From Octopus sinensis (lineage: Eukaryota): 64,000 nt of DNA. The DNA lies in contig NC_043006.1 of assembly GCF_006345805.1 (NCBI RefSeq), forward strand, positions 50,034,001 through 50,098,000. Direction: 5' to 3'. This document shows positions 1 through 64,000 of this stretch, piece by piece (position 1 is the first letter of the stretch; each line of letters begins with the position of its first letter). The notes under the pieces are model-generated. The model saw nothing but the letters and a program-made list of their open reading frames with translations. It did no database searches and was not told where the DNA came from. The translations under genes and the position numbers were made by a program.

Positions 1-852
1 CGAGCATTGGTATGCAGGCACACTAAGCACGTGGAGTGCAGGTAACAACAGGATAAATAAGGGTTTATCAGGAACCAATGCAAATAATTAAAAAGTGGAG
101 AAAACCATAGATTAACCAACACATCCACTGGACCACAATTATAGCTTATTTTTTAAATACAAAGCATGACGACAAAATAGGTGACATAACTTAGCTTACG
201 GCCGTTACTGATCGGATTGCCTATGTGCAGTCTATAAATAAATGCGAGAATAAAGTTCTTCATCTTCATAGAGCATTCGAATTAAGGCAAAGGATCTTCA
301 TCAGTGACAAACAAGAGCATACAATGTAAACAAAAGGTAGAAGGGAAAGGAAAGAAAATATGACTTAGACAAATAGTCTAGAAGCCCAATATGTTAAGAG
401 CAAATAATTCACCAACAGGTACTACAGGGTCGGTAGTTAAACGAGTAAGCTAGTAATGGTCTAGGGAATACTACAATTTATTAACAGGTAAGTACAATTA
501 GGTGGGTGGTTCAGGATGTTTAAAAAAAGTGACCAAGAAACTATATATAAGGAAAATACTTATATATAGTTACTTGGTTCATGTGAATCAATATCGAAGT
601 TCATCATACCTTAATTTATAATTTGTTACTTCTGGAGTACTTCACTGTTATTACGAATCAGATTATACATCAGGTGTTGAGGATAAAACAATAGTAACGT
701 CGTCCTTTAAAGCAGTGCTACTCGAAGCGGTGGTCCACAGAGCGGCACCGGTCCGCAAGCCATCAGCTACCAGTACACAGCATGTTTCCAGAAAAGAAGC
801 ATTATAAAATGCTTGTGTAATATTATATTGCTTGTTTACAAAATAAATATAA

Positions 853-1047
853 CTCTTTTACCTGTTTCAGTCACTTAACTGCGGTCATGCTGGAGCACCA
901 CCTTTAGTCGAGCAAATCAACCCTAGGACTTATTCTTTGTAAGCCTAGTACCTATTCTATCAGTTTCTTTTGCCGAACCGCTAAGTTATGGGGACGTAAA
1001 CACACCAGCATCAGTTGTCAAGTGATAGTGGAGGGACAAACACACAC

Positions 1048-1080
<33 letters not shown>

Positions 1081-4000
1081 GCTCAGTCGAAGTCGACTCT
1101 CGGTCACTCGTTGGATCAGTGTCCCCCAGTCAGTTCTATCCTGGGCCGCTTCCTTCAGACTGGCCATGTCCATTCCGGTATCACTCCTGGTGGTGTCAAG
1201 CCAGCGGGTTCTTGGTCGGCCCTTCCTCTCTTGCCACTGACCATTCTGAGCATGATGTCCTTCTCCAAGGATTCTTTCTCTCCGCACAATACGACCGAAA
1301 TATGCCACTCTACGCTTGGTGATCCCAGCTTCTAGCGACATTTTCGGCCTTATCTGCTTAAGAACTTCTCCATTGGTGAGCCTCGCTGTCCATGGAATCC
1401 GCAAAAGTCTTCTCCAACACTAAAGCTCGAATGCATTAATTCTCTTCTGATCAGCTTTCTTAGTGTCCATGTCTCGCATCCATATGTTGCTATTGGGAAG
1501 ACAATTGCATTCACCAATATGCATTTGGTAGCGAGTCTGATGTCTCTACTCTTCCAGACCCTGCTCATGCTGACCATTGCCTCTCTGCCTAGTACTATCC
1601 GCCGTCTTATTTCTGGAGCGCAGTCACCATCTCGATTTATTTTGGAGCCAAGGAAGATGAAATCATCAACCACTTCACTCTCTTCATTATCGATCTTGAT
1701 GCTGATGTTTGTTATGGCTGCTGTTGATATGATCTTCGTTTTCTTAACATTGAGGTACAGCCTAAATTTCTCACTCTCTTTCTTGACCAGCAGGACAAGA
1801 TCCTCCAGATCCTTACCACTCTCCGCCAGCAGGGTTGTATCATCTGCATAGCGAAGGTTATTAATATTTCTTCCTCCAATTCTCACTCCATTGCTGCTAT
1901 CCTCCAGGCCTGCATTGCTCATGACCTTTTCAGCGTACATGTTGAAGGCTGCTGGTGACAGGATGCAACCTTTCCGAGTGCCTTTTCCAATCTCAAACCA
2001 ATCTGTGTCGCCATATGGTGTCCGTACTGTAGCCTCTTGGTTTTGATAGAGTGATCTAATAAGCTGGACAAGGTGTAAAGGTGTTCCCATTTCCTCCAGA
2101 CATTTCCATAACTTGTCATGATCAATGCTGTCAAAGGCTTTGGAGTAATCGATGAAACACATGTACAGCTTCTATTGGTATTCTCTTGCCTTTTCCATAA
2201 TCCACCGAAGGTTGGCGACGTGATCGCGGGTGCCTCTTCCCTTTCTGAAACCAGCTTGCACCTCTGGCAATCCTCTCTCAATAGTTGTGTTCAGGCGCTT
2301 CTGGATGATTTTAAGGAGAATTTTGCTTACATGGGGGATCAGGGTTATGGTACGGTAGATTGCGCAGTCCTTGGTATCTCTTTTCTTTGGTATTGGGATG
2401 AAAACTGACCTCTTCCATTCCCTTGGCCACTTACAGGTTCTCCATATACGTTGGCAAAGCGATGTTAGTGTTTTTGTTGGTATTGGCTTGAGTAATTCTA
2501 GTGGAATACCATCAGTACCTGGGGCTTTTAGGTTGGCCAGCTGTTTCATTGCCCATACCACCCCATCCTCCAGGATGTCTGGCTCCAGTTCCAGTTCCAG
2601 TGGCTTCTCTTCTGTCTGTTCACCGAGGTTGTTCCCTGCATATAACTGCTCAGTGTACTCTTTCCATCTCTTCCTGATCCCTTCTTGGTCATGCAGTTCT
2701 TCACCATTTCTCCCTCGGATGGTTGCTTGTCTGGCCATGAATGCTGTACGGGGCTTCTTTACATGTTGGTAAAGTTCTCTCATGTTCCCTTTCCTGTATG
2801 CCTCCTCTGCCCTTGCACATTCCTCATTCCAGTATTTCTCTTTGTCCTTCCTGGCGGCCTGTTGGAACATTGCATTCAGGCGCCGCACTTCATTCCTGCT
2901 TCTGGTCATCTTTGCTCTCCTTCTCTCTTCTGCTATTGCAATAGTCTCCTCCGAAATCCACTTTGCTGATCTTGCGGGTTTCTTGTACAGTACATGTTTC
3001 TCTGTTGTTTCAACGACAATTTCCTTCACCTTCTCCCATATTTCTTCTGCTTCTTGATTCTCTTCGATGGCGAGCAGTTCGAAGCGGTTTCTGATCTCAG
3101 CGGCATATGATGGACCAATCTTGCTGGTATCAAATTTCTGGTAAGCGGGTGGTCGCTTGACGCTGCAGAGTCGTATCTTGATCTCGGCAACCAGAAATTC
3201 ATGGTCAGATCCACAGTCTGCCCCAGGGAACGTCTTCACAGCTTGAACTGAACTCTTCCACCGTTGCTGACACAGGATGTAGTCGATTTGATTGCGGTAC
3301 TGTCCACTTGGTGACGTCCAGGTGTATAACCTTCTTCTTGGTTGCCGAAACCAAGTATTGGTTAACCGCATGTGTTGTTCTTGACAAAATTAAACCAGTC
3401 GATCTCCTGCTTCATTCCGTTCTCCTAATCCAAATTTGCCAACGATGTCTGCTTCTGTCCTTTCTCCAATTTTGGCATTGAAATCTCCCAGAATATACAC
3501 AACATCTGCTCGTGGTGTTTCTTCGATTGCGCCCTGAATTTCTGCATAGAATTGTTCTATCTCATCTTTTTCGACGTCGGCAGTTGGTGCGTAGATTTGT
3601 AGCAATGTGATGTTATTGGGTTTGGCTTTGATGCGAATGGTAATCACTCGATCACTCATGGTCTGGTAACTTTCAACGCACTTGGATATTTTCTTGTATA
3701 GAACAAATCCCACTCCATGTTGTCTGGTCTTATTATTGCCCGAAAAGTACATTGTATGATCACCAGAGTTGAAGAAACCATTGCCAGTTCAATGAACTTC
3801 GCTGACTCCCAGGATATCGATGTTTAACCGATTCATTTCCTTCTTGATGGTGTCCAACTTCCCAATGTTCATCCCCCTTACGTTCCATGTTCCAATTTTT
3901 GTGACTTTTGTGCAGCGCAGGGATCTCAGTTCGCTGGTGGCTACATCAGCAGGCAGGTGTCTAGAAGGATTTGTCCCATCCGCGTCATCAATACCGCCGC

Positions 4001-4246
4001 TATTATGATTATCCTTGTGCTCTTACCCAGTAGCCAATGTGGTATCTCGCAGCCCGGGGGTCCCACTGTTTGGTACCATCGTACTAGAATTCTTACACTT
4101 TTGATCCATAGAGTATATTGGCCAGGATACTGGGGTAGGTGGCCAGGTCTTTCCCCAGGCCAGAGCCATTTAGCTAGCATACTTACCATATGCCGTTGCG
4201 ACCCCCAGCACCACGGTGAGGAGAACGGTTGGGCTTTGGAGGGGGA

Positions 4247-4290
<44 letters not shown>

Positions 4291-4479
4291 ACATACATAC
4301 ATATACATATATACGACGGGCTTCTTTCAGTTTCCATCTACCAAATCCACTCACAGGGCTTTGGTCGACCCGAGGCTATAGTAGAAGACACTTGCCCAAG
4401 GTGCCACGCATGGGAGTGAACCCGGAATCATGTGGTTAGTAAGCAAGTTACTTACCACACAGCCACTCCTGCGCCTATA
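853..4479 (-). mobile_element. tRNA-headed SINE family 1, split by an RTE LINE (tail 853-1048, head 4246-4479)
   Basis: The same head (ataggcgcaggagtggctgtgtggtaagtagcttgcttaccaacc...ggttcagtccc, with A/B-box-like motifs) and tail (...gactgaaacaagtaaaagag) recur more than 10 times in the window. An internal CA/TA microsatellite separates the two halves. Confidence 0.85.
1049..4245 (-). mobile_element. Near full-length RTE-clade (BovB/RTE-1-like) LINE, inactivated
   Basis: APE endonuclease (KIGTWNVRG, LLQIYAPT, ILGDFNAKIG, NQIDYIL, GSDH) and RT (FIDYSKAFDSIDH, GCILSP, LRYADDT). The C-terminus RVTESRLRLSG* is followed by an (AG)n tail. The ORF is split by stops and frameshifts (3390-3752, 2172-3371, 1350-2162, 1075-1404). 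TSD aacacacaca at 1039-1048 and 4246-4255. Confidence 0.93.
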
Positions 4480-4973
4480 AAGCCGCCAACTTTTATTATA
4501 TTCATTATATATATTGTTTCCGATATAAATTAATATTGCTACGAAATATTAGCTGGCACATTGGAAAAAAAGAACTGCCAGTACACTACATCATAGTTTG
4601 AGAAGCACTGCTTTATAGGACTTCCACATTCTGTTGCCATGTAAACTTTATATTTAGTTCATAATATATCTATGAATATCTATATTTATAATATACATAC
4701 ATACGTATGTACACACACATACATATTATATATATTCATACACAGAAACCATACAAGAACTTTCTGGTGTCAAAATATTTCTTAAAGCAATATCCTGTAT
4801 CTCAAATAATATATGTCACAAATGATAGCATCACCTTTCAGCTGGAAAAAAAAACCGAGAATGAATAATTTTATGAAATAAGATCTAACAGGTAAAAAGA
4901 AACTGAACGAAAAGGAAATAGGGCAGAATAAATATACATCATAACTAATGCAAAATCAGATACTCTCACTCTT

Positions 4974-5041
<68 letters not shown>

Positions 5042-5240
5042 ACATATCTTTAACTATTTTCTTTTATTTGTTTGTCATTTCACTGCAACCATGCTGGGAC
5101 ACCGCCTTGGAGGGTTTTAGTCAAACAAATCAACACTAGGACTTATTATTTTGGTCTCTTTTGCTGAACTGCTAAGTTAGAGGGACATCACACCAGCACT
5201 GGTTGTCAAGCAGTGATGGGGGACAAACACAGACACAAAT

Positions 5241-5272
<32 letters not shown>

Positions 5273-5585
5273 TATTTTTTGTATTTTTGTATTTATATTC
5301 GTGTAACATCGTCTGTTTTTCTGTCCTTGTTTTCGTATACATTCGATGCTTTTTCCCAAGGAATCTAATGCTCTTAGCTTAGTTTTTCCTTGGAGCTGGC
5401 CAGATTGGAACAATCTCAAGATTAATCAGCCGAAATTGCGAGGATGATCCAGTTCTTGACTGGGGATAAAAGGCTTCGAATGACCCGTCCTAGTTTTTTT
5501 TGTATTATCTATCTGGATGTTTTGTTGTCCCTTTTTGTATCACCTAGTTGTCCGGATGTTTTGCGTTCTTGTCCCATTTTGTATT
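5273..5585. mobile_element. Short non-coding insert, possibly a Penelope-like terminal-repeat fragment
   Basis: Complex sequence bounded by (TA)n on both sides inside a SINE. The Penelope assignment is by recalled resemblance only. Confidence 0.3.
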
Positions 5586-5798
<213 letters not shown>

Positions 5799-6543
5799 GA
5801 GCTTCTTTCAGTTTCCCTGTACCAATCTACTTGCAAGGGTTTGGTTGGCCTGTGGCAATAGGAGAAAACACTTGCCCAAGTCGCCACACAGTGGGACTGA
5901 AACTGGAATTATATGGTTAGGAAACAAACTTCTTACCACACAGCCACGTAGGTATATGTTTCTGTATATTAATATGCATACAGGCACAGGAGTGGCGGTG
6001 TGGTAAGTAGCTTCCTTAAGCTTGTCGTAGACAGACCTCTTTTTTTCGGCTGCTTGATGTCACATCTTTCTTCGTGAAAATATTGAACTTTGAGGCTCGA
6101 CAACAGGTAAGTGTTTGTTGTATCTTTTGAGGGCTTAGTGGAGTTTGTTGTCCTGTATTGAATATTTTTTGGTGAGCAACAGTCTCCACTCTTCTCCAGA
6201 CATTTGCCTGCCTGTGGTCGTGCATAAAAACTCACTTTGCAGTGAGAATTGTATTTTTTGAAGAGGCGTAACCCCTACGCAAAAATTAATTTGTTTACGA
6301 AAATTGTCTTCATGTCTGTGAATTTCCACTGGATTACCAAGGAGTACCAAGGCAGGAAGGACTATTTTTGGAGCTGGAGTACCTATATCGGACTTGTGGA
6401 ATATGTTGCCGTTGATTGAACTGCCTTCGTTCTTTTCTCTGTTCTGTCTTTCCGTTCTTTTTTTTTGTGTTTATTACTGAACTTTTATTTAGAACATTTG
6501 AACTTTTGTTGAACTCTTTTTTGTTTCTTTGTGGTTTTAAATT

Positions 6544-7061
6544 ATGGCAACAAAGAAAACCACTGTGCTGGAGTGGGAAATTGTGCCCCCCAAGCAGTGG
6601 ATAGAGGACCGAAATGGGAGAATGGTGGTGTTGAGGACATACTCCAAGTCACTCGACACTATCACTGTGTTCTCTCAGGACGAAATTGAAAAATAGTTGG
6701 CAGAATACATACCAACTATCAAGTATATCGCAAGGAGTGCCAAATTTGCAACAGTGTGGTTACTGTTTGACACCCCTAAAGAGGCTAGCTAGTCGAAGGG
6801 GAAAAAATTTTGTTTCTCCTCACATATCGGGGAAAGAAATTGACAAGAGGCTGGGTGAGTGGCCTGTCACCCGGAATAGAGCCTGAGTTGATAGAGGATA
6901 CTATCCGCCGGGGTCTGGGTAGCAGCGGAGCCAGGCTCTTGAAAGTTAAAAAGCATCCTGTAGCTGATTGGGTGGGGTCGAAAGCAATTTTGAACATATG
7001 GACCCAATCAACCAAAGATCTGGTCTTCCCAAATTTTCTAAAGATAGCCGGTTCTAGGTTT
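6544..7061 (+). pseudogene. 5' half of a retroelement ORF1 (gag-like), disrupted
   Basis: MATKKTTVLEWEIVPPKQWIEDRNGRMVVLRTYSKS...ATVWLLFDTP...LTYRGKK...IRRGLG...FLKIAGSRF is colinear with ORF 43368-43904. In-frame TAG at 6694, a small deletion, and truncation by minisatellite A. Confidence 0.8.
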
Positions 7062-7916
7062 CCTCCCCTTCTCCTCTCAAATCCCCTTCTCTGGAATGTT
7101 CAGCATTCTTTCCTCCCGTTCCTCCACTTCACTTCTCAAATCCACCTCTCTGAAATGTTCAACATTCCTTCACCCCATTCCTCCCCTTCCCCTCTCAAAG
7201 CCCACTATTCGCAATGTTCAACATTACTTCCACCACTTCCTCCCCTTCACTTCCCAAATCACCCTCTCTGGAATGTTTAACATTCCTTCCTCCCCTTCTT
7301 CCACTTCCCCTCACAAATTCCACTATCTGGAATGTTCAAATTCCTTCCTCCACTTCCCCTCTAAAATCCCCCTCACTGGAATGTTCAACATTCATTCCTC
7401 ACCTTCCTCCACTTCCCCTCTAAAATCCCACTCTCTGGAATGATCAACATTCCTTCCTCCCCTTTCTCCCCTTCACCTCTCAAATGTGAAGGGGAGGAAG
7501 GAATGTTGAACATTCCAGACAGGGGGATTTGAGAGGGGAAGGGGAAGAAGGCGAGGAAGGAATGTTGAACATTCCAGAGAGGGGGATTTGAGAAGTGAAC
7601 GGGAGGAAGGGGAAGAAGGAATGTTGAACATTCCAGAGAGGGGGATTTGAGAGGTGAAGGGGAGGATGGGGAGGAAAGAATGTTGAACAATCCTTCCTCC
7701 CCTTCCACCCCCTCCTCTCTCCAATCCCCCACACTGAAATGTTCAACATTCTTTCCTCCCCTTCCTCCGCTTAACCTCACAAATCCCCCTCTCTGGAATG
7801 TTCAGCATTCCTACTCCCCTTCCTCCCCTTCAACTATCAAATCCTCCTCTCTGGATTGTTCAGCCATCCTTCCTCCCCTTCCCCTCTCAATTCCCTCTCT
7901 CTAGAATGTTCGACAT
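7060..7916 (+). repeat. Minisatellite A (~50-63-bp pyrimidine-rich unit containing the palindrome GGAATGTT-C-AACATTCC); inverted segment ~7486-7685
   Basis: The unit ggaatgttcaacattccttcctccccttcccctctcaaatccccctctct is repeated. The middle block reads as the reverse complement. Confidence 0.92.
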
Positions 7917-9344
7917 GAAATCCTCGGTACTTCCCAGGACGTTTCCGACGAGATTTCCAGGAAGTTGGGGGAATCCTCGGAAGTTTCCGACGAAATTTCC
8001 AGGAAGTTGGGGGAATCCCTGGAACTTTCCAAGAAGTTTCCCACCAATTTTATAGGAATTTGTGGGATCCCCGGAACTTTCCAGGATGTTTCCCTCCGAT
8101 TCTCCCGGAAGTTTGGGAATCCCCGGAACTTTCCATGAAATCCTCGGAACTTCCCGGCGATATTTCCAGGAAGTTGGAGTATTCTCTGATCTTTCCATGG
8201 AATCCTCGGAACTTTCCATAGAATTTCCAGGAAGTTGGGGGAATCCCCCGGAACTTTCCATGGAATTCTCGGAACTTTCCAGGAAGTTTCAAACCAATTT
8301 TACAGGAAGTTTGGGAATCACCGGAACTTTCCATGATATCCATGATTTCCAGCAAGTTTCCTCCAATTTTCCAGGAAGCTGGGGGAATCCCCGGAACTTT
8401 CCGAAAATTTTTAGGAACTTACCATGGAATCATCGGAACTTTCCAACAAATTTACCAGAAAGTTGTGGAATCCCCGGAACTTTCCATGAAATCCTCGGAA
8501 CTTCCCAGGAAGTTTCCGTCCGATTTTCCAGGAAGTTTGGTATTCCCCGGAACTTTCCGTGAAATCCTGGGAACTTCCCAGGAAGTTTCTACGAGATTTC
8601 CAGGAAGTTGGGAAAATTCCTCGGACCTTTCCATGGAATCCTCGGAACTCTCCATTAAATTTTCGACTAATTTTCCAGGTAGTTGGGGGAATTCCCGGAA
8701 CTTTCCAGCAAGTTTCCGACCAATTTTACAGGAATTTGGGGAATCACCGGAACTTTCCGACAAATTTTTAGGAGGTTGGGGGATCCCCGGAACTTTTCAG
8801 GAAATTTCCGACGAAATTTCCAGAAATCTGGGAGGATCCCCGGAACTTTCCATGAATTCCTCGGAACTTTCCGGTAAGTTTCCGATAAATTTTCAATGAC
8901 CTTTGGGGAGACACCGGAACTTTCCATGAAGTTTCCGACTGATTTTTCAGGAAGTTGGGGACTCCTCGTAATTTTTCATGGAACCTAGGAACTTTCCAGG
9001 AAGTTTCCGACCAGTTTTCTAGGAAATTGGGGTATCCTCGGAACTTTCCAGTATCTTACCGATTTTCTAGGAAGTTGGGAATCCCCGGAACTTTCCGAAA
9101 ATTTTTAGGAACTTTCCATGGAAATCCTCGGAACTTTTGCGATCAATTTTCCAGGAAGTTTGGGAGACCCCGGAACTGTCCTTGAATCCTCGGAACTTCC
9201 CATGGAGTTTCCGACCAATTTTCTATGATGTTGGGAAATCCCCGGAACTGCCAATGAAATCCTTGGAACTTTCCAGGGTGTTCCTACCAATTTTCCGGGA
9301 AGTTGGGGAATCCCCGGAACTTTCCATGAAATCCTCGGAACTTT
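7917..9344 (+). repeat. Minisatellite B (GGAACTTTCC/GGGAATCCCC modules; variable ~42-73-bp higher-order units)
   Basis: Recurrent ccaggaagttgggggaatccccggaactttccatgaaatcctcggaac. The ORFs here are repetitive artefacts. Confidence 0.92.
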
Positions 9345-9394
9345 GATGAAAATTCGCTTAGGTATTTTCCGAGGATATTACTAAATAATTCAAG

Positions 9395-9725
9395 CTAAAT
9401 ATAAAGCTTGTGTGCAAATAACATCTATTTTAATTGCAACGTTGCTTGAACTCCATCGATTACAACGACAACGGATCCAATGGATCCGATTAATGGAACA
9501 GCCTGCTCGTGGAATTAACGTGCAGGTGGCTGAGCACTCAATAGACGCGCGTAACTTTACATAGCTCTCGAGAAGATTCGGCGTGACTCAGGATGTGACA
9601 AGGCTCCTTTGTATGACAGATGCAACTCATTTTTGCTTGCTGAGTGGACTGGAACAACGTGAAATAAAGAGTCTTGCTCAAAGACATGACGCGCCGCGAG
9701 TAATCGAACTCACGACCCACACGCC
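9395..9725 (-). mobile_element. tRNA-headed SINE (body Y, tail P)
   Basis: The minus strand gives gtcgtgagttcgatt (B-box), then tgagcaagactctttatttcacgttg (shared with 15949), then gagtgctcagccacctgcacgttaattccacgagcaggctgttcc (shared with 13057). Confidence 0.7.
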
Positions 9726-10569
9726 TTCACAATTGCGACCGAATTGTGACAAAGTGTAACTGAGATTAGCATTTCGAAAAAGCTCAGTATAAAGTGTCAT
9801 TGATGAGGGTAAAAATGAATTGTTAATGCAAGGTATCAGCAACCAAAGAATGTCATTGGTTTATCGTAGTCTTTATAAAGTATTTCAGAGAATTGATTGT
9901 TTTCAGCATGGTTAAATGCGCAGATTAACTAGGATTTCGTAATCCAGTAAAACTCGTTCAAATACAGAAAAAATACAGACGGCTGAAGACTGAGACAAGG
10001 AGTGATAAACAGAAGGCCTAGATGTTTAATATGTGGGGAAATGGGGCTTTTCTCCGGTTTAGTCGACCCAATTGCAACTAAAAGCGTGACTGTGGTTATA
10101 TGATCCAAAAACGTTAACGCTTATGTATGTTTTTATTGAGATAAAATGATTTCTCAAGGTTTGAGAAATGACAGAACCATCAGTTTGTTGTGGCCTTTAT
10201 AAAAGATTGCAGAAGGTTGAGTCAGGATGGACAAATGCGAGGAGTGACATGGAATTTGTAATGTCTGTATAATAGGTACACACTCGGAAAAAAGCGTATG
10301 GACAAAAACTTGAGACAGATAGTGGTAGACAGAAGGCTTAGATGTTTAATGTGTAGAGCAAGGAAACTCTTGTGATTTAGCAGACCACATTGCGAGGAAA
10401 AGCACAACTGTGGTTACACGACCTCAAAATGTTCGCGCTGGTGTATATGTTTATATGGAGATAACATGATTTATCTGAGTAACAGCAGTTACCAATAAAA
10501 GTGAATAATCGGTTTATGTGATCTTCATAAAGAACTGGTTGCTGTTAGCATGAACAAATACAAGGAGAA

Positions 10570-12760
10570 ATATAAAAATAGATGGCTTATTTTTTTATTG
10601 GCAATTTTATATCCATACCCTGTTCTGTTTAATTCACTTGTAAGGGGTATTAGGGCTATGCAGAATATTAAAGGTGAAAGTGAGTCACCTTGAAAAATTC
10701 CACAGTTGATGTTTATATTTTCTGAGGCAAGTACTCCATTAGAGTGGTATAATTGGAGATTTGTATTCCACAACGACATATTGTGCTTCAGGAAGCTTGA
10801 AATCACAGGGGAAATTTTGAAGATGTCCAGCGATCTCAAGATCCATGGATGCGGTATACTGTCGAAGGCCTTTTTATAGTCAATCCATGCGGAGCTGAGA
10901 TTTCTGCGCTTGTTGTGACAGTTCTCAAGGATCATACGATTAATTAGCAGTTGATCTTTGCATCTGTATGAGCCTCGGCGGCACCCTTTTTGTTCAATGG
11001 GGAAAATATCGTTCTTCTCCATGAATGCATATGTTTTCTCCGCCAGGATAGATGTTAGGATTTTATACGTGGTGGATAGACAGGTTATAGGCCGATAGTT
11101 TTTGGAAGGTTGGTTTCGTTATTCTTTGGGAGTAAGTAATACCACTTGCTAACCATTCAGGTGTTTTCTTTGGGTCTCTCATAATTCCATTGAGCAGCTG
11201 AACTAGCTTACCGTATGCGCATGGGAGCGATGCGACCAGAAATTCGGCACCCTATCTTTACCGGGGGATTTCCAATTATGGGCCTTCGTGAGTGCCTTTC
11301 TTAGGTCTGCTATTGTGATGTCTTCCCATGCTTGTTGCTGTAAATTTTGGTAGGATCCTTCTGTTTGTATAATCCAGTCTGCATTTATGTTGTACGTCTT
11401 CTTGTCACTCCAAATCCTTTTCCAAAAGTTTTGAACTTCTTCCATGGGAGGAGGGTCTTTAACGGTTACTTTCTCCTTCCCTATTTCTCTGTAGAATTTT
11501 TTGGCATTGTATGTGAACAGCTTATTTTGCTTGTAAAACTTGTTTCTCTTCTCAAATCTTCGTATTCTTTGGGCTTTTGCTTGGACTTTTTGTTTCAGCG
11601 TTTCTTTTATTGATATCAGTTCTTCTCTTGGTAAGGATCCAAATTTTGTCTTCATCTTTCTTCCTGTTCTGGATCTTACATCATTTCCACATATCAGTTC
11701 ATTTAATATTGATATTTCCCCTCTCATAAATTCAATCTCTTTTTCAATTTTACTTCTCCAGGTTTGATTTCTTACCAGGTTTGGTTTTCTTTGTTTTTTC
11801 GGGGGCATACAGCTGGTTTCAATTGCCCTAGCAGAAGCGTAAATAATTTCATTTAACTCAGTAAAATCAGGTTTTAATTCTTGTATTATTTCATTTGTTA
11901 CATAGTTGCCAATTTGGATTTGCATTTTATTTTGGTTTGTATTTGAGAGTTTATGAAGTGGTTCTCTATCATTCATACTTGTATGTCTTACAACTTCAAG
12001 CGTATTCAGGATTTTCTGCCTCATTTCTGCCATAGACTCTCTGTGTTCTTCAGCAAATGCGAGATCTTCAGTTACTGTTGTTTTATCATTTTCCTGGCTA
12101 TCTTTAACAGGTTCAATAGAATTTCTTGTATCTTCAGGCCTTTGCGTACTTTGGTCAGATGGCAGTCTTTCAATTAAGCCTCGTGGCGTGCTATACTGTT
12201 CATCTGATTCTTCATTTCCTTTGTGTCTTATATTTATGTCATTTTCCGTTGCGTGCTTGATCGCGCTTATTTCACTGTCTGTGAGTCTGTTATTTCTAAG
12301 GATATCCCTTCTCACATTTGTCAATTTGTTCTCGTCCAAATAGGGCCAACTGTCTTGATTCCGTGTTCTGTAAGAGTTTGCGGTGTGTCTCTCTTGAGAT
12401 GGCCTACCTAATGCATAGTAATAAGCGTATATTACTTCTTTATACTCTTCTCGGGTCCATTTGTTCTGCTTACATTTTTCTTTCTGTGGTGGTGAACTTG
12501 GAGGGCTCGAGTTGGGGAATTTCCCGTTCAAGTGACCATCCATGTCCGTATTCGGAGAAGAGTTTGTGCCAGTTGATGACTTTTCGATCCCAGGCTGGCT
12601 CTTCCCTGGGGGACGCGCTTCCAGATTAACCATAGGACAAGCGATTTGGTATACTGATTTAGTTTTCCTTTTAGTTTCCAAAAACATTTTGGTGCTACGA
12701 TAATGTTATCATTTTTGAGCTTTGATCGGCGCGTGTGGAGACGGCCATCATTGCCGTTAC
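10570..12760 (-). mobile_element. R4/Dong-clade (single-ORF, RLE-type) non-LTR retrotransposon; 5' part retained, 3' lost
   Basis: N-terminus KWTREEYKEVIYAYYY...LTNVRRDILRNNRLTDSEI, then NWKSPGKDRVPNFW, NYRPITCL, EQKGCRR, AWIDYKKAFDSIPH, GIFQGDSLSPL and KISHL. Homology ends just before the expected YMDD. A stop/frameshift lies between ORFs 11203-12687 and 10525-11022. Confidence 0.85.
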
Positions 12761-13056
12761 AATTATAATCGTACCATTATAGCAGCCGTAGTCGGCTTAT
12801 TATTGTTATTATCATCACCATTATTATCACCACTATTACTATCATCATTATCATCATCACCATCATCATCATCAATGATATTGTTTTATGTGTAGTCACA
12901 GCAGTATCTTATTTTTGTTATTTTTGTTTTTATCATTATCACCATCACAGTAGTGTCTGTCTGTGTCGTTGGCTGGCTGGCTGGCTGTCTTCAACGCCAG
13001 AATTCTTGCCTGTCAAATAATACTTTCATATTTGGTTAACATCTAAAGAACCGAGG

Positions 13057-13449
13057 TGTGGAGGCGCAATGGCCCAGTGGTTAGGGCAGCGGACTCGCGG
13101 TCATAGGATCGCGGTTTCGATTCCTAGACCGGGCGTTGTGAGTGTTTATTGAGCGAAAACACCTAAAAGCTCCACGAGGCTCCGGCAGGGGATGGTGGTG
13201 ATCCCTGCTGTACTCTTTCACCACAACTTTCTCTCACTCTTACTTCCTGTTTCTGTTGTACCTGTATTTCAAGGGGCCAGCCTTGTCACTCTCTGTGTCA
13301 CGCTGAATATCCCCGAGAACTACGTTAAGAGTGCACGTGTCTGTGGAGTGCTCAGCCACTTACACGTTAATTTCACGAGCAGGCTGTTCCGTTGATTCGG
13401 ATCAACCGGAACCCTCATCGTCGTAACCGACGGAGTGCTTCCAAATCCA
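13057..13449 (+). mobile_element. tRNA-headed SINE (body X, tail P)
   Basis: Head ggcgcaatggcccagtggttagggcagcggactcgcggtcataggatcgcggtttcgattcc with A/B boxes. Head and body are shared with 28745-29000. Confidence 0.8.
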
Positions 13450-13682
13450 AAGAGCCGAGGTGAGGTTTGTGTTGGCTGAACTGTGTGTGTGTGTGTGTGT
13501 GTGTGTGTACGTGTGTGTAGGTAGATAGATAGATTATCAGCACTACTACTATCATTATTATCATCATCACCATCATCACCATCATCATCAGTGATTTTTT
13601 TCCCTTTTTTTTTAGGTGGGATCCTATCGGTCAAAAAAAGTTCAAATGCCTACTACTACTACTAGCCTTAAGAAAAATTACG

Positions 13683-14550
13683 GAAGGGCTGTTCTGTATT
13701 GTTTGTGAATAAAGAAGTTGTGTTCGACCAGAGAGAATCTTAGCATCACTATTTTTTTTTTCCATATGCGTTTGTGTTATTGCAATAAAAAGTGTTTGTA
13801 TATTTCGTGTAAGGTAGTATTGTGGAGGTTGAAGTTGACTTTTCTAGAGATGTTTGTATGTCCAGTTAGAAGAACAGGTGTGTTTTTGCAATAAAAAGTA
13901 TATGTTTACATTTATATTTGAATATTCAGGGAGGAAGCAAAGAAAAGTCAGATTTTCATAGAAAGTTTTAAGGTTTTGTAAGTCCACAAAAAGAAAAGCG
14001 TGATGTTTTTAGCGGGAAGAAAAAGAAAAGGATGTTTACAGGGGTAATTGTGGGTATTAAAGTTTTTAAAGCTGATCGAATGTATGTTTGAAAACTGTAG
14101 ATATGTAAATTTGTAAATTTCTTAACATTTTTTGAAGGGCTGTTCTGTATTATTTGTGAATAGAGAAGTTGTGTTCGACCAGAGAGAATCTTAGCATCAT
14201 TATTTTTTTCCATGTGCGTTTGTGTTATTGCAATAAAAAGTGTTTGTATATTTCGTGTAAGGTAATATTGTGGAGGTTGAAGTTGACTTTTCTAGAGATG
14301 TTTGTATGTCTAGTTAGAAGTGTGTTTTTGCAATAAAAAGTATATGTTTACATTTATATTTGAATATTCAGGGAGGAAGCAAAGAAAAGTCAGATTTTCA
14401 TAGAAAGCTTTAAGGTTTTGTGAGTCCACAAAAAGAAAAGCGTGATGTTTTTAGAGAGAAGAAAACAAAAGGATGTTTACAGAGGCAATTGTGGGTGTAT
14501 GTTTGAAAACTGTAGATCTGTAAAATTGTAAATTTCTTAACTTATTTTGA
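13683..14550 (+). repeat. Two-copy tandem duplication, 451-bp period
   Basis: gaagggctgttctgtatt... starts at 13683 and at 14134. The copies are highly similar, with small deletions in copy 2. Confidence 0.9.
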
Positions 14551-15300
14551 AGAGAATTTTAAATACTCACAAGATATTGTAGATGTTCCAGTCTTTGAGA
14601 GTTATTTTCCCCGTTGCTAAACTGGGTCATATTAGTGTTTCTATGGCTTTCGGCTACTTAATTGTCAGAGCAGTGAGGAATACGTCCAGCCGCTGTCAAG
14701 GCTGGCGCTCCTCCTCCTCCTCCTTATTATTATTATTGAGTGAGAGAGCAGTGCATGCTATCAAAGTGACACTGGAGTAAAATTTACAAAGCCTGCCCGT
14801 CTGATAAGGGTACACCAGTCACATGCATCACAACCATATGTGCATGACATGGTGATCTCATATCAAGATAAACAGCGCATGGTCTTGCAGATGGAACCCA
14901 GTTAGAATTTTCTTTAGGTCTTGTAACCCATCCAGCTCAAAAGGTCCCTGAATAAGAGTTGTTTAAGGATGTTGAACGAAACACCCATGTTTCCAAAGGT
15001 GAATTATCCAAACCCTACAGAAGTCCTCTCAACACATGGCTATGATGCTCTCCCCCAGTACTTCTACACGTAATTAGAGATGCACATGTCGTCAACCACT
15101 AAAGGACATGCTCAACTGGTTATGGCCAAACAACTGACAAGCAAATCTGTGGTATTAAGCAGAATATTTGCTGTAGCCCATCTTTCGTACCAAGACAAAA
15201 CAATGTACATGATAACACTTCCAATCAGTTAAGATCAGTAGCCATAAGAGCCACTGCCTGGTATTTATCATCGTCATCATCATCACCGTCGTCGTCGCCG

Positions 15301-15948
<648 letters not shown>

Positions 15949-16270
15949 AAGGCGCATGGCTCAGTGCTTAGAGCGTCGAGCTTACGATCGTGAGGTTGTG
16001 AGTTCGAATCCCGGACCGGGTTGCGTGTTGTGTTCTTGAACAAGACACTTTATTTCACGTTGCTTCAGTTCACTCAGCTGTAGAAATGAGTCATGACGTC
16101 ACTAGTGCCAAGCTGTATCGGCCTTTGCCTTTCCCTTGGATAACATCAGTGGTGTGGAGAGAGAGGAGACTAGTATGCATGGGCGTCTGCTGGTCTTCCA
16201 TAAACAACCTTGCTCTGACTTGTGTCTAGGAGGGTAACTTTCTAGGTGCAATCCCATGGTTAGTCATGAC
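15949..16270 (+). mobile_element. tRNA-headed SINE (body Y, tail R)
   Basis: ggcgcatggctcagtgcttagagcg...gagttcgaatcccgg (A/B boxes), followed by ttgaacaagacactttatttcacgttg. Confidence 0.75.
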
Positions 16271-16489
16271 CGAAGGGGGTTTCAGCATATCACTTGAGTA
16301 AGGCGGCGAGCTAGGAGAATTAGTAACGCTTCGGGCAAGATGCTTAGTGTTATCACGTCCGGCATTAGATTTTGAGTTCGGCTTTGTCTATCTTTCCTTC
16401 AGGCTCAATAATTTAAGTACCAGCTGCGCACTGGGGTCAACCTGAATATCCGAGTTCCCCTTTCCAAGTATTGAGCTTATAGTAAAAAG

Positions 16490-17570
<1,081 letters not shown>

Positions 17571-18470
17571 TTGAATAGCGGAAGGAAAAGAACGTAAAGT
17601 GCAAATTTCTATTTGATTAGACATGTCTCTTCATTTACTTAATATTTACAACGAACAAAATGAATATAGTTGTAGAAATTAGGTTCACTTCACAGTTTCA
17701 GTTTTATTTGTTGTAATTGTACTTTTAGCTGGTGGAAACTAGGCGGAGAACAACAACAGCACTACCAACAGTGTCAACAGCAGCAAAAACAATAACAACA
17801 TCAAAAACACTAACGTTAATAAGATGGAGACAAACAAAAACAGCCGTACAAACGTCTAATGGCGACGTGTAAGCTTCAACAAGCATTCAAGTTCTTAATT
17901 TTGCCTTTCTGTTTCTTGCAGTTCTTTAAATGTCTCAGTCGATAAGTAGTTAGAGAAATTACTTTAGTTTCACGTTCCAACGAAATCAGATTTGATCGGC
18001 TACATGACGGTGAAACCGAGTGTGAATCTATTTTTAAAAGAATGGTCATTTATACTTGAGATTTAAAAAGACACATACACACACATGCACGCACACATAT
18101 ACACACTGAAGTGGAGAAATAATCGTCAAACGGTGATTATTAACAGATCAAGATTTAGATCTAAATCCATCGGATAACTTAATAGTATATTGTAAGAGTG
18201 ACCGAAACATACGCAGCTTAAGGATTCTGTATCAGAAATCAATGGATCGTGTGCCCAGTTGCGAAACCGACGAAAGAACATATGTGTGATCGCTCGAATG
18301 CTAAAAATAGTAGATGAATTCTCCATTAATCATGCCCTATCATCTTAAATGGAAAGGAAGGACATGTTGTATAACATAGTTCCACATATAGTTCTAGATA
18401 TAAAAATAAACAGATGAGGAAATCATTGTTAGAACACCTTTGATTATAGGTTTGCATAATTAGGGATGAA

Positions 18471-20438
18471 CTCCGGTGAGTTTGGTTGAAAATTCCTGGG
18501 AAGTTCCGGTAAGTTTGGTCGAAAAATTGCCAAGAAGTTCCGAGGATTTTCTAACTTCCGGAAAGTTTGGTCGAAACTGCCTGGGAAGTTCCGAGGATTT
18601 TCTCACTTCCGGGAAAGTTGTTCGAAAACTTCCTGGGAAGTTCCGATGATGTTCTGACTTCCGGCAAATTTGGTCAAAAATTGCCTGGGAATTTCCGATG
18701 ATTTTCTAACTTCCGGCAAATTTGGTCGAAAACTTCCTGGGAAGTTCCGAGGACTTTCTAACTTCCTAGAAAATTGGTCGAAAACTCCCTGGGGAGTTCC
18801 GAGGATTTTTTAACTTCCGGGAAATTTGATCGAAATTTTCCTGGGAAGTTCCGAGGCTTTTCTAATTTCCGGGAAGTTTGGTTGAAAACTGATTAGGAAG
18901 ATCCGAGTATATTCTAACTTCCGGTAAGTTTGGTCGAAAACAGCCCGGGAAATTCCCAGGATTTTCTGACTTCCGGGAAGTTTGGTAGAAAAATTCCTGG
19001 GAAGTTTCGAGGATTTTCTAACTTACGGAAAGTTTGGTCGAAAACAGCCTGGGAAGTTCCATGGACTTTCTAACATCCGGGAAATTTGGTCGAAAACTGC
19101 CTGGGAAGTTCAGAGGATTTTCTAAGTTCCGGGTAAATTCGTCGAAAATTTCCTGGAAAGTTTCGAGGATTTTCTTACTTCCGAGAAGTTTGGTTGAAAA
19201 TTACCTGGGAAGTTCCGAGTATTTTCTAACTTCCGGTAAATTTGGTCGAACACTTCCTGGGAACATCCGAGGATTTTCTAACTGCCTGAAAGTTTAGCCG
19301 AAAACTTCCTGGGAAATTCCGATGATTTTCTAACTTCCGGGAAGTTTGGTCGAAAACTGCCTGGAAAGTTCCGGGGACTTTCTAACTTATGGGAAATTTG
19401 GTCGAAAACTACCTAGGAATTTCCGAAGATTTCTAACTTGATGGAATTTTGGTAGAAAACGTCCTGGCAAGTTCCGAGTATTTTCTCTCTTCCGGGAAGT
19501 TTGGTCGAAATCTGCCTTGGAAGTTCCGAGTATTTTATGACTTCCGGGTAGTTTGGTCGAAAACTGCTTAACGGTTCGACAAACGTGATCGATAAATTGA
19601 CTTAGCGATTCGTGAAGCGAGATCGATAAAATGACGTAGCGTTTCGCCAAACAGGTTCGATAAAATGATCTAGTCATTCGACAAACGTGATCGATAAAAT
19701 GCCATAGCGGTTCGCCAAAGGAGATCGATAAAATGACGTAGCGCCTCGCCAAAGGATATCGATAATATGACGTTGCGGTTCGCCAAACAAGATAGATAAA
19801 ATGACGTAGCGGTTCACCAAGCGATATCGATAAAATGAAGTAGCGGTTCGCCAAACGAGATCGATAAAATGAAGTAGCGGTTCGCCAAACGAGACCGATA
19901 AACGGACGTAGCGGCTCGCCAAATAAGATCGATAAAATGACGTAGCGGTTCGCCAAACGGGTTCGATGAATGATTTAGTAGTTCGACAAACGACATCGAT
20001 AAAATGACATAGTGGTTCGCCAAACGGGTTCGATAAAATGACTTAGCGGCTCGCCAAACGAAATTGATAAAATGACGTGGCGGTTCGACATACGAGGTCT
20101 ATAAAATGACGTAGCGGCTCGCCAAACGAGATCGATAAAATGACGTAGCGGTTTGCCAAAGGGTCAGATAAAATGAATTAGCGGTTCGACAAACGAGATA
20201 GATAAAACGACGATAAAATGACTTAGCTGTTCGCCAAATGATGAAAACTTCCTGGGAAGTTCCGAGGATTTTCTAACTTCTGGAAAGTTTTGTCGAAAAC
20301 TTCCTAGGAAGTTCCGAGGATTTTCTCACTTCCGGGAAATTCGGTCGAAAACTTCCTGGGAAGTTCTGATGATTGTCTAACTTCTGCGGGAAATTTGGTC
20401 GAAAACTGCCTGGGAAATTCCGAGAATTTTCTAACTTC
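18471..20438 (-). repeat. Minisatellite B' (~52-bp unit, inverted relative of B), interrupted by minisatellite C
   Basis: Unit aaaattgcctgggaagttccgaggattttctaacttccgggaagtttggtcg. Its reverse complement shares aaatcctcggaacttcccagg and cgaccaa with array B. Confidence 0.9.
19569..20242. repeat. Minisatellite C (34-bp CpG-rich unit, ~20 copies)
   Basis: cgccaaacgagatcgataaaatgacgtagcggtt in tandem. The 34-aa periodicity of ORF 19387-19956 equals 3 x 34 bp. Confidence 0.93.
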
Positions 20439-20771
20439 ATTCCAGACATACCAAATGTCGTTAAATGCCAGACATTCTAGATATTCCTGACATTCCGGAT
20501 ATTCCAGACATTCGAGGCATTTAATGACATCAGGAATATCTGGAATGTCTCGTACGCCTGGAATGTCTGTGACATTCCTGACACTCCAGAAATTCCTGAC
20601 ATTTCTGACGGTCCCAAGACATTCCTGAAATCCTTTACATTCCAGACATTCAAGATATTTCAAACATTCCTGGCATACGAGACATTCCTGACATTCGGCA
20701 CATTTCCAGACATTCTTAACATTCCAAACATTCCTGACATCCCAGACATTTCTGAAGGTCCCAAGAAATTC
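20439..20771. repeat. Minisatellite D (~9-bp GACATTCC(A/T) unit) with a short inverted block
   Basis: Repeated cattcctga/cattccaga. The segment ~20527-20570 reads caggaatatctggaatgtc (inverted). Confidence 0.8.
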
Positions 20772-21450
20772 ATGTTCATCATTCCTTCCTCCCCTTCTCT
20801 GGAATGTTCAACATTCCCTTCTCCCCTTCCTCTCTCGAATCCCACTGTCTGGAATATTCAACATTCCTTCCTCCCCTTCCACTCTCAAATCCCCCTCTCT
20901 GGAATGTTCAACATTCCTTCTTCCCCTTCACTTTACAAATAACCCTCTCTGATATGTTCACCATTCGTTCCTCCCCGTCACTTCTCAAATCCCCCTCTCT
21001 GGAATGTTCAACATTCCCTTCTCCCTTCCTCTCTCGAATCCCACTGTCTGGAATATTCAACATTCCTTCCTCCCCTTCCCCTCTCAAATCCCCCTCTCTG
21101 GAATGTTCAACATTCCTTCCTCCCCTTCTCTGGAATCTTCAACATTCCTTCCTCCTTTTCACTTCTCAAATCCCCCTCTCTAGAGTGTTCAACATTCATT
21201 CCTCCCCTTCACCTCTCAAATCCTCCTCTCTGGAATGTTCAACATTCCTTCCTCCCCTTCACCTCTCAGGAATGTTCAACATTTCTTCCTCCCCTTCACT
21301 TCTCAAATCCCCCTCTTTGAAATGTTCAGCATTCCTTCCTTGTCTTCCTCCCCTTCCCCTCTCTTGAATGTTCAATATTCCTTCCTCCCCTTCACCTATC
21401 AAATTCCCCTCTCTGGAATGTTCAACATTTCTTCCTCCCCTTCACCTTTA
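20772..21450 (+). repeat. Minisatellite A, right block
   Basis: Same unit and same predominant orientation as 7060-7916. Confidence 0.92.
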
Positions 21451-21986
21451 GAGAAGCAGAAAATTGGCAGGCGTTTTCTGCCTTCTCTCATCAATATCAT
21501 CCTTGTTTCATCATTTACCTCATCAATGTATATGTCCAGCCCGCAAGTTACTCTTTGTAATGCCTTTATGGCAAATCTTAATGAAATAATGTAGCTTGCT
21601 TACCAACCATATGGTTCCAGGTTCAGTCCCACTACATGACACCTTGGGCAAGTGTCTTCCACTATAGCCTCAGGCATTGTGAGTGGGTTTGATAGACGGA
21701 AACTGAAAGAAGCCCGTCATATGTATATGTGTGTCTGTGTCCCCCCACTATCGCTTGACAACCGATGCTGGTGTGTTTACATCCCCATAACTTAGCAAAA
21801 GAGACCGATAGAATATGCACTAGGCTTACAAAGAATAAGTCCTGAGGTTGATTCCTTTGACTAAAGGCAGAGCTCCAGCATGGCTGCAATCAAATGACTG
21901 AAACAAATAAAATTAAATTTAAAAATATGTGTGTGAGTGTATTTATGTAAATATATATATATATGGGTATATGTCTATATATATTT

Positions 21987-22125
21987 ATATGAGGGTGGGG
22001 CTGAAAAGTTTCTGGCTTTAAGGGTATCACAACAGGCCTGGTTAGAGGCCCAACCTTCCAAATTCTTTTACAGGTCTTAGAAAATTGAAGGACCACTGCA
22101 ATGTGACTGAATCTGAGAGGCATAG
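21987..22125 (+). mobile_element. Mariner-derived MITE fragment (second copy at ~34420-34578, minus)
   Basis: TA-TGAGGGTGGGGCTGAAAAGTTTCTGGCTTTAAGGG terminus and a residual transposase C-terminus (LEKLKDHC). A reverse-complement relative ends at 34578. Confidence 0.7.
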
Positions 22126-22274
22126 CGATGCTAATAACCAGGTGTTAGAACTCAATGCTTTGTTCTGAAACTATATATATATAAATATAATTAATAGTAG
22201 GGAATATAAAATTCCAAACTTACAGGGAAAAATTCAATTCAGCAATACTAAATCAAATTTCACAATACATATAT

Positions 22275-22527
22275 AAATAATTAAGAGGTATATTAAGTAA
22301 TTCAATTAAAAGTGTAAGATATTATCTATAATAAATCATATAGAAAGATTTTAAATATATTTTAATAAATATTATTCTAAAAATCACTAAATTATATAAT
22401 GTTTATTTAATTTAGTGATTTTTAGAATAATATTTATTATAATATATTTAAATTCTTTCTATATGATTTTAGATATCTTTCAATATTAATTGAATTACTT
22501 AATATAGGTTTTATCTCTTAATTATTT
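22275..22527. repeat. AT-rich long imperfect palindrome (~120-bp arms, 13-nt loop)
   Basis: ...aataaatattattctaaaaatcactaaatta | tataatgtttatt | taatttagtgatttttagaataatatttatt... Confidence 0.85.
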
Positions 22528-22542
22528 ACATATATATATATC

Positions 22543-23030
22543 ATCATCATTTAGCGTCCGCTTTCCATGCTAGGATGGGTTGAACGGTTCAACTGGGGTC
22601 TGTGAAGCCAGAAGGCCGCATCGGCCCAGTTTGATCTGGCAGTGTTTCTATGGCTGGATGCCCTTCCTAACGCCAACCACTCTGTGAGTGTAGTGGGTGC
22701 TTTTTATGTGCCACCCGCACAGGTGCCAGACGGAGATGGCAAACAGCCATGGACGGATGGTGCTTTTTATGTGCCATCTGCACGGGGGCCAGGCGAGGCT
22801 GGCAACGGCCACGAACGGATGGTGCTTTTCACGTGCCACTGGCACGAGGGCCAGGCGAGGCTGGCAACGGCCACGATCGGATGGTTCGCTTACTTGTCAC
22901 CGGCACTGGTATCACAGCTGCAATTACCATTGATGTTGATCAACTTCGATTTTGGTTCTGCTTTCTGATAACTGATTTGATTTTGATTTTCACTTGCCTC
23001 AACGGGTCTTCACAAGTGGAGTTTTGTGTC
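22543..23030 (-). mobile_element. Interspersed retro-repeat with an (ATG)n tail and internal ~55-60-bp tandem units (RTE-X-type 3' end)
   Basis: catcatcatttagcgtccgctttccatgc...ggctggatgcccttcctaacgccaacc. Relatives lie at ~26700, 35140, 45745, 46945 and 62100. Confidence 0.65.
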
Positions 23031-23354
23031 CCAGTATATATATATATATATGTGTGTGTGTGTATTTCAGAACAAAGCATTAATCGGGTACAGAATGTAA
23101 TATGAAATTGAATGACAAAGGAACAGGGAATTGTACACTGAACTTCATTAGTTTACAGCTGTTTCTGTAATAAGATGCAGTATACTCAGAGTAGACTGCT
23201 TGTACATCACCTTATAACTCCAAGGAAGCTATACAGTGATGCACACATGCTCCGTTCTGAGGACACTGCATCTAATAGTAGAAACGCTTGTAAGCTAATG
23301 AAGTTCATTGCATAATTTTGTGTTCTCTTGTCATTTGTTTAATTTCATAAAAAC

Positions 23355-23935
23355 AGGATGTCCCAAAAGTCACTAATGGATTTCAATTTTTAATAACTTC
23401 CTTAACTTTACAAATAAATGCATGAAATTTTCATATAATATAAAGGATATAATGGAAATTAATATGCACAAGTCAATTTTTGCAGCTCCACTACATCACA
23501 TATGAAAAATGACATCGCTTAAATGGCAGCCATTTTCGGCTTTGCACGCCCGTGCTCTTTCCAAAACTCCCAAGAATTTCAGACCCAACTTCTCTGATTT
23601 CTCTATTGATGTTTCCCCTCAGTTGCAACAGGGTCTCTGGTTTGTTGACGTAAACCATCTCTTTCAGGTATCTCTAGAAGAAAAAGTCTGGGCCATTCAA
23701 GTCTTGGGAACATAAAGGCCAGTTGACATTGCCATAGTGGATTATTCTCTCTACAAAGCACTGCCATAGCAACTGCATTGTTTCTCTTGTGGTATGAACA
23801 GATGGAACTATGTGTGTGGGGGGGTGGGGGGTCTATTTTGAATGGCCGTGCACAAAAAGGCCTCAATCATGGTTCTGTACCATTCTCCAGTCAAGTTGAT
23901 TATAATTGTAATGGCAAGTATTTATTGACCTTTTT
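23355..23935 (-). mobile_element. Decayed Tc1/mariner transposase of rosa (DD41D)-like type
   Basis: Manual minus-strand translation: TGEWYRTMIEAFL...HTTRETMQLL...VNWPLCSQDLNGPDFFF*RYLKEMVYVNKPETLLQLRGNINREI...CKAENGCHLSDVIFHM*. A CAGGATGTCCCAAAA-like terminus lies at ~23354. Confidence 0.7.
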
Positions 23936-25329
23936 CTTGCCTTTGAAAATCGGCACGAACTTTCCAGACAACCCAATATTTCTGACAGTTTCAACACATT
24001 ATACAAGCCAAAGTATCAACCTCAGTATTCTGAGTGAGCTTAGCTTAACTGGAAACGGAATGCTAGCTAGACGGATTGTGGCTCTAATTCAAAGTATGCC
24101 TTAGTATACTTTAGTGTTGTGTGTGTTTGCATGTAAAGTGGTGAGTCCTGTATATTGATTCAGGCTTGTCTGGCTGAAAAGTTAGCATACCAGGCGAAAT
24201 GCTTCGCAGTATTTCATCTGTCTTTACGTTCTAAGTTCAAATTCCACCGAGGTCGACTTTGCCTTTCATCCTTTCAGGGTTGATTAAATAAGTACCAGTT
24301 ACGCACTGGGGTCGATATAATTGACTTAATCCGTTTGTCCCCTCTGTGTTTAGCTCCTTGTGGGTAGTAAAGAAATAGGTATTTCGTCTGTTTTTTTCAT
24401 TCTGAGTTCAAATTCCACCAAGGTTGGCTTTGCCTTTCGTCCTTTCGGGTGAATAAATTAAGTACCAGTTGCATACTGGGGTCGATCTAATCAACTGGGC
24501 CTCCCCAAAAACTTCTGGCCATGTGCTTAGAGTAGAAAAGATTCAGGCTTGTTCAATATCTGTGCACCCTTGTATGTGTGTTGTGGTTTCCAAGCCTTTT
24601 TTGTTTTATGTTTATGTATTTTTGGTTCATCTTATGGTTGGATGTAGTGATAACAAAGCAAATATGATAGAAAGGTATATATTTGCGCTGTATGAATTGA
24701 AGGCAAGTTTAATCGGCTCAGCAGAAACAAGATGGAAGACAGGAAAAGCAGAATGTTTAAAAAGTGATGAAGGAAATAAAGAGAAGATTCGATATACTTA
24801 ACTTATTCAAGCTAGGTATAAGAAAACTGGTTTTATATTACTGAGTCCATTCAAGCTTATGTGTACCATTCGTGTATGTGTGTCTCAGAAAATCATAATA
24901 TTCAAATTGTCATCAGTTAAGTTAAAAAGTCAAAATCTCAATTAGGATAAGCTCACTAAATATAAGTAATCTTTCAGTTTAAAAATTAAATTGTTTTTAT
25001 GCATGGCCTAACAATAAAACAAACAATGTGTGTGCATACTTATATGTACATATGACTCCAGAGAGGCTGTCATCTCTATAAGCAGCAAAATGTCTGTATG
25101 TGTGTGTCCTTTATACAAATCCAGTTTTTCACGTAAAAGGCTCGCATTTTCTATGGGCTTTCAAGACTGTCTGAGGGTGGTCATGAAGATCTTTTCATTT
25201 CCCCAGTCACCCCAGAAAGCCATTAAAAGAATCAGTAAACCAGCCCCTTGTGCCATAAGTTATTTCCCAGAAATTCGAATTTTTCGCCTCCTTTTTGTCC
25301 GACTAATGGCATGTGCACAGTCCCGTTAA

Positions 25330-25530
25330 TTTTCCATGATTGTTTAGTGTGGGAAATGGCTTGCAAGTCAGTTTCACGTCTGAGGAGACACATGACAGTT
25401 CACAGGGATCACATCTCACAAAACGACCCACTGAGAGTCCAGTGGAACAACTTTCATCCCTCACCTAAACTTCAAAACATGCAGCTCTATGGGACTGGAG
25501 GGTCATCAGAAGTGTCATAGAGAAAATGTC
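25330..25530 (+). pseudogene. Relic of two C2H2-like zinc fingers (probably a LINE C-terminus)
   Basis: DCLVWEMACKSVSRLRRHMTVH, then in a shifted frame CSSMGLEGHQKCH. Degenerate, with no splice signals. Confidence 0.4.
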
Positions 25531-25961
25531 AGAAATGACACTGACAAGAAAGCTCAGAGAAATAGTAAACATTTATGAAGATGAGGCCATCATCATGTAC
25601 ATATAAATGAAAATTGTTTTTTTTTTACTTGCAAAATTTTTCCCAACACATCAGCTGAGTTACAGAACTCAATGAAGTAAAGAACGTACAATTTATGATT
25701 GTATGAAAGCTATTTTGTGTTGGTGTGTATATATGTCTGTTGTATCTCACCATTCAGAAAACATTGAAGTTTACCTGAGACAATGTATGAGCAGCAAGAG
25801 TAACATCTTACTGAATGGCTGCAGCTGGCCAAGCCAGCCTAACTATCAAGAATGTCAATGAGAAGCTTTAACCACTGAACTACATTTGCCGTTACCCTTT
25901 TATATGACTAAAGAATAGTAGGTGTTTTTGAAAGAAAAAACTTTTGCTGTGGAATTTGTCA

Positions 25962-26122
25962 TAGGCATAGGGGTGGCTGTGGCAAGTAGCTTGCTTATGA
26001 ACAACATGGTTCCAGGTTTAGTTCAACTGCGTGGCACCTTGGGCAAGTGTCTTCTACTATAGCCTCGGGCCGACCAAAGCCTTGAGAGTGGATTTGGTAG
26101 ACAGAAACTGAAAGAAGCCAGT

Positions 26123-26158
<36 letters not shown>

Positions 26159-26370
26159 TAAATGCATGTGTGTGTATATGTTTGTCCCCCAACCAACATC
26201 ACTTGACAACTGATGGTGTGTTTACATCCCCGTAACTTAGCGGTTCGGCAAAAGAGACCGATAGAATAAGTACTAGGCTTACAAAGAATAAATCCTGGGG
26301 TCGATTTGCTCAACTAAAGGTGGTGCTCCAGCATGGTCACAGTCACATGACTGAAACAAGTAAAAGAGTA
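25962..26370 (+). mobile_element. SINE family 1, uninterrupted copy (empty target site)
   Basis: Complete head, microsatellite and tail; the head reads gcaagtagcttgcttatgaac without an insertion. Other uninterrupted heads lie at ~27975-28125, 38650-39035 and 49100. Confidence 0.85.
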
Positions 26371-28744
26371 TATAACCAAAGGACAGGCAATATGAACAAT
26401 GCCTGCATGAAACCATAGGTGTTAAGTTCAAATCTGGACTGCTACAAATTTGTACTGCATCACAATATATTATTTGAATTTTATCTATTTATCTAGCATT
26501 GTATGGGCATAAAATTTATCATGACAGGCTTTTATAAAGTTAGGTTCATATTTTTATTTTTGTTTTGCATTTTAACCTTTCATCATGTAAAAAGTAGAAA
26601 ATGGGATAACAAACGTCTGCTTTTCACAAGAAATGATGGCTCACAAAAGGCCCTATATATTCAGTGTAGTGTTGTTTCTAACTCAAATCTGAAGCTATCA
26701 TTTTCATCATCATCATCGTTTAACGTCCGTTTTCCATGCTAGAATGGGTTGGACGGTTCCTGGATGTCCTTCCTAATGCCAACCACTCCATGAGTGTAGT
26801 GGGTGTTTTTTACGTGCCACCGGAGGCTAGCAGCGGCCACGATCAGTTGGTGCTTTTTACGTGCCACTAGCACGGAAGTCAGTCGGTGTTGTTGGCATCA
26901 GCCACGTTGGATGGTGCTTTTTACATGTATCACAACTACAATTTCCATTTGATTTTTATTTTGATGTTGTTGTACTTGACTCAATAGGTCTCCTTAAGCA
27001 CAGGTTGCCCTACAATCCAAGGTAAGCACTGCAGGCCGTTCTGTGATCCAAGGTACTTTTGAAGGGCTGGAGCTGCTATGTGAAACAGCCATGAACTCAC
27101 GTTACTTTTGGGGTTTTCGCAGTTACAACATATCTTCACCTCAAAAGCTCTTCAAAAACAAGCACAGCCAAGCTAATGCTGAAAATCATGTTGCTGAATC
27201 ACTGAAAAAAGTACTAGTTTTAATTCTAAAGGAACTTTTCTGAAGTTGGGTGGCCTTTCTGTTGAAAAACCATTAATCTTTGCTTCATACCATGTGGCAT
27301 ATAAAGTGGGCAAATCAACGAAGTACTATAGTTGCAGATCTTGTCAAAGTCATGTGCACTGGAAATGAAACAATTTTGAGAAAAGAACCAAGAATAAAAT
27401 TTAACAAGTGTCCCAAACAACTGAATCAGTGATGTGAATATTTTGAACCAAATCCTCTCAGACAGCAGAGCTAGTCATTTGAAAATCTCTATTCAACTGG
27501 ACCAGTTGACTGATCAAGATCCAGCAAGCTGAAACACTGACACAAATCTAACTTGTTACCAACAAAGGGTGAGTGAAGCTAAACCACCCTTTTGCACCAA
27601 ATCATGGTAGGTTCTGTAGATTCGGGTGCTTGGAGTGGAATTGAGACCCAATGACAAGGTGTTGCTACAGACGTAGTAATGTAGAAGAGGCAATTTTACA
27701 ACAATGAGAAAATGTGGTGGGTTGTGTGTGAATATTCCCCAAGTGAGCAGTACATACCAAGCCCAGACCTTGCTGTGACCCATATTCTAGGAAAACTCTT
27801 ACTTGTTTCAGTCATTTGACTGGAACACTGCCTTTAGTCGAGCAAATCGACCCCAGGACTTATTCTATCAGTCTCTTTTGCCAAACTGCTAAGTGACAGG
27901 GACATAAACATTCCAGCATCAATTGTCAAGCAATGCTAGGGGGACAAATATATATATATATATACATATATACGACGGGCTCCTTTCAGTTTCCATCTAC
28001 CAAATCCACTCAAGGCTTTGGTTGGCCCGAGGCTATAGAAGAAGACACTTGCCCAAGGTGCCATGCAGTGAGACTGAATCCAGAACCATGTGGTTGGTAA
28101 GTAAGGTACTTACCACACAGCCACTGAAACTTTTTTTTTTGTTAATCAGTGTTGAAATACAAAATCTTTTCAACCATTGCTGTTGCTCCATCAGAGTGCA
28201 CAAAACCCATGGTTTTAATATGTTTGACAAGTCTTTCATAAATTACATCACATCTTTAAGGTAACTTTATGGTGAGGAGTACATCAATGACAATGCCTGT
28301 GAGGGAAAAGTTCTTGCTTTGTGAAAATCTGAAAACAAGCACAATTGCAAAAGATGTTCAGAAGACCCAGTAGAATTGTGTGCTACTTCTAGCAGAACGG
28401 GTAAGCACACTGAGGATTCCTTATTAGCAGTTACTGTTATTCAGCTCTAGTAAACCACATCTATGACCCAAGGCACTTCACTCATAACCCTCCATCTTTT
28501 ATTTTTCCAGTGTTATTTAAAATATTTCTTTTTTGCCCTCTCTCTAAATTTCTAGAGTAAAATTTGTACTAACAAGTGTCCTTACGAGTAAAAATGTTCG
28601 TGCATTTGCGTTTAAGTCAACCAGTCAGGTCCAAATGATTATTCGTTAAATTTTTTTCCAGTCTGATCACAACTGTCCAACGGACAGGAACGTGAAACAA
28701 AATTTTTTGTGATATTTTTGCAGCTTTAATAAAGTGTGTGTGTA

Positions 28745-29000
28745 TATCACCATGACCGACCAGGCTATCAGATGTTGCTATACATCGCGCTTCGCATTGT
28801 TTTAGCCTTCAAATGACGCCACCCCGCTGGCTAAGTGAGCAGGCCAGCAGAAGAAAGAAAGTTGTGGTGAAAGAGTACAGCAGGGACTGCCACCACCCCC
28901 TGCCGGAGACTAATGGAGCTTTAGGTGTTTTCGCTCAAACACTCACAACGCCCGGTCTGGGAATCGAAACCGCAATCCTACAATCGCGAGTCCGCCTCCA
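28745..29000 (-). mobile_element. tRNA-headed SINE (body X, tail Q)
   Basis: Head and body match 13057 up to ctctttcaccacaactttct, then a different tail ending gatagcctggtcggtcatggtgat. Confidence 0.75.
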
Positions 29001-30939
29001 CACACACACACATAACACGAATCTGTTTCAAGTTATGTATGTTTAACCAGCTGATCTAGCCAACCGGCCATTAAAGACGATTCCATTTTTACTTTTCATG
29101 TTTTGAGTATCTCTTATACAGGTTACAAGACAGATCTTGGCTTTAAAAGGATATAGTCATGCTTGGAACGCTTTCAAAAGATTACGAAGTTGTCACAGTT
29201 CAAATGTTTCTAAAAGGACCGTGCTCACGTTTTGAGAGACAGTTTTCGTGCCCCCGCACATGAACAAATGTATCAGACGCTTTCGAAAAACTAATGTAAC
29301 AAGTATGGCGCTCATTTCTATTATTGGAGAACACGAACGCACATGTGCAAAAACCTATGAGCTAAGAGACAAAAATGAGTGATCTTAAGCGGCAACAGTT
29401 GATTAAAACGAAGAATTTCGAACTAATCAAGCCCATTTCAGTTGTCTCCCTTGCTTTTCCAATGACTAAGATAAATGCGAAGTTACCTCCCTTCAACCAC
29501 TAGCTCTATTCAATTAGTCTTTATTCCACACCTTAAGTACAGGAAATTGATATCCTCTTTCCCCTTATTTCTACCATTGTACATCTACCTGCTCCCTTTT
29601 TTATTTGTATTATTTTGGTCACCAATTAATGATGGGCTCATTACTTACATACATAATTGATCCCTCTTATTGAGTTACATCTCGGACAGCTCACCCTCAC
29701 AATCAACCACCTCCAGGAACTCACGCAACACTAGCACCCTCTCCTATTCGTGTTACCATACTCTATTTACTTTCTTAGGTGTGTTACTTTGAGGTACGCT
29801 CAAGCTGCACGTTAGACATCTTTAGTAAGTCGCAGCACTAAATTTCCTTAAGCACGTCCTTTAGCAATGGAATTTCTAGTTTTACATAATATAGCTCTAG
29901 TACTAGGTTGGGCTGTGTAGCCGTTATATCTAATGTCTCAACCCTTCCCCCTACTACACGATACAAATTCCGGCGGAATTCTGTAGTATAAAGCTTCATA
30001 AAATCTTGCTCAAGCTTTTCATTTTCACCCATTTCACTAACTTCAGTACTTATTTCTTTTCACAAATAAGCTTGAATCATCAACATAACCTACATGTGAA
30101 AACATTCCTGCAAAATCATTTAAAAAAAATACTAAGGGGGCACCAATCAAAAGTTATACCCATTGTACATACACGTGTATATCATATTGACCTGCTTATA
30201 TTATACACACACACACACACGTTTACGGCGAATCGAGCCTATTGCTTTGGTCTGCACAGCACAGGAAAATAAAAAAAACACTTCAGCACTTAGCTCAAGT
30301 ATTTGTAACGTCTTAATGCAAATATTTTACACAATTTCTTATACAATAAGGGTGGAGTTAATGAATATACCACCCGTTTTCGGCATAAAAAGCCTGAACA
30401 CCGAGTATGCGTATTCTTTACCGTCACCGTAATCCAGAGTGATCTGTGGTTGCAAAACATAAGCGTCGCATGTTGTCTAGCTCCAGCTAAAATTGTGATC
30501 AAAACCATTTTACTCATGACCAGACTTCCGAAATACCATAACAGAAATCGGGATCGAATTCCTGTCCAACCACCTCCTCAGACCTTAGGAGTAGCAACCA
30601 CGACTACTTTCGTAACGTTTATAGCACACACATATTGAAACACTTATAACCCACAATTTTAAAGAAAAAAAATCTATAAGCATCGTACTTTGCAGGATTA
30701 ACATTCCGAAAACCCGGAAAAATTCCCTACCTTAATACAAGTCCAATCGACATATTCAACATCCACTCTTCCATGGACCAAGCAATGAGTATATTTATTA
30801 GTTTCAATTTGCATATGCAGGATATTACAAAAACAAAAAAGGGACAGAAAGGAACGATTCCGTTTCCCAGTCACTACGCACCCTGAAGCACATTATCCCT
30901 AATCTCAATCATGAAATATCTCCACAAGAATGATACAGA

Positions 30940-33270
30940 CGGAAACTGAAAAGCCCATCATACACAGTACCTGCCCATGTTACCATTAGAATGAATTAAC
31001 ATGCGCCGCTGAAGTAATTATAGCTCACTAAAGTCTTCCAAAACTGTTTCTAACAAGGAATTCACTCGACACGAAATTCTTCATATATCGATAAGACGGG
31101 GAAAGACATAATCAGTGTGAATTATAAGTAGACTTACAAGACTGATACACACAAAACGAAATGAGGTGCACAGGAAAAAATCACAAATCTAAACTATAAA
31201 AGCTGACAGAACTATCGCAGGCGACAATCATAAAAACATGGTTAGCTCGTCTTCCAAAATTGTCTCAGACAAAAAAATTGGCTTGTAAAGACAAGGTATG
31301 TCTTCATATATCGATAAGACGGGGAAAGAATTTGATAATCATCACTGCCAATTTTGGATAGACAAAATCCATGAAGAGAAAGGAAACACTAAGATACATA
31401 CGTTTGTATACAGTACGAAACTAATATCAAATTACAAGTACTACCTACTTCCAGGGGGGGACTAAAAATAAAAGGACCAAAGGAATTGCCATAACGCATT
31501 GATGATACCTAAACTCGAATAAACCTTCTAAAACACGCACACAAAGGGAATGAATCGAAAGACGGTTGTCCCCATATAGATGAGAAAGTAAAACCGACTA
31601 TTTTCTATATAAAAAAAATGAGAAAATTGAGTACCCGGAGATCTCACAGACTTGTCCAGTAGACGTCTGAAAATGCAATGGATCAAAGGAAAAGCTACAC
31701 AGAAAATACACATCCTCATAAACAGAACATCGGGGGAATTCACACGTATATGTAGGGAGGGGGAAGCTGCACAGTATCTGCTTAAGCTATCAATGGATTT
31801 ACAAGTATTAAAATATATTGAAGTCATCCTCTGATCAAAATCCTACACAAGTTATGAAGAGAAACGATGGAAAGAATGTTGTAACAAGCTGACCTGTAAA
31901 ACCAAAGAGGATACGCTCAATCAAGTCTTCCAAAATTGTCTCAGACAAAAAAATTGGCTTGTAAAGACAAGGTATGTCTTCATATATCGATAAGACGGGG
32001 AAAGAATTTTGTAGTCATCACTGCCAATTTTGGATAGACAAAATCCATGAAAGAGAAAGTAAATGGTTCTGGGGTCAGTCCCACAGCGTGGCACCCTGGG
32101 TAAGTGTCTTCTACTAAAGCCTTGAGTGGATTTGTCAGACAGTTAACTGAAAGCCCATCGAATGTGTATATATATGTGTGCGTGTATATCTGAGTCCGTG
32201 CCCCCACATCGCTCGACAACCGATGCTGGTGTTTACGTCCCCGGAACTCGGCAAAAGAGATCGATAGAATAAGTACTAGGCTTACAAAGAACAAGTTCCG
32301 GGAGTCGATTTGCCCGACTAAAGGCGGTGCTCCAGCACGGCCATAGTCAAATGACTGAAACAAGAGGTACACGTACCTTTTCCCAGGTAAGACTAAAAAA
32401 AAAAAGGACCAAAGAAATCGCCTTAACGTAAGGATGATGATACCTAAAATTTACCTCGAATAAGCCTTCTAAAACTATCGCCGACAAAGAAATGAATTGA
32501 AAGACGGTTGTCTTCATATATCGATGAGACGTGAAATAAAAACGACTGTTTTCTGTAAAAAAAAACTATTAAGAAACGAGACAATCGAGTACACTTCTGT
32601 ACAATGCTAGAGAATCAAAGGAAAAGCCACATCCTCGAACAGAATATCGGGGGAAATGCACGTGTTGTAAGAGGGGCACGGATTTACAAGTATTAAAATA
32701 TATTGAAGTCATCGCCTGATCAAGATCCCACGGAAAGTTGTAACAAACTGACCTGTAAAACCAAAGAGGATACGCTTAATTAGTCTTCCAAAATTGTCTC
32801 AGACAAAAAAATTGGCTTGTAAAGACAAGGTATGTCTTCATATATCGATAAGACGGGGAAAGAATTTTGTAGTCATCACCGTCAATTTTGGATAGACAAA
32901 ATCCATGAAAAAAAGAATAGAAACACTAAGATAGTACAAAACTAATATTAATTACAGAAAGTTCCTTTTCCTATTGGGTGGGGGACCAAAACAAAAGGAC
33001 CTCAAGAGATTGCTAAGTCATTGTCTGATCAAAATCCTACACAAGTTTTAAAAAGAACCGATGGGAAAGTATAACAAGCTGAACGTGAATGACTTTAAAT
33101 ATATTCAAGATCGAATCTACACTGTAAAACCAAACATAAGCTCAAAGTCTTCCAAAATTGTCTCAGACAAAAAAATTGGCTTGAAAAGACATGTAATGTC
33201 TTCATATATCGATAAGACGGGGAAAGAATTTTGTAGTCATCACCGTCAATTTTGGTCGGACTTTATGAGC
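30940..33270. repeat. Irregular large-unit tandem duplication array, with a 5'-truncated family 1 SINE at ~32063-32366
   Basis: The core gtcttccaaaattgtctcagacaaaaaaattggcttg...cttcatatatcgataagacggggaaaga occurs at 31249, 31925, 32783 and 33147, with a degenerate copy at 31033. Confidence 0.85.
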
Positions 33271-34590
33271 TAAATTATGGGACATATCTATATAAGAAAA
33301 TCGACAAATAAAAACATCCTTAAGAGATATAAAACTGCAATAGCGAAGTCAAGAAAACAGAAATGCTACGGGATCGACTTAACTAGGAAGAGAAATAAAA
33401 CTATGGTATAAATATACATACAAACCATCACTCTTCATTCACTGAAAAGAAAAAGTTATAATTAAAATGTAAGTGAAGACCAGCACGTGGTGACAGCCAA
33501 GAGAAAAAGAAATTATCGAAGCAAACACATGTACAACAGTAGTAGTGTAAGAGACTGAGACGATGAAATTTGTGCTTATATAGTTGTCTTATGACGTGTC
33601 ACAAACCGACCAATTACAATGACTTTAACAAACATCACGAAGCAATATCCTATCAGCTAATCAAAATACCCGTAATATTTCGTGCAAAGGCGATACTGTC
33701 AACGGAATTGACAGTCTCCCAAATTGCTAAAGATAGCAGCCAAACTTTGTCTATATTCTGCGATTTCAAAGCAACCACCGTAGTCAGCAATTTCTTCATG
33801 TAAAGAACACTTTTCCAGTTATATAAGAATAAGAAACAATTGAAGAAATATTCCTCGGCCATTCTTTACAATAAATATAGTATAGAACATTTTTACATTT
33901 TATCAGATTTTTAAAAAGCAAAAGAATTTTTCTTCGCACCCTCTTCGTAGAGAACTGCTGTCGTACAGATTAAAAGATACATTGAATAGTGATGTTTGGT
34001 TTATGTCGAAATGTTGCCGTGGACCATGAAAATTAAAAGCCCATGTTTCGTTTTTAATACCGTAATAGTCATGTAAAGACGAAACATCGCCCAATGAAAA
34101 CTTTAAAATTTTGAGTGCACCTGAGCACTGTATACAATAATTTCATTATAATTATTATTATAGAACATACAACCGCGCGCGCGCACACACACACTTATAT
34201 ATATCACCTGTAGAGACCATCGGATGTTGTTATATACCACTGTACGCATTGCCATTTTCTGATCTCTTTGATGTCACTCAGCAATTAAACGGGTCCGGCC
34301 CACCATAACTTGTGTTGTTATTCTGCGGTCATGTCGTTGATACTGCTACATTCTCCAATTGTATGGCTATGCTGAAAAGTTCCTGTCTTTGGGTAAAAGA
34401 GAATACTGGAAGATCAGTTAATTATGATTCTATTCAACGTACTTCCCTCCCAAGTTCACACACTTATTACAGCGGTCATTCAGTTTTTCTAAGCCCTTTA
34501 AAAGAATTCGGAAGTTTGGACCTCCAACCAGGCCTTTCGCAACACCCTTAAAGCCAGGAACTTTTCAGCACCCCCTAATTTCTCTCTCTC

Positions 34591-34625
<35 letters not shown>

Positions 34626-34709
34626 TATATAGAGGGCATTACTATACATAAATGCCCCAAGAGTCCCTCCTAGCGTGTGGCATTTATGTGTAGTAATGCC
34701 CTCTATATA
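34626..34709. repeat. Inverted repeat: 31-bp arms (1 mismatch), 22-nt loop
   Basis: tatatagagggcattactatacataaatgcc / ggcatttatgtgtagtaatgccctctatata. Confidence 0.9.
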
Positions 34710-35085
34710 TAATATAAATAACTATATTTAAGAGAAAATTTTATGGTTTTTTCCTCTTGTGAGGCTTTTCACGCTAACTACTTGATAAGTTCTTATAAAG
34801 ATTTTATCCTATTTTTAAATTATATATATAGATAGATTATAACCAATGTATAATATCTATGCAATATACTGCTTGTAGAAAACCCAATTATTAATACACA
34901 AGTGTTTTTACATTATATATTTTAATAATTACTGGTATTTTTATATATTGTATACGTAAAGCATATTATGCTATATATGTATATATATTGTTAAAATGCT
35001 ATTTTTAAAAAGATAAATAAATGGACATAATATCATGTCTAAAAGTTGATGAAACCACCTCTTGATCTCCTCCATTTTCTTATTG

Positions 35086-35122
<37 letters not shown>

Positions 35123-37399
35123 CACTCACTTATAATATCATCATGACTTAATATCCGCTTCCTTGCTGGCATGGTATGCACAGACACACATTTTGTGTGT
35201 ACAGTTCAATGCATGACTACTATTAGTATACAGCTCCACATCTGTTGTCCATGTTGGCATAGGTTGGACAGTTTGACCAGCGCTGGCTAGCTGGAAGGCT
35301 GTACCATACTCTAGTCTGATTTGGCATGGTTTCTACAGTTGGATGCCTTTCGTAATGCCAACCACTCCAAGAGTATAATGGGTGCTTTTACATGCCTTTG
35401 GCATGAGTGCCATTTACGTGATGCCAGTATCTGCCATGACTACAATTTCACTTAGCTTGATGGGTCTTTCTCAAGCACAGCATAATGCCAAAGGTCTTGG
35501 TAATTTGTCATTGCCTCTGTGTACTCAGCTATACTTCTGGTAATGATATACAGAGCATATATGGAATAAGCACTGTTTATATCATTTGTTCTCAATGTAT
35601 GCTTCATCATCATGATTAATTTGCATTCTCTGTATTATTGAATGTTCCAAGTACAATTAAACGCTGAACCACAACAGTTCACCAGGGGGACACTTTATTG
35701 CTTCAAATGAGGTGGCAAGCAGGCTGAATTGTTAGCACACTGGGCAAAATGCTTTGCAGTATTTCATCCATTCTTACATTCTTTCAAACTCAGCCAAGGT
35801 CAACTTTGCCTTTCATCTTTTCAAGGTTAATAAAATAAGTATCAGTTGAACACTGAGATCAATGTTATTGATTTATCCTCCTTTCTGAAATTGAAACAAA
35901 TATTTATTGCCTCAAAGGCTGCCAGTAAGCTGGCAAAATCATTAACACACCAGTCAAAATATTTTGCAGCATTTCATCTGAGTTCAAATTCCACTAAATT
36001 TGACTTTGCCTTTCATCCTTTTGGGGTCAGTAAAATAAGTACCAGTCATGAACTAGGGTTGATGTAATCAACTTACGCTCTCTCCCTTGAAATTACTGGC
36101 TTTGTGCCAAAATTTAAAACCAATATTTACTGCTTCAAAAACATTTGATGTGTGTAACATTTTTCTTTGAATCTTTAAATCCTATGAAGTCATTTCCACT
36201 ATCTCCATCTAGAGTGGATTTAAGCATTTAAGCGGATATTTCTACAGACTTCAGGCATTGGCAATACAGTACCCCATATTTTTTTACATTAAATTCTTTG
36301 AGAAACTCAGATACTAGCCTGACAAAATTAACTGCTTGCAGCAGATGTCTCATAAAATAGGAGCAATATTTAGACATAGTATGCCATTATCTTGGAGTTG
36401 GGTTAATGATATGTTATAAGATTGTAGGTAAATGCCAAAAGCATTGCTTTTACCAAGAATTCTGCTTTAGGATGTGGGGGACTAAAATAACCATTATCCT
36501 ACAGTTGTGATTCAGGGCAAGAATCACTGCGAGCTTTTGCTTCGAGAACAAAATGATTTTCAAATCAATCCAACATAATGTCATTTGGTATCCAACACCT
36601 TTTCATTAGCACAATAGATCACAGGTAACTATGTCATACCTTTAAAAGTCCTTTTTACCAATGGTCAGTAACTTGTAACTCTGTGTTTCTGTGATATTAG
36701 AGCAACCCAACACAATGATACAGTCTTGATGCTTTACAGCTTGCTTGTGATTCTCCATCTGCAGTTGCCAGAGTTCTTCTAGGCATACGTTTCCAAAACA
36801 ATGCTATCTCAGTTTACCTTGTTCCTAATCGCAGCTTGGCACTGATTCTGCTATATTTATCCCAACCAGGTGACAGATTAGTGCAACTCAATCAAAGTGC
36901 AACTGAGTCAAAGGCAGAACTGAGCTGGCAGAAACGTTAGCACGCCAGGCAAAATGTTTAGCGGTAATTCATCTACTGCTACGTTCTGAGTTCAAATTCT
37001 GCCAAGGTCGACTTTGCCTTTCATCCTTTCGAAGTCGATTAAATAAGTACCAGTTACACACTGGCGCCGATATAATCGATTTAATCCGTTTGTCTGTCCT
37101 TGTTTGTCCCCTCTGTGTGTAGCCCCTTGTGGGCAGTAAAGAAATAAGATTAGTGCAACTCAGTCACTGTTGACTGTTTTTAGTTAAAGCTACAGCTTTG
37201 AATCAGCCCAGGGTTACCTCTCTTCAGTATTTTCCATTGAGGAGGGTTAAAGAGCAGGAAATGGGAATCAAATAGTGGGGAAGCACTGGGCAGATATAGT
37301 CTTTTTGCACCTTTTATCATAAGAGAGAATTTGTTCTTCCAATGTAACTGCAGTGAATTTGTTGTTAGAAGTTGAAATATGCCATGAATATATTTTAAC

Positions 37400-37950
37400 T
37401 AACCTAAAGTTCATATATACATAAATATACCTAATTAGCAGTGGAGCAAAATGTGCTGCAAGAATAGCTGTGAGCTGGCGAGCTGGCAGAAACGTTAGCA
37501 CGCTGGGCGAAATGTTTAGCAGCATTTCGTCTGCTGTTACATTCTGAGTTCAAATTCCGCCAAGGTCAACGTTGCCTTTCATCCTTTCAGGGTTGATTAA
37601 ATAAGTACCAGTTATGCACTGGGGTCAATAAGAACGACTTAATCCGTTTGTCTGTCCCCTCTGTGTTTAGCCCCTTGTGGGCAATAAAGAAATAAGAATA
37701 GCTGCCCGAATAGGAACTGGCTGGAGAAGGTTCTGAGAATTGTTACTTCTGTTGCTAATGAAAGGCCTATCTCTCAAAGCTAAAGGCATATTGTATGATG
37801 TTTATATACAAACAGCCATGTTTCATGATTGTCAAACTTGGGTCATGAATGTAGAGGACATGCAAAGGCTTAAAAGAAATAAAGGTAGCATCTTCAGCTG
37901 GATGTGCATTGTCAGTGTTCATAAACAACAAAGTACAATTTTGAGGTCCG
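37400..37950 (+). mobile_element. RTE-X-like LINE relic, interrupted by a family 3 SINE (TSD aagaatagctg at 37460-37470 / 37694-37704)
   Basis: RIGTGWRRF*ELL...KGLSLKAKGILYD...TWVMNVEDMQRLKRN...WMC resembles the RTE thumb region. Confidence 0.65.
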
Positions 37951-39445
37951 TCTTCTCTACTTCATCTCATGACCTCCAAGTTCACACTTTTCCACAGGCT
38001 CCATCCATACTTAGCAATTGGCACTTTGTTATATAGGTGCTCTCAGCCATATGCATCAGATGACTCTATCATGTGTGTGTGTGTGTCTTTGTGTCTGACA
38101 ATCACTTGATGACCAGTGTTGATGTGTTTACATCAAGTGTGTTGAGAGAAAAAACTGGCATAGGCACAAGATTGGCTGTGCAGTAAGAAACTTGCTTCCC
38201 AACCACATGGTTTTGGGTTCAGTTCTACTGCATGGCACCTTTGCAACAGTCTTCTACTATAACCTAAGGCCAACCAAAGCCTTTTGAGTGGATTTGGTAG
38301 ACAGAAACTGAAAGAAGCCCGTCATATGTGAGTGAGTGTGTGTGTGTAAGTGTGTGTCTTTGTGTGTGTCTCTGTGTCTGACAATCACTTGATGACCAGT
38401 GTTGATGTGTTTACATTCCTGTAACTTAGCAGTTAAACAAAAGAGACTGATAGAAAAAATATCAGGCTTCAAAAAAAATGTACTGGGGATGATTCATTAA
38501 ACCTAAAAATTCATGAACATGGTGCCCCAGCATGGCTACGAGGAATCAGATGTAGTGAGCAAAAGATAAGACTGAACTGATAGAGTCATTTGATGCAGAT
38601 GGATGAGGGCACCTATATAAAGTGCCAATTGCAAAGTGTAGATGGAACTTATGGCATAGGAGTGGCTGTGTGGTAAGTAGCTTGCTTACCAACCACATGG
38701 TTCCTGGTTCAGTCCCACTGCGTGACACTTTGGGCAAGTGTCTCCTACTATAGCCTCGGGCTGACCAAAGCCTTGTGAGTGGATTTGGTAGACAGAAACT
38801 GAAAGAAGTCTGTCGTATATATATGCATGTGTGTGTATATGTTTGTGTGTCTGTATTTGTCCCCCCAACATCGCTTGACAACCGATGCTGGTGTGTTTGC
38901 GTTCGGCAAGAGAGACCGATAGAATAAGTACTGGGCTTACAAAGAATAATAAGCCTGGGTATCGATTTAATCGACTTAAGGTGGTGCTCCAGCATGGCCA
39001 CAGTCACATGACTGAAACAAGTAAAAGAGTAAGAGGGTGAACAAGGAGGACATGAGATGAAGTTGTGAAGACGAATCCCAAAATATTGAGCCTCATGGAA
39101 AGGATGACAAAGAATAAGATAAACGATGATATGCTGTGCCTGAAGACCCATCCATCTAAGCCTTCCCTTACTCGCTCATGTGCTGGAAATTAAAGCTTTT
39201 ATCATACACTTTACATTATACCCCTACTACTGCCCTTATCTCATCCTCCTCCCTGCCCCACTCCTATTTCCTTCACTTCTATTCCCCCAAACTGATATTC
39301 ATAGGATTCACCTCAGTTTCCATCTCTATCACACACCTTTTACACTCTAGAACACCCACCTGTTCTGTTCCTACCTACCCACTTGTTCTGTTCCTTTGTC
39401 TCTATTCTCTCTCTCATATTAACATTGAACTTCTTGGATACACCC

Positions 39446-39476
<31 letters not shown>

Positions 39477-39787
39477 TCTCAGATGGAAAACCCAAATATT
39501 TACCTCTTCAGCAAGACACCTGTCCCTATTCCTCTATCACATCTTACTATACTATACTTCACTTAGTTGAGGGGGTCTTGCAAGTACTTGGGGACCTCAC
39601 TAGCACTGGTGCCACAAAAAAAGTACCTTTTGCACTCTGTAAAGAGGTTGGAATTGGGAAGGGCATCTAGCTGCAAAAATCATGCCACAGTAGACATTTT
39701 CCCAATAAAATCAGCATGGAAGAAGAGCTAGTGAATGATGCTAATAATGTATAATATTATATGTGTGTGTATATGTGTGTGTATATA

Positions 39788-40600
39788 TTGGGTCATCCCA
39801 TAAATAATACGTTTTTTTTTATACTTCTTTTATTTTTAAAAATTAAGATAAACAAAGTTCCTTTTAATCTAAAATATACTCCTTCATTTTCTTCAATGCT
39901 CTTCCATCTATTTGGTAGACTTCCAAGGCCCCTCTTCCAAAATTCACTTGTCTGTGATGAAAAATACTCGTCCTGTACTGTTCTGACCTTGTCTAGAGAA
40001 TTCATATTTTTTACCATCCAAATGATTTTGAAGACTGCGGAATAAATGATAATCAAATTAGGCAATGTCCGACAAATATTGTGAGTGGGGCATTGTTTCC
40101 CATTCAAACTGCTCCAGCCCTTGGAATGTCATCCTCACTGTATGTGGCCAAGCATTATCCTGATGGTAGAATACCTATTGTCTTGGAACAAAAGATGGTC
40201 TTTTTTTTTTTTAGCACAGGTATCGATGAATGGTTGGATGACCAAATCCAAGCTTCTCTGCTAGTCGCTCAACAATTATGATGGGATTTTGTTCCACCAG
40301 GGTTTGAAGGATGTCCTCTTCGAGCTCTACAGATCTTCCAGGATGTGATAGAGGAATCGGGACAGGTGTCTTGCTGAAGAAAAGGCTCATCTTTTTGACT
40401 GTAGTTTCCAGCTTGAAATTTCTGGAACCACCATCAACACTGGTTTACGCTTATTGTCCGATCCCCATATACTGCATTGTTGCCTTTATTGAACTCATAA
40501 AGCAAAATATACTGAATATGCTCCTTTATCACTTCCATGATAGATTTGAAAAAGTAACAGTTAAAATCGAACTGCACTCTTCAAAACTTGTACTAAGAAT
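39788..40600 (-). mobile_element. Internally deleted mariner element
   Basis: TA-TTGGGTCATCCCATAAATAA terminus at 39786-39807. Minus-strand translation gives MEVIKEHIQYILLYEFNKG, WWFQKFQAGNYS..DEP/PGRSVEL, HQDNAWPH and FWKRGLGSLPNRWKSIEENEG. The second TIR was not found. Confidence 0.8.
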
Positions 40601-40616
40601 AAGTACAAGGTAAAAT

Positions 40617-40648
<32 letters not shown>

Positions 40649-41366
40649 GAGAGAGAGAGAGAGCATGTGTGTATGTAAATGTATATATCTGTCGAGCATT
40701 ACTGTTTTTTTTCTCTGTTTTGTATAAGTCTAAGTCCTTTCACAACTGGAAATGCAGTTGGACAATCACTGTGCAGGTGAAGGCTACTGAGCCAGTAACA
40801 CGGGTCAACAACTACCCTCTTATCTTCAGACAATAAGTCTGTCCCTTTCCTTTAAGACATGTCAATTTTGGAGAAATTCTTGAATCTTAAGATTATCTCC
40901 CCTTCTCAAATGGAGCTGGTTATAACTGTTGTTTGGCAATTATGATACATCATCTAGAGGTGGAAATAATTCTAATGAATCAAGAATTTTTGCTGTAAAC
41001 AATTTAACATGCAAGTATTTCTCTATGATTTTCAAATACAAGCCACTGGCCACTTTGAGGTATTTCTCTTAGTTCATTTTTGTTTATATATGTATATATG
41101 CATATATATGTGTGTGTGTGTATATATCTTTTACTCTTTTACTTGTTTCAGTCATTTGACTGTGGCCATGCTGGAGCACTGCATTTAGTCGAGCAAATCA
41201 ACCCCCAGGACTTATTCTTTGTAAGCTTAGTACTTATTCTATCAGTCTTTTTTGCTGAACCGCTAAGTTAAGGGGACATAAACACACCAGCATTGGTTGT
41301 CAAGTGATGTTGGGGGGACAAACACAGACACACAAACATATACAAACACATACGTGTATATATATA

Positions 41367-42287
41367 CTAGCAGCATAGCCCGGCGTTGCCCGGGTATGTA
41401 AGAGCCCCTAGTAGGCAACGACTAATCCCAATCTAGTCCTTTCCCTCTAGGGAACGAAGGCGCATGTGTAGGTTGCAATGTCTTCTCTTCACTCCCAAAT
41501 AACTATCAAACAGCAATCGATAATTCAACCCAACCAATTCATACCAGGAAGAAATTACTTTACCCCCAACATTCAAACTGCTCCAGCCCTTGGAATGTCA
41601 TCCTCACTGTATGTGGCCAAGCATTATCCTGATGGTAGAATACCTATTGTCTTGGAACAAAAGATGGTCATTTTTTTTTTTTTAGCACAGGTATCGATGA
41701 ATGGTTGGATGACCAAATCCAAGCTTCTCTGCTAATAGCTGCTGCAGCCGCGAGTTATTCGAATACTTTTTTTGTTTACACTTTCTTTATAACTACCACC
41801 CCAAACGTTTTACCTTAAATGGTCCTCGGACGCTACTTGCAAACTCTTGGTTTATTATAAACCGCTTTTGTCGTGTGCATCAAAAAACTTTTTCCATTCG
41901 TTTGTTCAGTTTGGTCACTTTTGACTTTTTCGTTGTTGTCACTCACATTGCTGCCCGCTTTTTTGCCGTTTTTGTACATTTTTATACATTTTGGGATACT
42001 TACCCCACGTGTTCCGAGAGTTAAAAAGGTCGAGTTGCGTCCCCTAGACAGTCTGTAGAAAATGTGTTGAATATAAAAAGCTTAGATTCTCGACCCATGT
42101 CGAATTTATCGATTTTTTTTCAGAACTGGGGGAACTTTTCAAAATTTTCGCTGCGTTAGTTTTGAATTATGACATTGGGCTATGTGTGTGTCAAGTTTCA
42201 TCAGAATCGGTTGAAAGCCGTGGTCAGGGTGAGGGTACAACCTAACAGACACACAGACAGACAAACTGCCGTTTATATATAGAGAGA
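41367..42287 (-). mobile_element. Non-autonomous Helitron (921 bp)
   Basis: The minus strand reads A|TCTCTCTATATATAAA ... CCCGGGCAACGCCGGG (hairpin) CTATGCTG CTAG|T. Inserted between A and T with no TSD. Confidence 0.85.
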
Positions 42288-42421
42288 TATATACGACGGA
42301 CTTCTTTCAGTTTCCGTCTACCAAATCCACTCACTTGGTCAGCCCGAGGCTATAGTAGAAGATACTTGCCCAAGGTGCCACGCAATGGGACTGAACCCTG
42401 TGGTTCGTAAGCAAGCTACTT

Positions 42422-44146
42422 TTATTCATCAAATTGGCCATGAAAGCTGTACACAGATAAGTAGCTGCAGGCTGGACAAGGCCATTAATGTGATAAGGAT
42501 GATAACGATAAAAATGAATAAAAATGGGAGGGGCACTGGCGCCCGTTGACCGATAACCCCCCGAAAACACTGTTCAATTTAAAATTCAAGGAAAATTAAT
42601 ATACAGTAATTAGATACAAGTATAAAAATTCCAAAAACAAAAATTCGTTTTTCATTCATCTTCCTTGTCCGGGCCCCCAAGTAAGTTTCCTGCCGCCTGC
42701 AGGAAAGCCTGCATTGGCAGGCCCGGACGGAGGGACACAAAATCTTCATTATTGCAGCTCCTCCTGACCTCAATTAGTTCTTCTTGGATGACGACCTCTG
42801 CAGCCACCTGGGGAGGCCAACATGGACCGTCTATACAGACCGAGTTGTATTATTCTCGGTCTAGAAGACTATCCAAATACATCTCAACAGGCCCTCCCTT
42901 GAGGTAGAAAATGAAAAGTTCCACCTCTTCCTCATGGGGAGGGACCTCAACCTTTTGTCAGTGGCACAATCCCCACTAACAGAGCTTCTCGTTCCGGTGG
43001 CACACTTTCCACCAGAGGAGCCTCGGGTTCAGTTGGCGGCACAACAACATCTGCCGACCGTCTCTTGTTTCTCTTCCTTCCCCTTTTTCTTTTTGCAGTT
43101 ACGGAAGTCAGGGACTCTATCGGCACACCCAGGAGGTCCTCCTCCTCTCCCACAAGCTGCACTTTAACTGGTGAGCAACCACCATTGCTCACCTTTCTCT
43201 TTCTTTTCATTGAAGCCAACGCCTCGATGACTTCCTCCGTTTCTCCCTGCAATGGGAGAGTGGAGAGCATCTTCCCTTTTCCCTGCTCCAGAACCTAACC
43301 ACGCCCCGTGGCCTGACTACAGGCACGAGTGACACTTGGTGGTGGGGTGACCCTCAAGTATCAAAGGTTACCTTGAGCCACCCATTTTCAAAAAGTCGGG
43401 GAAAGTCATTTCACCCGCGGCCACTGGGGTCCATAGGCTCAAAGTCACCTTTGCACCCTCCCATTCGACCGCAGGTTTTATCTCTATATTTAAGAGCCTA
43501 GGCCCACTATCCCCCAGGCCACGTCGGATGGCATCTGCAATCCACTTCACTTTGGTGCCCGGGAGCAGACCACATACCCAGGCCCTTATCACCTTCTTTC
43601 CACGATATGTGGGAAGAAACAAAATCTCCTCCCATTTCAGGGGCTGGCCTGCTACAGTGCAAGCTTCCTCAGGGGTGTCAAGAAGCAGCCACACCGTGGC
43701 GTATTTGACACCCCTGGTTACATAATAATTTTTGGCTGGCAAACATTTTGCCAGCTCTTTATTAATAATACCCTTGTCGAAGAGGGTGATGGTGTTACGC
43801 GACCTAGAATAGGTGCGTAGTACCACCGTCCTCCTCTCAAGGTTTTTAATCCATTGCTTAGGTGGGACAATCTCCCACTCTAAGGCACTTTTTATATTTG
43901 CCATGTTAAAAAGAAGAAAGAAAGTCCAAATAAATTAACGAGAAGTCCAAAAAGAAATAAACAAGTCAGTCCAAAAAATGAATAAAAAATAAAATTCAAA
44001 AGCAACGCAAAAGCAGTTCCAAAAAGAAAGAAAAACGGCCTTATGCTGATGTTGTTCTTTTTTCTTCAGTTCAATATTGGACAGAGCCAACACACTCACA
44101 TCCACCTCGGTTCTCTGTAAGAAGCAACAGCAACGCACATGTGCGG
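42422..44146 (-). mobile_element. ORF1-only L1/Tx1-type (HAL1-like) retroelement, copy 2, 1725 bp
   Basis: Perfect 15-bp TSD gtaagcaagctactt (42407-42421 and 44147-44161). 243-nt T-rich 5' UTR, one decayed ORF, and a 230-nt 3' UTR ending ATGAATAA. No EN or RT motifs. Confidence 0.85.
42652..43904 (-). pseudogene. Retroelement ORF1 (gag-like, degenerate CCHC zinc knuckle), with stops and frameshifts
   Basis: Reading through the stop after FLKMGGSR gives PLILEGHPTTK-C-HS-C-L*SG-H-GAWL-G, which is CX2CX4HX4(C>G). A basic KRKRGRKRNKRR segment and an acidic C-terminus follow, with TGA at 42652-42654. Confidence 0.75.
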
Positions 44147-45301
44147 GTAAGCAAGCTACTTACCACACAGCCACTCCTAAGCCTATATATATATATATAT
44201 GCAGATATCGAATAGTGAGAATGGGGGCTGAACACTTCATTGATACATCAATATTCTTTATTTGTGATTTAATGAGTCTACCATTGGTTTCATGCTGATA
44301 AATTCTTACCAATCATCAAGCCTGTCACATTGGACATTGGTAACTTGTCTCCATGGAATATATATATATGATGTAAAGTTTTGATTATTGAATTATATCC
44401 TCTTCCGAGGAGGCTAGATCAATCACTTGATGGCAGTTGGTATCAACACCAAATGGGAAAAGGGAGACACATGCAAAAGTTAAGTATTCTCCAAAATTTA
44501 CATGCAATTAAAGAAAAGACAGTCTGATTGTCTGAAGACAAGGGAATAGCTGTAGGTACATTTTTCTTACTCAATAGGTGTCATCAGCACAGCAATTGTC
44601 CTGCCTTAGTTCAGCAAACAAGGCATATAGACATATGCAAAGAAGAAAGAGGAAGTGAGAACACATTTATGGCCAAGATAATTTGCAATACAGTGGCAAG
44701 AAGCATGTATTTGAACAATAAAAATGAATAGGGGTATGTTAAATAAGAGAGAAGATAAATTCTTGATGTACTGAAATTATCGCCAATTCTAGAGAGTAGA
44801 TAAACTAATTGCTTTGAAGTATCTGGTATCAACTCCAGATGAGAAGGGTAGACAATTGCAAAAGTCAAGCATTCTCTAAAATTTGCATACCATTAAGGAA
44901 AAGACAGCCAGAGTTAGTAATTAATCAGTTTATCAAAAATTTTGAATGATTTGTAATTTTCAAACTTTAGAGATTAGGAATCTGGGAAAAAAAATTCAAA
45001 ATATTTTGCCTCATTTCCATAATTTTTGCATTTTAGACTTCTTTTTTCAAAAATAAATACAGTAACAAAAAGGGTTAATACCTACAACTTTAATTTGGGT
45101 AATAGTTAAGAATTTTCTGTAAAAAAAGAAAGTGGTGAGAGGGGGATTCAAAATGAACCTTGCTTCAAAGCTAAATTTGTGAAAAAATTTATTTTGCTTA
45201 ATTGTAATCTCCAATGTTTAGTATGAGGGTGGAGGAGACCAAAATCTTAATAACCTCCATCAGTTTTCTCAAACTTCTGTTCAAGTTCGTCATGTTTATA
45301 T

Positions 45302-46456
45302 TCAACATAGCTGTTTGTTTGCAAGTGATGGTACCGTTACTTGTCCTTTGTCTACGATTATAAGTGGTTCACCTTTATACGTAGTAACGCAGTTGTTGTT
45401 AGGTTTCATATGAGGTTTGACGAAGTCCCAAATTTTGTTTTTTTAATTGATGAGGCATTCCAGTTCACCAGGTTACTTAGCACACATGACACAGTCTCCC
45501 GGAACACTACCTTGCGGTGGTTTCAACAGTTCCACTTTGTCTCTCCCGTTGGCTTCAAGAATCATTCCTTCAGATAAGATACCACGCAGCTTAGCAGGTT
45601 TCAGGTTACATAGGAAAACACCCATGCGACCCTCAATTTCGAACAATGCAAGGGAACCGACCAAACTGGATAACATGTTTCGTGGTTTCTCCTCTCCCAT
45701 ATCAGTTGAAAATGATGATGATGACGATGATATATATATATATATACACACACTGTGCTTGAGGAAACCTATTGAGTCAAGTACATCAACATCAAAAAAT
45801 CAAATGGAAATTGTAGTTGTGATACCTGTGCCGGTGGCATGTAAAATGCACCATCTGAATGTGGCCGATGCCAGTGCCGCCTTGACTGGCTTCCGTGCTG
45901 GTGGCACATAAAAAGCACCCACTACACTCACGGAGTGGTTGGCGTCAGGAAGGGCATCCAACTGTAGAAACACTGCCAGATCAGACTGGAGCCTGGTGCA
46001 GCCTCCTGGCTTCCCATGCTGCATGGAAAACGGACGTTAAACGACGATGATGATTGTGTCAGCATCAGGGTGCTTTTTAGCAGATTTGACAAATCCTACC
46101 CGAATATTTAACTTTGATAAGTCCACATCGGAGATCTTGTTGTTGGTGTTAATAGGAACAACAGGCTTAGGAGCAGCTTTCACATTTTTAACTTCGATTT
46201 CTTTCGTTGGTGAAACTCTCTGGTCTGAAGATTTTTGATCTAAATTTCTTTTGTTCAGAAGAGGTATCTGCTTTATCCCATTACCGATTTCAGCGAGCAG
46301 TAACTTCTTTTTGTACTCATCCACCTCTCTTTTTAATCGTTCATTTTCCCGACAAATTCGTTTTTCTTCTTTGTTCATATTTTTCATTGCTGTATGTTTC
46401 ACTTCTAACTGCTGTTTTAAATTAGTTAGTATTTCCTCGGCATGTTGTGCTGTCAT
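45302..46456 (-). pseudogene. AIMP1: Tandem AIMP1-like paralog, disrupted
   Basis: Colinear with 50089-50964 (ENERLK..YKKKL.LAEIGNGI; RVGFVKSA.KHPDAD; DMGEEKPR; NLKPAKLRG.LSEGMIL; TYKGEPLII). A ~340-bp repeat is inserted after HPDAD. In-frame TAA codons occur at 45473-45475 and ~45443-45445. Confidence 0.88.
45712..46052 (+). mobile_element. RTE-X-type interspersed repeat plus TA/ATC microsatellites, inserted in the AIMP1 paralog
   Basis: Same family as 22543-23030; ends ggaaaacggacgttaaacgacgatgatg. Confidence 0.75.
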
Positions 46457-47707
46457 CGTTTTGGTAAAAAATGTTATTGCTTAGAAGATAAACGTGTTAA
46501 AAAATTAAAAACAATTGAATGTTGTTATTCCGGGTGTGAAGTAATACACTGAAATAGTTAACTATTTTACTGCCGAAAATGAAGTTGCATAGATGCTCTC
46601 ATTGTCTATCCAAGTTGTTGTTTAGCCCCAATTTTAATTCTGACAGAGCAGACTTATCCTCAGAAATGTTACAGCCATGACCATCACATTTTTTTACTTC
46701 AGGTATATCTAGAAGATTTAGTTACTATTTCTAGCAGGCCAAAATATCGTGACTCTAGTCTCAACATCAAATCTTGTCTGTACGCTAGAGAATTGAAACC
46801 ACAAATCTAGTATGTTACCTATCTGTGATTGCCATTTTCCCAGACATCAGTAACTAAACCAGTCCAGCTCATACATGCACAAGTGGCACAATATGGACAT
46901 TGAATAATCTGATCTTGCTCCAGCTCATTCTGAATGAAACACACACATCATCATTTAACGCCCGTTTTCCATGCTAGTATGGGTTGAAACTGCCCAACCC
47001 AAACCAGCATGAAAAACGGACGTTAAATGATGATGTATATGTGTATATTTGTTTTTCATTAGGCAGAAAACTGCAACCAGTGTCACTCTGTTTTGGCAGG
47101 GTTCTTACAGCTGGATGTCCTTCATAACATGTTACAGAGTGGACTTTGTAATTATATATATAATCAATTGTTATTAATCCAAACAAAGGAAGGAATAGAA
47201 GAAATGGAGTTGAAAATACACAGGGAATATATCAATTAAATTATAATTTAAAATAGAGGAATACACTTGACCGATTTGTATGTACTATAACTAAATAATC
47301 TATTTTCGTGTTCCAAACTACAAACATTTACATAAACGATACTGTTAAGATATTTTTAAATATAATTTATAGAATAAATACGATTAACGAAAATATGTTC
47401 AATCAAATGTACCAAGCGCGATGTCTTATTCGCAACATTCTGCATGTGTAAGAATGGACTTGTGAATGTATTTTCGCTAATCCTTTTACTTCTCTTTTAC
47501 TTGTTTCAGTCATTTGACTGTGGCCATGCTAGAGCACCGCCTTTAGTCGAGCAAATCGACACCGGGACTTATTCTTTGTAAGCCCAGTACTTATTCTATC
47601 GGTCTCTTTTGCTGAACCGCTAAGTGACGGGGACGTAAACACACCAGCATCGGTTGTCAAGCAATGCTAGGGGGACAAACACAGACACACAAACACACAC
47701 ATATATA

Positions 47708-48964
47708 CGAGGGACGTTCAATAAGTAATGCCTCTGACCCACTTGCAGTTGTTCGATTTTGCATGCGCAATTATTGATATCTCTATAGATTAAATGGCAA
47801 ATTACAGCTCTGAGCTAATTGTGGTTTCTGATTTACAGGTGTTTGAACTGAGTCAAGTGTGAAATGGAGCCTGTTGAGTGTCGAGCAGTGATCCGGTTTT
47901 TGTATTTGAAAGGACGCACACCACAGGAGACTTTTGATGAAATGAAAGTAACTTATGGTGATGATGCCCCATCATATGACCTTGTAAAACGCTGGCATCG
48001 TGAATTCAAACATGGTCGGAACTCTGTGGAAACAGCTCCCAGATCTGGTCACCCCACTTCTGCCATTGATGAGGTATCTGTCCGTCAAGTTGAGGATGCC
48101 ATTTTGGAAGATCGATGCATAACTATTCGCCAAATAGCCCACAAGGTCAAGATTAGTACCAGGTCTGTGAAAACTATCATTTATGACCATTTGCATATGC
48201 AAAAGGTGTCTGCCAGATGGATTCCCAGGTTGCTCACACCTTTCCAGAAGCAAGAACGCGTCGAGTGCTCGAGGATGAATTTGGAGATGTGCCAAGAAGA
48301 TGAGTCAAAATTTTTCAAAAGACTGATTACACAGGATGAAACCTGGGTCCATCACTATGATTCAGAGACCAAAGCCCAGTCAATGCAGTGGAAGCACCGT
48401 GACTCACCTCCAAAGAAGGCAAGGGTGCAGCCCTCCGCTGGCAAGGTCATGCTCACAGTCTTCTGGGACCAGGACGGAGTAGTGATGACAGATTTCCTGG
48501 CAAAGGGTACCACAATTACAGGAGCCTATTATGCTTCACTTTTGAGGAAATTAAGAGAAGCTATCAAAATCAAGAGGTGGGGCAAGATCAGCAAAGTCAT
48601 CCTCCTCCTGCAGGACAACGCTCTGGTCCACAACTCGCATCTCGCCAGATCAGAAGCACAGGCGTGCTGCTATGAACTCCCCCCCATGCTCCTGACCTTG
48701 CACCCTCTGATTTTCACCTTTTCCCAGCCATGAAGTTGTTTTTGAAAGGAAAGCATTTCACAGATGATGCAGCCTTGATTTCTAAAGTCACGTCGTGGTT
48801 GGAGGACCAAGCTGGGGGTCTTCTCCAGTGCTGCATCAAACGATGGGAGAAATGCGTAACTCTGGGTGGTTCCTATGTAGAAGAAGACTAATAACTGTGC
48901 CAAGTTTCGTTGCTCTACTGCTATGGGAAGTAGGTCAGGGGCATTACTTATTGAACGCCCCTCG
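47708..48964 (+). mobile_element. Full-length mariner (irritans/Himar1-like), 1257 bp
   Basis: TIRs CGAGGG(A/G)CGTTCAATAAGTAATGCC(T/C)CTGACC and TA TSDs at 47706-47707 and 48965-48966. Confidence 0.95.
47864..48892 (+). pseudogene. Mariner DD34D transposase, frameshifted near the third catalytic Asp
   Basis: WIPRLL, ITQDETWVHHYD and LQDNA. The motif (S)PDLAPSDFHLF and the C-terminal RWEKCVTLGGSYVEED* lie in other frames after small deletions. Confidence 0.9.
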
Positions 48965-49936
48965 TATATACATATATACGACAGGCTTCTTTCAGTTTCC
49001 ATCTACCAAATCTACTCACAAGGCATTGGTCGGCCCGGGACTATAGCAGAAGACACTTGCCCAAGATGCCACGCAGTGGGACTGAACCCGGAACCATGTG
49101 GTTGGTTAGCAAGCTACTTACCACACAGCCACTCCTGCGCCTATATTGTTAAGATATTTTAAAATATAATTTATAGAATAAATACGATTAACGAAAATAT
49201 GTTCAATCAAGTGTACCAAGCGCGATGTCTTATTCGCAACATTCTGCATGTGTAAGGATGGACAAATAAATTTGGCACTCGTGAATGTATTTTCGCTAAT
49301 CCTTTTACTTCTGTTAAGTTTTACAATTTTATTTTAAAACGAAAGTCTATAATGGACCAAGGCATTCGATAACAGTATTTAAAGAAAGTGAGCGTCCCAT
49401 GATAAGTGTAAATCGATGGAATGTGTATTGTATAGTACTGCCCGTTCACCTCTCGATTCTTACTACAGCTGTTTTATATTTTAAAACTACTGTATGAACA
49501 AACTAACAAAGGAGACTACGTTGCAACTAAGCTCGTTAGAAAAGCAGCTAATCTCCTTCGAACCATCCCCTGCATCTTAAAAGAGACATGTTGGATAATA
49601 GTGTCTGGGGTACATTATTGCTGAAAATAAAAGTGGATGGTCATGGCTGGAATGGCTTTGATCTGTCTGCAACAGAACAGCCAACTTCGGGTTAAACAAT
49701 AATATTTGTACGAAAATACACATTTTTACAGACAATTCAATGATCGTAAGAAATATTTTAATGGGGTGGGGAAAATAAATTCCTTTATATCTTTCAAATG
49801 TATATTTAATTTGCTTTCATTTTTTGTTCACTGTCAATAATTACATGAAATATAACTATAGCAATTTACAGTTGACATATTTCTACACTTAGCCCTCAAG
49901 CAAAAATAAACACATAATTACCATAATAATTCCGTA

Positions 49937-49942
49937 TTTATT
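49937..49942 (-). promoter_or_regulatory. Candidate polyadenylation signal (AATAAA) of AIMP1
   Basis: First AATAAA seen on the minus strand, ~147 nt after the stop codon. Confidence 0.45.
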
Positions 49943-50088
49943 AATACTTGTATGTTGATACTGAAAAGTTAGAGTGAGAAGAAAAAAAAAACAGTTTAAA
50001 AAAGTCATAAGGAAGGAAGGAGGGATGGAAAAGTAAAAAACTTTCAATCTGGTTTCACAAACATTTTCTCCTGCTGTAAAAGTTCTGA

Positions 50089-50964
50089 TTAACAAATCTG
50101 ACTGTCAGATACTGATGGTACTGTCACCTGTCCTTTGCCCTCGATTATAAGTGGTTCACCTTTATAGGTAGCAACGCAGCTGTTGTTGGTTTTTACGTCT
50201 GGTTTAACGAAGTCCCAAATTTTGTTTTTAGGAGTGATGACGCGTTCCGGTTCGCCGGGGTATTTGGCACACACGACACGGTCACCCGGAACACTTCCTG
50301 GTGGTGGTCTCAACAGTTCAACTTTGTCTCCGTTGTTGGCACCAAGAATCATTCCTTCAGATAAGACACCACGCAGCTTAGCAGGTTTCAGGTTACTTAA
50401 GAAAACACACAAATGGCCCTCAATATCCGACAACGGAACGGCACCAACGAGACCGGAAACTACAGTTCGTGGTTTCTCTTCTCCCATATCGACTTCTTCA
50501 ACGTACATCTTGTCAGCATCAGGGTGCTTTTGTGCAGACTTAACAAATCCTACCCGGATATGTAATTTGGATACATCCACCTCAGAAGTCTTGTTGTCGG
50601 AATTAACGGGAGCAGCAGCCTTAGGGGTAGCAGGCTTAGGAGCAGCTTTCACTTTTTTAACTTCGAGTTCTTTCGTTGGTGAAACTCTCTGGTCTGTAGT
50701 AATTTGATCTAAATTCCTTTTGTTCGGAATAGGTATCTGTCTTATCCCATTACCGATTTCGGCGAGCATTAACTTCTTTTTGTAGTCACCCACCTCGATT
50801 TTCAGTCGTTCATTTTCCCGACGGATTCGTTCTTCTTCTTTTTTCACAATATTTTTCATTGCTACACGTTTCACGTCTTCTAGTTGGTGTTTCAACTTAG
50901 CCAGGATTTCTTCGGCAAGAGTGGCCCGTTGACTTAGGTGCCGGATCGCAGATTCAGATGTCAT
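50089..50964 (-). CDS. AIMP1: AIMP1/p43 (aminoacyl-tRNA synthetase complex-interacting multifunctional protein 1; EMAP-II domain), 291 aa, intronless CDS
   Basis: N-terminal coiled coil (RATLAEEILAKLKHQLE...RENERLK), Lys/Pro/Ala linker, and OB-fold tRNA-binding EMAP-II domain (RVG..KHPDAD..YVEEVD.GE..PRTVVSGLV, NLKPAKLRGVLS, PP.GSVPGDRV, PK.KIW, CVATYKG). The ORF is uninterrupted. Confidence 0.93.
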   Translation of the reverse strand: MTSESAIRHLSQRATLAEEILAKLKHQLEDVKRVAMKNIVKKEEERIRRENERLKIEVGDYKKKLMLAEIGNGIRQIPIPNKRNLDQITTDQRVSPTKELEVKKVKAAPKPATPKAAAPVNSDNKTSEVDVSKLHIRVGFVKSAQKHPDADKMYVEEVDMGEEKPRTVVSGLVGAVPLSDIEGHLCVFLSNLKPAKLRGVLSEGMILGANNGDKVELLRPPPGSVPGDRVVCAKYPGEPERVITPKNKIWDFVKPDVKTNNSCVATYKGEPLIIEGKGQVTVPSVSDSQIC

Positions 50965-52389
50965 CCTTCTGATTTTTTACCTTTTATATACTTTTTCAGA
51001 TCTTTGTTGTAGAATAGATCGCACGTTGCATCAGACAACAGATTAATTATCGTTATACTTTCATATCTCTTTTACAAGAAAGCTTCCTGGGTTAAAATTT
51101 AGAGTTAACTCCCCTGATATGAAATTATCTCATCTCAGATTTGTCCTTTCATTATCCCTCTATCAAAGAAGTCGTTCTTATGTTCTTACAAACAAAATGC
51201 TTGGGGGCATTCATTCCGGTTTTACGTTCTGAGTTCAAGTGCCACCGAGGTCGACTTTACCTTTCATCCTCTTGAGATCGTTAAAATAAGTACTAGTCGA
51301 GCACTAGGATCGTATGTGATCGACTGGCCCACTCCCCCAGAATTACAAGCCTTGTTCCTATAGCTGAAAAGATTATTCCGGGACCGGTAAAATAAGTTTC
51401 CAGTGAAGTACCGGTGTCGATGTATTTGACTGTTGTCGCTTTCAAAATTTTCGGCCTTTTACTGAGATAAGAAATCAATTTCTGTTTCAATTCTCGTTGC
51501 AGTCTTTGGGGCGATGTTTCGTTTTATAATCCAGAAAGTGAAGTGAAGCTACCGAAATTAGCATGTATTCTTTGAAATGTAATAAAGTGATGCAAGCCTA
51601 ACGTTACAAAATGATAACTGTGAATTTTGTTTTGGTGGTGGTGGTGTTGGGGAGATGTTTTTGGTTTATTCTAGTATATCTTTTAACTTTTACCTACATC
51701 AGTCATTGGACTGTGGGGCCATGTTGAGGTACTGCCTTAAAGGGTTTAGTCGAACAAATACACTCTCTTTGTAATTGTTTTTTTTTTTTTATAAGTTTGG
51801 TAATTGTTCTATCACTGCTTTTGGCAAACTACTAAGCTACGGGGCTGTAGATAAAACACTGCTTGTCAAGCAGTGGTGGGAGCATACACATACACAAAAA
51901 CACAGATGTGTGTGTGTGTGTGTACTGTTTCGTCATTGAAGGGATCAGGAAACAAAATACTCCATCTAGTACATTGCTGTATTCATCATGCACGTATGTT
52001 TTCAATGCGTTGCAGGCGTACGATACATAACGACGACGTTTACAAGACGCACAAATATCATCTCTTATCGTTTACTTGTTTCAGTCATTGGACTGCGGCC
52101 ATTCTGGGGCATCACCTTGAAGGGTTTAGTCGGACAAATGGATCCCAGTACTTCTTTTTTAAGTCGACCACTTGCTCTATCGGTCTCTCTTTGCCGAACT
52201 TCTAGGTTACGGGGACGTAAGCAAACCAATACCAGCTGTTAAGTGATTGTGGGGGACAAACACACACACACACACATCCATGTCCTCAAGTCAAGAGATT
52301 TACGATGCCGCGGCTCAACGATGCTCTGGCATCCAGTGGGTTTAAGGACCGCATCTCTTGTATGAGAGACCTGGCATTCGCAAAAGGAA

Positions 52390-52575
52390 GTCCCACCGTT
52401 ACGTTGTTTGGTTTACCCCACCCTTCTCTTCCCCTATGTGAGAAGAATATTCCTTAGATTGGTGGACAAACATTTCACTCAGTCACACAAATACAGACGT
52501 TTGTTTATTCGCCACAACCTAAGGTTATCCTTCAGTTGCGCGCTCAACGTTAAGAAAATTTTAGTGAGCATCCTT
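52390..52575 (+). mobile_element. Penelope-like element relic (RT-to-endonuclease linker)
   Basis: VWFTPPFS...IFLRLVDKHFTQSHKYRRLFIRHNLRLSFSCALNVKKI resembles the WFNPP...FL.L.DKHF...SYSC motif. Confidence 0.6.
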
Positions 52576-52640
52576 AAGCCGCGAGCAGAGGCAGGATGCT
52601 CATATTGACAAATATTATTCAAATTTCTTATATATATATA

Positions 52641-53509
52641 TCTAATATATAAAATCCGTTCTGTCTGTCTGCTTCTGTGCTTATTACTCGAGTATGGTTC
52701 CTCTGATCGCGCTGAAAATTTTAAACATGGATACATGAGAGAGCGGGTCATTCTGTGATCTAAAAAGATTTTCAAAATTTTCAAAGTGACAATCGTTATT
52801 TTTGTAATCTTTTTGTCCTGTTTGTTCCGCCATTAAAAGCAATGAGTTTGCTCAGATAGCCGGCACATACAAATTCGCTAGCAACAAGGGGAGTGCAGGA
52901 TGATAGTCAGCCAAAACCGTCACTATTCTGTCTCTCTTCTTTCCTCCCTCTGTCCCTCTTATGATGTCCGATTCCACTTGAAGTTGCATATATATTGTGT
53001 TAAGATTCGTTATCAATCAATTGTCTTTATTGAGAAGAAACAGTCAAAAGTAACCACAACATACAATCACCAAACATCTCCACTACTTAATACTGCCCAA
53101 GTTAACCCTCTTTACCTTTACAGCTGACATGAAAAACTACAACGAAAAGGCAACCATTTTAATTAAGCGAAAACGAGAAAAAAATTGATTGCTATTAAAA
53201 TGCGTAAAATTTTGGGGTTAATAATCTTAATCTTTAGTTACAGTTTCTCATTCAAACTACATAATAGGCAGAATTGTCGGATTAAGATAGGGTGTATAGA
53301 CATATACACATGCAGATATACAGAAAATCGAAATAAAATACTTAAAGCAACAGGCGTCAAATACAACAGCCAAGGTCCATGCAGTGGAAATTTCGAACTT
53401 CTTGCCTAATGTGAGCCAAGTGCAATCTCTTATCTCTTACACTATTTCAGTATATCGTCTCTATTGTAAAGTTGTGAGATAATACTTACAGTTTGAAAGA
53501 GGCCTGTCC

Positions 53510-53575
<66 letters not shown>

Positions 53576-53902
53576 TAAATTCCTTATGCATTCAAAAACG
53601 AGTTACAGATTTTGACATATGAGGTATCAAAAGATTCAGTACTATTTCGATTACAAATTAAACTTAATTTCCATTCACATATTTGCGTTTCAAAAATTTA
53701 ACATTATAATCTTTTCCACAAAACAACTATCATAAACATTTTATACGGTAATATCACATTTTCTATATGTGTGTGTATCTTAAAAGACATGAATCATCAC
53801 GACACACACCTTCACTCACTCACTCACTCACACACATATTCTATCTCTCTTTCTCACTTTCTTTCTCGCTGTCACACACTCGCACGCACGCACACACACA
53901 CA

Positions 53903-53981
<79 letters not shown>

Positions 53982-55131
53982 CCATTTCATATAGCCGTAC
54001 ATACATCATTCACTTTCTCTGTCCTTTTCGCTTTCTCTTCTTTCAATTTTTGCTCTCATCAAATAAAGTTTTACGGATAGAACTGCATACAAAAATAGGG
54101 ATTAATGTATAATTTCTTTCTATGTTCATAATTTTTTTGTTTACAATATTGAAAAAACTATGCTACCAAAGAAAAGACGTAATCTCTCCAGAAACAAGTA
54201 TAAAGCAAAGAGGATTGCAGAAAACCGAAGGCGAGAGTCTGAAGAGAGAAGCGAGATGAGATTTTCTCAAGATCAGCAAATGCAGGTTGCAGTACTTAAT
54301 GCTGGATCATTAATCAATGTTTTAATGATTAGACAGAGGTCCAATGGTATAGCTCTCAGAAACAGATTTCATACAAATTCGTTCTTCACAACTCCTGAAG
54401 CTGTTTTCAGATATGATCCATCCCATTCTTATAAAAATAATAACTCTTAACCAAATTGGTGTGCTAAACACAAATTGTCGTTTCTGTAGAGCTTTAAAAT
54501 TTTCAAATGAAACAGATTGTATGTACTGCTCGGGCGGTCAGGTAACATTACCAGTACTACCGGCTCCTTCTCAACCTCTTATGGATCTTCTAGAAGACAC
54601 TTCTATCCAGTCAAAGTATTTTCTGAACAATATCAGACAATACAACTTTGCCTTTCAAATGACATCGTTGGTGCATCTAAGAAGATAGATAAACATGAAT
54701 TTACGCTGACGTCAAAGTTCAAGGGTAAGTCTTTCACCTGTTACCCAAAAAGGAACAACCACAGTTCCTCCAAATTTACTTTATGAATGATGTAGGCCAA
54801 CAAACCCGAAGGAGGTGTCAAAATTTCAGATGATGGGTCGTGTTAGACACAGCGCCAACTGCTGCAAAAGAAAATATATCCACTGACAGCTTTTCGGTGC
54901 GTTAAAAAAATCACATAACCCCCACCACCGTTTTCCATGACACGTTAGGGCATGAAATACTCCAAACAAACGCATAGCATGTTGCTTAGTCGAATTAGCC
55001 CATCATTTACTCCACAAATGTTTTGTTGTCAATGCTGCACTTTCCCATATCACCTGTTTCAACATAACTGTAATATATTATATACAAAATATGCCATTTT
55101 AATCCCGAGCAATGCCGGGTATCTCTGCTAG
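52641..55131 (+). mobile_element. Non-autonomous Helitron (2491 bp) with a RepHel N-terminal relic
   Basis: A|TCTAATATATAAAATCCG at the 5' end. CCCGAGCAATGCCGGG hairpin, then CTAG|T, at the 3' end (55128-55131). Confidence 0.85.
54160..54790 (+). pseudogene. Helitron RepHel N-terminal fragment
   Basis: MLPKKRRNLSR...FRYDP; IG.L...CRFCRALKFSNE...C.GGQVTLP..P..PL.DLL....SKYFLNNIRQYNFAFQMTS; KVQG.VFH; PQFLQIYF. Split by frameshifts. Confidence 0.8.
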
Positions 55132-55289
55132 TGTGTATGTATGTATATATATATATATTTAAATAATGAGGGTGATAAATAGAATATTAATTTAATTAAC
55201 ATCAATTTAAAACCAGTAGCCTAGCATATAGAAAAATCTGAAAAATTGTATTACATGCAATATATACGAATATGCATACATACATACAT

Positions 55290-56234
55290 GTATGCCGACT
55301 TTCTTAAGAAAGTCGGCAACAAAATAGAGACAGATATCTATTATAAACCGACAGACTCCAAGCAGTACCTATTCTTTGATTCATGCCACCCAAGACACAT
55401 TAGAATAAATGTCCCTTTTTGTTTAGCTAGAAGGATTTGCACCATAATATCAGACACAAACACCCGACACATACGTCTCCAGGAACTTAGAACTACACTC
55501 ATAAATAGAAATTATCCACAGCTACTAATAGACAGTGCAATCCAACGAGCACTTAAATTAAGTGTAGAAGACCTGAGACAAACAAAACCAAAAAAAGAAA
55601 GAAAAATTAAAAACCCTTCCCTACATCTCTACACACAACCCACTTAACAATGAGGCCTTCAACACCATACTACAAAGCACAGCCCTACTAAAGGGAGACC
55701 CAAAGATGAACCGGATCCTCGACACACACACCATCATCAAAAGTAAACGGCAACCAAAATCCTTGAAAAAAATTTTAACCCAAGCTAAACTGCACTCAAC
55801 ATCAACCACAAAACCAGCAGTTAGAAAATGTGGAAAGCCTAACTGCGGAATCTGTGTCATCTTGGTAGAATGTTCAGAATTCACATTAGAACAAGGCTAT
55901 CAGTTCACCATCAGAACAAACTTCACCTGTGCATCAGAAAACTTAATTTACGTCTTAACATGCGCAGGTTGCAATAAGCAGTATATAGGCCATACAAAAA
56001 ACAGCTTACGTAAAAGGATGGCTGTGCACAAATCCCAAATTAGAAACCCTGAATACCGGAAAATACCGTCAGCGGACACATAGATAGATGTGCTTCAAAT
56101 AAAAATCCGAAATTTACAACTTGCCCACTTTACAAATTCAGTGACAGCGTAACCTTCACCCAACGCCAAAATAAAGAACTTTATTTCATTGAAAAATTTA
56201 GACCAAGTTTGAACACCCTGGGCCAGGAATATTA
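55290..56234 (+). mobile_element. Penelope-like element, 5'-truncated (RT thumb + GIY-YIG endonuclease), frameshifted
   Basis: TDIYYKPTDSKQYL.F.SCHP.H....P..LARRI; KCGKPNCGIC; FTCASENLIYVLTC..C.KQYIG.T..LRKRM..H; ELYFIEKFRPSLN. Confidence 0.9.
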
Positions 56235-56269
56235 AAACAAAACATTGGTCTTCCGAAAAGAAAAATGGA

Positions 56270-56600
56270 ATTCTACCACAACCACCACGATTGCTCCTAC
56301 TATCACTGCTACTACAACCACCGTGGTCACTACTATTGCTGCTACGATCAACAGTCCTCCACTACTGCTGCTGCTACTACGGCCACAGCTTAACTGCTAC
56401 AACCTCAACCACGGTTGCCACTACTACGACCAACAGTAACTGCTACTACTGCCATTTCAGTCACTGGTCATCCTACTGCTGCTAAGACTGCCACAGCTGA
56501 GCTGCTGCAACCCCAACCACCACCACCACCACGGTTACTACTACTACAACCAAGAGTCACTACTGCTGCTACCATTTCAGTCGCGGGTCATTCTAACACA
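56270..56600. repeat. Degenerate (ACT/ACC/GCT)n trinucleotide tract downstream of the Penelope ORF
   Basis: Direct reading. Confidence 0.75.
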
Positions 56601-59600
56601 AGAAAGCTAAAAAAACAACCACGTGGATCCCGTTGATACCAGCAAGAAACAATAATGGGATCTTTTCAATTCTGAAGCCAGGACCACAGATCTTTCTACT
56701 TAACTAAATATTCTGAAACTTCGTATGCTGATAGAGTCTAGCAAAACAAGACACAGGTTGGAACTAGTTTATTTGAGAAAAATCTATTTTATGACTTTAA
56801 TCGTAGATTAAAACTGCGAATTTTAACCAATCAGATTGTTTGTTTTCATGTGTAAAACTTGACTGCATTCTATTAGTGTGACGTAGAAAGCGCTTTTGTG
56901 ACGTACTAACGTTCGGAAAACTGTAAACAAACACAGAACGTAACGGCAGACGAAATACGGCTACGCATTTCGCCCGGCGTGCTAACGTTTCTGCCAGCTC
57001 TTTGCTTTTTTAATATTAAATTTCTTGCCTTTTGCACAAATAAATACAATAAGTGAAATGAAACGCATTAGCTTAGAAACGAAATCTTGTTAGAAGCCTC
57101 GTCACTGAGATGCCACTTCTTAATAGCAAACGAAAGCAAGTACTAACAGAATGGAAACATTTTCAATTTAATACATGTGGCTTATTAACTAGTTTCAAAT
57201 ATTGTTATTAGAAGGTGGCTGACTATAGGATCCTGGAAACATGAGTACGTTAAATAATTAGAAGGAGATTTCACGGAGACATGCGGCTTGTTTACATTTA
57301 AGATGTTTAATACGTCACCAAATTGGTGGTCGAGACGGAGTAAATAAAATAAAGCCGAATGACGGAATATCATTGGTTAAAATTCTAATTATTAAACAAC
57401 GTTAAACTTAGAATTTACAATTCCGTTTTCATTCTGGTTTACAATTAAGTTTACTTTTGACACATTCTACCAGTATACGAAGTTTCAAATTGTTTGGTTC
57501 AGTAGGAAAAATTTGAAAAAACTGGCTTCAGAATTGAAAAGATCCCAATAATGAACTTCTTTACAACACTCAACTTGAAATTTATAATTATTATACCTAC
57601 TACCGACAAAACACCACCACATGGATTCTATTGAGACCAGTAAGAAAAAATTATGAACTTTTCTATGACACTTTACTTTTTAAAATATTTTTGATAAGGT
57701 TCGTTTTTTCAAGAACCGAAACATGTAAAATTCATAAGAAAATTAAAATTGATATAATATAGTGGCGTTTTCAAACTTCTTTTCTAAAAATATATACCCA
57801 CTCGTACACGATCTACTCTTATTATATATATATATATACATATGTTTGAAATATTGGGGGTGATGTACAGATTTAATACATATGAAAGAAAAAAGGTGTT
57901 CAGAATGCTGGATGGTTGTAAAAATATATATTTATTTACATATCACATATTATCAGAAATGTCCGTTTGTAAAGTTTTGCCTGTATTTATATTATTGGTA
58001 AATGAAATGGAGAGAGAGAGAGAGTGTGTATATAATGGGGAATAGAGGGAGGGAGAAGGTGAGAGAGAGATGGAGAAGGTGAAAGAGAGAGAACATGGGT
58101 GTGTGTGTTTTAATACTGTGTATTTTTTCTCTTTTTTCTACCACGTAGCCATGCCTGCAGCTATTAGTTTTCTAAATCCTTCAGTTACGTAAAAAAAAAA
58201 AAAAAACTTACTACACACCGTTTCAAAAATACTGTCTTAATTACGCTTAAATTCAATGCTGACAACGGATGCAGAACTTCTAAAATTGCATGTTATTCTC
58301 CCAGTTAATCTGGTTCTTGTCAAATGACTGTATAGAGCAGTATCTCTTAGTATTTTAGTATTCGCAAACTGCCAAAGTTATGGCAGTGTGATTAGGAAGT
58401 TCACTCCGCAACCGATAGGTTTCTGGTTCAGTCCTCCTCCGCGGCACTTTGGGATGGTGTCTTCTAAAATGACTCCAGGCAGACCAACGCCTTGAGAAAA
58501 ATAAACATTTTTTCTTAATGAAATTTTCAGCAAATACATTTCATATATATGTAGATTATGATTATAACGGAATTTGCAGTGAAATGTTTTCCAGAGAGTG
58601 GTGTGGGTGAGGAGACGTGATTCGGAAAATTCCATTTTTTTCTTTTTCAACATCGATCTTTGTTTCATCATAACTTTCAGAAAAAAAAAAAAGGTATTTT
58701 TAATGAAAATTTCTCCAAATACTTTTCAGATGGTGTAGATTGCGATGATATCAGAATTTAGTGTGAAGAAAGAAAGAAATAACCTTCCTCGAATTTCTTT
58801 CGTCATATGTTTTCATGAAGAAGACTACAATAATGTTGAAAAAAAAAATTACTTTAGAGAACCATTACATATGTTTCCTACTGATTTATTAATCGAATAA
58901 TTAAAAAAAAAAAAAAAAAAAAAAAATTCATCGCAGTCTTAATTCCTTTCCTTTCAACAAACTCAGAGGCAGCCCTTTCATTACGAGGTCGCTTGGTCTG
59001 CAAGAAACAGCAGAGATCATGTGGGTATATTCTATGATATATAGCATACAAAACAGCTATCCCCTCAAATTCATTTCTGAAAATTTTAATCTCAAATTAT
59101 GCTAGTATTTCTAGAAAAGTTCAACTTCTTAAAAATTACAACTTAACAAATTCCAGCGAGAAAGGGTAGAACAGTTCTCAAAAGTTTTTTTTTTTGTTTG
59201 AACATAGTTGTAATCGTATGAGGAAACAAAGACGAGATGCGTAAAATATCTCATCGCTTCCATTTTTTTTTTCTTCAACATCAATCTCTGATATAATCGT
59301 AATCTGAAAGATGTCTGAAGAAAATTTCACTAAAAATGCCTATTCATATAAAAGTTATGATGTGGAAGCAAGATCAAGAAGCGGGTGTGCCTGCATATAC
59401 TTCCGCAAAATGCACTGGTCAGACGGGAGATCAGTAGGAGACAAAATTGCTATGATGTCTCAGTGATTCTCAACCTGAAACAACGTTGTTCCAACTGAGC
59501 TTCAATAACTACACAACCGTACCGGCGCCGAGGAATGGAATGCTTTCTGCTCCTGTGTTTCTGAAGCGTTCACCCATCTTAGGCTCGACGTTGCTTATTT

Positions 59601-60738
59601 ATACATATTTAGGTGTAAAAACCGTAACATTAACTATTTTTAGAAGTGAAAAAAAAATCCTTTTAAAATATATTTATTTACTTTTTTTTTTGTTTTTCTG
59701 AATTTCTGTTCTGAACGATCAAAATAAAAATTCTAAAAAAGTAAAGGTGATTTTAAAAAAACCCATAATGAAACGAATAAATACATTTTTCAATATAAAT
59801 GCAATATCTTCATTATATGCACAAAAGTTCTTCAGGACGTCCCGAAATTTAACCACCTGTGAAGAATTACTTAGTAGTGAACCGTTGTGGAATCACAGAT
59901 AAACTTTGATCAAAAACTTTCCACCTGCGACCACCTTGTATGCTTAAAAATAACGAAGGAAGAATATTATTTGATGCGTCATTCTTTCTCTCTAATATAA
60001 AGGGTGTAATATGAAGGCGATTACGTAGGTATTTCTAGCAGGTTGAACGATCTCATAGAGGCTCTCTTCTTAGCGGAAGTTGGTTCGTAGTTATCTGCCC
60101 CTGTTGGCACGAATTGATTTTTGTTCGGTGGATTCGCAGACAAACCTCTTTTTTAAAAAACAGAAATTCTTCAGGCTGACAACTTGGGCCTAACTGTGTG
60201 TCGCTTGGATGTATCCAGGTCATCCTTAAAAGTAATTTAGACCACAACCCAACGGCTCCTAATTTTCGTGTTTGTCCTATTCATCTTTTTATCTCCGCAA
60301 GTTAACAGAAAGCTCTAAAAAAAAAAGAGGTTCTGTAAAACAAGCAAAAAAAACATTTAAAAATTTTATAAACTAAAAAAAAACATCGAAAGAAAAGAAA
60401 AACAACGAAAAAGCAAAAAACAGAAAAAAGAAAAACAACAAAAATCCGAAAAAAAAAGGAAAAGAAAAAAGTAAACCTCACAATACATACGACAAAGACA
60501 AAATAATTTCCAGAAATTCTAAATTAAGTATAAAGTAAAAGGACATAAAAAAATAATTACAGAAATATTATTTATTATTAGCTAATAGCTTCTAAAAGTA
60601 ATACAAACCACAGAAAGAAAAGAAAGAAGGAATACGACATCCGTGAAAGCCAAACCAAAAGCAGGAACGAAAGTTCTACAAGGTAGTTTAGAGAGACTAA
60701 GAGATTAAAAGAGGAAGACAGAAAGAACAAGTGCAAGA

Positions 60739-60840
60739 ATGGCGGAGAGCCTGGAAGCTAAGATTGAGAAATATTCTCAAGAAAACGTTTTTCTGCATAA
60801 ATATTGCATCTTAAAGAAGAAATGCGACACACTTCAGCAG
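60739..60840 (+). CDS. Probable first coding exon (34 codons) of a TFPT/INO80F-like coiled-coil protein; the rest of the gene was not found in the window
   Basis: Good Kozak context (caagaATGG). Open frame MAESLEAKIEKYSQENVFLHKYCILKKKCDTLQQ ending at a consensus donor CAG|GTAAGA (phase 0). KY..L.++C..++Q resembles TFPT KYQALGRRCREIEQ (recalled, not searched). Confidence 0.55.
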
Positions 60841-61053
60841 GTAAGAAAACGCTCTGACTGTAAACAAATACCTACACAACACCTGTGCTACCTACAGTCA
60901 TACTAGTATGTGTGTGTGTGTGTATGTATAAAGTATATATACACACACCTAGATCTTTGTTATTTTATTACTTTTACATGTGGTATGGTATTTTCACTTC
61001 TGCATAACTTGTTTCGTATTTCTTTTGTTGCTTTACCACTTGATGAAACGTGT

Positions 61054-61089
<36 letters not shown>

Positions 61090-63269
61090 CACATACACGC
61101 ATACACAGATAAATTGTGAGTAAATCCACCTGCCTATGTCTAATAAGCAGATTTAGCGTCTTTGTGAAAATAGATCCCGTTGTTAAGCCAGGCTGGACTC
61201 GTAGTGAACACCTCGATTAGTTTCCGCTATTTATTGCAGCCTTATTGAAAATATAAATGAACATTTAGATTCATTTTGTGTGCAGAGAGAAAGTGTTTAC
61301 ACAGCGTGACAAAAATATCTCAAACAAGCCTGTGAACTTTTGCATAGTTTATATACTCACGCAATGTTACTGTGTGTGTGGGTGTGCGTATATAGTTATA
61401 AATCATTTTTACGTCTGCATTTCTTCATTGATACTGGTTGGATAAGTCGTTATGGTCCCAATAGTTAATGTCCTCTTAGACGTTGTGGGTGATAATATAT
61501 CGCTCGTATGTTCTGCTATTTGCTTTTTGCGTTTAAGAAATAAATTAATGGTCCAGAAAGTGAAACTAAAGTCGGCAGTGATCGTCATTTTCCAGAACTT
61601 AGCAGTGAAAGAATTGTTTTCTTTGGAATAAAATAAAAGTGATGTAAACCGATTTGTTTTCGTAAAATGCTTTTATTTTATAATTTTTTAAAACGATAAA
61701 CTAAAATTTAAGAATTAGACTCTCAAGGCATTCAACAAATTCTGTAGAATTTAAATTTCTTTGTGCGATCGTCATGAAATAAATATGAGAAAGCGCTGAA
61801 GTGCTATACGTAGCCTAATGTTTATTTTCTATGTTTGCTCTATACACCTCATTGTATTTATGTAGATAGATAGATTGATCGCTTGGATCTACAGAATAAA
61901 GACTGACAGTATCGTGATAGGTAGCTGTTGACATGCATGCTGGCAATCGGTTATATGTCCAGGCATGGCTGTATGGTTAAGAAGTTTGCTTCCTAACCAC
62001 ATAGTCGAACTGAACCTGGAGGCTGTAGTAGAGAGGATTTTGGTAAGTCCATTACTATAGCCTCACTACAATCAAAGCCTTGTGAGTGGATTTGGTAGAC
62101 TGAAGCTGTGTATTTGTGTGAGACATATATAGCGCCCGTACTGGTGCCACATTAGAAGTACCCAGCACACACTGTAATGGTTAGCATTAGGATAGGCATC
62201 CAGCTGTAGAAACCAAACCAAATCAGAGTGGAACCTGGTACAGCTCTCCAGGTTGTCGGCTATGCTCAAACCGTCCAGCCAATGCTGGCATGGAAAATGA
62301 ACATTAAAGAATGATTTATATATATATATACATTCTCTGTTTCATTTTATTACTAACTTTAGTTTGTTGAGTACTACTGAACACTATTTCAAATCATTAT
62401 GCCAGTTTTTACTGACTTCACTAGTTTCACTTTCTGGATCATAAAATGAAACATCAACTGTTTTTACTTTTTGCATATTCTCTATGGCTGTATGCATCTC
62501 TTATGGTCAGTTACAGTGCAAAGTGGAATGGGTGCATTTTTATCATGACAGCACTATTTTGCCGTGTCCTTGACAAGGTATAAAGCATCTTCTCCATCCT
62601 ATGTTGTCTCCTTTTGTTCACAAGCATTTAAAAGCTAACTCTTTCCTGGTGGGTAGAAGAGAGTGGTAAAAAAGGACCAGACTGAGGAGGAGCAGAGTGA
62701 GAGAAACAAGAGGGTGATAGGAACAAGAATAGAAGAAAAGAAAGTGCTAGCTACATGATTGTTGGTTGGGAGATTCAGTCAAGACAGTATGAGCAATATA
62801 TGATGAAAGAAGAGTGCTTAGAGAGAGGTAGAGTAACAAGTTAGTATTGGATGTGAGCAAGTTAAGGGACAGAGAGTTTGTGGTTGTTACAATAATAGGT
62901 AATGTAGGGAGTAATGTGAGGTTGACGAATAGCAATGAAGATAGGTGATAAGAGTGGGAGTGATGAAATGTGTTGGAGGAGAGAGTAATGATAGAGAGAA
63001 AGAAGTGAGTAATGAAGAACTTGTGATAGTAACGTGGGGAATTGAATACAAACAAGACAAATCCTTGTGATGCTAACTGTCATAACAGGCAACATGCAGA
63101 GAGAAAGAATAATTGCTGCAGGTAGGGGAATGTAATGAGTGGAGTGAGAATAATGGAAAAAATGAGATAGTAATTAAGAGAGTACATAGAGACATAAAAT
63201 GAACATGATGCTTAAGAGAAATCCAAATATAGATATACATCCCAATTTCCATTACCATCAATATTTTAC

Positions 63270-63800
63270 ATGTGTTTTTCTATGCTTGCATAGGTTGGGC
63301 AAATCATCTCCAGAACAGTGTTTTGCCACAAGTCATGTTCTTTGTCTTTTAACAAGGTTCAACTTCTTGAGATAAATCTTTACCACTTTATCGATTGTCT
63401 TCCTTGGCTTCACTCTTCCAGGGTCCTCTCACTTTGAATTCTCAGCACTTCTTTACACCACTAGCATCTGCCATTTGCATCACATTCTACCATTGCCTTC
63501 TTTCCTGCATACTGCATCAAATTCCTCTTATATCTAGTTTTTCTCTCAGTTTTTTTTTGCTCCTTCATTCATGCTCACTAACAAGTGGAGTATGCTTGCT
63601 TCATTCTTCTCTTTCCAGCCTTTGCAAATTCTCTGTGTTCAAGGTTCACATCTTGCTGCCATGCAATATTGCATTATCTGAGAAAGGAACTCTTTGTTGT
63701 TAGAAGTAATATCTCCTTGAATTTTTCCATGGCATTCTTACTGTGGCATTACTGTATCTTGGTTTCAGAATAGGTATTCCATATCCCTGTCATAAGAGGT
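63270..63800 (-). mobile_element. RTE-X-like LINE 3' relic
   Basis: Minus strand gives LQRLER..EASIL...LREKLDIRGI...(R)KTIDKVVK, highly degenerate. Confidence 0.5.
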
Positions 63801-64000
63801 GGCTAAAAGGGCTGGTGACTGGGAATTTGTCCAACCAATTCTTCCATGTAGCAGTAGACATAAAATCATAATTATTATGTTCCTATTGTAATAGCTGAAA
63901 GGGTTTTAGGTGGAGATATGGCTGCTATTTCTAGCAGGTTGAATGACTGTATAGATGTTCCCTCATTTGCTCATGCTCTAGCTGATGTCAGTTATATAAA

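What the first reader, a model, noticed from the sequence alone, without database searches (positions are those of the whole stretch)
42407..44161. Candidate new system: a sequence-specific ORF1-only retrotransposon that targets the head of an abundant SINE
Seen: a 1725-bp element with a perfect 15-bp TSD (AAGTAGCTTGCTTAC) lies between the A-box and B-box of a family 1 SINE head. A second, clearly diverged relative (6019-21590, opposite strand, 20 kb away) lies in another copy of the same SINE at the same nucleotides. The two ORF1s look only about half identical by eye, so they are independent insertions rather than a segmental duplication. Established: Tx1-clade LINEs are often target-specific (Tx1L/Tx2L in DNA transposons, Keno in U2 snRNA genes, Dewa in tRNA arrays), and HAL1 elements encode only ORF1 and borrow ORF2. 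Inference: this is a HAL1-like element, mobilised in trans by a Tx1-like endonuclease/RT that recognises a SINE. It would be a hyperparasite that uses a high-copy SINE as a safe landing pad and breaks that SINE's Pol III promoter. I know of no description of this combination, but I cannot confirm novelty.
Basis: partly seen in the sequence, partly recalled or inferred. Interest (0 to 1): 0.92.

Follow-up and report, generated by a model that had tools for sequence, protein, structure and literature searches.

The report
Octopus retrotransposon that targets a SINE
A small family of LINE-type jumping genes in the Octopus sinensis genome inserts at one exact spot inside an abundant short repeat (a SINE); the copies seen have lost the enzyme gene, so they must be moved by a relative not yet found. 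This is a new target for a known kind of site-specific element, not a new kind of system.

Summary
A 1725-bp element (42422-44146, minus strand) sits between the A-box-like and B-box-like motifs of a SINE head, with a perfect 15-bp duplication (AAGTAGCTTGCTTAC). A diverged relative (6020-21588, plus strand) sits at the same nucleotides of another SINE copy. A third copy, on another chromosome of the same genome (Octopus sinensis), has its 5' junction at the same site. The host SINEs have unrelated flanks and different tails, so these are independent insertions. The encoded protein is a real LINE ORF1: a probable RRM region plus a CCHC knuckle. A distant homologue in Argonauta lies just upstream of an endonuclease/reverse-transcriptase ORF2 that aligns end to end with human L1 ORF2p. 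None of the three octopus copies shows an ORF2, and both window ORF1s are pseudogenes. "Site-specific L1/Tx1-type element" is well supported. "HAL1-like ORF1-only lineage moved in trans" is plausible but rests on two complete copies, and no partner was found. Tx1-clade LINEs that target other transposons, with non-autonomous passengers sharing the target, are already described. I therefore call this a new member of a known kind. No genome-wide census or Repbase/Dfam check was possible here.

The parts
42422..44146 (-). Copy 1 of the element, 1725 bp, complete at both ends: 5' UTR, decayed ORF1, 3' UTR. No ORF2.
   Evidence: Bounded by the perfect 15-bp duplication. The only other match in the window is copy 2. 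No similarity to an L1-type ORF2 (best E 0.45).
44147..44161 (-). Target-site duplication at the element's 5' side (AAGTAGCTTGCTTAC)
42407..42421 (-). Target-site duplication at the element's 3' side (AAGTAGCTTGCTTAC)
44162..44183 (-). 5' piece of host SINE 1 upstream of the target, including the A-box-like TGGCTGTGTGG at 44163-44173
   Evidence: 100% match to SINE head positions 6-38; motif read directly
42287..42406 (-). Rest of the host SINE 1 head and body downstream of the target, including the B-box-like GGTTCAGTCCC at 42387-42397. The SINE tail continues leftwards.
   Evidence: 87.8% match to SINE positions 23-170; alignment with other SINE copies
43905..44146 (-). 5' UTR of copy 1 (242 nt). 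About 280 nt shorter than in copy 2 and L001, but with a similar 5' terminus (GCACATGTGCGTTG...GTTGCTTC).
43368..43904 (-). ORF1 N-terminal region, 178 codons ending at a premature TAA. Probable RRM-like region.
   Evidence: 59% identical to O. sinensis LOC115225585 (P0001). 52 distant relatives. Low-confidence model whose listed top 50 fold matches are tandem-RRM proteins.
43308..43367 (-). Decayed CCHC zinc knuckle of ORF1 (KCHSCL*SGH...), with an in-frame TAG and a deletion that removes the last Cys
   Evidence: Alignment to the P0001 knuckle region (...KFHLCLEPGHIKKNCP)
42947..43270 (-). Frame-shifted continuation of ORF1 (acidic/basic tail, KRKRGRKRNKRR)
   Evidence: tblastn with P0001 residues 195-279, E 5e-8, in another frame
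42649..42945 (-). Further reading frame of about 99 codons with one stop, of unknown nature. Possibly the C-terminal part of an ancestral long ORF1. Not an ORF2 remnant.
   Evidence: Read. No hit in the 5.8-billion protein set. A colinear but non-significant match to the C-terminus of the Argonauta ORF1 (E 3.6). An HMM of C-termini gave no hit.
42422..42648 (-). 3' UTR of copy 1. About the last 55 nt are shared with copy 2. It ends ...ATGGCCAATTTGATGAATAA with no poly(A).
6020..21588 (+). Copy 2 of the element (diverged subfamily): 5' UTR 6020-6544, decayed ORF1 6545-7056, 14.4-kb interior of satellites and nested elements 7060-21447, 3' end 21448-21588
6005..6019 (+). Target-site duplication of copy 2, 5' side (AAGTAGCTTCCTTAA), preceded by the SINE head at 5983-6004
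21589..21603 (+). Target-site duplication of copy 2, 3' side (ATGTAGCTTGCTTAC), followed by the rest of host SINE 2 to about 21900

Best explanation
These are copies of a target-specific non-LTR (LINE-type) retrotransposon family of the L1/Tx1 group in Octopus sinensis. Insertion is by target-primed reverse transcription at one fixed site in the head of an abundant SINE.

Inferred mechanism: an endonuclease nicks the bottom strand at GGT^AAG (top-strand notation). The exposed ...CTACTT-3'OH primes on the element RNA, which ends ...GAAUAA without poly(A). The top strand is cut 15 bp downstream (TTAC^CAACC). This gives the constant 15-bp duplication and a constant orientation.

Shown: the copies in the window carry only a 5' UTR, an ORF1 (probable RRM region plus CCHC knuckle) and a conserved 3' tail. 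They have no endonuclease/RT gene, and their ORF1s are broken.

Inferred: they are non-autonomous. They must have been copied in trans by the endonuclease/RT of an autonomous relative that recognises the same 3' tail and the same SINE site, and that relative has not been found. Each insertion separates the A-box-like and B-box-like motifs of its host SINE by 1.7 to 15.6 kb, so that SINE copy is presumably dead as a Pol III unit.
For: Same-site insertions. Copy 1 and copy 2 have 15-bp duplications of SINE positions 23-37. A third copy (L001, chromosome CM016886.1 of the same assembly; window = CM016868.1) has its 5' junction right after the same ...AAGTAGCTTGCTTcC.

Independence. The outer flanks are unrelated and the SINE tails differ. 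Host SINE 1 and host SINE 2 are 86.5% identical, the same as any two SINE copies (81-93%), whereas the elements are 65% identical.

LINE identity. The ORF1 family has 52 relatives, and every one that carries a source name is from an octopod. Most relatives read carry a knuckle of the form (E/D)GR.P.C..CG..GH....C, with Pfam zf-CCHC above its cut-off in two of nine scanned. The relative P0040 in Argonauta hians lies 39 bp upstream of an ORF2 with Exo_endo_phos, RVT_1 and zf-RVT domains. That ORF2 aligns over its full length to human L1 ORF2p (E 4e-42). The Argonauta element has a 16-bp duplication and a poly(A)-less tail ...GGCGAATAAAGAAATG that resembles the tail of copy 2 (p 0.0025).

The 3' tails of copy 1 and copy 2 are conserved (0 of 2000 shuffles). 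There are no terminal repeats.

No ORF2. None in copy 1. None in sense orientation inside copy 2, and none within 10 kb downstream in L001.

Precedent. Tx1-clade elements target other transposons with duplications of about 16 bp, and carry non-autonomous passengers to the same target (PMC4494074).
Against: Only three insertions could be examined, and only two have both junctions. No genome-wide census was possible. No autonomous partner with this tail and target was found, so sequence-specific cleavage is inferred and not shown. Clade placement (Tx1 versus L1 proper) is untested because no ORF2 of this family is in hand. The nearest autonomous relative shares only about 24% ORF1 identity. The RRM assignment rests on a poor model (pLDDT 44.5). 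Two copies in one 64-kb window is odd for a family with so few annotated proteins, and I cannot explain it.
Confidence: 0.72

Rival explanations
1. A true HAL1-like lineage. The family has been ORF1-only since before the two subfamilies split. It replicates as such, with ORF1 kept functional in master copies, and depends on a Tx1-like partner that targets the SINE. This refines the best explanation and does not contradict it.
For: Both complete copies, from subfamilies only 65% identical, lack ORF2. In copy 1 the coding region runs straight into the 3' UTR and is colinear with the whole Argonauta ORF1. One genomic copy (P0001) still has an open 281-codon ORF1. Relatives P0002 and P0008 come from contigs of 1.7-1.9 kb, which is a hint only.
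Against: Both window ORF1s are broken. Copy 2's interior is replaced by 14 kb of satellites and nested elements, so its original content is unknown. The L001 copy breaks off about 130 bp after ORF1. Two copies cannot separate a lineage from independent deletions. No test of selection on ORF1 was possible.
Confidence: 0.4
2. One ancestral SINE-element chimera, spread by segmental duplication or by gene conversion/ectopic recombination between SINE copies. No site-specific endonuclease would be needed.
For: Two copies lie within 21 kb of each other in one window. The SINE offers abundant homology.
Against: The outer flanks are unrelated and the host SINEs have different tails. The host SINEs are no more alike than random SINE pairs (86.5% against 81-93%), while the elements are far more diverged (65%). 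A third copy lies on another chromosome. The 5' homology arm would be only about 37 bp. The copies are in opposite orientations on the chromosome.
Confidence: 0.06
3. Position-specific, not sequence-specific, integration. The integration complex would be tethered to Pol III factors (TFIIIC/TFIIIB) bound to the SINE's internal promoter, as for Dictyostelium TRE elements or yeast Ty3 at tRNA genes. Alternatively, read-through element RNA carrying SINE sequence could anneal to the target and guide it.
For: The site lies exactly between the A-box-like and B-box-like motifs. The element and the SINE always have the same orientation.
Against: Identical nucleotide positions on both strands in all copies suggest direct sequence recognition. 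From general knowledge, tethered systems usually scatter over several bp. The occupied SINEs are old and mutated copies (host 1 has a 7-bp deletion next to the B-box-like motif) and are unlikely to be active Pol III units.
Confidence: 0.1

Closest known systems
Tx1-clade target-specific LINEs: Tx1L in the piggyBac element Tx1D, Tx1-Mar in Mariner-N4_AMi, Tx1-9_AMi in Harbinger, Keno in U2 snRNA genes, Kibi/Koshi in microsatellites (Kojima & Fujiwara 2004; Kojima 2015, PMC4494074). Mutsu in 5S rRNA genes is listed as a target-specific element in PMC3706591; its Tx1-clade placement is from my own knowledge.
   Same: APE-type LINE group with an ORF1. Insertion at one fixed sequence of a multicopy target, which is often another transposon. 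A fixed duplication of about 15-16 bp, a defined poly(A)-less 3' end and a constant orientation.
   Different: The target here is the head of a SINE, which I did not find among the described targets. No ORF2 of this family is in hand, so clade membership by RT phylogeny is untested. The nearest autonomous relative (Argonauta) is L1-like by comparison with solved structures, but was not placed relative to Tx1.
SINEU-3 / Tx1-Mar in crocodilians (PMC4494074)
   Same: A non-autonomous element found almost only at the same site of another transposon as its presumed autonomous Tx1 partner. In other words, a passenger that inherits target specificity in trans.
   Different: SINEU-3 is a short, non-coding, snRNA-derived element. 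The octopus element is a LINE derivative that keeps its 5' UTR, ORF1 and 3' UTR.
HAL1 (half-L1) of mammals and other internally deleted LINEs such as Bov-A and Vingi derivatives (Bao & Jurka 2010, as cited in PMC4494074)
   Same: A LINE derivative that keeps ORF1 and the termini, lacks ORF2, and must use ORF2p in trans.
   Different: HAL1 is not target-specific and is known from many copies with ORF1 under selection (own knowledge). Here there are two complete copies, both with a broken ORF1, and a lineage-wide ORF1-only state is not shown.
Octopus tRNA-derived SINEs OR1/OR2/OK (Ohshima & Okada 1994; OR1 is listed as a CORE-SINE in PMC4824008)
   Same: The host repeat has A-box-like and B-box-like motifs. 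It also has a central CCTTGGGCAAGT...GCCTC stretch that, from my memory of the MIR/CORE consensus, looks CORE-like.
   Different: I had no reference sequence, so the family was not assigned. ARAGORN and Rfam did not call the head a tRNA.

Membership tests
Non-LTR retrotransposon (LINE), L1/Tx1 group | ORF1 protein of the RRM + CCHC zinc-knuckle type, encoded upstream of ORF2 | tested here: met
   ORF1 is homologous to P0001 (59%) and to 52 relatives; most relatives read carry the knuckle (E/D)GR.P.C..CG..GH....C. Pfam zf-CCHC passes its cut-off in two of nine relatives scanned. The homologue P0040 lies immediately upstream of an APE/RT ORF2. The RRM fold is only suggested: poor model, with tandem-RRM proteins as all listed fold matches.
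Non-LTR retrotransposon (LINE), L1/Tx1 group | ORF2 with an apurinic-like endonuclease and a reverse transcriptase | tested here: not met
   Absent from copy 1 (best E 0.45). Absent in sense orientation from copy 2 and from 10 kb downstream in L001. Present only in the distant Argonauta relative. The window copies are therefore non-autonomous derivatives and not complete members.
Non-LTR retrotransposon (LINE), L1/Tx1 group | Signature of target-primed reverse transcription: target-site duplication, no LTRs or TIRs, defined 3' end | tested here: met
   15-bp duplications. The termini CCGCACATG... and ...GATGAATAA are neither direct nor inverted repeats of each other. The 3' tail is conserved between copies.
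Tx1 clade (target-specific L1-group LINEs) | RT phylogeny clusters with Tx1 reference elements | not testable with these tools
Tx1 clade (target-specific L1-group LINEs) | Copies inserted at one specific sequence of a repeated target | tested here: met
   3 of 3 5' junctions and 2 of 2 3' junctions are at the same SINE nucleotides. The sample is very small.
HAL1-like ORF1-only non-autonomous LINE | ORF2 absent as a family-wide, replicating architecture | tested here: inconclusive
   2 of 2 complete copies lack ORF2. Copy 2's interior has been overwritten by satellites and nested elements, and the L001 copy is broken.
HAL1-like ORF1-only non-autonomous LINE | ORF1 kept intact or under purifying selection | tested here: inconclusive
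   ORF1 is broken in both window copies. It is open for 281 codons in P0001. There are too few copies for a dN/dS test.
HAL1-like ORF1-only non-autonomous LINE | Shares its termini with an identifiable autonomous partner | not testable with these tools
   No octopus genome collection can be searched by DNA. Metagenome scans and exact-protein look-ups found nothing.
tRNA-derived SINE (the host repeat) | Internal Pol III promoter (A and B boxes) and a tRNA-like head | tested here: inconclusive
   TGGCTGTGTGG matches TRGCNNAGTGG at 10 of 11 positions. GGTTCAGTCCC matches GGTTCGANNCC at 9 of 11. Both consensus sequences are from general knowledge and the motifs were read directly. ARAGORN found no tRNA, and Rfam gave no tRNA match at E<=1.

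The most novel reading that the evidence does not exclude
Octopus genomes harbour a lineage of ORF1-only, HAL1-like retrotransposons that live only inside the head of the genome's most abundant SINE. They would be carried there by an undescribed autonomous L1/Tx1-type LINE whose endonuclease recognises that SINE sequence. This would be the first LINE system specialised on a SINE as its landing site, and it would inactivate SINE source copies as a side effect.
Probability: 0.3. Interest if true: 0.6.

Novelty: new member of a known kind. Interest (0 to 1): 0.45.

Why it matters
Target-specific LINEs show how mobile elements persist by landing in harmless multicopy sequence, and they are studied as natural templates for site-directed gene insertion. 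A family aimed at a SINE head would add a new class of target. SINEs make up about 12% of the genome in the related O. vulgaris (PMC13282606), so this would be by far the most abundant target known for such an element. It would also be a case of one retroelement parasitising another that itself depends on LINEs. Octopus genomes are rich in active LINEs and SINEs, so a genome-wide tally of occupied and empty sites could give clean insertion-polymorphism markers. It could also lead to the endonuclease that reads this 15-bp-plus site.

Tried and rejected
1. Shared 3' tail between the SINE and the element, which would have implied the same partner LINE. A CATGGCC match caught my eye, but the alignment score is not above shuffles (p 0.12 and 0.45). 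Rejected.

2. The 99-codon frame downstream of ORF1 as a conserved ORF1 C-terminal domain (an FGDDVG-like motif in P0004, P0031, P0040 and P0025). An HMM of those C-termini did not hit it. The colinear tblastn match has E 3.6. Not supported, though not excluded.

3. The same frame as an ORF2 remnant. No hit to the Argonauta ORF2, to Pfam or to the 5.8-billion protein set.

4. Finding more copies. The third homologue search, with a 21-sequence alignment, was swamped by low-complexity tails and returned only P0001 and P0040. Metagenome scans with the protein and with the 3' junction pattern were empty. Exact look-ups of three copy-1 ORFs were empty.

5. A partner LINE in the window. The RT/APE ORFs at 1075-3752(-) look RTE-like. 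The RT at 10525-11022(-) is antisense and nested in copy 2. Neither has the tail or the target.

6. A conserved RNA structure in the 3' UTR. With two sequences there is no covariation, and folding energies are not unusual (z 0.09 and -1.79).

7. Structure of ORF1. The alignment had only three sequences, mean pLDDT was 44.5, and TM-scores were about 0.2. Only the topology, and the fact that all listed top matches are tandem-RRM proteins, is of any use.

8. The profile search against the sequences of solved structures gave nothing relevant.
Full report
WHERE THE WINDOW IS FROM. An intronless 291-codon ORF at 50089-50964(-) is on record in Octopus sinensis assembly GCA_006345805.1, chromosome record CM016868.1. 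The 2876 bp fetched around it match the window exactly. This places the window at about 50,034,001-50,098,000 of that record. Everything below therefore concerns the O. sinensis genome.

THE OBSERVATION. The 15-mer AAGTAGCTTGCTTAC occurs without mismatch at 42407-42421 and 44147-44161 on the minus strand and encloses 1725 bp. Outside these repeats lie the two halves of one SINE. Head positions 6-38 are at 44146-44178, and positions 23-170 are at 42287-42421. SINE positions 23-37 are thus present twice, which is what a target-site duplication looks like. The A-box-like TGGCTGTGTGG is at 44163-44173(-) and the B-box-like GGTTCAGTCCC at 42387-42397(-), so the insert lies between them. ARAGORN and Rfam do not call the head a tRNA, so 'tRNA-derived' rests on these motifs and on the literature on octopus SINEs (Ohshima & Okada 1994, cited in PMC4824008).

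The second copy is bounded by AAGTAGCTTCCTTAA (6005-6019) and ATGTAGCTTGCTTAC (21589-21603). The SINE head lies before it and the SINE body after it. Seven other SINE heads in the window read straight through the site.

INDEPENDENT INSERTIONS. The sequences outside the two host SINEs are unrelated, and the two SINEs have different 3' tails. Over head and body they are 86.5% identical, within the 81-93% range of any two SINE copies in the window. The inserts are far more diverged than that. A duplicated SINE-element chimera is therefore excluded.

A third copy turned up through the only close protein relative, O. sinensis LOC115225585 (P0001; 59% identity). Its locus L001 is on another chromosome record, CM016886.1. 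There, the sequence GGCTGAGGCATGGCTGTGTGGTAAGTAGCTTGCTTcC runs directly into a 5' UTR that aligns with that of copy 2. That makes three of three 5' junctions and two of two 3' junctions at the same nucleotides, always in the orientation of the SINE. With about nine sites per 64 kb, a random hit has a probability of order 7e-5. A fourth, truncated copy is implied by the gene model P0009. Its first 46 matched residues are this ORF1, and the rest matches the integrase core domain (rve), presumably from a nested element. I could not fetch that locus.

ANATOMY OF COPY 1, read on the minus strand.
- 5' UTR of 242 nt (44146-43905).
- ORF1, open for 178 codons (43904-43368) and ending at a TAA where P0001 has Tyr.
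- The same frame then continues through a decayed knuckle, KCHSCL*SGH..., aligned to the P0001 knuckle region (...KFHLCLEPGHIKKNCP). It has a TAG and a deletion that removes the last Cys.
- After a frameshift comes the acidic/basic tail (42947-43270).
- A further 99-codon frame with one stop follows (42649-42945). It has no relatives in the protein set, no Pfam match and no similarity to an L1-type ORF2. It shows a colinear but non-significant match to the C-terminus of the long Argonauta ORF1 (E 3.6), and an HMM of such C-termini failed to hit it. I leave it as 'possibly the end of an ancestral long ORF1'.
- 3' UTR of 227 nt, ending ...ATGGCCAATTTGATGAATAA with no poly(A).

ANATOMY OF COPY 2.
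- 5' UTR of 525 nt.
- The same ORF1, with in-frame stops and a frameshift, up to ...FLKIAGSR.
- 14.4 kb of satellite arrays, with units of 59, 62-73, 52 and 34 bp, plus microsatellites and an antisense RT-bearing element.
- The last 141 nt; about the last 55 nt align with the 3' end of copy 1, and 0 of 2000 shuffles reach that score.

WHAT THE PROTEIN IS. A full HMMER scan of 1.84 billion representatives found 52 relatives at E<=1e-3. All those that carry a source name come from octopods: O. sinensis, O. vulgaris, O. bimaculoides and Argonauta hians. They share an N-terminal region of about 180 residues, in most followed by a knuckle of the form (E/D)GR.P.C..CG..GH....C. Pfam recognises only the zinc knuckle.

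The decisive context comes from P0040 in Argonauta hians (locus L002). Its ORF (8001-9584) is followed 39 bp later by an 812-codon ORF with Exo_endo_phos and RVT_1 domains. A 291-codon ORF with zf-RVT follows. The 812-residue ORF aligns end to end with human LINE-1 ORF2p (8sxt, E 4e-42). The whole Argonauta unit is flanked by a 16-bp duplication, TCTTCAACTTATGTTT, and ends ...GTGGCGAATAAAGAAATG without poly(A). That tail resembles the tail of copy 2 (p 0.0025).

The window ORF is therefore an ORF1 of an L1/Tx1-type LINE. An AlphaFold model built from a three-sequence alignment is poor (mean pLDDT 44.5). Its better part has a beta-alpha-beta-beta-alpha-beta order, and all listed Foldseek matches are tandem-RRM proteins such as SFPQ/NONO, HuR and Sxl. 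From general knowledge (Khazina & Weichenrieder 2009), this fits the 'RRM plus CCHC' ORF1 type, but it is only suggestive.

NO ORF2. tblastn with the Argonauta ORF2 finds nothing in copy 1 (best E 0.45). It finds nothing in sense orientation in copy 2. In L001 the only ORF2 hit lies about 9.6 kb upstream of the ORF1, so there is none within 10 kb downstream. The two RT hits in the window belong to other LINEs. One is RTE-like at 1075-3752(-). The other is antisense inside copy 2. The piece of L1/Tx1-like ORF2 at L001 2-379 has its own tail (...AATAAAGAAATATG) and is not in a SINE. The autonomous source of the endonuclease and RT for this family is therefore not in any sequence I could reach.

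MECHANISM.
Shown: a constant 15-bp duplication, a constant orientation, defined 5' and 3' termini, a conserved 3' tail, and a LINE ORF1.
Inferred: target-primed reverse transcription. The bottom strand is nicked at GGT^AAG, the terminal TT of the primer pairs with the AA at the end of the RNA, and the top strand is nicked 15 bp downstream.
Inferred: mobilisation in trans by a partner whose endonuclease reads the SINE head.

I considered two rivals for the same-site pattern. Gene conversion between SINEs would have to work with a 37-bp arm and would have to explain why host SINEs are no more alike than random pairs. Tethering to Pol III factors would not be expected to give nucleotide-exact junctions on both strands, and the occupied SINEs are old, mutated copies.

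Whether the family is a HAL1-like lineage or a set of separately deleted copies cannot be decided from two complete copies. Both subfamilies lack ORF2, which speaks for a lineage. But copy 2's interior has been overwritten, and both ORF1s are dead.

COMPARISON WITH WHAT IS KNOWN. Many Tx1-clade LINEs are target-specific. Described targets include a piggyBac element (Tx1D), Mariner-N4_AMi, Harbinger and LTR elements, as well as U2, U5 and 5S genes, satellites and microsatellites. Duplications such as the 16-bp AGGTTCCCATCAGCAT are reported. The non-coding SINEU-3 is found almost only at the Mariner site of its presumed partner Tx1-Mar (PMC4494074; see also PMC3706591). Internally deleted LINEs are established too, including HAL1 (cited in PMC4494074). 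O. vulgaris has 13 recently active L1-Tx1 families, and SINEs make up 11.6% of its genome (PMC13282606).

My five full-text searches found no description of a LINE that targets a SINE, or of this octopus family. Repbase, Repbase Reports and Dfam are not searchable here. I therefore rate it a new member of a known kind: a new target, with an ORF1-bearing passenger.

OPEN POINT. Two copies among nine SINE heads in one 64-kb window is far more than the handful of annotated proteins would suggest. Either the family is much more numerous than gene annotation shows, since repeats are masked before annotation, or there is local clustering. Only a census will tell.

Noticed in passing
window 7060-21447: The interior of copy 2 is a 14.4-kb block of satellites. 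A 59/50-bp unit (TTCCTCCCCTTCACCTCTCAAATCCCCCTCTCTGGAATGTTCAACATTCC) lies at both edges (7060-7916 and 20772-21447), partly inverted at 7486-7693. Inside are arrays with 62-73-bp, 52-bp and 34-bp units, (TAA)n and (TA)n. These units occur nowhere else in the window, L001 or L002. It is unclear whether the array arose inside the element or was inserted.
   Followed up: partly
window 10525-12687 (-): An antisense ORF pair nested in copy 2. It consists of a 494-codon ORF with no Pfam match and a 165-codon RVT_1 fragment. This is an unrelated LINE, only 24.6% identical to the Argonauta RT.
   Followed up: partly
window 1075-3752 (-): A LINE with Exo_endo_phos and RVT_1 domains and a C-terminus ...RIPWTARLTNGEVL... 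that, from memory, looks RTE/BovB-like. It has no ORF1, and its reading frame is split into several ORFs.
   Followed up: partly
window 47864-48733 (+): A 289-codon ORF with Mos1-type HTH_48 and mariner Transposase_1 domains: a mariner-like DNA transposon remnant.
   Followed up: no
window 50089-50964 (-): An intronless 291-codon ORF with a tRNA_bind domain (PF01588), on record as a called gene in O. sinensis. It may be a retrogene or a single-exon gene of the EMAP-II/AIMP1-like kind. It served to place the window at CM016868.1, about 50.03-50.10 Mb.
   Followed up: partly
L002 7790-13258 (Argonauta hians BAAFZT010000045.1): An apparently full-length L1/Tx1-type LINE with a 16-bp duplication TCTTCAACTTATGTTT. 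It has a 527-codon ORF1, an ORF2 split into 812 + 291 codons (APE, RT, zf-RVT), and no poly(A). This is the nearest autonomous relative of the window element that I found.
   Followed up: partly
L001 1-640 (O. sinensis CM016886.1): The C-terminal end of another L1/Tx1-like ORF2, 44% identical to the Argonauta one. Its tail ...CATAATAAAGAAATATG is not inserted in a SINE. So not all octopus elements of this group share the SINE target.
   Followed up: partly
protein P0009 (O. sinensis XP_029639579.1; locus not fetched): A gene model that fuses the first ~46 residues of this ORF1 (MATKKDKVLEWEIVPPKKW...) to a retroviral-type integrase core (rve). This is probably a further copy of the element interrupted by an LTR retrotransposon and mis-annotated as one gene.
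   Followed up: no
proteins P0002, P0053-P0055, P0008, P0010 (Logan assemblies): Distant ORF1 relatives that sit on contigs of only 1.7-1.9 kb in several sequencing runs. This is about the size of copy 1 and may hint at other short ORF1-only elements. The contigs could not be looked up.
   Followed up: no
window 42530-42560 (-) and 21450-21490 (+): Each 3' UTR can form a hairpin about 100-130 nt from its 3' end (GGGGGG...CCCCUC in copy 1; GAGAAGCAGAAAA...UUUUCUGCCUUCUC in copy 2). Neither folding energy nor covariation supports this with only two sequences.
   Followed up: partly
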